In this document: piece after piece, positions 1 through 44,377 of the stretch | Numbering within the stretch: position 1 is the stretch's first letter | How the letters are laid out: each line of letters opens with the position of its first letter | Origin: Vermamoeba vermiformis | Taxonomy: Eukaryota | Direction: 5' to 3' | Length of the DNA: 44,377 nucleotides | NCBI GenBank assembly: GCA_045837725.1 | Contig: JBEWZL010000056.1 | Span: 496,001 to 540,377 of the forward strand | Translations under genes and position numbers: made by a program | The notes under the pieces: generated by a model | Told to the model about the DNA's origin: nothing | Databases searched by the model: none | The model's input: the letters and a program-made list of their open reading frames with translations, nothing else

Positions 1-3000
1 AGCTGATGTTCTGCGCAACGCTATTGAAGATATCGAGCCTGGCATTCAAGTTGAAGAGTTCGACAAGGTTCGATCTGGTCATCAATGCGACACGATGGTC
101 CAATCATTCTTTGACGACACTTCAAAGAAGGCACTCGTTATTCTCTTGGACATGACTAGATCAACGACTACAAGGATCAACTACCTTCGTCATCAAATTG
201 ACAGCTATTCTGCCGCGCACAGCGACCGTTTGGTATTCTTGATCATGCACTTCCCGCCTGATTTCTATTCTGCGCTCAAGCCAGCGCCGCACGTCATCTT
301 CTTGAACGATTGGAATTATCAGTACATTGACTCGCTGGGATTGGAGAGTGATATCTCCGACGATGCGGATCCGTTGGAGATCGACGCTCGAACTTGGCTT
401 GCAATCAGTTGCGGTCTTAATGTCGAAGTTTCGTTGACATCAATCAAAAGCACCTTCGAGAAAGCGTTCTTCGCCCAAGTTGACGCCTTAATGGGGCGCT
501 GGAATGGACGAGGCAGCACACCTGCCTACTTACCCAAATCTCGCAGCAAGATGTTGAAGGAGCTCTTAACCGATAATGCTTCTTTGTATGAATCTGCATT
601 GCTGGAGTTATCTCAACGCTGGCGGGACTACTTGCCGACTATAATGTCCGACATCAGTGCAGCAATTCAAAAGGGCTCTGTCGTTGACAGCATTGCAAGC
701 GTTGTATCGTCTTCCCTTCAATCATTGTTAGCGCTATTTGCTCTTGGATTCCTTCGCCGTTTGTATGGCAACGGTAACTTCGATGCAGTTCAGAATGCGT
801 TGAAGACTGGATCCGAAGACTGCAAGCAGCTCATCATGCTGGCCGTTAAAGCTATCAAAGTACCCAAGTTGAAAACAGTACTTCAGCAGAATTCTGTCAG
901 CGAAGAGCTTTTCACGATCGATTCAACATTCCTCAAACGCCCTTCGTTGCCTTACTACGACTTTATCTACGATATGTTGACTGAAGCTTATCGCAAAGCT
1001 AGAGCACAACAGGCCTCGAACAAGAGCTTTCGCACTCGAGTTCTCGATTACATTCAAGACAACACTGCACTCAAAGAGCTGGTTCAACACATTGACAAGA
1101 GCGAGGAGTTGAAAGACAAGTTCATCATGTGTTTTGTTCAACGCACTCTTGGCTTTGACAAACTTCGTCCCAGTCTGCAAGAGGTTTGCAAGCTCGTCAT
1201 TCAGAAGCTCGTCAACAGTCCTCGAGTTGTTGATTTGCTTTTCGTGAAGCTCACCCACGAAGACAAGTTTACGGTGTTGAACTCTTGTTTGATGCCGTTA
1301 CAAGCACTTGGTTCTGATGATTTGGACAACATACTCGTTGAAAGATTGCAAGAAGCTTTCCACTTGAACGCTCAGGTACGAAACACTTACGTGCCTTGAA
1401 TCGATCAACTAACATTTGTTCAGAATCTAAGCATTGCAGAAGTTGCACCGTTAATCGACATTGTCATTAGCAAAGCTACAGTTGATATTCTCTGGGAGAC
1501 GTTGAATGCTATTGGAGGTGATCGTGATCAATTGAACGAGTGGCAGAAAGCGTTCGGTCTGCTCTTTGACCGCTACCCTTCGCACTTCCATCTCCCATCA
1601 GCTGAGAAAAGCCAAGCATGGAAGTACAGCACGATGGTGTCAGCACTGTTACTAAGTCAACAGTTTGCTGATGAGTGCCTTCCGTTGTTCAACTCGTTCG
1701 AAGCAGTGGCCACAGCATGTGGTGTTGTTCCAAGCGATCAAGTCACTCTCCAACAAGCTCTCCAACAGAGCCACGCACTGATGCAGCAATTGAATATTGC
1801 ACCATCCGAAGAAGTCGTGTACTTCGCTCAAAAACTCTTGCACTCGCTGCTGATTCGTGCATCAACATCTTGCTACGGAAAGGCAAAGTACTTGATCGAA
1901 GAGTTCGTACGACTTTGCAATGGTAAGTAACTGAGCTATTCAACCAATCAATACTAACATAGAGTTAGATGGTGACGTGCCATTGTGGGCTGCGATCCCG
2001 TTCAGCTGGAAAGCGAACATGTTCAATTCATTGGTCAAAATGGCAACTTTAACGGTGCAAGACGAACTAATTCAATATGCTGCCAACGCACTGCAATCGA
2101 CGTTACCACTTCAGTACCAATTCAGCATCAATCCGTTGTCAAAACAGTTGACCAATGAAGAGGCTGCTCTCATCAACAAGCAACTCGTGCAAGAGACACC
2201 ATTGAAACCGTTGAATCCGTTGGAATCGATGCTGTTTTTTACGTTGCTTCAACAGTCAAAGATTAACACAACGAACACTGTCGGCACTATTGTGAAAAAA
2301 TATCTCGAGGTTCCCAACGCGTCAATCTTGGATCAGATTCACAGAGCAGTGTTAGCCACGAGACTGCTTCAGACTTTCGGCAATGACATTTCCACTGCTA
2401 ATTCTGTCACGCAATTGGTCCAAAATTATCCAACAGTTCCAGTCTCTATCATCGACACAATCAAGAAAGTCATCGCTCAAGAAGTGACAGTTCTAAATCG
2501 AGAAGCTTACTTGATTCAATCAATCGCTAACGACGAGCGCTTAGTTGAACTTCTTCAAAATCAACAGATACTCAAGCAAATTGGCATGGATGTGTGGTTC
2601 ATGAACGGTCCTGCAAATATTAGCAGCGATTACTTGCCTTCATTCATCATTGACGAGCATTCACCTCTTCATCGCAAGTACCAACAGATGAAGCAGAGCA
2701 TTGTCGCTGGCAGCGAAGAGCAGTTCTTGCAACTTCTCAATGAGAACACTGTCTTCGAGTCCAGAATGCTCCTCGTGCTCGTGACGTACTACGAGTTCTT
2801 CGTTCACGGTCGAGCATGTGACTTTGTCAAAGCCAAGCTGGACACAATTCTCTCTCAACGACTGAACTTAGTGCCAAGAGAAGTATCAGCACTCCTGTTC
2901 ATCAGCTTGGGTCCAAAGAACACTCCTGTCGAGTTCGATCCTGTGTTCTTGTTCACTACACATGCACAACAACGCCCACAAGTGTACGACTTGAAGTTAG

Positions 3001-4931
3001 CTCACATGCTTGTCAACATGCTTGCGATTGCCATGGGAACACCAACGGACTCCAATCACCTCTACATTCGAATCTTTGCTCCTGAGCAAATGCGAAGAAC
3101 TTTCTGTCCTGGTTCAGATTCAAACAGAGGCAATCACGATTGTGGCTTCAAGTACGATCAATGGACGAACAAATTGACTAGCGGAAGTCAGCCGCCTATC
3201 ATGGGCGATCACACTCTAAAGCGTCTAGCATTGAATACGACCACTTGGGGAGCTCTATGCTGGTGTTGCATTATTGACGAAAACGCTGCAAGTGTCATGC
3301 TAGATAATCAATATCATTTCCTTAACATGGTTGATGTCGACGTGCACGAGTTCGGAAATTGGTCTGCCAGAAAAGGAGAATTAAGTCCTGCCCAAAAAGC
3401 TCGAATATTTATCTTCCGCCGTTACGCAACGTTCTTACAGCTGCTCTACACAAACTACGATGTTTTGGATAATCAGATCCAACCAACTGTCTTCCTCAAC
3501 GAAGTCCTTATTGAACTCATGCATGATGCTGTTAGTCCTGCAAAGCCACCAGCGTTAAAGTCAGTCTTTCTCACCGTTCAAGAAGCGATTAACTACGAAG
3601 AACATATGAAAGGAATATTCAATCGAGTGCTGAACAACATCAAGGACCGTCAAGAAGTGTTCCAACTCGTTGAAAGCCCAATTTTTACATTGGCTCGCAA
3701 ACTCAAGCACAGCGTACGATCGTTTGGACCAATTTTCACATTTGATCAGTTTACAACTGTTTTGGCGAACGCACAGACCAATCGATACACGGACATGATC
3801 TTGGAATTTATTCGCAATATGAATTATCCCTCGTTGTTCACATGCTTGCAGTACGCAACACAACTGATCACGTTTTATCGCACTGTGAATGCACTGTTCA
3901 ACAATCGATTGACAGCGGATGACACTCTGAGACCCATCTCAGAATGCATTCAAATCTTGCGTATTTACGAATTAGAAGACGTTGTGAAACAGTTCGAGAA
4001 CACGTTTATTTTGTTCAAAAAGACTTGGAAGGAGATTACGTACATGCTCACAAAACTCGATCCGGAAGGGTGCATCGGACCCGCTTTCGAATTGGAAGTG
4101 CCACAAATCAACGACACCACGCCGTTCATAGTGTTAATATCTGATCCATACGATCCTCGTTGCATAGACATCATTATCAACGTACTCACTACGCTGTTCA
4201 ATCGTCAAGAGAAACTGTTGTCAATGTGCGACGCTATTCTGCCTGACGCCTGTCCTAATCCAGTGCAAGCCGAGTGGCTGCCATTGCACGCTGATCATCA
4301 ATTCATGTTGCTCAATAGCATTGATTTGGACGTCGTGAAACAGTTCTGCGTGGCACAGCTGACTTTGCCGGACAAGACCGAACTTCACGTCTCACACAAC
4401 GGGCTGTCCTTTAACGCGAAACATGTAGCCATGTTCTTGGTTCATTTACTCCAATCCAAGCCTGTTGTTCGAATCGGCAATCTGAAGCAACGATTCAGTT
4501 ACAAGAGTGGAGACGCAACCGATCTGACGGCTGCAAATCAATCGATAGGAATCAACGTCACTGATATTACACTAAAAGAACCCAAGATACTGTCCAACAT
4601 CCCATTGATATCACCGAGCGTTAATATTATTGAAAATAACCGCCCTCGCTCAGAGGCACTGACGGATGCGAAGAGGATTGTCGTCAGAAAATTCCGTGCG
4701 CAAAGAGGAGGAACTGAAGTGTTCAATCCTCACTCTATTCAAGAGCTGTTAACTGTCGGTGGTCAACTTCTTAAATTGAAGGCTGCCAAAGTACGAAAAC
4801 TAAATTCAGAAGATGAGATCCAAGAGTTTAGTACCCTTGAAAATGGAGAGATTGTGTACCTCACGACTGAAGAAGACGAAAAAAAGCTTCAAACTCATGC
4901 AGCCGCAGGTCATTCAACGACAAATATGTAA
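1..4931 (+). CDS. RNF213/mysterin-like giant protein, copy A (5'-partial; C-terminal E3-like region plus KHA-like domain, no USP domain)
   Basis: ORFs 95-1399, 1502-1930 and 1977-4931 join in frame across introns 1376-1423 (GTACG..CTAAC..CAG) and 1923-1968 (GTAAGT..CTAAC..TAG). Long stretches are nearly identical to 26476-~31010 of the AAA+ gene below. Confidence 0.88.
4671..4885 (+). other. KHA-like (ubiquitin/DCX-fold) C-terminal domain of copy A
   Basis: RIVVRK..GGTEVFNPHSIQELLTVGGQLL..KVRKLNSEDEIQEFSTLENGEIVYL fits the recalled KHA pattern (P.S..ELL..G...L....V.....EI.D...I....l.l). Confidence 0.6.
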
Positions 4932-4952
4932 AATTAAAAATTAAATTGTACT

Positions 4953-6275
4953 TTATTTGGCGGTTAAGGCGTCAAACAATTTTTCAATTAGTGCCTGCGT
5001 TGATTTCTTCATTCCTTCCTTAATAAATTTTCCTACTTTCATATTGCGCATAATTCTATTAAATTCTTCGCCGAAATTAATGTTTACACCAGGATAATCT
5101 ACGAACGAAAAAATGGCGAGCCAGATCTCGAGCGGCAACCTTTCGAAAGATTCAGGCCTTCGTATTAAATTAACCATTGATATTCTTAGATCTTCTATTC
5201 GCTGCTTTCGCATCTCCATTAATTTTTCTTGGATTTTGTTTGGCTGATCTTCCGGGCTTTGGATCCTGCCGACAACTTTGTGCCGAATATCGATATTTGT
5301 CAACGAATAATTCGTCCCTAATGCATCTATAATATGTTCGATGCAACTATCATAGGAATGATAAACTTCTGCCGCCAAATCTGTTAAAGTCTGATTCGAT
5401 CGCAATCCGTCTGCCAACTTTTCGAAGCCTTTTGGTGTAATATCGATGCCTTTTAAATTTAACGACGTTAACGTCCTATTATTAGACAAAATTTCTTCAA
5501 TTTCGGAAAGATCCGTTTGGATCGCGTAATTTCCAGATATATCTAGGTGTCTTAGAGATCTGTTGTCTATCAATCCGTCTTTCAAATCGTTCAAAGTTAT
5601 TCTTGTGCTATATAAATCGAGACTACGAAGCGTTTCATTGAGTTGCAGAGCTTTGTTGAAAGATCTTTCGAATCCGCTCGGATCTGTCAATTTGTTTCTT
5701 GAAAGGTCCAAATGGGTTAGAATCCTATTGTTTTGTAATAACATTCCAATATATATTAATGATCTACTTTTCAAATTATTGTTCACCAACGATAAGCTCG
5801 TCAAACTTCGATTTGTTTCTAAAACTTGACAGATCAGCTCGCATCCTTCGTCGCCAAGGCTGTTCATTTGCAAATTGAGCTCTTTTAACGTTGAATTTTC
5901 TTCGAATAATTCGCGGAAATATTTCATGCTGACAACGCCAAGCATATTGCCATACAAATTCAGATTCGTAACAGATTTGTTCACTTTCAGGGCATCGACT
6001 AAATAAACGCAATGTTCTAGCTGCATATTCATTTGACTAACATTTAATGATAGTAATGTCGTGTTTTGAGACAACGCCTCGCAAAATTGACGAAATCCGT
6101 CTTTTTCTTCGATCCGTGTCAGATTGAGCTCAGTAATTTTTGGGTCAATTACTACTTTTTTATTCTGCGGCTCATTGCATAATATTTTGTAATCTTCTGC
6201 GTTCGATATCGTGAATTCCTGCTGAATGAAAGCAAAAAAATTAATAATATATCCAAATCCTCTAATGATGACCAC
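4953..6275 (-). CDS. Ribonuclease-inhibitor/NLRC3-type leucine-rich repeat protein with C-terminal F-box-like motif
   Basis: About 28-aa repeats of N.(S/T)L..L.L..N.L (NSTLKELNLQMNSLGDEG, NRSLTSLSLVNNNL). The C-terminus contains LPLEIWLAIFSFVDYP. The true start is uncertain: a likely splice acceptor near 6220 implies upstream exons. Confidence 0.85.
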   Translation of the reverse strand: MVIIRGFGYIINFFAFIQQEFTISNAEDYKILCNEPQNKKVVIDPKITELNLTRIEEKDGFRQFCEALSQNTTLLSLNVSQMNMQLEHCVYLVDALKVNKSVTNLNLYGNMLGVVSMKYFRELFEENSTLKELNLQMNSLGDEGCELICQVLETNRSLTSLSLVNNNLKSRSLIYIGMLLQNNRILTHLDLSRNKLTDPSGFERSFNKALQLNETLRSLDLYSTRITLNDLKDGLIDNRSLRHLDISGNYAIQTDLSEIEEILSNNRTLTSLNLKGIDITPKGFEKLADGLRSNQTLTDLAAEVYHSYDSCIEHIIDALGTNYSLTNIDIRHKVVGRIQSPEDQPNKIQEKLMEMRKQRIEDLRISMVNLIRRPESFERLPLEIWLAIFSFVDYPGVNINFGEEFNRIMRNMKVGKFIKEGMKKSTQALIEKLFDALTAK

Positions 6276-6575
6276 TATACAAATTAAACATATTTAACAA
6301 TTAAATTGATAGAGATCAAGGTAGAATTTAAACCGAAGATCTACGAGCAAAAAAATTAGCACTTACCCGCGAAGCCATCAATGAGGGTACCCAAAGGTCT
6401 TTGTATTATGTCGGTAATAATAAAATACTACTGCATTTGTGTTATTTTAATGGCGGTGCTGAAAAAATAGGAAGAAAGCGCAGGAAAGATTCTGTCCGAA
6501 AATTCCTCAATTATCCGTTATTTATCCTAATTATAAATGATATGACCACATAGAAAACATACTTAGTGGTCGATA

Positions 6576-7868
6576 ATGGCATTAGATAAAAGGCTAATAT
6601 TAATTTTTGTATTTTATTTGATTTCTTTGGCACGTTCTCACAACACGCAATACAAAGTTGGATCTGCAATTAAATTCGAATGTAAAAATCAAAAGGGTGA
6701 ATGGGCACCTCCACCAATATGTCAAGAGGTCAGTAGGAACAGATCCAAACCATTATTAATCTCTAGATTTTTTTTACAATTACAACAACCAATATTACCT
6801 TAGCGAAATATATATGACGATGTATAATATATTAACATAATTTTGGTAATTTTTTTAGACCAGCCAGGAGTTTCAGTTCGTCTATGGAAAGGATTCGGTG
6901 ACACACTGCACTTGGCTATTGAATGAACGATACGACTTTATTACTGAAATGATTAAAAATGATCGTAAGTATAATTTATACTTCATTGAGTTTATAAAGT
7001 TGACTTACAGGAACTGTGGATCTCGATCAGATCAAAAAATAATTAATTTATTTATATATCTGATTCTTTTTTTATAATTAGGCCGATGGGAGTGTCGTAC
7101 AGAAGTTACACCAGGCAGCAAACAATACATTCCATTCTCATTTCCTTTTTGGGGATTTGTCGAGCCATCGCACAGTACGTACAAAAAACAAAATCTGCTA
7201 ATCTTTGCAATATTTCTATCGAACACTTACTAAATATGGAATTTTATTACAGCCCACGTGATCCATCACTACAATTTTGTATTCCACGGCGACGATCACG
7301 GTCATTTGTTAGCACTGTCAGCCTATCCAGCCTTCGATCAGCCGCAATATTTCTCGCGCCTTCATCCGCTCAAATTGCACGGATTTGTCAAGTACGTAAC
7401 TCGAACTGATCGTATTTCCATATTTGGTAATACTACAAATATTACGGCCATAATATAGGCCACGCTTGATTTTTCGAAACTTTAATCTTGTCAGTTTTTA
7501 ACTTTTACACGCGCCCATTTAAATATTGGCAATAATTCGACGTAAAAATATACATTTATTAGACTAGTCTCGTAATATAGTACCACTCATCAAATCCGCG
7601 TTATGATCTGGAACGACCGAACAACTTCGATTTTAGACCTTGTCTTATATTAATCCTTATTATTGTTAGGTGGTTCAAAGGCCATCAATTCAAAGACTTT
7701 GGCTCGGCAGGCTTCTTCTCGTTCAGTGAAAGCAGAAACAGATCGATCTGGCCGTACATCTTGCTCTATTCACTGACCTCTATTCTCATCGCATTGGCTG
7801 GCGCAGGATTATTCTACAAATATCGATTGAAGCCGAGAATCATTAAGAAGTATCTTAAAGTGGATTAA
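6576..7868 (+). CDS. Uncharacterised type I membrane protein (signal peptide, Cys-containing lumenal domain, C-terminal TM helix)
   Basis: Multi-exon model: MALDKRLILIFVFYLISLARS (signal), then PPPICQE|TSQEFQFVYGKD, WECR, PFSFPFWG, HHYNFVFHG and HGFVK|WFKG, then TM segment IWPYILLYSLTSILIALAGAGLFY and basic tail KYRLKPRIIKKYLKVD*. Confidence 0.7.
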
Positions 7869-8385
7869 GGCCGCTCAATCCATAGGATCGAACTGCTAAT
7901 AAACGGCAACTTGTGAATATCATTGAAATATTACGAAACTTTACGCGCTTAATGTTGTTTGGTCGTTTGGTCCCTTTCAGATCCGGAACCCTTTGTTTAA
8001 AACAACAACCCACGAGGGCGAACACGTTCAAGGCACAATACAAGAATTAATCGCCCAGTTAACGAACGATTTTATTGTATTGTGACGTAGTTCCTACGAG
8101 CTTTGATGATGCCTAAGATCGATCTTACCTGCGTGCCAATACATTTGGACAGATTTCGACTACAAAAATTTTGAGAAAATGCGGAGTAAGGGAATTATTA
8201 TTAATTTGCATATGCCCTTGATATTTATTGCAATTTAAACCAATTTTAATTTGTTTTTAAATTTTTCACATCTTGATTTTACCTTTGTATGCCACTTTTA
8301 TCAAAATCTTCATGAAATTAATATTAAGTAATTAATTTAATACTGCGTGTTTAATACTTAATTGAAAAAATTAAGCTGCGATCAA

Positions 8386-8401
8386 CAGATGAGCTCATCT
8401 G
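8386..8401. repeat. Perfect 16-bp palindrome CAGATGAGCTCATCTG, with outer AAGCTG/CAGCTT arms
   Basis: Read directly from the sequence. It lies about 240 bp upstream of the ATG at 8643. Confidence 0.8.
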
Positions 8402-8642
8402 CGTCAGCTTTTACTTACGTTAGCACCAATGAGAATGATGGACTCAGTGCAACCAATTCTCGTTCAGAAAGTGAAGATCGTTATTACTTAGTTGAAATTC
8501 CCCGGATTCAGACTTGGTCAACTTCGGTCAACTGAAGTTCAAAAACAAACATCACTTCACCAGCCATTAATATCGAGGTCCCGTGCCAGTAATTCATTCA
8601 ACTGACCTTGCGGTATTAAACAACACAAAGCAACAAAGAATA

Positions 8643-11180
8643 ATGGCTCGAACGAAACAAACTGCTCGCAAATCTACCGGTGGCAAAGCTCCCCGCAAGA
8701 CGATCATCTCGCATGTTATGAATAAGAAAGTTCAGAAGCTACAAGCACAGAATCCTAGCATCAAGATCGATGAAGCTGTAAGTCCAAAGCTTTTCAAAGC
8801 ACTCGAGCCACATCCAGTCGCTAACAATAAGTTCTTTAGGCCCCTCAAGTTATCACTTATGATGTTACTTATGAGACCTCCTTCTATGCTCATTACTTCG
8901 GTACTGGCAGCACCAATGAGACCTTTGAGCCTCGTGTTACTGTGGCAAAGTCTTTCAATCGCAGCATTGACCGAACCAGCGACAATCAACTTGAGCACTG
9001 GGTACGTCAGGCGATATGTCTTAATATCACTAGACATATGACTAATGTGCCATAGGTCTCGGTGGCCTTCAACTCCAAGTACAACGGCCAAGGCATCGTG
9101 CAACATGGTCGACCAAAGCTCAACTTAGTCATCGCTCTTGACGTCTCTGGTTCGATGAGTTCACCGTTCCAAGGCGAGAACAACAAGAGCAAGCTTGATG
9201 TCGCTAAGGAAAGCATCATCACGTTGTTGTGTCAGCTCCAAGAGGTACGCAAGTCGATCGTGAAGCCTTGTTGCACGTGACTTTTTTGACTTACAAACCA
9301 TTAGGACGACTCATTGGGCCTTATGATCTTCGATGACAAGACACACATGATCCATCCCATGCAACGGTACGTTATTTAATCATCAATCTAACAAACCTGG
9401 TCTAACACAAGTTTTAGTTGGGGTGACATCGATCGTCCTGCGCTTGAGAAGTCCATCAAGAACTTACGTATTGGAGGTGGCACTTACATCGCACCAGGTA
9501 GGCGTTATTTATTAAATACAAAAGAAGTCAAGCTGACACTTTGACAGCTGTCGCCATGGCCACGAAGATGTTCGAGAACGCGAAAGAGAGCTCTAGCTTG
9601 TCCAACCGAATCATCTTTTTGACGGACATGGAGGTCTGCACGGACGATGGCATCGAGTTTGAGAACTTCGTGACCAAGAACTCGAGCAACTCTATCTACG
9701 CGACGATCGTTGGTGTCGGCTTGGATCTGAGCGGCGGTGTCATTGAAAAGGTCTCGAAGACTAACGGCTGCAACTACTGCAACGTCAGAACATCACAGAA
9801 CTTCTGGGAAATTATGAACAAGGAGTTTGGCTACTTAGTCGTAAGTCTGGTTTGACACGCGTCACTTTGACACTTTGACACTTTGACACGCGCTAATGAT
9901 GCTTTAGACGCCTGTTGCATTCAACGTGAATATCGAGCTCAAATCCAAGCAATTGAGTTTGCTCAAAGGCTTTGGCAGTCCTGAAGTTCGTCACGTGAGC
10001 AACACGAAAAACGTCAAGTTGTCAACTGAATTCCCTTCAGCTCAAAACGACAAAGGTAAAACTCCATTTCCTTATTAACAATCGTGTACTAATATCATGG
10101 CAGCTGAAACTCGTGGTGGCATGATTTTGTTCAAATTGACGGGCAATGTGGCTGCAAAGGACAAGCACGAGTTGACGTAAGTCCTTTACCTCAGCTATTT
10201 CCTTTTATGGTAAATGCTCATGTTTCACTGAACAGGTTCCAATGGGAAGATGACATGGGCATCACGCACAAGTCGAGCAAAGTGTTGGACTTCAGCGCGG
10301 GTGGTGCGAATGAAGAGTACTACGAGACCAACGCAGTCAGAAAAGCTATCGCCCTCATCAATTACACCGACTTTGTGCAGTACGTAGTCTATTACAAAGC
10401 CATATTATATGAAGCTAATAATTGATTCTGCAGAGGCTACATCGGCATGCGTACCGCTGAAGACACGAAAGAAAATCAAGAAAAATTCAGCAAATACCGC
10501 AAAGCTTTTGCCGGTCAAATTCAACGATTGGTCTCGGAGGGCCAAACAGTGCAAGATCCCACGATGATTGAAGAGTGTAAAATCTTGCTGGAACTCGCTA
10601 AAGAAGATCAAATTAGCCTTGACGACAAGTTGAGCGACGTTGAAGTACTCAAGTTTCACCTCAAAAATCCTCCCGCTGATAACGCCCAACAAGACCAAGC
10701 ACAACAGCCTATTGCTGCAGCCGCCGGTGACAATCAAAACAACAACGAGCCAGCCAATAACAACGCTAACAATAACAAGCGCAAGGCCGACGAAGCTCAG
10801 TTGAACGATGACGAAAAAGTTGTGAAAAAAGCTAAGGCGAACAACAATGACGACTCGCCTAACAAACGAGTGACGCGCAGTCAAGCGAAGAATAACAACA
10901 ATAATGCCGCTGAGGCAAAGAAAACTCCAGCAAAGAAAGGTCGTGGCAAGAAGAACAAAAATTCTCAAGACAACGAAGCGGATCTGTGCTGCGTGTGCTT
11001 GGACGAGAAGCGATGTGTCATGTTCGAGCCTTGCAAGTACGTTTACATGTTTAAACTTATTTAATAGCATCTAACGGTTGTTCGTGCAGTCACATGTGCA
11101 CCTGTCAAAATTGCTGCGCACTCCAAGAATGTCCTTTGTGTCGTGTAGCTGTCAGCAGCACTACGCGAGTGTACGTTTAA
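8643..11180 (+). CDS. Histone H3 N-terminal tail - vWA domain - low-complexity linker - C3HC4 RING fusion protein
   Basis: ATG 8643 gives MARTKQTARKSTGGKAPRK. Introns 8778-8839 and 9002-9055 (and several more) join it in frame to TYETSFYAHYFGTG..RPKLNLVIALDVSGSM (MIDAS DxSxS)..GGGT..RIIFLTD. After an N/K-rich linker, intron 11037-11089 splits the RING CCVCLDEKRCVMFEPCNHMCTCQNCCALQECPLCR. Stop at 11178-11180. Confidence 0.85.
9863..9889 (+). repeat. Intronic tandem repeat (CACTTTGA)x3 plus CAC
   Basis: Read directly, inside the intron beginning at 9841. Confidence 0.8.
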
Positions 11181-11545
11181 ATTTTGCTTAATTTTATTCC
11201 GTTCGCTTTTGTACATAGGTTTTTAGTCGCAATAAAAACAATTTTGAATTACCAAAGTCCAGCTTCAATTGACTTGCCGTGCTTTCTATGCTACTTCGCC
11301 TCGAAGGGTTTTCTTCGTTCATTGTTTCTAAATATCTATTTCACTTGGTTCTAACGATGGCGGGATCCGACTTCGAGACACGGGAATTTAGCCAACTCCT
11401 CGTACGATCGCACAAATTTCGCTTAGCTTTGGTTTTCCTTCCAATAATATTCAACCAACAATTGCTAATGAGAATAATTATACATTGTGCAATTCCAACA
11501 CATCTTTGTACCAATGCACTTGCCTCCTGAAGAGTGAGCTGAAAT

Positions 11546-13012
11546 TTAGTTTCGTTCCTTTTCGCCGAAATATATTTTGAACACAGCCTTAGCAATATCT
11601 TCACCAGTTCTAATGTGAGGCAAGTCCAGCCATTTAAATATCAAGGTCCATATTTCAATAGGGAGCAGATCCAAAGCCACGGAACTTCGTGCAATGTTAT
11701 GCGCGAGTATTGTTGCGTTAATAATAGGATCAAATACCTTTTTGTTGAGTTTTATCATAATTAATTCGTCCATGTATTCGTAACTTTCTTTGTTCGATTT
11801 TGAGTGGATTTGAGCTACATCCAACTGATCTTCCTTAAATTTTAGCGGATAACCAATCTCTGGCATTGAATTATGAAATTCCGATATATATGGATGCGTC
11901 AATGCCTCTGCCGCTGTAATTCTATTTTCTGGTAGTAATTGCAATAATTTTCGGATCAAATCCAACGCGTCTTCAGGTATGTTCGGAAAAATTTCTTTAA
12001 AATCTCGTCGTGTGGGAGGTAGTGGCACGTCATTAAGCAATAATTGGGCCACACTCGACTTGAAATCGGAGTCTTTAGGACATCCAACGAACTCGAAAAT
12101 TTCCTCCAAGAAGCCTTGAAAGGGTGGCTTATTTTCCTCATTATACAAAGCCCCAAGAATACATCCCATAGCCCACATATCAGCTGCTGGCGTTAACGAA
12201 GAATCTCTGACAAAAATAAAAAAAATTGGTTAGATCTGACCGGTTCAAAAGCAGTAGCGCTACATCAGATGGTATCAAATGCACGTACTTTTGCACCCAC
12301 AAAAATTGCTCTGGTGCACTATACTGCGATACTCTATGAAAATTAGCAGAGGGATCTGATTTTAGAAAACCTGGAACGGATGCATCGAGCTTAATTTTGT
12401 CATCAGCGGTAATTCCAACGCTCTCTAACTGTATAATTTAATATTAAGTTAGTATTAATCGTTTTACATGCGATTTTAATGAGTTTACATTCAGGTCGCC
12501 AAAGATCACGTCTGCAGAATGGACGTAATGAAGCGCTCGAAGGATCTGATATATTATATATCTCTTGTACTTCTCGTTTGCTATTTTAGACTTAAGTCTA
12601 TTTATATTGTACAGATTAATTTCTGATAGAAAAATATTAATAAAAATATATGTATTGTTGCGTTTAGATCTGACCTGTGTACTCGCAAGCAACACAAAAA
12701 TATCCTTCTAGGTTATGCACATAATATAGCTGCGAAATATCTTCTCGATCGTTCAATACGTCGAGCCAAATACTGATCTTTCGATAAAAATTATGCGACC
12801 AGCTACCAAGCCATTGGTTCACTAACAACACTTTTTTTTTAGTTTTTTTATGCACACATTTATATAGAAATCCAGCGTACTAATAGAAAGAAGTGTTAGT
12901 TAAATCTTTCGCATCCAGATTTGCTGTCACGCACCGCCTCTTTTCGTAAATAAACTATATCTTCATAATATTTTTTCAATATTGTAACACCACGAGTGTA
13001 TATTGTGTCCAT
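11546..13012 (-). CDS. MAPK-like (CMGC) probable pseudokinase with C-terminal F-box-like motif
   Basis: Spliced model contains YIIYQILRALHYVHSADVIFGDLN, YSAPE, DMWAMGCIL and ALDLIRKLLQLLPENRITAAEALTHPYISEFH (MAPK-type). The Gly loop, VAIK lysine, HRD and DFG are all substituted. It ends with LLPIEIWTLIFKWLDLP. Confidence 0.78.
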
Positions 13013-13286
13013 TTGTATCACGCGAGAATTGTTGTAAAACTAAAATTTTTTGCGCTCAAACCGAACCAGCTCCATGACGGTTTTATGCTAGCTGCTACTG
13101 CTATTGCATATATCTACGCTGTAATAATTAATGTTGAGTCTTAAGACGCCAGAAGAAACATTAGAGTATCAAGATCAAGTTAGCTCCATCCAACGAAGCC
13201 GTTTTACTGATAACAAAATAGAATCATATTATTAAGTTGTTGTTATAAAACTTCTTTATTGACAAGACTAATAAAATTGAGATTGA

Positions 13287-14494
13287 TTAACAGTTGTCTC
13301 TGAAAAGACGGATCACGTCGTACAAAGTAATAACACCAATAGGTCTTCTATTCGCATCAACTGTATATAATCGATGCACGTGCGTAGTTTCGAATTTTTG
13401 CACCAATTCTGCCACCGTAGTCTTAGGCGAAATCGTTAAAACTTCGGCAAAGGTTTTGGCCTGCGGCAATAACTCCGAAAGAGGCTTCAAAACATTCGAA
13501 AGAATCTCGAAATTATAGCCTATTATTAATCAGGGTTAGATATTAATTTTAAATATTTTTTAAATTATTTTTCGTACCGATCAGTTTGAGATCTGAAACA
13601 CTCAAGTTGCCGTGAAGAACTCCGTCGTCATCCACGACAGCAACTCCGTTGAGTTCTTGCTTAGTAATAATCTCGAATGCTTCCGCGGCAGTCGAAGTCA
13701 GGGGCACTGAAACCACATCTCTATAAAAAAGTAATGAGATCTCGATTCAATTTCAATATAAAGTGCGATCTTAAAGACGTACCTGAATCCAAACTTGAGT
13801 TCAGTAAGGGACTTGTTGGTAAAATGCGTAAATTTGTCGAGATTTTTGGCCAAAAAGTGTACGATGCTCGATCGAGACAGAACTCCAATTAAATTTCCTG
13901 ATTTGTCGCGCACGCCGAATCTTGTATACTAATTAGTACCTACCGATGATATTGCTATAATAGAATTACCTTTGCGTGTTTTGACGGAAGATCTGACGCA
14001 CTCCCACGACAAGATCGATTACGTCTTTCAGATGCGTGTCTTGAGGAAGAGAATAAAAGTCATTCATTTGAGAGTGATTGGCAATCTCTTCGCACGTAGC
14101 TTCATTGAGAAGTTTTTGCAGCTACAAATAGAACATTTAGAAGATTATTACAAGCGCAGGAAAATTTTTTGGATTTACCCCTGATTGCTCGAAGCCTTGG
14201 GCCAATACGTCTGGGTCTGTATTCTACAATAGATCAAATTAGTACAATATTTTTTTATTGAATAGAATATTCATGAATAAAGCTTACTTCGGTCGCAAAA
14301 TGCAGGATGTCAATAATTCCAATCCATTCGTAGTTCTTTCCATCCTTAACAGGCAATGCAGATATTTTATGGTCGATCAAGAGTTTAAATGCCTTAGAAA
14401 TAGGGTCATCAAGTCCGGCCGTAATAATCTTTTGGCCCTTGATCAGATCCTTAGCCTTTGTTTTTTCCAAAAAATGTCGAGCGGTATCAGCCAT
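13287..14494 (-). CDS. Four-CBS-domain protein (AMPK-gamma/SNF4/Sds23-like)
   Basis: Exons encode AFKLLIDHKISALPV, RFGVRDKSGNLIGVLSRSSIV, AFEIITKQELNGVAVVDDDGVLHGNLSVSDLK and HVHRLYTVDANRRPIGVITLYDVI. Confidence 0.85.
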
Positions 14495-15171
14495 TTGTGG
14501 TTATTTGTCGCTGGTAATTGTTCAAAATAACTATCAGACCGAACGGAAAGCTCAACCAAAATTACCCGAGTTAGGTCGAGATTTCGCTTTTAAAATATTT
14601 CCCGAGTTTTACGACCAGAATCAACCAATGGCATACCAGCAGCAGCACCATTTCAGGGCGAATTGACCCAAAAATCACTTGTCGTTCATGATAAGATGCA
14701 ATTCCAACAACTCCGATGCGTAAATCTGCAATTCCGCGGGTAATCATAGCGGCCTAACTCTTAAATTATCGGTCAAAGCATTTAAAAATTAATTTATATC
14801 AGTGGGCAATTTGAGGCCCTGGATTAGATCTGATTGGTTGATTTCACGAATTATTTAATTAATTTGCAACGCTCGATAATTATTTTGCAGGAATTCATTG
14901 AAGTAGGTGCATTTCGACCCGACCGTTGAGTCGTTCAGCAAATAATTCAAAAGTTAGTTTTTCAGAGTTCGCGGCTGGAAGATCATGCAGCACAACTAAA
15001 TAACGGATATAAGACAAGCACGCATATCAGCATTTTAATCACCTCCGCTTGCTAATTTGGGACCTTGTTAAACTTCGAGCAGTACGCTATCGGACCGTTA
15101 CAAACGAAAATTAACGGATTCGAATAAAAAAGACCTTTGTCTTCAGGACCTCAAAACAAGCGTAGCCTAGC

Positions 15172-15939
15172 ATGAGTGCCGCCACAAAAGAGGAACGAAC
15201 AGTTGTTTTGTCGATTGTAGGCGATGATGAAAGCGGTAAATAAACGATCTCAGGCTCCATCCAAGTTAACCAAACAGCATTTAGGCAATTCGACGGTGTA
15301 TCAACAAATACGTACCTCTTATAAGGATGGGTATTTAAATATTTAGTTCATTTACTTACTACTAGTAAATAACTAATTTTGTTTATTTTTAGAATTACAA
15401 TTGGAGATTCAAAATATACGCTAGATGTACGCCCACAATTAAGTCAAGACATTAATATTTCTGCCGGTGAGGCGCTGCTTTCACGATCCCATTGGCGCTC
15501 TATCGGTTGGATCTTGGTATTCGATTTGACGGCTATAACCAACCTTCAGAGCTTAGAAGAATACTACAACAAATATACGCAAATTATAGAACTGGTTAAT
15601 AACTCTTCAGTTCAGCCAACACCCGAGCGAATGATTTTGGTCGGAATAAAAGCAGATCTTGGTACAGATCAAAGAGTGAGTCCCTAATAGTCAAATAGAA
15701 TATTAACTATTATTAACTCCAGTTTTTAGCTTCCTAAAGAACAGATCGAAGAATTCGTGAGGTCCAAATCTGTTCTTTATTATTGCGAATTTTCGAACCA
15801 GTCCGCTGAAAACCTACAAACAACGTTACATAAGATGGTTGATAAAGTGATTAAGGGTCCGTATTACAAAGTGATTCAAGAACGCGCGAAGCAAAGGTCT
15901 ACGACTCGCAAAAAAAAGACTAGATGCGTTATCTTGTAA
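15172..15939 (+). CDS. Divergent Ras-superfamily small GTPase-like protein with polybasic CaaX tail
   Basis: Spliced model: VVLSIVGDDESGNST (G1-like), ITIGDSKYTLDV, GWILVFDLT, MILVGIKADL (G4-like), C-terminus RKKKTRCVIL*. Confidence 0.78.
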
Positions 15940-16254
15940 TTTGACAGCTCATAGCCTTAGTGTATATATTATAAATAGCCTCACCATCAGCTTCAAAGCC
16001 AACAGACATCGACCAATTTGGCAGATCTGAATGCCTTGCGTGGATCATCGTAATCGCCGAATAAGAAAAGATTTTGGTAGTTTAGCACTTTAAGACCCAA
16101 AAAAACTCGTAGAATATTACCGAGGTGAATTTCGCTTTTGCGTGTTTTTTTTCGGAACAAAAAAACTGACAAAAGGAACAGACAGCAGCGAGACTCTAAT
16201 CCAATCAAGAACACCATAAGAGAGACGTCCTCTCATGCAACAAAACTGAATGCC

Positions 16255-16818
16255 ATGGCCATTAAGAACACCGGCGCCTGCTTAATCTTGACGCTAATAG
16301 GAGCTGTATTCTTCACTATAGCTCTACCGACGTACCTGTGCGGCTGTCATCCTGTGGTACAACCCAATTGTCTCCGCTTTGACATCGAAACGTCGCAAGT
16401 TGAATCGTATCGTGTAGACAAAAAGACCTGCTCGGAGTGCGTCGCCTGGACTACAACCTGCACTACCTCTTCTGACGATGAAGAATCGTGCACGACTCAA
16501 TGCGCATTGTACTATGACTACGACTGCTACTACTCTTACGCGATCATGAATACCAACTCGAGTTACACGTGCGAGATTTCCGTGGCAGCTTCGACAAGTA
16601 GCGACGATGCGCTTCAATCAGCAATCGAGAAATATCCGCTGGGTCAAACGCTAGAGCTCTATATTGACAAGAATACGCGCGACTGTTTGACAGAGTCCAA
16701 TGTCGAGGCACTAGCATTCACCGGATTAGTTTTCTTGTGTTTGACAGGTGTTACGCTCGTTCTTGCTGCAGTCTCTGTAGTACGTGTGAATGTTCGAAAC
16801 TGTCGCGTAAATTCATAG
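16255..16818 (+). CDS. Two-TM membrane protein with Cys-rich extracellular loop
   Basis: Intronless ORF from ATG 16255. Hydrophobic segments at both ends (ACLILTLIGAVFFTIALPTYL; ALAFTGLVFLCLTGVTLVLAAVSVV) enclose a loop with many Cys. Confidence 0.7.
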   Translation: MAIKNTGACLILTLIGAVFFTIALPTYLCGCHPVVQPNCLRFDIETSQVESYRVDKKTCSECVAWTTTCTTSSDDEESCTTQCALYYDYDCYYSYAIMNTNSSYTCEISVAASTSSDDALQSAIEKYPLGQTLELYIDKNTRDCLTESNVEALAFTGLVFLCLTGVTLVLAAVSVVRVNVRNCRVNS

Positions 16819-17419
16819 TAAAGAACATCTTATTATCAATCTCGTCAAATTGTTGGTTGAATGTTCTGGAAATGCTCGAAGATTAATTGTTTTCGTTGAC
16901 GTGCTGGTTGATAAAATTCCAACGACTCCAAATTTTAATTTCAAAAATTCATTTGATATTGATGGTGAGAAGGGTATCGATGATTTTTTCATGAGCCACG
17001 AATATTTTGGAAGTCGATCTGCAGATTAATAATTTATTTCATTGATTACTTCGTTAAAAAATAAATAATATAGTCACTATATTTAATATATTCAAACCAT
17101 TGAGTATTTGCGAGTCTCATCATTCTTTTTGACCTGTTGTCCAAAAACGAGCAGATACAGCTCGATTTCTCGCGGTAATCGCTCCACAACTTTAGAATAG
17201 GTGCGTTGTATATTAAAAAATAACGTAGTTGTGCTTTTCTACTCTTAGACTGAAGAAAATGCTGAGGAAAAAACGGCAAAAAAAAAGCAAGCGCATTTTT
17301 GTCATTTCGAGGTTATCAGTAACTTCGTAAGAATAGAAATAGCACATATTTAATAAATGTATGATTATTATAAACGTTTCATTTTTCTTCCTGTTTACAG
17401 CTTTGTGAGATAACTTTAG

Positions 17420-20400
17420 GGCCAATTTTCGGATCATGTCAGAGATCTGCATAACTTTATTCTCTTCGAAGTTTTGCCGGCAAAGGATAAATATAACAAA
17501 GTCGCAGTAATTTGGCTTTACGCTAAATTTCTACAGTAAGTGAATTTAAACAAATTGATCTGGTCAGAATTAATTTCCTTCCGTTAAGATATTCGAAAAT
17601 GAATAATAGCGACACGACCGAATTTGAACATAAGGTTTGGGTTATATTCTTTACCCAAACTCTTTCGACACTTCCGCAGTTGTTGCAGGAGAATCCAGCG
17701 TGGAAAGAACCGTTGAAGAAAATTCTATCCAATGTCACACTGTCTGGCATTAGTCATAATAATTTCATCGACAGACGAGATTTATCAGGCGAGCCAAAGC
17801 TATTCATCGTGACAACTTTAATGTTGTTGGACGATCCCGAAAAACCAAGCTATCTTGACTTGTGGAAACGATTTTGGGTTAAATATGGCTACGCACTGTT
17901 TGAATACAGTAAGCTGAATTCGTTGACGTGGCGCATTGCGTGGAGCAAGTTGTCTGGTTACGAACTATTTCAAGCTCCGTTTGACAAGATCACCTTCGAG
18001 GTATTTAACATTTAGAATCGTTACTTACTAAATCTTCCTTCATGCTTTGGCTCGATCTAACTTACTAATCCTCTACTAGAGCTTTGCTTTGTACGCATCA
18101 GACGTCATTGGTAGTTTTGAAATCGATTGGCCTCGAACGAATGCCTTGGAATTAACGGCAAAGATCTTGAACGGTAAGCGTTTCTGGTTTTACCCTGAAA
18201 AATCTAAGGATCTCTTTTGACCAAATCCGTAAACCAGTTAAACACAATTCTGATATTACGGGACAATATAATGACTAATATTGCCCTTAAATATACGGGA
18301 GTAATTTCAAGTCCGACGTCGTCGGATACGCTTCTCAGGTTCGATCATCACCTTTTTTGTTACCAATAATTTTTCTCTTGCTAATAATGCGTCAAACGCG
18401 TTATTACAACATCCTAGAAGCTCTTAGCGCAGTCCATTTTATTTTTAAAAATTGTCTGATAATTATTTTCTCTTTTGGCTACGGAATCTAACCCTGATAT
18501 TAGAGAAAGTTAACCTGAAGAATCATCGCACTATTCAAAACCTATCTACATGGATAAATGGTCTTTTACTGCTCACAGACTTCATTCATGGTCAATTGGC
18601 TGATCCGCAAGACATTCCAAAGGTCGACATCTGCAAGACTTTGATGCAGCACACAGTTAGCGTGGCGATCAAAGAGAAGCTGTCGCTCAAATCTGAAGAT
18701 ATAGCTCCCGAGCACAATGCAATACTGCAGCATGTGGTCAAGCAGTGTATAAACGATCTGTTGCCGAAGCTTGCGATCTATGACACTCAGTACAGGTAGG
18801 ATCCAAAGGTCCTGTTGTTAAAAACAGTTTTTAACTTAATCGGTCACAGTCCTATTCTACGCACCTACTTGACAGCAGAGAATATCATTTTTGTCCTCAA
18901 CAGACAACGAGTGCCAATCAATTCGATCCGCGATCTGACCGATCACGTGGCTTCAAAAGACAGTGGAAGCGCTCTGGCAATCTTCAAAGCACTAATTGAC
19001 AAGATTAGTTTATCGGAGCTGGCAAAGTTGTATTTTAGCTACCCGAATATGGCTAAACAGCTTCCTACACACATGATCGGACTTGATATAGAAAAGCGCG
19101 TTAACAGCATTACGGTACGTGAGAGTTTAGTATACTAATTATTTACTGACGTATTTTAGAACGTATATCAATCCATTTCGTTGACGGTAATGGAAGAAAT
19201 GCACCGTGTTGAGGATCGGAGCTACGAGTTGCCAGAGATTCACGTGTGGCTAACGGAGAAGTTGGCCGACGCAATTATCGAGAAGGGTTGGAGTAGCGAC
19301 AACAATCCTCTGCCCAGTTTGTGCAACTTTTTGGCGAAGTTCCTGACCAGCAGCGATAACGCGCCTTTACATCCTTGCTTGCTTCACACAATGCTTACGA
19401 AAGCTGCCGTGATGAAGGTGACGGCAAATCTACGCACTTGCTGGACAGCTCTCCCGCGAAACTTTCACGTGCTCTTCGCTCGTGACACGTCTCATCGAAA
19501 CGACCATTACAAAGCCGCTGTGTTGGTTGGTCCGCTCATCAATATGAACGAAGAGTTGAAGGTCGTGGGCACACCAAAGGTGCCTTTAAATCGCCTCAAG
19601 AGGTCGGAGTTGACGAACTTGTGCAGATTTTGGACCCAGCTGCAGAATCGTTTCATCACCGAGGTGATTAAAATCCACGACATGTTCGACGTTTACTCCG
19701 AAGAGTTGCGGCTGTTAGATGAATCAGCCGTCAAGGTTAAGAACGTCAATTTGATTATCGCTTGGCTGAACAATAAGCAATTTCAACCACCACTTGATGA
19801 GATCCAGGTGTCCGAGGATCCGTCACAAAGCGAATTAAATGAACTCGCGGTGCTACCTCAGATTGATGAAAACAGCTTCAAGCACTTGAACTTCTTCATT
19901 CCTGGAGAGAGCGCTCTGTTCAAGGCGATCTTTGACGACAAAAGAAAAGAAGATGCCGATTTACAGGTTTGTGCAATTCGACTAATGATCTGCCTCGCTA
20001 ACCAAAATCTTATAGGAATTGACAAGCGACGCTTTAAGCAAGATTATCGAGAGAACGAGTTTGTTTTTGAAGAATTTGTCGAGTTTGGCGAACTTGGAAA
20101 AGATCGCCGAATACCACGCTCGTTTCCGATCTCGATTTTCAAAAGAAATCAACTTGGTGTAAGTTGTGACGGCTCGGTATCCTTGCATGTATTAACATTT
20201 TCGATAGGGCCAAATTCTTCTCCGAAACAACGGATCTGAACGTCAAGGACTTGGAAAAGTACTTGTTAGATGCGTTTCAATTGCTTGAGTACATCGAGAA
20301 CGTTCACTTCCTCTTGGTGTGCTTGCAAGATTTAAACATTTTCCCCGAAGTCTGGGACGCCCTGCAGCAGCTCTACGACGAGAGGTCTTCTGTGCGATCG

Positions 20401-23400
20401 ATGAAGGCCAATTTGGTGCAGGAAAAGATTAACGAGATCAAAAACGTCATACCAAACTTGACTCCAGAGCACTTGGCTTTCTTCCAAACCATCAGTCACT
20501 CCCGAGACGTGATAAATTTTCTTGGAGAATTCACCGACGAAGCCTTCAATGCGCAAGTGCAGTTCCTCAATGATCACCTGCAAGGATTTCAACACGGACT
20601 CGATTTGGTAACTTCAGCCGTTGCAGTGCGACACTCTTTAGCCCCGGTTCTTGCTACCTTGCAAGCGAAGCGCCTTAAAGCTCCTGCGATGACATTCAAC
20701 GAGTTCTGTAACCAAATGGCAAACATTCTTGGCACCACCGTTAAAAATCACACCGAGCGGCTGAAGTACGTGATGGACAAGCTTTCTGAAGTGCGTGTCA
20801 ACTTCAAGCAAGACGCAAACTTGACCATCGAAGAGATGTTGCCTTACGTCGGCAAGTTGATTAATAACGGCTACTACACTTCGAGGACCACACGCCATCG
20901 AGGAGGAGCGGACATCTCTTTCAAGTTTAAAGAGTCAAATGAAGCAGTTGACCGTGTCTTCCCGTTGGCTGCATTGCAAGACCTCATTGTCGCAATCAAT
21001 GTGTTCGTTGACCAAGATAACATTGACGAATCAAAGCGAAAGTTGCTCGAAGCTTTCATCTCGCTTTACAACCTGGCACGTAAGATTCACGAAATGCACC
21101 TCGCCTTGGAAGAGACTGGTCATCCTGACTACCAAATGATCGAAGTGAAGCTGAACGAAATTGGTGACCTTAATGTTCCGCGTTACCAAGCCAAGCTCAA
21201 GGATCTTACGCAGCAGAAAGACGAGTGGTTGCGAGTCAAAGTTAACATCAAAGACAGACTGCTCATGCTCTCGAACCAGCAGATGGCAATTTTGATTTCA
21301 TTGATCCGAATCTATAATCAAAATGACGCGGTTAACGCTGCCAATGTACTGTCTCCGTACTGCTGGAAGTGCTTGCCAGATATCTCCGTCGCACAAGGAA
21401 ACCTATTCTCGGTTGATATTGTCGCTGAAAGCTTCAATGAAGTGAAGGCCAAGTTTGTCAAGCCAGTGGTATCAATCAGCGACGCCATCAATATCTTCAC
21501 CATGTTGCTCGAGCTCGTGATTCAGAAGTCAATCAAAGAAGAAGAGCTCATCTATTTAAAGAAGACTTATCCAGGAGCGGAGCTCGTGATGGCGCTCGGA
21601 ATGGATAACACTCAGATCTTCTATGCTTTGGCGGATCTGAACGATGAACCACCGCACCCTTCACAGGTTCTTGTTTGCACTCGCTCCACAAAAAAAGACG
21701 AGCTTCTTCGCATTGTAGATTGCGCCTGCTCAGCACCGTGGTTGACTTTCATTCTGGTTGAAGTCAACAACCTTCGAATGGAAGTTCGTGCCTCACTCAT
21801 CGACAGACTTTTGACTCTCGAGCAACAAAAACAACGACACTCATTGAAGCTGGTGTTCACATCTCAAACAGGCATCTCTGGCTTCTCTTTTATTTCTAAA
21901 CGAGACGTGACCGTGGAAACGCTTGGTCAAGTGAAGCACTACCTGGCAAATGAGTCGAAGCGGTTCAAGCCAGACATCGCTCGAAATCGTTATTTTAAGA
22001 CGTTGGAGATCGTTCAAGGAAATCCTGGTGAAGGAAAGTCAACTTCAATTCGACAATATTTTGCACAACAAAGCATCTACTGCTTGGAAATACCATTGCA
22101 AGAAGACTTCACCGTTGCAAACTTCATCCACAGAGTGCAAACAGCCGTCGCTGATGCTCGTAAGAGTGGTCAGAAGGACGTTGGCATTCACTTGAATATT
22201 CTACCGTACATCGACTTCCCTCTTGTCCACGAGTTCTTGTATTCGTGGATGCTCTTTGGTGTGATTTACGACAGCAACATTGGTGGCATGTACCAGCTGC
22301 CAACTGATTTGAATTGGCACGTCCTCGCGGAAATTGGCAGTGCTCCAGCCGAAGACAAAGAATATGGAAGCTACAATAGCCCTGCCAAAGTGTTGACCGC
22401 TCTGCCAGCGTTGAATTTTGTGGCTGAAAAGAAGGACAGACTTCTGAAGCAGTTGGTTTTGGACGACAACATTCGCTTGGCTTGTGCGTTCTACCACCAC
22501 TTCCACAACAGCAATCAGGTCACCACAGCTCACATCATGGCTCTCGTGCCCGTAGCAAACGATGATACTGCGTACAAGATTATTGCACAGATTGTCCAAC
22601 GGGAGCTACAGACTCTTGGCGAGCATCGTAATTTGTTCATCTTCCAACGCATGTTCCTTCACTTGTTGGCAGCTCGATGCAAATGGATCAAGTCCTACGC
22701 TGAGCGATTGACTGTCTTGGCTCGTGAGTTGGCAAACCCTGACTACGTTATCCCAGTCGAAGAGCAATTCTTCTTCAAGCAGTTCATGACGTACTTCATC
22801 ACCGAGGTCGCGCACTTTTGCAAAGCGAACATCAGCTTGAACATCAAGACACTGCCTGTCATTTCACTTCGTGAGGCAGACTCGTTCTGCTTTGTTGATT
22901 GTCAAGGCGCTGGTGTCAAAGACAAGGCAAAGGCTGGCTTGCTTCATCTGACCGGAATCCACGAAACAATTCAGAACCCTAAAGTCATCTTTTCTGCATT
23001 AGCCCTTGCGCTTGGCATCACTGACACACGACGCATGTTCAATGTCATTCGACAGCAACGATTCACGATGACTTTTGACTTCGTTGTCAAGTTATTGCTT
23101 CTCAATGACAGACGAATTGTTGGTCAGAACGTCATTTTCAAAGGAGATACGGGCCTTGGAAAGACCGAAACTCTGGATTTATTCGCTTTGGTACTCAATT
23201 GCAACACCGATTTAGTACCTGACATTATCAGTGATACAGCGCAATTCGTCACCAACAACGTACTTCGCGAGGCTAGCGTGCTTAGAATTCCAAACTGGAA
23301 AAAGCACTTGGATGTTCTTGGCGAAACTGTCCCTTCAGTCAACAAAATCACTGGCGTCATTCGTGAAGTTTGCAATGAACAAGTACCCGTGGTTCAAGGA

Positions 23401-26400
23401 GCAGAAAATCAAGAGCCACAAACCTATTTCCCGTTTGTCGCAAAGAACCTGCTCGAATTCATGCGTCGAATGCTTGCAGCCTATCCGTTGATCGAGTTGA
23501 CTCCAGGATTGCTCAAAGTTTCGAGAATGACTGCGGAGGAATCGGCGAAGGATGTCAATGAACTGGTGCAGCTGTTGGAGGAATTCTTGAAGGCAAAGAT
23601 TCGCCAGCTGTTCCACAAGATTACAATGCACGCTGGTATGACTGCGGAGCAACTCCGAACGAAAATCAACGGATTGAAAAAGTTGAGCGCCAAGATTTCA
23701 CAGACAAGTCCTGACGTCAAGTTGGTTGTCTTTATCGACGAGTTCAACACCACCTCGGTAAGTCAGATTAGTCTATCATTTGTCATTGATGTGTATTAAT
23801 GTTATTTTGCAGATCATGGGCATGGTGAAGAACATTCTGTTCGATCATCGACTTGACGGAGAGCCCTTGCCGTCCAACATCTTCTTTGCTGCTGCAATGA
23901 ATCCTTATACGGTGAAGGAGGTGTCGGGCGAGCTCGATTACACGGGAGTGACGAGCAGCACCAAGTCATTGCCCTTCATTGTCCGACCAAATCCTCAGGC
24001 CATTGATCTGCTCGCGGTTGCATTTTCTGACTTTGACCAAGCCCAAGAGGAGCGGTTCTTGACGGTCTTCAGCAAGACGCGAGACGATCTTGGTAGCCCA
24101 GAAGAAATGGAAATCGTCAAGGACTTCCTATTAGCTGGGCAAAATCAACTGCGGGCTGCCAACATGGAAAGAATTCACGTGTCAATCCGAGACATCATGC
24201 GAGCCATCGATTTGTTCGTCTACTTCTCCAAGACCCCTGCAGGAGCAGCTCTACTCGGATTACCCGCAGACAGCTGCGTTCCTGGACATCACTATTATTC
24301 TCAACGATTCTGGCATTCGCTGTTCATGGCATGCAACATCACTTACCGCATTCGATTGGCAGCAAGAAGCGATTTGCGCAGTGACTTGCTCGCAATTTAC
24401 AAAGCTTTGTGCTTGGCCAATGACTACCACGGTGAATCAATTGAGGATGTAATTGAACGATGCTACACTCACCTCTACGAGTCAACTGCAATACCCGATG
24501 GCATTGCTCGTACAAAGACTTTGATGGAGAATCTTTTCGTGCTGGTCACCTGCATTGACGCAAAGATTCCTGTGATGATTATTGGTCCGGCTGGCACATC
24601 GAAGACTCTCAGCTTTACCATCACTGCGGATAACATGCGCAACAAGGCTTCTTCAAAGGAGTTCTACCGCTTGTTTAGCCAAGTTCATCCGTTCCGCTAT
24701 CAATGCACCCAACATTCAACGGATACGGAGGTTGATGGAGTCTATCAGTCGGCCATTAGGCGCCAGAAGTTCTTTGAGAACGACACTGCCAAGAATACTG
24801 AGCGCAGTACAGTGTTTTTGGACGAAGCCAACTTGCCTGACGACTTTGAAATGCCACTGAAAGTGTTGCACTATCACTTGGATCACCCTGTTGTCTCGTC
24901 GGTCATTCTCTGCAACCGCATTCTGGACGCACCAAAGACGAACAGAGCTGTCGTACTTCAGCTGCCTCCTTCGCTCACTCAAGAGGATTTGTATGCTCTG
25001 GCGAAGGGCAGCTTCTCTGCGGCAGACGAATCCGAGTACAACAGACAGCTTTTGATGGCTCTTTGCAGCGCGTTCTCAAAGATCAACAACGTTGCGAAGG
25101 AGTTCCGCGACAAGTTCTTCCAACATCGCGACTTCATCTACTTCTTACGTTTCTTAAGAACACAGTCCTCTGTTGGACAGTCAGCCCGTATTCAGTTGAC
25201 ACCAAAGCTTCTCATCAATGCTTTGGAGCGCAATTTCAACGGCATTCCCTTCAACGTGTTCCGCAAGATCGTTCAATTGTTTATTGAAGAGTTCAATCGC
25301 TTTATGATGCACAAAGAAACTCCTTGGGATGTTGATAAGATCATTGGCTCTTTGAAGAACAGAACGATTCAACTAATCGAGGAGAGTTTGGCAGAGACTG
25401 TTAAACCTGACGAGAATCCCAACTTGGCACCGTTCCGTTACATGATGTTGCTCGATCCCACGGATTCAGACGCTGCCGTCTCTTTGTTCTTGTCAACATT
25501 CAAACAAGAAGTGGAAGTCTGCTACGTTGGCGAGTTCGACGACGATGCTACAGACGAGGCTCGTGGCAATCTGATCCGCAAAGTCACTCAATCAATGGCA
25601 ACTGGCAAAACTGTGCTTCTTCTGAACGTGTTGCCCATCGCCACTTCGTTCTACGATTTATTCAACAGACACTTCTCGAAGAAGCCTTCTGCGGACCAAT
25701 CCTACTACGCGTACATTGCCGTTGGCTCTAATTCTCGTCCTTGCGTTGTTCACCCGAACTTCAAGGTCATTGTGCACATCCCAATATCGTCATTGGCAGC
25801 AACTCACCTGCCGTTCTTGGATCGCTTTGAGAAGTATCAGCTGTCCGTTGAACAAGTGCTCGAAGCGAAGCTTTCCAAGTTGTCGCTTCAGACTTTCTAT
25901 TGCGCGAACAATACTAAGATTGACGGATTTACAATGTTCAAGAACGCTCTCACTGACATGGTTGAAAAATTGCACGGCGCACAATGCAACGATCAACTGC
26001 TGTACGGAATCAATCCCAAAGAGACAGTGTCGTCATTCATTTATGCGATCTTGCAAAACACACTGTCGGTGTTTTCCGAGACATCAACCAAGATCATGCC
26101 TATGATTTGGGAACCGTTTGAAGTCGAGGAGTGGGCAAAGGCTATCACTGACGAGAGCAACGAAGATCCTGCTTTGAGTGAAGAATTTGCTGCTCCGCAA
26201 GCTCAACCCGAGGACGACGAAGAGGCACTTGTCAATCCTACAGAGCACATTCGAGCAGCCATTCGTCAGCTGAACTTGCATTTAATGCAACTGGCAAGAC
26301 CTGAAATCGTGTTCAATTGCAGAACACTGCCCAAGGCTTACGTGACACACTACTTGCTGAAACAAGAACACTTCAGCGTGCTTCGTTTCTTGAAGCAGTT

Positions 26401-29400
26401 GCTCAAGGCCAAGGCAAACGTCAACGTCAAGAACAAGTGGACAGTCTACAGTCGAAGTTCAGCGTACTACCACCAAGCTGATGTTTTGCGCAACGCCATT
26501 GAAGAAATCGAGCCTGGCATTCAAGTTGAAGAGTTCGACAAGGTTCGATCTGGTCATCAATGCGACACGATGGTCCAATCTTTCTTTGACGACGCTTCAA
26601 AGAAGGCACTCGTTATTCTCTTGGACATGACTAGATCAACGACTACAATGATCAACTACCTTCGTCATCAAATTGACAGCTATTCTACCGCGCACAGCGA
26701 CCGTTTGGTAGTCTTGATCATGCACTTCCCGCCTGAACTCAACTTCATCTCAAAGCCAATTCACCAAGTTATCTATTTGAATGATTGGGATTACATGTAT
26801 ATTGACTCCCTTGGTGCGAAGAGCGAAGAAATTTCCGACGATGCAGATCCGTTGGAGATCGATGCTAGAACTTGGATTGCACTTGGTTACGGCCTTAAGA
26901 TATCCAAAGTCACACCGTCTTCGATCAAAAACGCCTTCAAGAAAGCGTTCTTCACTCAAGTGAACAAGTTCATGGCACGCTGGAACGGACGCGGTAGCAC
27001 ACCTGCCTACATACCTGCCGCCCGCAACAAGATCTTGAAAGACTTTATGGATGCCAATCCTCATTTGTACGAAGAGGTTTTAATGCAGTTCTCTCGCAGC
27101 TGGAGTGACTCGTTGCTATCCGTTGTCGTATCCGACATCAGCGAAGCCATTCAAAAGGGCTCTGTTGTTGACAGTTTTGCAAGCGTTGTCTTGTCTTCGC
27201 TGCAATTCTTGTTGGCTCCTTTTGCTCTTGGATTCCTTCGCCGTTTGTATGGCAACGGTAACTTCGATGCAGTTCAGAATGCGTTGAAGACCGGATCCGA
27301 AGACTGCAAGCAGCTCATCATGCTGGCTGTTAAAGCAATCAAAGTGCCGAAACTGAAGACAGTGCTTCAGCAGAATTCTGTCAGCGAAGAGCTTCTCACG
27401 ATCGATTCAACATTCCTCAAACGCCCTTCGTTGCCGTACTACGACTTCATCTACGATATGTTGACTGAAGCTTATCGCAAAGTGAGATCTCAATCCGCTT
27501 CCAACAAGAGCTTACGCACTCGAGTTCTCGATTACATTCAAGACAACGTTGCACTCAAAGAGCTGGTTCAACACATTGACAAGAGCGAGGAGTTGAAAGA
27601 CAAGTTCATCATGTGTTTTGTTCAACGCACTCTTGGCTTCGACAAACTTCGTCCCAGTCTGCAAGAAGTTTGCAAGCTCGTCATTCAGAAGCTCGTCAAC
27701 AGTCCTCGAGTTGTTGATTTGCTTTTCGTGAAGCTCACTCACGAAGACAAGTTTACGGTGTTGAACTCTTGTTTGATGCCATTACAAGCACTTGGTTCTG
27801 ATGATTTGGACAACATACTCGTTGAAAGATTGCAAGAGGCTTTCCACTTGAACGCTCAGGTACGAAATACTTTCACGTGCTTTGAACTTGAACTAACATT
27901 TGTTCAGAATCTAAGCATTGCAGAAGTTGCACCGTTAATCGACATCGTGATTAGCAAAGCTACTGTTGATATTCTTTGGGAGACGTTGAATGCTATTGGA
28001 GGTGATCGTGATCAATTGAACGAGTGGCAGAAGGCGTTCGGTCTGCTCTTTGACCGTTACCCTTCGCACTTCCATCTCCCATCAGCTGAGCAAAGCCAAG
28101 CATGGAAGTACAGTACAATGGTGTCAGCACTGTTACTAAGTCATCAGTTTGCGGACGAGTGCCTTCCATTGTTCAACTCATTCGAAGCAGTGGCCACAGC
28201 ATGTCGTGTTGTTCCAAGCGATCAAGTCACTCTTCAACAAGCTCTCCAACAGAGCCACGCCCTGATGCAGCAATTGAACATTGCACCATCCGAAGAAGTC
28301 GTGTACTTCGCTCAAAAGCTCTTGCACTCGCTGCTGATTCACGCATCAGCATCTTGCTACGGAAAGGCAAAGTACTTGATCGAAGAGTTCGTACGACTTT
28401 GCAATGGTAAGTACCTGAACAATTCAACCAATCAATACTAACCTAGAGTTAGATGGTGACGTGCCATTGTGGGCTGCGATCCCGTTCAGCTGGAAAGCGA
28501 ACATGTTCAATTCGTTAATCGATGCAGCAACTCCCGCAGTCAAAGAAGAGATCGTTCAATATACTGCACACGTGCTGAAAGAGGCACTGCCACCTCAACA
28601 CCAATTCAGCATCAACCCGTTGTCAAAGCAGTTGACTAATGAAGAGGCTGCTCTCATAAAAAAGCAACTCACACTAGAGACACCATTGAAACCGTTGGAA
28701 TCGATGCTTTTCTTTACGTTGCTTCAGCAATCGAAGACTAGTACGAACAATCTTGGTGCTATTGCTGCAGAGTATGTCGAGTGCAACAACGCGTCAATCT
28801 TGGATCAGATTCACAGAGCAGTGTTGGCCACGAGACTGCTTCAGACTTTTGGCAATGACATTTCTACGGCTAATTCTGTCACGCAATTGGTCCAAAATTA
28901 TCCAACGGTTCCAGTCTCTATCATCGACACAATCAAGAAAGTCATTGCTCAAGAAGTGACAGTTCTAAATCGAGAGGCTTACTTGATTCAATCAATTGCT
29001 AATGACGAGCGGTTGGTTGAGCTCGTGCGAGATCAGCCATTGCTTGAACGACTCGGAATGGCTTCTTGGTTTATGAACGATGCAGTTGATGTCAGCGGTG
29101 GTCACTTGCCTTCATTCATCATTGACGAGCATTCACCTCTTCATCGCAAGTACCAACAGATGAAGCAGAGCATTGTCGCTGGCAGCGAAGAGCAGTTCTT
29201 GCAACTTCTCAATGAGAACACCGTCTTCGAGTCCAAAATGCTCCTTGTGCTCGTGACCTACTACGAGTTCTTCGTTCACGGTCGAGCATGTGACTTCGTC
29301 AAAGCCAAGCTGGACACAATTCTCTCTCAACGACTGAACTTGGTGCCGAGAGAAGTATCAGCACTCCTGTTCATCAGCTTGGGTCCAAAGAACACTCCTG

Positions 29401-32400
29401 TCGAGTTCGATCCTGTGTTCTTGTTCACTGCACACGCACAACAACGCCCGCAAGTGTACGACTTGAAGTTAGCTCACATGCTCGTCAACATGCTTGCGAT
29501 TGCCATGGGAACACCAACAGACTCCAATCACCTCTACATTCGAATGTTTGCTCCTGAGAAAATGCGAGGAACTTTCTGTCCTGGTTCAGATTCAAACAGA
29601 GGCAATCACGATTGCGGCTTCAAGTACGATGAGAAGACCGGCAAACTTACAAGTTCAAGTCAGCCACCTATCATGGGCGATCATGCTCTGAAAAGAATGG
29701 CTTTGAATACGACCACGTGGGGAGCTCTGTGCTGGAGTTGCATTGTAGACGAAGCCTCTGCGAATGTTGTGCTTGATCCTGGTCTTCATTTGCTGAACTA
29801 CGTTGACGTTGATGTTGGCGAGTTTGCTCAGTGGGCGAAGGCAAACACTATTCTCAGCCCGGCACAAAAAGCGCGAAGCTACATCTTCCGTCGCTTTGCA
29901 ACGTTTTTCCAACTTCTCAGCACCAATCACGAAATTGCAGAGCAACAGATCCAACCGAACGTCTTCCTCAACGAAGTGTTAATTGAACTGATGAACGATG
30001 CTGTTAATCCTGCAAAGCCAACAGCATTGAAGTCCGTTTTTGCTAGCGCTCAAGAGGCAATTAACTACGAGGAACATATGAAAGGAATATTCAATCGAGT
30101 GCTGAACAACATTAAGGACCGTCAAGAAGTGTTCCAAGTGCAGCTCGTCAAGAGCAACAAGATATTTGCGTTGGCCCAAGGACTCAAGCGCAACTTGTGT
30201 GGATTTGGTCCTATCTTCTCATTCGACAAATTCACGACTGTCTTGGCGAACACTCAGGTCAATCAATACACGGACATGATCTTAGAATTCATTCGCAACA
30301 TGAACTCGCCTTCGTTGTTCACTTGCTTGCAGTACGCAACACAACTGATCACATTCTATCGCAACGTGAATGCACTGTTCAACAATCGATTGACGACAGA
30401 GGATGCATTGAAGCCGATCTCAGAGTGCATTCAAATCTTGCGTACTTACGAATCAGAAGACATTGTTAAGCAATTTGAGAACTCGTTCGCTGAGTTCAAG
30501 AAGAGTTGGGAGGAAATATCCTACCTCCTGATTACACTTGATCCCGAGGCATGTGCTGGCCAAGCCTTCGAATTGGAAGTGCCACAGATTGACGATGACA
30601 CGCCGTTCATAGTGCTGATCTCTGACCCGAGCGATCCTCGCTGCATGGACTCAATTATCAAAGTGCTCACAACGCTGTTCAATCGGCAAGAGAAGCTGCT
30701 GTCAATGTGCGATGCTATTCTCCCTGACGCCCGTCCCGAGGCAGTGCCAGCTGAGTGGCTGCCATTGCACGCTGATCATCAATTCATGTTGCTCAATAGC
30801 ATCGATTTGGAGCACGTGAAACACGTCTGCGTGTCGCAGCTCACTCTGCCTGACAACGTCACTATTCACGTGCCCCACAATGGCTTGTCATTCAACACAC
30901 AACGCGTTGCTCTGTTCCTGATTCGCTTGCTTCAATCCAAGCCAATTATCAAGCTGGGCAATCTGAAGCAGCGATTCAGTTACAAGATCGGAGACACAGC
31001 TGACTTCTCTACCGTCGCTTCGCTTGGTCCTTCTAAACCGACTCCATCTCAACTGCCCGTTGTTGAGCTCGTGAGGGCTCAGATGGGCGTTAATCCAATT
31101 CAATACAAGGCGAATTCAATTCGTGACAAGAGCAGATTTGCTACTCCGCTAGAACTGACGGATCGCGTTCGTGTGAAACAACTGTTGAGCACATTATCAG
31201 ACGTGCAATTCAACAAGTTATGCGATCAGTTGGCAGCGATTCTGACGTGGATTATGTTGCCTTCTGTGAACGAGAACAATCAACTGAACGGATTGCTGGT
31301 AGAAGCGAAGAACACGTTGCTTCATTCGCTGGCCAAAGAAGCGTTGCAGTTCGCCGACGAGGATCCTATTGGTCCAATGAGCTTTGCAGCGTGTTACTTG
31401 AAGGAGATTGCCCTGCTCGTAGTTGACTTCCATAATCTCCGAGCCAAGCTGTTCCAGTACTCTCCTGACGTTGATGAAGAGCTCTCTGAAGCGGCGCAGA
31501 CCAAGCTCAGCCATTTTGCCTCGACTTTGACTCATAAGAAGAAGTGGTTCGACAAGATCAAACAGTTGCTCGGAGAATTGCAACAATCACGCGTAGCGAA
31601 TTTGTTAGAAGCGAACATGCACAAGCCACTTCGAATCTTCATCAAGAAGGAGATGGCCGCTCATGGCTGGACCAACGAAGAAATCTCTGCAGTGTTGCCT
31701 GACGAAGTACAAGCACGAAATTTTGGTGCCTATCTGCGACACATGTACCGCTTGTGTGGCGAGTTGTCCTTCTCGTTCTCTGCTACCAAATCATCGGCAG
31801 CTGTGGTTGAGCAAGGAGTGTACGTGGAGCTCGTGCCTGATGGAATTATCACTGCTGAACCAGAAGGCAGCAATTACGTTGAAGCACCTGACTATAGCAA
31901 GCTTGAGGAGGAAGCAGAGACGAGCGAGACACCGAACTTGATCACTGAGTTCAACGCACCAAATGTCAAGCCTCACACTGTCGAAGTAGAGCAGCAATCG
32001 GCCAGTGAAACAGCCCTGGTAACTGGCACCCCACGAGATATTCCCAAGCTGATCAAGAACCTCGGCAACACGTGCTACATGAGCTCTGTACTTCAAGTTA
32101 TTACTGCGTTGTCGGAAATTTCTTCACAAGGCTTGATTACTCCTCTAACGCAACTTATTCATCATTTGTACGCCAGTGATTCCGACGACAGTTACTACCC
32201 TCGAAAGTTCCAATCAGAGTTCGCAGCAATGAAAAAAGCACACAAAAGGTTCAAGATTGGAGAGCAGCAAGATGCGCACGAGTTCATGGTGCACTTGATC
32301 GACTCGCTGCCCAAGGCTTTCAACCAACTGTTCAAGATTGACTTGTCGTACACGATCACGTGTCAGCACTGCCAGCACGAGGAAAAAGGAACAACCGAAT

Positions 32401-33543
32401 TGTTTGACTTGCCTCTTGACATCAAGCCAACGGGTCCCAATCAGCTTCACGAAATGTTGAATGCGTTTATCAACGAGCCAGTCGATGAATGGTGCGTTAC
32501 TGAACTCACGTTAGTTTGTTTAGTATTAACGTTGTTTATTAGGATTTGCACGAAGTGCCAGCAGAAGCACGAGCAAAACATCAAGCACTACAGAATCATG
32601 AAGTTGCCACAAGTTTTGGTTCTGGTCTTCAAGCGGTTCAAAACGACAATGTTCTCACGCGAAAAGGATAGCACTGCCGTTGTCTTCCCAACGAAACACT
32701 TGAATTTGGGAGGTTTTGGCGATGACTTGACATCTTTGGACTTGTGCGGCTCAGTGGTACGTGCTCATTGACAAAACAGCGCCTTGACATAACGCTACTA
32801 TTGCTATCTAGGTCCACACTGGCAGTCTTAATGCTGGTCACTACTACAGCTATTTTATGCGCAACGAACAGTGGTACGCAGCTGATGATTTGACTCAACG
32901 AATCAGACACATCTCGGTGCCGAGCAAATACGAATTGAATGGCTCGTACATTGTGTTCTATTCTGCTGCTCCTGTGGTACCTGCAGTGCACGTGCAAGTA
33001 CGAAGTGAGGCAGGGCAAGAACAGCAGGCCCAGGAAAACACTGCCACCAACGTGACTAACGCAGTCGAGCCGTCGCAAGATTTGCAAGCGGAGTTACTTC
33101 CTGAGCTATCAACGGCTGTCCAATTGAATGAACTCCTCACCCAACTTGAGCAAGGAGCGATGCAGACCGATGCACCTCAAGTTACGCAACCAGCTGTGGA
33201 AGTCAAAGTAGTACCTGTTGTAGCAACATCGATGACGACCTCGGTGGTTGAAGCGAAATCTCCCGAGAGCGAGATCAAAATGACCAGCTCGCTTACCAGT
33301 TCAGCACCAGCACAGCCAAAGACGATCATTGTGCGAAAGTTAGGTGCGAAGAGAGGTGGTGCTGAAGTAGTCAATCCTCAATCGATTCAAGAGCTGTTAA
33401 CTGTTGGCAGTGAATTGCTCGAGATTCATGCTGTCAAAGTGCGCAGAGTCAGAACTGAAGCTGAAATCCGTGACTTGAATGCGATCCAGCACGAAGAAGT
33501 TGTCTTCTTGACTACTGAAGAAGACGAAAAGGATTTTAACTAA
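17420..33543 (+). CDS. RNF213/mysterin-like giant AAA+ ATPase (about 5,000 aa) with C-terminal USP deubiquitinase and KHA-like domain, copy B
   Basis: In-frame joins across introns 17536-17588, 18001-18079, 18174-18503 (tentative), 18796-18849, 19115-19159, 19967-20015, 20159-20207, 23758-23812, 27860-27907, 28407-28452, 32492-32542 and 32757-32811. Walker A-type motifs GNPGEGKST (22018), GDTGLGKT (23143) and GPAGTSKT (24584), Walker B VVFIDEFNT and VFLDEAN. RNF213-type signatures: MPLKVLHYHLD, LDAPKTNR, ALERNFNG, SMATGKTVLLLN..SFYDLFN, CVVHPNFKVIV, PFLDRFEK. The true start may lie upstream of 17420. Confidence 0.9.
26476..31010 (+). repeat. Direct segmental duplication of window 1-~4530 (paralogous RNF213-like region)
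   Basis: Long near-identical blocks at an offset of about 26.5 kb, including both introns at the same positions and lengths (48 and 46 nt). Confidence 0.92.
32050..32962 (+). other. USP (peptidase C19) domain within copy B
   Basis: Cys box NLGNTCYMSSVLQ (Cys 32073-32075), QQDAHEF, CQHC/CTKC zinc ligands, LPQVLVLVFKRF, and spliced His box VVHTGSLNAGHYYSY..WYAADD (His 32839-32841, Asp 32884-32889). Confidence 0.92.
33319..33540 (+). other. KHA-like (ubiquitin/DCX-fold) C-terminal domain of copy B
   Basis: TIIVRK..GGAEVVNPQSIQELLTVGSELLEIHAVKVR..EAEIRDLNAIQHEEVVFL, homologous to 4671-4885. Confidence 0.62.
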
Positions 33544-33584
33544 TTGTCACTACTGCACCAATAAATATGACTATTTGATCAATT

Positions 33585-34875
33585 TTAATCTCTTTGCTTC
33601 TCCGCACGCAAAGCTCTTAATTCACAATTCTTCATTATGGCCATTACTTCCTTCTCACAGTTAGTAAAAAAAGTGACGAGGAAATTCATAAATGCACGAA
33701 GGTCATTGACGTTCATAATGTCGAAGCCATCTCCCGAGGGTGAGTCATACTCTTGAATGACAAATTTCTTGACGTCACCAACTGGTGTTGCTCCGTGGAC
33801 TACCGTGTCGATATAATATTCAGGAATTTCTGCTCGATAGATGCGGATCTTTGTTCCCGCAACCTTGATCGCTGTTGCAATAAATATGCCATTATCCCTG
33901 ACTGAAAATAACGTCAATAAGCATTCACAAGTTTGATCGTTATATTTTGCTTACTTTGTTTAGGGAATTCAATTGTTCTATTCATATAGCGAACGCGCGT
34001 CCATTCGTTGTAATTAAGTGTCGCTTGAACGAGCATTTGTGCCACCATTGGTCCATGTAGTTCTCGAGAGTGTGTACCTTGGTGGTCCTTGACTACAAAG
34101 GCTACCAATGGTTTCATCGGCATTTCACTGATTTGTGTAGGACTTTGCATGTCGTTTTTTGACGTCTTCATGTACGCATCCAGATGGATGGCAAAGTCAT
34201 AGACTGCAACAAGACTAGAATCCCTGAACTGTATTTCCGCTCTGTGTTTTGGCCTGCAAAACATAAATTAATGATTATGATAAATATCAATGACTTACTT
34301 TAAGTGCACGAATTTACAATTACTCGTGGACATCTTGAGCAGCAAAGCCATCAGCGAATCCACCTTAACTTCTGTTGTGGTGGTATCGTGATCACGAGCG
34401 ATAGAATTAATGAGCGCTAAAGCATCCTGCAATAACTTGTCCGTAGGTTGGATATCCTGGTAAAGTTTAATTTCTTTGTATCCTCGATGGACCCTTTGCT
34501 CCGCTTACCTCTTGACCCTGAACACTCTTTTTTGCATTAGTTTTCAGAAATAAATCTAGAATATTCTCTTGGCATACCTTGCTGTAGTATTCTACTTTTC
34601 CAGCTTTTTGCAAAGTATTAAATATGTCATAAGCGATGGAGTTTTTGGGAGCCTGCAAGTCTTCGGTTAGTAAATAATGTAATTAATTTCATATTAATTA
34701 CTTGTGCCAAACGAAGCAAACGGGATTCATAGGTGATAGCGTCAGCGGCAGAATAAGCGTCTGTCTTTTTTCGCTTTTGCAACAAAGTCTGTCCGTTTGT
34801 TCGGCGAAACGGAGACGTGGCACCCTTTAAAATATTACTTGCTGGACTACTAATAGTCTTGAGCAAACGAAACAT
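33585..34875 (-). CDS. Degenerate PD-(D/E)xK (restriction-endonuclease-fold)-like protein with basic, presequence-like N-terminus
   Basis: Spliced model, including a 9-nt exon at 34509-34517: MFRLLKTISSPASNILKGATSPFRR..TEVKVDSLMALLL..AVYDFAI..VAFVVKDH..PMVAQMLVQATLN..IKVAGTKIRIYRAEI..VVHGATP. Motif order resembles eukaryotic REase-fold families, judged from memory only. Confidence 0.5.
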
Positions 34876-35112
34876 GATGAGTTGTGGTATTTAGTTTCAG
34901 AAAAAATTTTCGGTTGCAAAGATCCCGCTTCAAAAAATAAGGGGTTATCCGCTTCTGGAAAAAGCTCAAATCCGGGCACGCATACGAAAAAGCACTATTT
35001 ATAGATTGATTACATAATAAAATGCTTATACTAACTCGAATAAAGGCATTTTTATAATTATGGGTTGGCGATACGTGCAACTGACTAGCCAAATGAAATC
35101 AATAAGTCAAGA

Positions 35113-36815
35113 TTAATACGAGTCGTCCAAATTATCGTTTAAGAACGGATGTTGAAGGCATTCTTCCGCACTCATGCGTTGATCTGGATCTAGTTTTAAC
35201 ATCTGTCGCAAAAGATCCACTTGAATATTTCATATTAGCTATAACCGTAAGATATATAATACATCTCTATATACGCACCTCCTTCTTCTGTTGCTAATCC
35301 GCCCAACTCTCCTGTCTGGACTTTCTTAATTAACAATTCGCGCGTTTCCATGGATTTGATCCGGATGCCGTACATCTATCAAAAAGTCATTAGGCTGTAA
35401 TATTAATATATCACTATACCTTTTCAGCGCAGACAAGACCTGCTGAGAAAATGTCTAGTTTGTTCGTTTGAGGCTCGTCGAAAATTCTTTCGGGGGAAAA
35501 ATACACGGTCGTGCCACCATGAATATAACGGCAAGTTTGCTCGGGCCAAACTTCCGATGTAAACTATATATAGACATCAAAGCGTAAGTCAAACTATAAC
35601 ATAATAAATGTGCATTATTGACTTACGCCAAAATCGATCAGTTTGATCTCGTTCGTTTTTGGATCTACCATTACATTGTCATGCTTAACATCGCCGTGAA
35701 TATAATGTTGAAGGTGCATGTTTTCCAAAGCCTAAATATAGCACGTTAATATAATTATTACAATGTCTTTTCATACCTCTAAAAATCCTCGCATAAAGTG
35801 CTTCAACTCGTTCAGATCTGTGTAATCGGGAAGGGGCGATAATAACTCGAGCCATATTTGCACCTTGCCATTCAATCTGGTGTGCACATCGCGTACCTTC
35901 TTAACGATGCCATCCGCTTCAAGAGTAAAATTAAATCGAGAGTCAAATCAATTTCGAGACGAAGAATTTGAGCCAAAAAAAATTATCGTTATGCGTACCT
36001 GGAAGAATTCTTCTTAACATTCCCGCTTCGTGTAATCCCTTTGACACAGAATCGAATTCTTTGATTGCGATCTCCGTGCCTGCAATCTCATCAAAGCAGC
36101 GATAAACGCGCGTGTAGCGGCCCTAATATAAAGAATAAGCCAATAACGTTATTATAATGTTAGTACTGAGCAATACCGAGTAGATGAGGCCTTCCTTTTG
36201 TTGCAGTTGATTCTTGATTTTCTCGATACGTTTGGCCTCGTCGATCTGCTCTGCTGGCGGTGACTTCAGCGTCTGTCCAGGGTCGATTTTAAATCTCTTG
36301 CGGTCTGGACCTTCATCGTTGTCGTCATCGTGACGGTGGTAGGTCAAAACTTCGGTAGATATCACTAAATAAATAATAGGTAAAGGTCTATATCCTTTGC
36401 ATACTAACTTACATTTTTGGTTTCGCTTCGCGCCTTTTTGCGCATCCGATATTTTTGCTGTGGTACTTGGCGTCTTCGAATATGTTCTAATAGGAGCAGG
36501 CGGATATTTTTTGTTCTTAGCCTCGTTGCTAGCTTTTGGTTTCTTGGAGTCCGAATTTGAATCTGAATCCGATTTCGAATCCACTGCCGGAGGGAAGACA
36601 AGATTGTTTCCGTGTCTTTTATACGATTGAATATGCGCCAAATTATTATTTGCTAGGCAATTACGCAGGAGCTTCTGCAACTCTGCCTTCAGTTTGGGTT
36701 GTTGAAGATCAGGCTTTTGGATGCGGTAATACTCTAAAAATTGCCTTAATATTGGTACGGTCGTCTTATTATCTTCAACCAGCTCGTCTATGGTGCGTTG
36801 TGGTGCCTTTGACAT
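35113..36815 (-). CDS. Ser/Thr protein kinase with N-terminal SAP/HeH-like helical region and low-complexity linker
   Basis: Exons encode SGRYTRVYRC, IAIKEF, IIHGDVKHDNVM, IKLIDFG, GTTVYFSPE, DIFSAG and DLLRQMLKLDPDQRMSAEECLQHPFL. ATG at 36815, stop at 35113-35115. Confidence 0.85.
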
Positions 36816-36990
36816 TTTCAAATACGATTAAGATTTTGCAGCTTGCGCGGGAATAGAAATTCAGCAATAATTTATCGAGCTCTATAACCGAATCCTAACT
36901 CTTTCAATTCGTCTTCGGTCGCTTTTCTAAGTGATTTAATTAAGGGAATTAGTAATAAGAAACCTCATCAAGCGTTGTAACTTACGTGCC

Positions 36991-38100
36991 TTACGCGATC
37001 TGCATCTGGCCAACAACGGACCAATTAGAGTAGGCTTGAGCCAATTAAAGTCTTGAATGTCTTGCTTTTCATTATCCTTATCGTTGATCCAGAATTCTAT
37101 AAACAATTGGTTAGATCCATCTACAACTCGCCAAGTTGTTTTCCAGTACGTACTTGAAAGTCACTTGATCTGCCTTCATATTCGAAAGAATATGGTGCAA
37201 ATCGAATGGCACTACAACGTTCAATAATAGGTCTGCTTGCACAGTCAAATAGAAATCGCATTCATGCGTCGTGTGGATTCGAATCTGAAAAAAAAGATCG
37301 AGGTCAAAACTTCAGGTACTTCAAGTTAGTCCTATAATAATCAAATACGTACTTTTCTTGAAGCTACGTGGAATACACAATGCTCGCATTTATCAATAAA
37401 GATGGATCCAGCGACCAGCCCAAAATAAAAACTAGCAATTTGTCGCGCTATTCTAACTGCATATGATCGCAAATATACAGTGCTATTCATAATATTCATA
37501 AAGGTGAAATCGCTGCAATATCAAGAATTAGTCAGCAATGTAAGAAATTTCCAAACCGTTACGTACTCGTTTATGATCTGATCTGAAATATCTTTAACAG
37601 TCTTTCCAATAATATCTACGCCATTGCTAGTCTTCCTCGCGTTGTTTCAAGTTCGCTTGAGATTGACGCCAGATCCAGCATTGCCAAAGTCGATCTGAAA
37701 GTCCGTAAGCACCTTAATTAAAATTACGTTTATAAAATGATAATTATTTTCATCATATTTTCAAGCGTACAGTTCTCTACGGGACTCCAACAACGACCGA
37801 TTTTAAAATCAATAATAATAATTTAGGCGCGAAAAAATTATTGCTTTCGACTATAACCGTTTTTCATATGGTCCTTATAGCTCGTGTACGCAGAATAAAA
37901 TTAATTAAATATTATTGGCGACATTACTAACTTACAATTACAATTGGCTTTTCGATCTTCACCTTGCGCCTGCTCTGCCGTTATACCATACGACGTGAAA
38001 CAAATACAAGAAGTGAATAATGTACGTAACAATTTGTTTTGTGGTGCAGCAATTCAGCTCGATCTCGCAAGTCATTTCCAGCTCGAGCTGAAATTGTTGA
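36991..38100 (-). pseudogene. TBCC: Tubulin-binding cofactor C (TBCC)-like pseudogene
   Basis: Minus-strand exons give VAGSIFIDKCEHCVFHVASRK|IRIHTTHECDFYL, then SRPIIERCSAIRFAPYSFEY, then QDFNWLK and NWS. These motifs are in different frames (1-nt shift near 37243, more shifts at about 37030-37095). The 5' limit is approximate. Confidence 0.75.
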
Positions 38101-38559
38101 CACGAACACAACATGGCCACAACATGCCAAGAGAAAACGAAGCCTAAGCAAGTAGAGCTTCGCAAACTTAAGAAGGTACGTGTAATTTAGCGGTATAAGG
38201 CAAGCGTAACATTTTTGGATTTAACTGTTACGGATCTCATTTAAAAATCAACCCTAATTTAATTAATTGTTATTATATAATTACAGGCACCGTAAAAACT
38301 AAGGATACCGATAAAAGGGCCAGGAAATTATTCTGACATTATGAATTTTTGGTGCGTGACCGAAATTTCTTTCCAATGCTTCGGCCAAATACATCCACAA
38401 GCAAATAGAATGCGTTCCACAACGATAGAAAATATTTCTGCCATTCGATAAGAGATTTGAAAATGGATGCACCACGCCATAAAGGTAACAGTCATGCTAG
38501 CCTTATTGTTTATCTGATTCGTTAATTTGATGCATAAGAGTGTTAAAGACACTTCGTTG

Positions 38560-38695
38560 ATCAATACACGGACATGAACTAGAGTTCATTCGCAACATGA
38601 ACTCGCGTAAGATGCATCGAAGCCAATTTCAGAGTGCCTTCAAATCTTGCGTACTTATAAATCATAAGACATCGTAAGTTCAACTCGTTTGCTGT
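38560..38695 (+). pseudogene. Decayed fragment of an RNF213-like paralog
   Basis: TCAATACACGGACATGA..TTCATTCGCAACATGAACTCGC..GATGCAT.GAAGCC.AT.TCAGAGTGC.TTCAAATCTTGCGTACTTA matches about 30262-30495 with internal deletions. Confidence 0.85.
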
Positions 38696-38727
38696 TCGAC
38701 AATTGATGCACTCACACAATGTTTTAT

Positions 38728-41700
38728 TTAAGTAAAAACTTGGTTTGCAAAGCAGCCAAAGAAATTAGATGCTTCAGCAGATGAAATAATGATGCAGCTA
38801 TTAAAACATGCTTCTCTGGCATTTGAATTGAGCTTATTGTAAGTTTCCATCAATTTCTTTTTTATCGGGAATTCCTCATCTGCAATGGTAATTTGAGCCT
38901 GTCATTCACCGATTAGTCTTCATTAACAATGTTCAAGCATCTCTTACCTCATGATCTACTTCAATAGGCCTGTTTGTTATAAGTACAAAAGCAGTTGTGA
39001 ACTGCTCTATTCTATCAGCCATCAGTTGATTCCATATAAAGTTAAATTCCAACCTTGCAAAAGCGATCCAGCGTGAGCGGAGTACATTTGCCTCCTTTTT
39101 CTTGGAGTGCTTGCATTGAACACAAACAAATGTATATCTTTCATCTTCACTATTCTTCAGAACAGTCCACAATCCAATTACTGTTTCTCTGAGAGCATTT
39201 TGAAAAACTGTACCTGGAGTGAAGTACTCAGGAAGCTGAAGTGTTGTTGCAGCACTTAATAAGAATTCTTTGTATGCTACTTTTGTTTTGAACTGGCTTG
39301 GCACTTCTACCACCCGCCCCAGAGCTGCTTGAGGACCCTTCTCTGTTGGAAAGATTTCTTTCAAAGTGAATGTAGGCTTTTGAAGCAAAAAGAGAGCCAT
39401 TAGGCGTAATGAAATGATTGTTGCTGTGTTTTCTTCAAATGGCCTCCAATCATTAGGGTTGATTGATTCAAACTTAGCTCTAAGTGTTGAAGACAAACCA
39501 AGCTTTGTCAGCTTGTCAGCCAACTTCTTGCAATATTGACTGAGCCACAAGGAAGGGAGTTGAACGATCCACTTGCTGATTAGATCCTTAGATGACATTA
39601 ACCTAAGTTACAAACTTACTTGTTTGGTGCTTCTTTAAGCACAATATTTCCTTGCGCAACAAGGTCATGGAAAGAAGTATCAACTTGAAGTTTGAGGTTG
39701 CTAGTCAATGCAAACGGTTGTTGCAGCAGTCCAAGTCCTAGAAGCTCTTCATAAACAGCTTCAGGCACTTGTTTGAAGGCTTGGTTGTATTTGATCAACA
39801 AACTTCGTGTTGTTCTTGAAAATTTAAGGATTATTGCAATCAGAAATTTAGGCACTTACGCTTGGTAGGCTAGTTCCAACTCAGTAGTACTTAGTTTCTC
39901 TACTTCATTCTGACGCTCACTCACTCGCTGAAGAAATACTTCTAGAGCACGAGGAACTCCTCCCAAATTGTGTAAAGCAAGCAGAAATGATTTGTTTTTT
40001 TTCCAGTCAGTTCCATTCTTAAGTGTACTATTGTTGACCATCAAATCAATCATTTTATAGGTTGCTAAAGACAAGTTAGCGCGGAATGGAGTTGCATGTA
40101 GACTTACACTCTTCAGACAAGATTTTAATGGGCAGCTCAACTAAGGGATTTGAAGTTTCAGTGCCAACTTGCTTCATTGTGAAATAAGTTGTTCCTGTGA
40201 AGAGAGGCCAGAAGAAATGCTTAGATGGTACTAGCATGTGGTCAGTCAGTCTGTGCACAACTTGCTTGAGTAGTGGCATAGGCAAAGCATTAAATTCATC
40301 CAAGTGTACATAGATCATCTTAGGCTGGAATTCAGCCAGCACAATGTCAATCACTTGTGACCAGGTCATGTGCTTAATAAATGGGAAGCTTTGTTTGAAT
40401 TCTGCAATGGGTGTTGAGAACTTGAAAAAAAATCGAATGGCTCTTCCAACAAGGGCACTATCAACAGAGGTATCTTCTTCAGGGTCAAAGCAGCTGCCAT
40501 TGCCAAATGTGATGTGTATCATCTTGCAAGAGTCCAAGTGATCGAGCAGTTCTTTGTCAAGAGCTGTTGGTTTTGCTAGTAATCTGCCATGTTTTTGCAG
40601 CAATTCAATGATATTGACACCAAGTCTAGTCTTGCCAACACCAGGAGGGCCATAAGCAAAGCACCGTGGATGATCCATTCGCTCCATTAAGTTTTGTTTC
40701 CAACCACGGAAGTGGTCCTTAAGATTTTGCCACAACAGTTCTACTTCTGATTCACGTTGGACAATTGGCATATTCTGTCCAAACCCAGCAACTAAATTTG
40801 GCATGATTCTGTTTGGCAGGTCTCTTCTCAGCTCTTGAAGGGCAATATCTGAGTAATGTAAGTCAGTCACAATTGCAGAATAGTTTGTTTTGCAGATAGT
40901 GTACCTTGAGCAAGCTTTTGATTGGTAAATTCTAGAATGCGATTTAAAAGTGAAGGTGGTATCTTTGTGTACACTTTGGCAAGCTCTGCGAGTGTTGCAC
41001 CAGTTCTGAACCAAGTGACCAATGTGTTGCCATAAATTCTGTTTTGCAGCATTATTTCGGCGTCTGAAGCATCAAAATTATGTTCCACTACAAGTGCTAC
41101 TTCTTGTACTGTCCATTTATCAACTACAAAGCTTATTAGAAAAGTCCAGTACTGAAAGTAGTAATTAGATTTCGTACTTAGTTTGTAGTGCAAGACTGCT
41201 GGAATCTCGTTAACAGCGTGCACCTTCTCTTTTGTAGCAAATTGATGGCTTGCATCACTTCTGTTCAAGTTCGAGTTGACGTTCGTGTTCACATTCGTTT
41301 TCACGTTCATATTTGCGTTCATATTCGTACTTGTGTTTGTATACGCAGTCATATTTTTTGCTGCAATAACGTTTGAATTCGCTCCGGTCGATAAAGACTG
41401 AGGACTAAAGTAAGACAAGATGAGCTGGCACGATCTTCCCGACAGACCCGTCAGAGCAGGGAGAGTGGTCGTGAGGTCATCAGAACTAGATGCCAATGCG
41501 TGTATAACCTTGCTGACGTCTGTTTTTGATAGGCCAATTTGCGTCAGAATTTCGCGCCTCTTCTGCAAATCGGATCTCGTAAATTGTTCTAATTGGTGAG
41601 GTATGTTAGCTCAGGATAATGCTAAATAACGTCAAAAATATGCACAAGAAAATGCTGTCTCAAGAGCAAGAAACTTGCTTGTGCAAGAAAAATAATTTAA

Positions 41701-41905
41701 TTTCAAATCATAAATACGAGTAAAAAAAATATTACCCATGGAAATAGGCTCGCCTCTTTTCAAATAATATCTTGCTTCTTCTTTGCTCTGTTTTTGTCGT
41801 TTTTTTGGACGCTCCTCGTCCGACTTGGATGAACCTTTGTGTCATTTAAGCAAGGGGACTAGAATTGAGGCTCTTACCACGGAGAGGTCGTTTCTTTGGT
41901 GGCAT
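38728..41905 (-). CDS. Crinkler(CR)-like protein: basic N-terminus, SAM-like domain, P-loop NTPase, REase-like C-terminus
   Basis: Spliced from ATG 41905 (MPPKKRPLRG..RPKKRQK). It contains SAM-like DKWTVQEV..F..AEIMLQNRIYG, Walker A GPPGVGKT, HITFGNG, Walker B YVHLDEFN, LFTGT, LGGVPRALE, WRPFEE, VCVQCKHS, FVLITN and terminal IIISSAEASNFFGCFA. Stop at 38728-38730. Confidence 0.78.
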
Positions 41906-42589
41906 TTTGGGCTTGGTTGTTGCTCTCGTTATGTTTCTTTGTTTTGAAATCGCTAAATCCGCGGACGGTGCCAAACCAGATCATTTTCTGTTCTCGATCT
42001 CAACGATAGACCATAACGGCAGTTAATACTAATAATATGGCGATACACAAGCTTGAGGAAATCCATTACCACCTCAATTACGTAAGTATTGGAGATTGGC
42101 AGGACGTAACAACTCGATCTTTTGATCCATTGAAATTTTTTCGTTGGATCATTTAAATATCCTCAAAAAATACTATAATGTATATTCTAAATATTGAACG
42201 TCTTAAATAATGATAGACACCGGCGTGCAACTACTCCACAATTGTTTATTTTGATTTTTAATTGAATACCAATTATTTGCTTAGTTAAAACTAATTTTAA
42301 TGTCGCTTATTATTTAGTGGTCGAGAATTTCCGTTCGTGTTGCAAGCACGATCGGGCCCGAAGCAATGGCTGGCGCAAAAACGTTAACAGAGGTCGGTCA
42401 AGCGAGTAAAGGTACTTTAATAGTTATGATTAATAAGAGCAAGCAATATTAAACGTTACAATGATTTTTCAAGGCAGATCGTCAAAAACTATTTTCGAAC
42501 TTAAGTTCCCTTCGAATTCCCTTCGAATTAATTAATGTAGAATTAATATTACAATTATTATAATAATTAATACTATTAGCTGAAGACAA

Positions 42590-43215
42590 CGATGGGCTTG
42601 CAAATTGAGCGCGAAAAAGCAGTCAAAGCGATCGGGCAAGTTCGCAGCTCATTGTCGCTCAAATCAGTCTGCGACTTATTTCAACGATGTGCCACACGTT
42701 GATGCAACTCTTTCAACATGATTCCGATGATAGCTTCAACCCGAGCTGAGTTCCAAGTCCTATGAACTAAATGCCTCGTACATTGTGTTCGAATACTCGA
42801 CCTCACTTCCCGTGCGCCTGGTGCACGGCGTACAAGTACTAAGTGAACCAGGTGCAGGAGAGTCAACCAGTCCAAGCGACCAATAACAGCATTGTTGAAG
42901 CACCTTCTCAAGATCTGCACGATGAACTACTGGCGGTTGAATGCTCTTTTGACCCAAGTTGAGGAAGGCACAACAACCTGAAGATCACGCAACCAATTAT
43001 TGTGGAAGTAAATCACGTGCCTGCAGTATCAACGACTGGATCTGTTGTACCTACCTCGAGTCACGTGCCCGTAGAAACATCAATGACCAGCTCAGTTGTG
43101 GACCTGAAGAAAGTTCCCGTAGCGAGGTGGTACTGAAGGTCAATCCGAAGTCTATTCGAGAGCTGTTAACTTACTACAGCGGCTGTTGGTGGCGTTTTGC
43201 TCGTGATCTGGATCA
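42590..43215 (+). pseudogene. Decayed 3' end (USP, linker, KHA) of an RNF213-like paralog
   Basis: Collinear matches to copy B: GATTCCGATGATAGC (~32177), CTCGTACATTGTGTTC (~32943), CAAGATCTGCA..GAACTACT (~33075) and GAGGTGGTACTGAAG..TCAATCC..GAGCTGTTAACT (~33353-33402), with deletions and frameshifts. Confidence 0.8.
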
Positions 43216-43351
43216 ACAAAATCCTTGGGACCTTAGTTGAAATCTCCGATCCGGGACGCTGTCCCATTCGTAAAGTAATAAAGGTTTTGATATGAATTAT
43301 TAGCATAGATGTATCGTGCCGTAAGTACAGTACTTAAGTCTTTTGAATAAA

Positions 43352-43741
43352 ATGTATCAAGTGAGCACGGCGGAAGATAGTGACAGCGACAGTTATTATT
43401 CAGACAGCGACATTGGACCCGAAGGAGTGAACTATAGCAAGTACGAACAGCCACAAAATTACCAATATAACCAAGTCAATAATAATAATGTGCCAAACAT
43501 GCCGTTTTTCCATGAGGTCGGTAGCATCCCACTGCCAGACTCAAAAAACGAAAAGAAACCGCAGAAAAAATTACGATTTTTTACACCAGGAATAATTACG
43601 AATTTCCCCGTTAGTCAAGATTCAGGTTTGCACGGAGCTGGATTGCCCGTGATTGATCCAACGCATCCAAATTATCCAGCTTACTGGGCGTATTGCGAAA
43701 GAATCAAGAGACTGAACGAAACTTTATTTAAGCATAAATAA
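43352..43741 (+). CDS. Hypothetical protein (acidic Ser/Asp and Asn/Gln-rich)
   Basis: About 129-codon ORF followed by AATAAA. No recognised domain, and a small upstream exon is possible. Confidence 0.5.
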   Translation: MYQVSTAEDSDSDSYYSDSDIGPEGVNYSKYEQPQNYQYNQVNNNNVPNMPFFHEVGSIPLPDSKNEKKPQKKLRFFTPGIITNFPVSQDSGLHGAGLPVIDPTHPNYPAYWAYCERIKRLNETLFKHK

Positions 43742-43866
43742 TCATACTGTCCTGCAAATAAAATTAAAACGAGATTATTTATTTGTAACGTTAACTTCTC
43801 TTTACAAAAATATTAATTATTTGCGTGATGGATTGAGGTAGAAGCAATATTAAACGGTGTGGTGTA

Positions 43867-44232
43867 TTAGTGCCATGATTCAGCATGCACCAGAGAAACG
43901 AATTCATTGAATGAGATCTTGCCGTTGTGATCTGAGTCTGCGCGTTTGAACAAATCATCGGCAAACTCTTTGATGCTCTCTCCAAGGTCTTTTTTGGCCA
44001 TGTGGTCTTGAGGAAGCGTCTCCAAGATCGTTTTAAGATGCTGCGCGAAGAGATGGAATTCGGATTTGCTTAAATAACCGCTTTTGTCTGTGTCGTACGA
44101 TTTAAAGGCCTCATCGATCAGCTTAAATTGTGTTGGATGTTGCAATGCTTGCTTTAATACTGCAATATTACCCTAAAAGCAACTTTAGATCGTTGATAGA
44201 TCGTGTTTGCAATCACGTTAGGCGCGTACCAT
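43867..44232 (-). CDS. Small two-EF-hand calcium-binding protein, possibly N-myristoylated
   Basis: ATG 44232 followed by intron 44173-44229 gives MGNIAVLKQAL. EF loops DTDKSGYLSKSE and DSDHNGKISFNE. Confidence 0.88.
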
Positions 44233-44377
44233 GGCTACTGTGAAAACTGATTTGATTTGGTAGTGAGTTGGTTAGTTCTATGTGACAATAGGATTTAGCG
44301 CTCTTATTTTTATCCCTTTCGAAAGCCTCCATGCTGCATTATTTAGGGAGGCTTATTTTTATGCACCAAATATCTTA

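Follow-up and report, generated by a model that had tools for sequence, protein, structure and literature searches.

An RNF213-family paralog in Vermamoeba vermiformis with an in-frame deletion between its E3-module-like core and its KHA-type tail

Two paralogous genes, here called copy A and copy B, lie on one strand of a 44,377-nt stretch of Vermamoeba vermiformis DNA (contig JBEWZL010000056.1, positions 496,001 to 540,377; hereafter the window). They share a long block of sequence and a C-terminal domain, and differ in what lies between. This raises the question which of the two layouts is the older one, whether the shorter gene is maintained, and what the difference may mean for the ubiquitin output of the pair. 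The original prediction described a pair distinguished by the insertion of a modular deubiquitinase (DUB) cassette in copy B, giving variants that could act as activator and brake.

A cluster of RNF213-family genes

The giant ATPase genes of the RNF213 family in the window form a cluster on one strand; they come from a protist whose introns are very short. The genes are eukaryotic, with GT..AG introns of 46-55 nt. The features are as follows, in window positions.

1..4931, + strand: copy A, 3' 4.9 kb of an RNF213-family gene; exons 2-1375, 1424-1922 and 1969-4931; the 5' part lies beyond the window
1969..4530, + strand: copy A, E3-module-like core (from AF2, Foldseek and VIA), ending with the motif QRFSYKSGD (4488-4514)
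4533..4670, + strand: copy A, junction linker of ~46 aa, in the place of ~2.2 kb of copy B coding sequence
4671..4892, + strand: copy A, KHA-like beta-grasp domain (from PF11834, AF2 and VIA), with 12 aa more before the stop codon (4929-4931)
17527..33543, + strand: copy B, full-length-looking RNF213-family gene (from the ORF chain and intron motifs); start approximate, exon model upstream of 27860 provisional
19115-19159, 27860-27907, 28407-28452, 32492-32542 and 32757-32811, + strand: copy B, introns among those seen, from intron motifs
23816..25868, + strand: copy B, dynein-like AAA core segment (phmmer against PDB, RNF213, E 8e-44)
26476..30998, + strand: copy B, shared block, matching copy A 1-4517 (85.1% identity)
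31089..31841, + strand: copy B, conserved ~250-aa module located where RNF213 has its CTD (local profile 2.3e-60); missing in copy A
32019..32970, + strand: copy B, USP deubiquitinase domain (PF00443), split by the introns 32492-32542 and 32757-32811; missing in copy A
32971..33318, + strand: copy B, acidic, Ser/Thr-rich linker, from translation
33319..33540, + strand: copy B, KHA-like domain (PF11834, E 7e-5, 23.2 bits)
38560..38676, + strand: third copy, core fragment with an in-frame stop (blastn 94% and 88% to copy B 30262-30309 and 30402-30466; tblastn agrees)
42675..43180, + strand: third copy, end of the USP, linker and start of the KHA domain, with frameshifts (tblastn and blastn)

Mammalian RNF213 (mysterin) is a giant AAA+ ATPase and E3 ligase of cell-autonomous immunity, and a factor in Moyamoya disease. 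Copy B resembles it in its giant size and in a dynein-like AAA core that is recognisable from sequence, with query residues 5-688 matching residues 2535-3222 of the RNF213 chain. Walker A motifs were found at 22018 and 23143; Pfam matches to AAA_5 and AAA_7 were weak. The portion of copy A in the window starts downstream of the AAA part. Its spliced coding sequence there has 1612 codons including the terminal stop and no other stop, and both of its introns have GT..AG ends and a CTAAC branch site, in common with copy B.

The region upstream of the breakpoint had been called E3-like, and structure prediction agrees. In the AF2 model of the last exon of copy A, pLDDT was mostly >80 for residues 1-845 and <50 for residues 846-984. 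The nine top Foldseek matches of the core model were all RNF213 (E 2.7e-10 to 3e-7), and VIA aligned 700 residues, model 1-840 with human RNF213 4111-4979, at Z 21.8 and rmsd 7.0; the next entry had Z 5.4. The core is thus predicted to have the E3-shell/E3-core scaffold fold of the RNF213 family, alike over ~700 residues. Its match ends at human residue 4979, which coincides with the end of the RNF213 E3 module: PMC7311170 puts this end at mouse residue 4926, or human 4983 after adding the offset of 57 from the title of entry 6tay.

The fold is shared with mammalian RNF213, but the RING and the Cys/His pattern of the RZ finger are not. Pfam (E<=0.01) found no RING in seven pieces of A and B, and a RING regular expression had no match in spliced copy A or in any of the eight ORF pieces of copy B. 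The exon just upstream of the core contains only four Cys. The RZ finger is given in PMC11549300 as four conserved Cys and two His (C4505, H4509, C4516, C4525, C4528, H4537); this pattern was absent from spliced copy A and from the eight ORF pieces of copy B. At the matching place in the chain, a sequence alignment of the family showed only C389 to be invariant (38/38), with C377 in 12/38, H387 in 3/38 and H412 in 13/40 sequences. The family core does have an invariant D-C-G motif, that of C389 (38/38), and a second invariant Cys, C699 (34/34). In mammalian RNF213 the RZ nucleophile is C4516. The family profile A1 gave no RNF213 match among PDB sequences, E3 region included; its best hit (E 0.034) was an unrelated protein. 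Any ubiquitin ligase activity of the A and B cores is putative.

Further differences from mammalian RNF213 lie in the C-terminal part and in the host, a protist. In copy B a helical module comes next, at the CTD position (equivalence by position only), which is missing entirely in copy A, and the family has additional C-terminal USP and KHA or SAM domains. The copy B USP passed the PF00443 cut-off clearly (1.6e-24, 87.4 bits against 23.9) on its main exon, with the last 50 profile positions on the following exon. Its translation contains both catalytic boxes, the Cys box GNTCYMSSVLQ and the His box VHTGSLNAGHYYSY with its GHY motif, and solved USP2/21/4/12 chains were matched in PDB. Copy B therefore carries a USP by profile, Cys box and His box alike. 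It differs from USP-family DUBs in that the USP is joined to an RNF213-like, E3-type scaffold of putative ligase activity. Literature searches returned, by title and among the matches listed, no paper on protist RNF213 homologues or on an RNF213-USP fusion.

Loss from copy A rather than insertion into copy B

As predicted, copies A and B align up to the shared motif QRFSYK.GD (A 4488-4514, B 30969-30995). Blastn of positions 1-6500 against the window matched A 1-4517 to B 26476-30998 with 85.1% identity over 4542 columns (E 0), and A 4671-4882 to B 33319-33530 with 69.8% identity over 212 columns (E 7e-21). Identity per 300 nt varied from 0.69 to 0.97 in the shared block, dS along the core ranged from 0.17 to 2.4, and identity over the last exon of copy A was 75%. 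The spacer between the two homologous blocks measures 153 nt in A and 2320 nt in B, the latter including the introns 32492-32542 and 32757-32811. Homology picks up again only at the C-terminal domain, so that ~2.3 kb of B is missing in A, and copy A reaches this domain after ~52 aa, close to the ~50 aa originally given. Pfam found UCH/USP in copy B alone of the pair. Alignment of the 46-aa linker of A to the deleted segment of B gave only scattered blocks of 3-12 residues, and no USP relic was seen in A. Because the linker has no credible similarity to the B segment, the breakpoints cannot be placed more finely.

The extra ~2.3 kb of the original prediction is therefore real as a segment, but it is not an insertion. 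Of the 32 family proteins that extend 450 aa or more beyond the core, 25, copy B included, have the ~250-aa helical module after QRFSYK according to a local profile; the same profile had no match in copy A or P0003, a protein from a second genome. A USP follows the core in P0001, P0006, P0010, P0033 and P0046, and in no other of the tabulated proteins that extend 150 aa or more beyond the core. At only 28-32% identity, P0010 has a USP+KHA tail and P0001 and P0006 have USP+SAM; P0010 (~32% identity) combines helical module, USP and KHA. A core joined to KHA with no helical module was found only in A and P0003, of the 41 rows in the domain table, in which five over-long family proteins (at least one >5000 aa) were scored with the local USP, SAM and helical profiles only. 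The near-universal helical module and the USP+KHA and USP+SAM tails of distant relatives imply a loss in A. Across the family the C-terminal slot is indeed modular, as had been proposed, with helical module only, +USP+SAM, +USP+KHA, +KHA and +SAM forms. The DUB cassette is not the sole difference between the two copies, however, since A has also lost the conserved non-USP module.

The opposite direction, in which copy A keeps the basic layout and a 2.3-kb helical+USP+linker cassette was inserted into copy B, is very unlikely and was rejected, as the distribution in the outgroups is against it. Many family members do have no USP, and P0013 combines helical module and KHA with no USP, which means that the USP was gained or lost somewhere in the family. 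Yet the helical module directly follows the core in distant relatives too, a heterolobosean protein among them (by eye), USP-bearing tails recur at 28-32% identity, the core-KHA form that has no helical module is confined to A and P0003 among the 41 rows, and the third copy is of the USP type as well. The helical module corresponds to the bilobal helical CTD of RNF213 (human about 4984-5207) only in its position along the chain; an ESM Atlas search with the module gave no usable match.

Hence, copy B has the ancestral layout of AAA core, E3-module-like helical core, ~250-aa module, USP, low-complexity linker and KHA beta-grasp. Copy A is an old paralog that lost ~2.2 kb of coding sequence by an in-frame deletion: the module at the CTD position, the USP and the larger part of the linker. 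The deletion joined the end of the E3 module to the KHA domain via ~46-52 aa.

The third copy was matched by tblastn to copy B tail residues 1458-1497, 1487-1583 and 1606-1619, and by blastn at 42761-42790 and 43118-43171. It had been described as decayed with USP remnants. The stop and the frameshifts agree with decay, but of the USP only the last strand is left, at the extreme C-terminal end.

Probable maintenance of copy A, and gene conversion

Copy A looks maintained, with its frame kept under purifying selection. Seven of the seven exon indels between A and B are multiples of three; an eighth, a 1-nt gap at A 4540, lies past the end of homology. Exon by exon, dN/dS between A and B was 0.27, 0.08 and 0.20, and the KHA tail had 0.25; this ratio adds up the two lineages, and gene conversion blurs it. 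P0003 (978 aa) is 92% identical to copy A end to end and has the same A-type junction. In the maximum-likelihood tree, A and P0003 split from the rest at 98% and B was grouped with P0149 at 91%. By this grouping, both duplication and deletion are older than the divergence of the two genomes.

Copies A and B still undergo gene conversion in the 5' portion of the block they share. Over residues 1-240, P0003 sides with B at 44 informative sites and with A at two; over residues 361-870, it sides with A at 119 sites and with B at six.

We also searched sequencing runs. A Logan DNA contig of 5606 nt (run X2) spans the copy A junction from 4292 to 6500 with 0 differences and continues into a unique LRR gene; it comes from a second assembler on the same data and hence gives no independent support for the junction. 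A contig of run X6, from a relative and presumed to be RNA, is spliced from 1921 to 1968 with GT..AG ends. Further X6 pieces at 4301-4519 and 4659-4919 showed 94-96% identity and a 3-nt deletion at 4705 as in P0003, and did not bridge the junction. Two other X6 joints, 2029 to 2112 and 2548 to 2632, were set aside, as they lack GT..AG ends and resemble breaks between paralogs or contigs. The search listed no RNA data set with the copy A tail. Raw RNA runs under the same species label yielded 44 reads (X20) and 78 reads (X22), all overlapping the stretch only partly; none had at least 99% identity, one per run had 95-99% and the rest 90-95%. These reads come from a more divergent strain and are therefore uninformative on copy A. 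Their loose ends at 4506 are B-type, like the relative P0149.

Copy A might instead be non-functional or dying, its essential parts deleted and its open frame kept only by recent conversion from B and by the short time elapsed. The loss of a helical module that 25 of 32 long-enough relatives keep would be expected of a dying copy too, the same cluster contains a clearly dead copy, conversion tracts from B are evident, and the run search found no same-strain transcript of copy A. Furthermore, its 5' part (~12 kb by analogy with B) lies beyond the window, so that the gene may be broken upstream. Against this, A-specific unconverted stretches with dS of about 1-2.4 still have dN/dS of 0.08-0.24, and the KHA tail, which at 70% identity is not repairable from B, is nevertheless open and confidently folded, differing from P0003 in four of 87 residues (read from the alignment). 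The second genome keeps the junction with its open frame, the tree puts the deletion before the split, and the X6 contig is spliced. We thus consider a dying copy A unlikely. If it were dead, the finding would be ordinary gene-family decay.

An assembly or haplotig artefact, which the original prediction had named as a result that would overturn it, can be excluded, and we give it practically no weight. Nothing was found in its favour, the only point being that the window begins inside the gene. Within the window the two copies are 26 kb apart on the same strand, 85% identical and flanked by different neighbours. The X2 contig, albeit from the same data, runs across the junction into the unique LRR gene, and P0003 has the same junction in a separate record. 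A maintained copy A remains the preferred reading.

The KHA-type tail and the proposed ubiquitin output of the pair

The tail of A and B had been called KHA-like, and this holds, with PF11834 scores of 18.5 bits for A (E 0.002, profile positions 1-67 of 67) and 23.2 bits for B, both below the cut-off of 29.6. Several homologues of the A tail score above it (P0140 62.5, P0134 50.8, P0142 and P0077 36.5, P0117 32.2, P0087 31.5 and P0128 30.2), and 42 of the 47 aligned members match PF11834 at E<=0.01. The KHA domains of A and B are 53% identical. Of 52 KHA copies, 50 end at most 15 aa from the C-terminus, and their hosts are RNF213-like, TIR, caspase, RapGAP, USP, LRR and ankyrin proteins. The A and B tails resemble the KHA domain of plant Shaker-type K+ channels in sequence over the whole 67-position profile and in their extreme C-terminal position; they differ in scoring below the Pfam cut-off and in having hosts that are not channels. 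For the channels, PMC8644596 reports a role of KHA in clustering, KST1 clustering being abolished by its removal.

Folded alone, the KHA domain of A gave an AF2 beta-grasp model with pLDDT 85.9. Its best VIA matches were CIDE domains (Z 9.3-8.2; DREP2 at Z 9.3, rmsd 2.0, 72 aligned; FSP27 at Z 8.9), with a margin of <2 Z units over generic ubiquitin-like folds. The tail is a KHA-type beta-grasp whose model is closest to CIDE-N (DFF40/45, DREP1-4, CIDE-A/C). The likeness is in fold only: at E<=0.01 the 47 members hit 24 Pfam families, CIDE-N not among them. CIDE domains of cell-death proteins assemble homotypically into head-to-tail filaments, according to PMC8647176.

Complex prediction of A-KHA with B-KHA gave an ipSAE of 0.35 (median of three; best control 0.01), which lies in a range that is more often wrong than right unless the pairing is likely beforehand. 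The runs agreed in at least 92% of contacts, with partner pLDDT of at least 86. Of 78 solved complexes, 51 reached the mark of this test, as did two of 108 mismatched pairs; scores of at most 0.60 that reached it came from only five of the 78 solved complexes and from all four passing mismatches (of 180). The prediction gives weak support to a docking of the two tails, that is, to the proposed hetero-oligomerisation.

We moderately favour a joint reading in which copy B is ancestral, copy A is a maintained paralog deleted in frame, the KHA domain docks both, and the two differ in ubiquitin output. The KHA beta-grasp would be a homotypic docking or polymerising domain that brings both paralogs into common assemblies, perhaps together with the KHA-bearing TIR, caspase and RapGAP proteins from the same lineage. 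A20 is an example of one polypeptide with both ligase and DUB activities; by analogy, ubiquitin-adding and ubiquitin-removing modules would share one chain in copy B. Its own ubiquitin-removing activity beside the E3-like module would make the output self-editing or self-limiting. Copy A would supply the E3-like module with neither the DUB nor the CTD-like regulator, and the two copies would thereby differ in net ubiquitin output. The pair might in this way act as activator and brake.

A bolder version, which is doubtful, gives KHA the role of homotypic adaptor in a cell-autonomous network of protist defence or death, in which A and B co-assemble and set the ubiquitin output and the D-C-G cysteine replaces RING and RZ. 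KHA would then play the part of death-fold and CIDE domains in animals, polymerising into a single assembly the RNF213-like ATPase/ubiquitin machines together with TIR proteins, caspase-like proteases and RapGAPs. Copy A would be an unrestrained or decoy subunit, and the invariant D-C-G cysteine of the E3-like core a new transthiolation site. A literature search found no paper that treats a KHA and a TIR domain together.

In the favoured reading, the protist branch of the RNF213 family would have kept the scaffold while lacking both known catalytic zinc fingers, and would have gained a deubiquitinase of its own as well as a tail for polymerisation. The A/B pair would amount to a natural deletion experiment, in which scaffold and docking domain stay the same, the CTD-position module and the DUB are removed, and the deleted form is conserved. 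It may thus offer handles on how the E3 module and the CTD of RNF213 are regulated. Moreover, a KHA tail common to TIR and caspase proteins points to an undescribed adaptor domain of immune-type assemblies outside animals and plants.

Paralog alignment and gene structure

Alignment of positions 1-6500 with the whole window by blastn yielded two collinear plus-strand blocks shared by copy A and copy B, two RNF213-family paralogs. A 1-4517 matched B 26476-30998 at 85.1% over 4542 columns, and A 4671-4882 matched B 33319-33530 at 69.8% over 212 columns (E = 7e-21). The interval separating the blocks measured 153 nt in A versus 2320 nt in B. Both copies contain the motif QRFSYK.GD (A 4488-4514; B 30969-30995), which in A lies about 52 aa before the C-terminal domain. 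The two blocks and their unequal interval thus confirm the original prediction of a pair diverging after this motif. Two weaker matches in the window flagged a decayed third copy. As predicted, it retains USP remnants, but these comprise merely the extreme end of the USP domain.

Features of the window
1-4931, plus strand: copy A, 3' part of an RNF213-family gene
4953-6293, minus strand: LRR_6 gene, converging on the stop codon of copy A
8583-11064, plus strand: gene beginning with a histone-H3-like tail
Between the H3-tail-like gene and copy B: protein kinase gene (minus strand), CBS-pair gene (minus strand), Cys-rich membrane-like ORF
17527-33543, plus strand: copy B, full-length-looking RNF213-family gene with USP
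3' of copy B: several family-less ORFs, a P-loop gene (minus strand), an EF-hand gene
38560-38676: third copy, core fragment with in-frame stop
38933-41610, minus strand: the P-loop gene, multi-ORF, GPPGVGKT Walker A motif, no Pfam family
42675-43180: third copy, last strand of USP, linker and start of KHA, with frameshifts

None of the neighbours looks functionally tied to the A/B pair. About 21 nt (4931-4953) lie between the stop codon of A and the point where the convergent LRR_6 ORF stops, and the 3' ends of the two must overlap or abut. The first 19 residues of the ORF at 8583-11064 (MARTKQTARKSTGGKAPRK) resemble the H3 N-terminal tail, while the remainder is non-histone; same-strand ORFs downstream match VWA_2 weakly (E = 8.5e-4) and finish in a Cys-rich, RING-like stretch uncalled by Pfam. 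The P-loop gene sits inside the dead third copy, flanked by its two remnants.

Genes A and B are eukaryotic. In A, an apparent stop at 1399 and a frame change at 1930 each sit in a short GT..AG intron that has a CTAAC branch site, and B has introns at positions matching both. The second intron was fixed by a contig from X6, a sequencing run of a relative whose 'RNA' type is a guess, which omits 1922-1967 (with the cut moved by +1, 1923-1968, GT..AG). The resulting exons of A (2-1375, 1424-1922 and 1969-4931) give 1612 codons with a sole, terminal stop. The USP of B is split by two introns. Excision of the first (32492-32542; 51 nt, in frame) restores a W-x-C-x2-C stretch known from relatives, and excision of the second (32757-32811; 55 nt) brings GSV together with the USP His box, VHTGSLNAGHYYSY. 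The 51-nt intron is stop-free, and ORF callers read through it, adding 17 spurious residues.

In-frame loss in copy A and its apparent maintenance

The original prediction placed an insertion in B. We divided the tail of B into core, helical module (31089-31841, about 250 aa), USP and KHA, and searched locally with each among 148 relatives, found at E ≤ 0.001 when 1.84 billion representatives were searched exhaustively with the last exon of A. An iterated profile detected the helical module after QRFSYK in 25 of the 32 proteins, B included, that contain the core plus at least 450 aa beyond it. The seven relatives missed are the most divergent members; P0002, from Willaertia, belongs to these seven and still aligns at the helical module by eye. 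Tail layouts were compiled from these local profiles and from Pfam searches of 17, later 29, relatives.

Tail layouts among relatives
Helical only: many relatives
Helical-USP-SAM: P0001, P0006
Helical-USP-KHA: B, P0010
Helical-USP, ended by contig edge: P0046
USP: P0033
Helical-KHA: P0013
Helical-SAM: P0062
SAM: P0049, P0051
KHA without helical module: A and P0003 only

Relatives with merely 28-35% identity to A and B also have the helical module and the USP-KHA layout, and the dead third copy is of the USP type too. These shared layouts imply that about 2.2 kb of coding DNA disappeared from A, with no gain in B. Hence, the USP-KHA tail of B is ancestral, and A arose by in-frame loss of the USP and of the helical module, which by position would be the equivalent of the RNF213 C-terminal bilobal helical domain (CTD).

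Copy A is intact within the window, and its form is conserved. Seven indels, of 3, 3, 3, 9, 3, 6 and 3 nt, separate the exons of A and B; a further 1-nt gap at A 4540 lies past the end of homology. Comparison of A with B by the Nei-Gojobori method gave dN/dS of 0.27 over 458 codons, 0.08 over 166 and 0.20 over 849. Along the core dS ranged from 0.17 to 2.4 with dN/dS steady at 0.08-0.26, and in the KHA tail dS was 1.26 and dN/dS 0.25. The uneven dS, together with nucleotide identities of 0.69 to 0.97 per 300 nt, shows that gene conversion between A and B is ongoing atop an old duplication.

The relative P0003, a 978-aa protein encoded on a 3733-nt NCBI contig, shares 92% identity with A over its whole length and carries the A-type junction and tail. 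At informative sites it was B-like 44 times and A-like twice in residues 1-240, and A-like 119 times and B-like six times in residues 361-870; this A-type protein is thus a conversion mosaic, resembling B in its first 240 residues. P0149 is a B-type relative of 1336 aa with UCH. For the unconverted part, a maximum-likelihood tree with four distant relatives as outgroups (P0013, too short there, was left out) separated A and P0003 from the rest with 98% and joined B and P0149 with 91% support. The tree indicates that duplication and deletion took place before the two genomes split, and that the A form has stayed open since.

In the DNA sequencing run X2, which probably comes from the source sample, a Logan contig of 5606 nt matched 4292-6500 with zero differences, crossing the A junction into the unique LRR gene; it represents a second assembler on the same data and is therefore not independent. 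X6 contigs were 90-99% identical and covered 23 of 30 bins, with the spliced contig among them. The X6 piece at 4301-4519 showed 8 differences and that at 4659-4919 showed 15, with a 3-nt deletion at 4705 in common with P0003; A 4520-4658 is unbridged among the X6 pieces listed. The true RNA runs X20 and X22, of the same species label, come from a strain of greater divergence and give no information on A. Their reads match A solely at a conserved 33-nt stretch (4474-4506). The read flanks are P0149-like (GESADFSTV), indicating transcription of a B-type gene in the divergent strain.

RNF213 fold and catalytic motifs

In B, Pfam called a clear USP, a KHA match below threshold and weak matches to dynein-type AAA domains; in the 998-aa last ORF of A it called nothing. 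Searched by phmmer against PDB sequences, B 23804-28380 matched RNF213 chains exclusively (nine distinct sequences; best match E = 8e-44, query 5-688 on chain 2535-3222). From an alignment of the last exon of A with 43 other sequences (the matching exon of B and 42 of the 148 relatives), AlphaFold2 produced a confident all-helical model of residues 1-845 (mean pLDDT 79.4). The nine best Foldseek matches of this core model in the PDB were all RNF213 (E = 2.7e-10 to 3e-7; tenth, E = 0.018). VIA-align placed residues 1-840 on human RNF213 4111-4979 (Z 21.8, rmsd 7.0, 700 residues aligned; runner-up to RNF213, Z 5.4). As a fold, the region originally described as E3-like is therefore correctly named. 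According to Ahel et al. (PMC7311170), the E3 module of mouse RNF213 comprises 3589-4926 and contains the RING at 3940-3999; the bilobal helical CTD comes after the module. With the mouse-human offset of 57 residues taken from the R4753K/R4810K structure title, the modelled core of A spans from just past the site of the RING to where the E3 module ends.

Pfam found no RING in A or B, and a RING pattern search found none in spliced A or in eight ORF pieces of B. The RZ finger, in which three Cys and one His bind zinc in addition to the nucleophile C4516 and H4537, was absent as defined in PMC11549300. The family profile had no sequence-level match to the RNF213 E3 region. In the 44-sequence alignment, D388-C389 (38/38), C699 (34/34) and R482 (41/41) were invariant in the core, and H447 (36/42), H361 (32/38) and a PGS motif were further conserved. 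In last-exon numbering of A, D388-C389-G390 corresponds to window positions 3129-3137 and C699 to 4065-4067. Simple interpolation across the aligned VIA ranges would put C389 near the RZ position.

KHA tail domain and proposed mechanism

The predicted KHA-like domain was recovered in both copies as a match to PF11834 below its cut-off of 29.6 bits, at 18.5 bits over the whole profile for the last 93 residues of A and 23.2 bits for B. PF11834 matched 42 of 47 aligned homologues at E ≤ 0.01, several above the cut-off. The domain lay at most 15 residues from the C-terminus in 50 of 52 sequences.

Hosts of the KHA-type domain
ARM+TIR: P0081
TIR: P0140
Caspase (Peptidase_C14): P0087
RapGAP: P0134, P0104
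USP: P0117; B-type fragments P0065, P0119
LRR_6 proteins, including P0096; ankyrin proteins

The TIR, caspase, RapGAP and LRR_6 hosts look like immune or cell-death signalling proteins with one common adaptor. Folded alone (47 sequences), the KHA of A gave a confident beta-grasp (pLDDT 85.9). The top Foldseek rows were doublecortin and CIDE-N domains (E = 3e-3 to 1e-2), and in VIA five CIDE domains ranked on top (Z 9.3 to 8.2; DREP2 CIDE, rmsd 2.0 over 72 residues), whereas ordinary ubiquitin-like folds scored lower (Z 7.2-7.5). CIDE domains assemble head-to-tail into filaments (PMC8647176), and KHA removal abolishes clustering of the KST1 channel (PMC8644596). A complex prediction for A-KHA with B-KHA, run without the alignments of this study, scored 0.35 (median of three runs; best control, 0.01), in a range (≤0.60) where the mark was reached by 5 of 78 solved complexes and by all four passing mismatches (of 180); overall, 2 of 108 mismatched pairs attained the mark, compared with 51 of the 78 solved complexes. 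The runs had at least 92% contact agreement and partner pLDDT of at least 86. Support for docking from this prediction is weak and makes it only slightly more likely.

We propose that the KHA beta-grasp would dock A- and B-type proteins into homotypic assemblies. The USP of B, with intact Cys and His boxes, may trim ubiquitin close to its own E3-like module, and A may work in the same assemblies without the USP brake and without the CTD-like module. The earlier idea of an activator/brake pair is compatible with this mechanism; it rests on putative ligase activity, yet the known catalytic motifs are absent. Our literature search found no report of protist RNF213 relatives, of an RNF213-USP fusion or of KHA on TIR proteins. 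New here are the tail architecture of the RNF213 family and a natural deletion paralog.

Follow-up and report, generated by a model that had tools for sequence, protein, structure and literature searches.

The window, by which we mean the whole stretch of 44,377 nt of Vermamoeba vermiformis DNA that was analysed, carries on its + strand a gene of 11 exons (8643-11180) whose frame is open throughout and which encodes a protein of 659 amino acids and 73.3 kDa. All 10 introns begin with GT and end with AG, and their lengths range from 48 to 67 nt. The N-terminus of the protein (MARTKQTARKSTGGKAPRK) is an exact histone H3 tail, which is followed by a vWA-containing body, a basic linker and a C-terminal RING. 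The features of the locus are listed below, where X1, X5, X18 and X20 are sequencing runs of relatives, P0001 is a Vermamoeba vermiformis transcript ORF (88% identical), P0002 is another full-length relative (84.5% identical), and A1 and A2 are alignments of homologues.

8606..8642, + strand: 5' UTR (minimum extent); the spliced X1 contig begins at 8606
8643..8777, + strand: exon 1; encodes Met, the tail identical to H3 and 26 linker residues; histone H3 gives the best PDB matches
8646..8699, + strand: tail proper; 18 residues equal to mature H3 1-18, with K4, K9, S10, K14 and K18 all there
8700..8750, + strand: predicted helix right after the tail (helix 21-36 in the AlphaFold2 model of P0001, pLDDT 81-87)
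8778..8839, + strand: intron 1; 62 nt, GT..AG, phase 0; joint in X1, in X5 contig ends and in P0001
8840..9001, + strand: exon 2; strands at the N-terminal end of the conserved body, kept in alignments A1 and A2
9056..9244, + strand: exon 3; vWA start, with MIDAS D-x-S-x-S at 9140-9154 and a Pfam VWA_2 match
9122..9813, + strand: vWA domain, exons 3-6; Pfam VWA/VWA_2 on P0001 and P0002; MIDAS Thr in 9473-9484, Asp in 9616-9627
9305..9366, + strand: exon 4; from the model and relatives' contigs
9418..9497, + strand: exon 5; from the model and relatives' contigs
9548..9840, + strand: exon 6; from the model and relatives' contigs
9908..10055, + strand: exon 7; beta-sandwich part of the body, from contigs and the predicted structure
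10104..10176, + strand: exon 8; 10176/10236 joint in X5, whereas X1, X18 and X20 diverge here
10236..10379, + strand: exon 9; from the model and relatives' contigs
10434..11036, + strand: exon 10; the body's helical end, then the basic low-complexity linker (10774-10959) and the first RING half from 10987
11090..11180, + strand: exon 11; second RING half (to 11141) and stop codon; partial Pfam zf-C3HC4_3 match
11181..11254, + strand: 3' UTR; AATAAA at 11231; the X1 contig ends at 11254 and the X5 contig at 11236

Splice evidence was drawn from sequencing runs of relatives (95-99% identical) rather than of the strain that the window comes from; X5 is an RNA-Seq run and X1 is only guessed to be RNA. 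An earlier note on this DNA had placed an intron at 8778-8839 and proposed RNA-seq of the 8777/8840 junction as a check. The spliced contigs of the relatives confirm this placement, with exon 1 joined exactly to exon 2 in X1 and X5 contigs and in P0001. The X1 contig (1563 nt, 95-99% alike) covers 8606-8777, 8840-9000, 9055-9242 and onward, and at least 161 letters flank the 8777/8840 joint on each side. One X5 contig that starts at 8840 has the last 15 letters of exon 1 before it, and two X5 records stop at 8777 and then carry exon 2 letters. For X18 and X20 (88-95% alike), which are too distant for at least three reads, two reads each cross this joint with replaced letters. The remaining nine joints in the X1 and X5 contigs agree with the exon model, except that X1 presents 10162/10236 with 8 replaced letters where X5 has the exact 10176/10236 joint. 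The joint between the two RING halves, 11036/11090, is present in all four runs, and P0001 is frameshifted upstream of the RING. The ATG at 8643 is the first one in the known transcript and stands in a good context (AATAATGG). The interval 8470-8642 contains no ATG, a stop in the same frame is located upstream at 8568-8570, and no run checked presented any sequencing depth over 8000-8584.

When the exon 1 translation was aligned to PDB sequences (alignment 7uqj_G), residues 1-19, counting the initiator Met, were identical to solved histone H3 chains and the sequences diverged afterwards. The exact tail of H3 residues 1-18 reported earlier is therefore confirmed, and 19 consecutive identities are impossible by chance. 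Residues 1-14 of P0001 are predicted to be disordered (AlphaFold2 pLDDT <50), and its body is modeled with confidence. In contrast to canonical histone H3, with which it shares residues 1-19, the protein lacks the histone fold: Pfam returned no PF00125 match on any exon or on P0001 and P0002, and no histone-fold motifs were found in the six frames of the whole window. Together with the vWA body of the predicted structure, these results bear out the absence of a histone fold that the earlier note had stated.

Because Pfam proved too insensitive on single exons, the full-length relatives P0001 and P0002 were scanned instead. VWA_2 was detected on P0001 with E=1.5e-15 (58.2 bits for a cut-off of 27). 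The MIDAS D-x-S-x-S, T and D are complete in the window model, and the MIDAS residues, including D127, S129 and S131, are invariant across 110 aligned homologues. A regular expression run on the spliced model recovered all eight Zn ligands of the RING in C3HC4 order over the exon 10/11 join (residues 614-647). The domain zf-C3HC4_3 matches P0002 (E=4.3e-8, 33.3 bits for a cut-off of 27), and exon 11 of the window alone yields a half match of 16.7 bits. The NLS-like linker is basic, with K/R at 19 of 92 residues. An intact MIDAS, a basic linker and a C-terminal C3HC4 RING had all been proposed from the letters of this stretch, and all three hold.

The best fold matches of the body were ArnB, the Sec23/24 trunk, ITIH1 and the bacterial vWA protein 4fx5 (Foldseek E 2e-17 to 1e-14), with TM-scores of 0.35-0.55 and identities of 12-15%, which represents a fold resemblance and no functional assignment. 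PDB sequence and fold searches with the body returned only generic vWA-plus-beta-sandwich neighbours and no transferable function. A bacterial YfbK-type identity of the vWA domain, a low-ranked lead in an Atlas search, was rejected, as PF12034 was found neither in P0001 and P0002 nor in the 35 + 40 family members scanned. The nearest cluster in the same Atlas search combines vWA with a U-box and has haptophytes as its commonest taxon; we treat it as a lead only.

The earlier note had also suggested a search for proteins that combine an H3 tail, a vWA domain and a RING, and this search uncovered a large family. Homologues were gathered by their vWA body and were considered tail-bearing when at least 9 of 18 positions were identical to the H3 tail. 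Such a tail was present in 118 of the 258 homologues, and 108 of these tail-bearing sequences were non-redundant. The tail directly follows a Met in 107 of these 108 sequences and starts at residue 2 in 98. Named sources are Vermamoeba, Protostelium, Cavostelium, Rhizamoeba, Paramoeba, Physarum, Cladochytrium, Jimgerdemannia, Endogone, Sycon, Corticium, Oscarella, Adineta, Rotaria, Acanthoecidae sp. and Amorphochlora; the groups represented are Amoebozoa, chytrid and endogonalean fungi, sponges, bdelloid rotifers, one choanoflagellate and one chlorarachniophyte. Transcript ORFs labeled 'complete' hold tail and body in one frame in Vermamoeba, Protostelium, Cavostelium, Rhizamoeba and Paramoeba.

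The tail is the slowest-evolving part of the family proteins, and identity between the bodies of homologues is only 25-45% (A1, A2). Across the 108 sequences, positions 1-17 match H3 at a frequency of 0.81-1.00, position 18 at 0.61 and positions from 27 onward at <0.2. The residues T3, Q5, T6, A7 and G13 match H3 in 98-100% of the sequences and G12 is also near-invariant; the lysines K14 and K18 show lower conservation than the tail's non-lysine positions. The identity to H3 spans 18-19 residues in our protein and up to about 27-30 in some relatives, and a PDB search with the family profile (A1) gives residues 1-38 of histone H3 as the top matches (E about 1e-14). Among 41 viral-contig loci with the N-terminal pattern of the tail (one pattern scanned), none presented the vWA body and 38 continue into a histone fold, which gives no sign of viral capture. 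A literature search over the main text of openly accessible papers returned none on an H3 tail joined to vWA, RING or U-box. This large and ancient family is apparently undescribed.

The tail is found together with either of two E3 modules, a RING or a U-box. Pfam identified a U-box in 10 of 35 tail-bearing representatives, zf-C3HC4_3 in 7 and zf-C3HC4 in 2. About 16 of the 35 presented no E3 domain; some of these are fragments and some may truly lack one. In the non-tail homologues, neither RING nor U-box was found by Pfam (0/40). Conversely, 52 of the 55 RING or U-box proteins of one homologue list possess the tail, and the three exceptions have truncated N-termini. The window model combines all three features of the family, namely an H3-like tail after Met, a MIDAS body and a C-terminal RING. 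In a tree built from body columns only, the gene, placed via P0001 and P0002, falls in the RING subclade (support 96). The 34 bacterial and Met-Gly-type rows group together in a single clade (support 100) that contains none of the tail rows. The tail label changes 3 times on this tree as compared to 30.7 times in shuffles. This pattern is consistent with a single origin. The non-tail eukaryotic homologues start with Met-Gly leaders, which resemble lipid anchors.

Known cases of histone mimicry involve short motifs in a few proteins of viruses and animals. PAF15/PCLAF, EZHIP, the SNAG domain and viral histone mimics present short histone-like peptides that fill sites on histone readers or enzymes. 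These motifs are lineage-restricted and often internal or C-terminal, and to our knowledge none of them is fused to a vWA-E3 scaffold. The plant RGLG vWA-RING E3 ligases resemble our protein in domain make-up, as both possess a vWA-type domain and a C-terminal RING; we know of no H3 tail in the RGLG family. The human H3 N-terminal mimicry proteins (H3TMs) provide another comparison. Chen et al. (2021, PMC8166343) describe H3TMs whose likeness to H3 is limited to an N-terminal M-Z-R-x-K, Z being a residue that allows the initiator Met to be cleaved off, and which interact in vitro with H3K4me3 readers and with NuRD. Our protein starts with M-A-R-T-K and fits this motif as it is given there (PMC8166343). 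On the same account, H3TMs are, like our protein, non-histone proteins with an H3-like A/x-R-x-K N-terminus after Met removal, which in H3TMs reaches PHD/Tudor readers and NuRD, but they are unrelated transcription factors and kinases with about 4 residues in common with H3. The family described here, in contrast, has 18-19 identical residues that are kept across eukaryotic supergroups and tied to one vWA body and an E3 module.

We propose, with a probability of roughly 0.55, that the gene encodes an expressed nuclear-type E3 ligase whose N-terminus is a surrogate H3 tail that recruits the H3-tail readers and writers of the cell itself and ties them to ubiquitylation. Loss of the initiator Met, expected with Ala at position 2, would expose the same N-terminus as that of H3. 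The cell's H3-tail readers and writers would then bind the tail and probably modify it, and a bound factor would be brought next to the vWA-RING module. Ubiquitin might be passed to this engaged factor or to a partner held at the MIDAS site, and the activity may be gated by how the tail is modified. The net effect would be a link between the H3-tail machinery and ubiquitylation outside the nucleosome. The earlier note had read the protein as a histone mimic that might act as bait or be switched by tail modification. The mimicry is strongly reinforced by an N-terminal tail kept in more than 100 homologues and by its pairing with two E3 types; the protein could act as bait, switch or self-substrate.

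Alternatively, the tail could serve exclusively as a histone-type signal for nuclear import or chaperone handling, with no reader or writer role. H3 tails do serve as import signals, this tail is basic and N-terminal, and the Met-Gly leaders that replace it in non-tail eukaryotic homologues make the N-terminal leader look like an exchangeable address label. We nevertheless find this rather unlikely, because the protein already possesses a separate basic NLS-like linker and because the position of the tail directly after Met and the near-invariance of T3, Q5, T6, A7, G12 and G13 would be left unexplained. The constancy of T3, Q5, T6, A7 and G13 exceeds what a basic import signal requires and fits constraint by several H3-specific binders. 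It is also conceivable that the tail lysines accept ubiquitin from the protein's own RING or U-box, thereby creating a mimic of the ubiquitylated H3 tail that would recruit the corresponding readers, much as with PAF15 and UHRF1. The chain does unite an E3 domain with a lysine-rich flexible tail, and exon 1 weakly matches the Pfam 'PCNA-associated factor histone like domain' (E=0.021, below the cut-off). This match, however, reflects the similarity to H3 only, and the lower conservation of K14 and K18 relative to non-lysine positions further argues against such a role, which we regard as improbable.

The suggestion that the tail primarily baits histone-modifying effectors of pathogens (e.g., Legionella RomA) fares worse. 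On this reading, the tail would lure effectors of intracellular bacteria or viruses of amoebae, and the RING would mark them for destruction. The host is an amoeba close to Vermamoeba, and such amoebae host intracellular bacteria. However, the same architecture is found in sponges, rotifers, a choanoflagellate, fungi and a chlorarachniophyte, which indicates that the selection maintaining it must be general to eukaryotes. The tree is consistent with a single origin. A gene shaped by conflict would be expected to change fast and in a lineage-specific way, of which there is no sign here, the tail being the part that evolves most slowly. The distribution of the family thus makes a primary decoy function highly improbable, although decoying could still be a secondary role in amoebae. 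Finally, the tail exon might lie outside the mRNA or be untranslated, either as part of a chimeric model or as the relic of a degraded H3 gene. The splice support does come from relatives at <99% identity, but spliced contigs and independent 'complete' transcript ORFs hold tail and body in one frame, the window contains no remnant of a histone fold, and the ATG at 8643 is the first of the known transcript and stands in a good context. We consider an artefact extremely unlikely.

The preferred reading, a surrogate H3 tail linked to ubiquitylation, has several implications. A non-histone scaffold tied to ubiquitin-ligase domains has retained a complete H3 tail of 17 to about 27 residues at its free N-terminus, in lineages as distant as amoebae, fungi, sponges and chlorarachniophytes. 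If this tail is read and written like that of H3, part of the histone-code machinery works on a soluble, non-nucleosomal substrate, and there may exist an unrecognised ubiquitin-dependent control loop on chromatin enzymes. Antibodies against H3 marks might in that case also report a protein of ~73 kDa in these organisms. Likewise, mass-spectrometric tail peptides may originate from the family protein, because fragments cleaved within residues 1-18 match the sequence of H3.

A more speculative possibility, which we consider doubtful, is that the family constitutes a soluble, hard-wired probe of the histone code inherited from early eukaryotes. The same enzymes would write and read its tail, and the RING or U-box would provide feedback on the abundance or activity of the histone-tail machinery. 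Members with Met, Leu, Val or Phe at position 9 would then be natural traps of H3K9 methyltransferases of the lysine-to-methionine type, an endogenous equivalent of oncohistones and EZHIP. Position 9 is the most variable among positions 1-17, with K9 replaced by L, V, M, F, C or Q in 13 of the 108 sequences; K4 is replaced by R or Q in 8, and a Physarum-like group presents degenerate tails. These changes weigh against the main proposal in that not every member can be a faithful substrate, and the family represents a natural experiment on which residues of the tail matter.

The gene at 8643-11180 on the forward strand, as read from the sequence, consists of 11 exons with 659 open codons and a TAA stop at 11178-11180. 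Its ten introns, every one GT..AG and 48-67 nt long, keep a single frame, and the protein computed from this model has a mass of 73.3 kDa and a pI of 8.0.

Exon 1, 8643-8777, forward strand: Met, then 18 residues, then a 26-residue linker

Searching all PDB chains, we found that residues 1-19 of the exon 1 product are identical to histone H3 and that divergence begins directly after. Neither the exons nor close relatives gave a core-histone match with Pfam, all frames of the 44-kb window lack histone-fold motifs, and intron 1, just 62 nt long, leaves no room to hide a histone fold. The vWA domain (VWA_2, E=1.5e-15 with Pfam on P0001, an 88%-identical transcript ORF of V. vermiformis) possesses all MIDAS residues in the window protein. 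It is followed by a beta-rich and helical continuation, a basic low-complexity linker (K/R at 19 of 92 residues) and a C3HC4 RING interrupted by the last intron. The anatomy described in the earlier note, from an H3 tail without a histone fold through a MIDAS-intact vWA domain and basic linker to a C-terminal RING, holds at every point. A short tandem repeat of 'ctttgaca' units was observed within intron 6 (9860-9885).

No sequencing run of the window's own strain was found (even in the best runs the share of sampled words present did not exceed 0.21), and splice evidence comes from four runs of relatives placed on 8000-11500. In run X1, which is 95-99% alike and whose RNA status is guessed, a 1563-nt contig joins 8606-8777, 8840-9000, 9055-9242 and onward, and a second joins 10762-11036 to 11090-11254. 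Together they present joints at all ten modelled introns, the eighth being joined at 10162/10236 with 8 replaced letters relative to the modelled 10176/10236. The 8777/8840 junction, singled out earlier as the one to check, is present in the spliced X1 contig with at least 161 letters on either side, in agreement with P0001 and with run X5. The latter, recorded as RNA-Seq, yielded a 1932-nt spliced contig from 8840 with the 3'-terminal 15 nt of exon 1 in front, and two further records that end at 8777 and are followed by exon 2 letters. P0001, a Trinity ORF marked 'complete' in the EukProt Vermamoeba vermiformis set and 87.9% identical to the window model over 622 columns, runs uninterrupted from the tail into the body, with exons 1 and 2 joined at an identical point. 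The window accordingly derives from an amoebozoan near this Vermamoeba strain yet distinct from it. Exon 1 of X1 differs solely by a synonymous change (8684 C>A).

Evidence for the start codon at 8643 is good: upstream, the frame is closed by a stop at 8568-8570, no ATG occurs between 8470 and 8642, and the codon stands in the context AATAATGG. None of the four runs had depth over 8000-8584. The frame of P0001 shifts just before the RING (relative to window 10960-11036), which is therefore absent from that ORF; the RING is in frame in the window, in contigs of X1 and X5 and in P0002, a relative 84.5% identical. The alternative frame of P0001 reflects an error of assembly or a difference between strains. 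Separately, 18 and 22 RNA reads of the more distant runs X18 and X20 (88-95% alike) match only 8658-8699, the 42 nt coding for the tail, and then continue as neither this gene nor a usual H3, which points to a second H3-tail transcript in the organism of these runs.

We scanned 1.84 billion cluster representatives with P0001 using HMMER and obtained 3820 matches at E≤1e-3 (309 at E≤1e-30). With a tail defined by 9 or more H3 identities among 18 positions, a threshold that we set ourselves, an N-terminal H3-like tail was found in 35 of 151 proteins (P0001 and the best 150 of the 3820 matches); the bodies of these proteins are just 25-50% identical to P0001. A search with a profile of these 35 reached 575 proteins at E≤1e-10; the best 120 of them were taken. 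Overall, 118 of 258 gathered proteins present the tail, 108 of them non-redundant; it begins at residue 2 in 98/108 and directly after a Met in 107/108, and members with an upstream extension are mostly metagenome gene calls.

H3 identity by position among the 108 non-redundant tail-bearing proteins (beyond residue 19 the H3 comparator sequence agrees with P0261, P0262 and the PDB alignments)
Positions 1-17: 0.81-1.00
Single positions: G13 1.00; T3, Q5 and A7 0.99; K4 0.92; K14 0.87; K9 lowest, 0.81
Position 18: 0.61
Positions 19-22: 0.40-0.65
Positions 27 onward: <0.2

The best PDB matches of the family profile are histone H3 residues 1-38 (E about 1e-14). Identity to H3 reaches about residue 30 in some members (P0012), and P0014, P0022 and P0213, which form a small clade, as well as P0036 also keep the H3 segment after the tail ('...RYRPG.VALREIR') before the vWA body. 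This retained segment suggests that the tail came from the 5' portion of an H3 gene or was repeatedly exchanged with it. None of positions 1-17 varies more than position 9 (K88 R7 Q4 L3 V2 M2 C1 F1, n=108): Cys, Val, Leu, Phe or Met occupies it in P0004, P0010, P0014, P0015, P0016, P0022, P0028, P0030 and P0213, and K9 is substituted throughout the clade P0014/P0015/P0016/P0022 (support 99). Such variants could be a natural lysine-to-hydrophobic methyltransferase trap; the window protein has Lys.

Lineages with the family (names per source records)
Amoebozoa: Vermamoeba, Protostelium, Cavostelium, Rhizamoeba, Paramoeba, Physarum
Fungi: Cladochytrium (chytrid), Jimgerdemannia, Endogone
Sponges: Sycon, Corticium, Oscarella
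Bdelloid rotifers: Adineta, Rotaria
Others: an acanthoecid choanoflagellate; the chlorarachniophyte Amorphochlora

Haptophytes are a possible further lineage, known as an Atlas lead only, and the amphipod record P0009 may be contamination. In public records, family proteins are entered as 'hypothetical protein' or as 'VWFA domain-containing protein'. On a giant-virus-binned contig, a 145-aa ORF (L003:3001-3435) presents the H3 tail in its first 22 residues and is then Glu/Gln-rich, with no histone fold; ordinary H3 genes make up 38 of the 41 viral-contig loci with the same N-terminal pattern.

All 35 tail-bearing representatives possess the vWA domain by Pfam. Many database members are fragments, so that counts of missing E3 domains in the following comparison are upper bounds.

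E3 domains detected by Pfam
Tail-bearing representatives (n=35): U-box 10, zf-C3HC4_3 7, zf-C3HC4 2
Non-tail homologues, bacterial and Met-Gly-type eukaryotic (n=40): U-box 0, zf-C3HC4_3 0, zf-C3HC4 0

Among the best 120 of the 575 profile matches, precomputed annotation gives a RING or U-box for 55 proteins; 52 of these carry the tail, and the three others (P0002, P0009 and P0206) have truncated N-termini. Because the tail is found with RING or U-box and these are absent from the 40 non-tail homologues scanned, the H3 tail travels with the E3 module. RING and U-box have been exchanged during the history of the family while the tail was retained. In a FastTree phylogeny with local supports, computed for 110 rows from 387 columns of the body and without the tail columns, all 34 bacterial and Met-Gly-type rows form one clade (support 100) and every tail row falls outside. 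The tail label changes 3 times on this tree versus 30.7 in shuffles, and two of the changes are due to P0002, a fragment, and P0026, which is divergent. Under the assumption that the root lies on the non-tail branch, a single origin of the tail is likely. The window protein belongs to a RING subclade with other amoebozoans and rotifers (support 96), separate from a clade of sponges and from a large one in which most proteins have a U-box. The closest tail-less eukaryotic homologues (P0039, P0055, P0077 and others) have no E3 domain and carry Met-Gly leaders that resemble N-myristoylation signals. The N-terminal leader of the vWA scaffold seems to be an exchangeable address.

AlphaFold2, run on P0001 with a 110-sequence alignment, produced a model with mean pLDDT 79 and pTM 0.76. 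The pLDDT is below 50 for residues 1-14, which fits a flexible tail, 81-87 for a helix formed by residues 21-36 and mostly above 90 in the body (about residues 50-500); the linker is predicted to be disordered. Foldseek against the PDB matched the body to vWA-plus-beta-sandwich scaffolds, namely ArnAB (8s05, E=2e-17), and further to a bacterial vWA protein (4fx5), ITIH1 and the Sec23/24 trunk. With TM-scores of 0.35-0.55 and 12-15% identity, the similarity is one of fold only.

PAF15, EZHIP, the SNAG domain and viral mimics present short histone-like motifs, and exon 1 matches the Pfam PAF histone-like domain only below threshold. The nearest concept is human H3 N-terminal mimicry, in which proteins likewise have an H3-like N-terminus but share only M-Z-R-x-K with H3; in vitro, readers of H3K4me3 and NuRD are bound by their peptides (PMC8166343). 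In plants, RGLG ligases also pair a RING with a vWA-like domain; they are not known to carry an H3 tail. Full-text searches of literature with few subscription journals returned no account of a vWA, RING or U-box protein fused to such a tail. Judged by sequence, the window protein and its family would be histone mimicry, but complete, N-terminal, ancient and E3-tied.

The gene is expressed, its product is identical to H3 at the extreme N-terminus and has an intact MIDAS and RING, and across the family the tail is conserved together with an E3 domain. Ala after Met allows removal of the initiator Met, a criterion from PMC8166343, so that the mature protein would show the same free N-terminus as H3. 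The simplest mechanism, to which we assign a probability of about 0.55, is that the tail acts as an H3 surrogate: the cell's own H3-tail readers and writers would bind it and probably modify it, and the vWA-RING module would then ubiquitylate the engaged factor or be gated by the state of the tail. The non-basic residues T3, Q5, T6, A7, G12 and G13 are near-invariant while bodies are 25-45% identical, which suggests that specific H3 binders constrain the tail, as in H3 itself. Charge alone would not account for these positions.

A less probable reading is that the tail is an import or chaperone address label and nothing more. We consider it rather unlikely that the tail is a self-substrate giving a ubiquitylated-tail mimic. 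The pathogen-effector decoy offered as an example in the earlier note is disfavored and slightly less likely still, because sponges, rotifers, fungi and algae share the same architecture and the tail evolves slowest of all parts. That the tail is an artefact is very improbable.

The surroundings of the gene present further features:

2-4931, forward strand, at the window start: second, partial copy of the giant gene below, with near-identical protein stretches
4953-6293, reverse strand: flanking gene, leucine-rich-repeat protein
11546-12229, reverse strand: flanking gene, protein kinase
19160-33543, forward strand: giant gene nearly without introns, coding for AAA domains of the dynein type and, at the C-terminus, a ubiquitin hydrolase (UCH, E=1.6e-24)

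The giant AAA-deubiquitinase pair looks like a tandem duplicate. Both flanking ORFs carry a similar short 'LP.EIW..IF' motif at the N-terminal end, which resembles an F-box.
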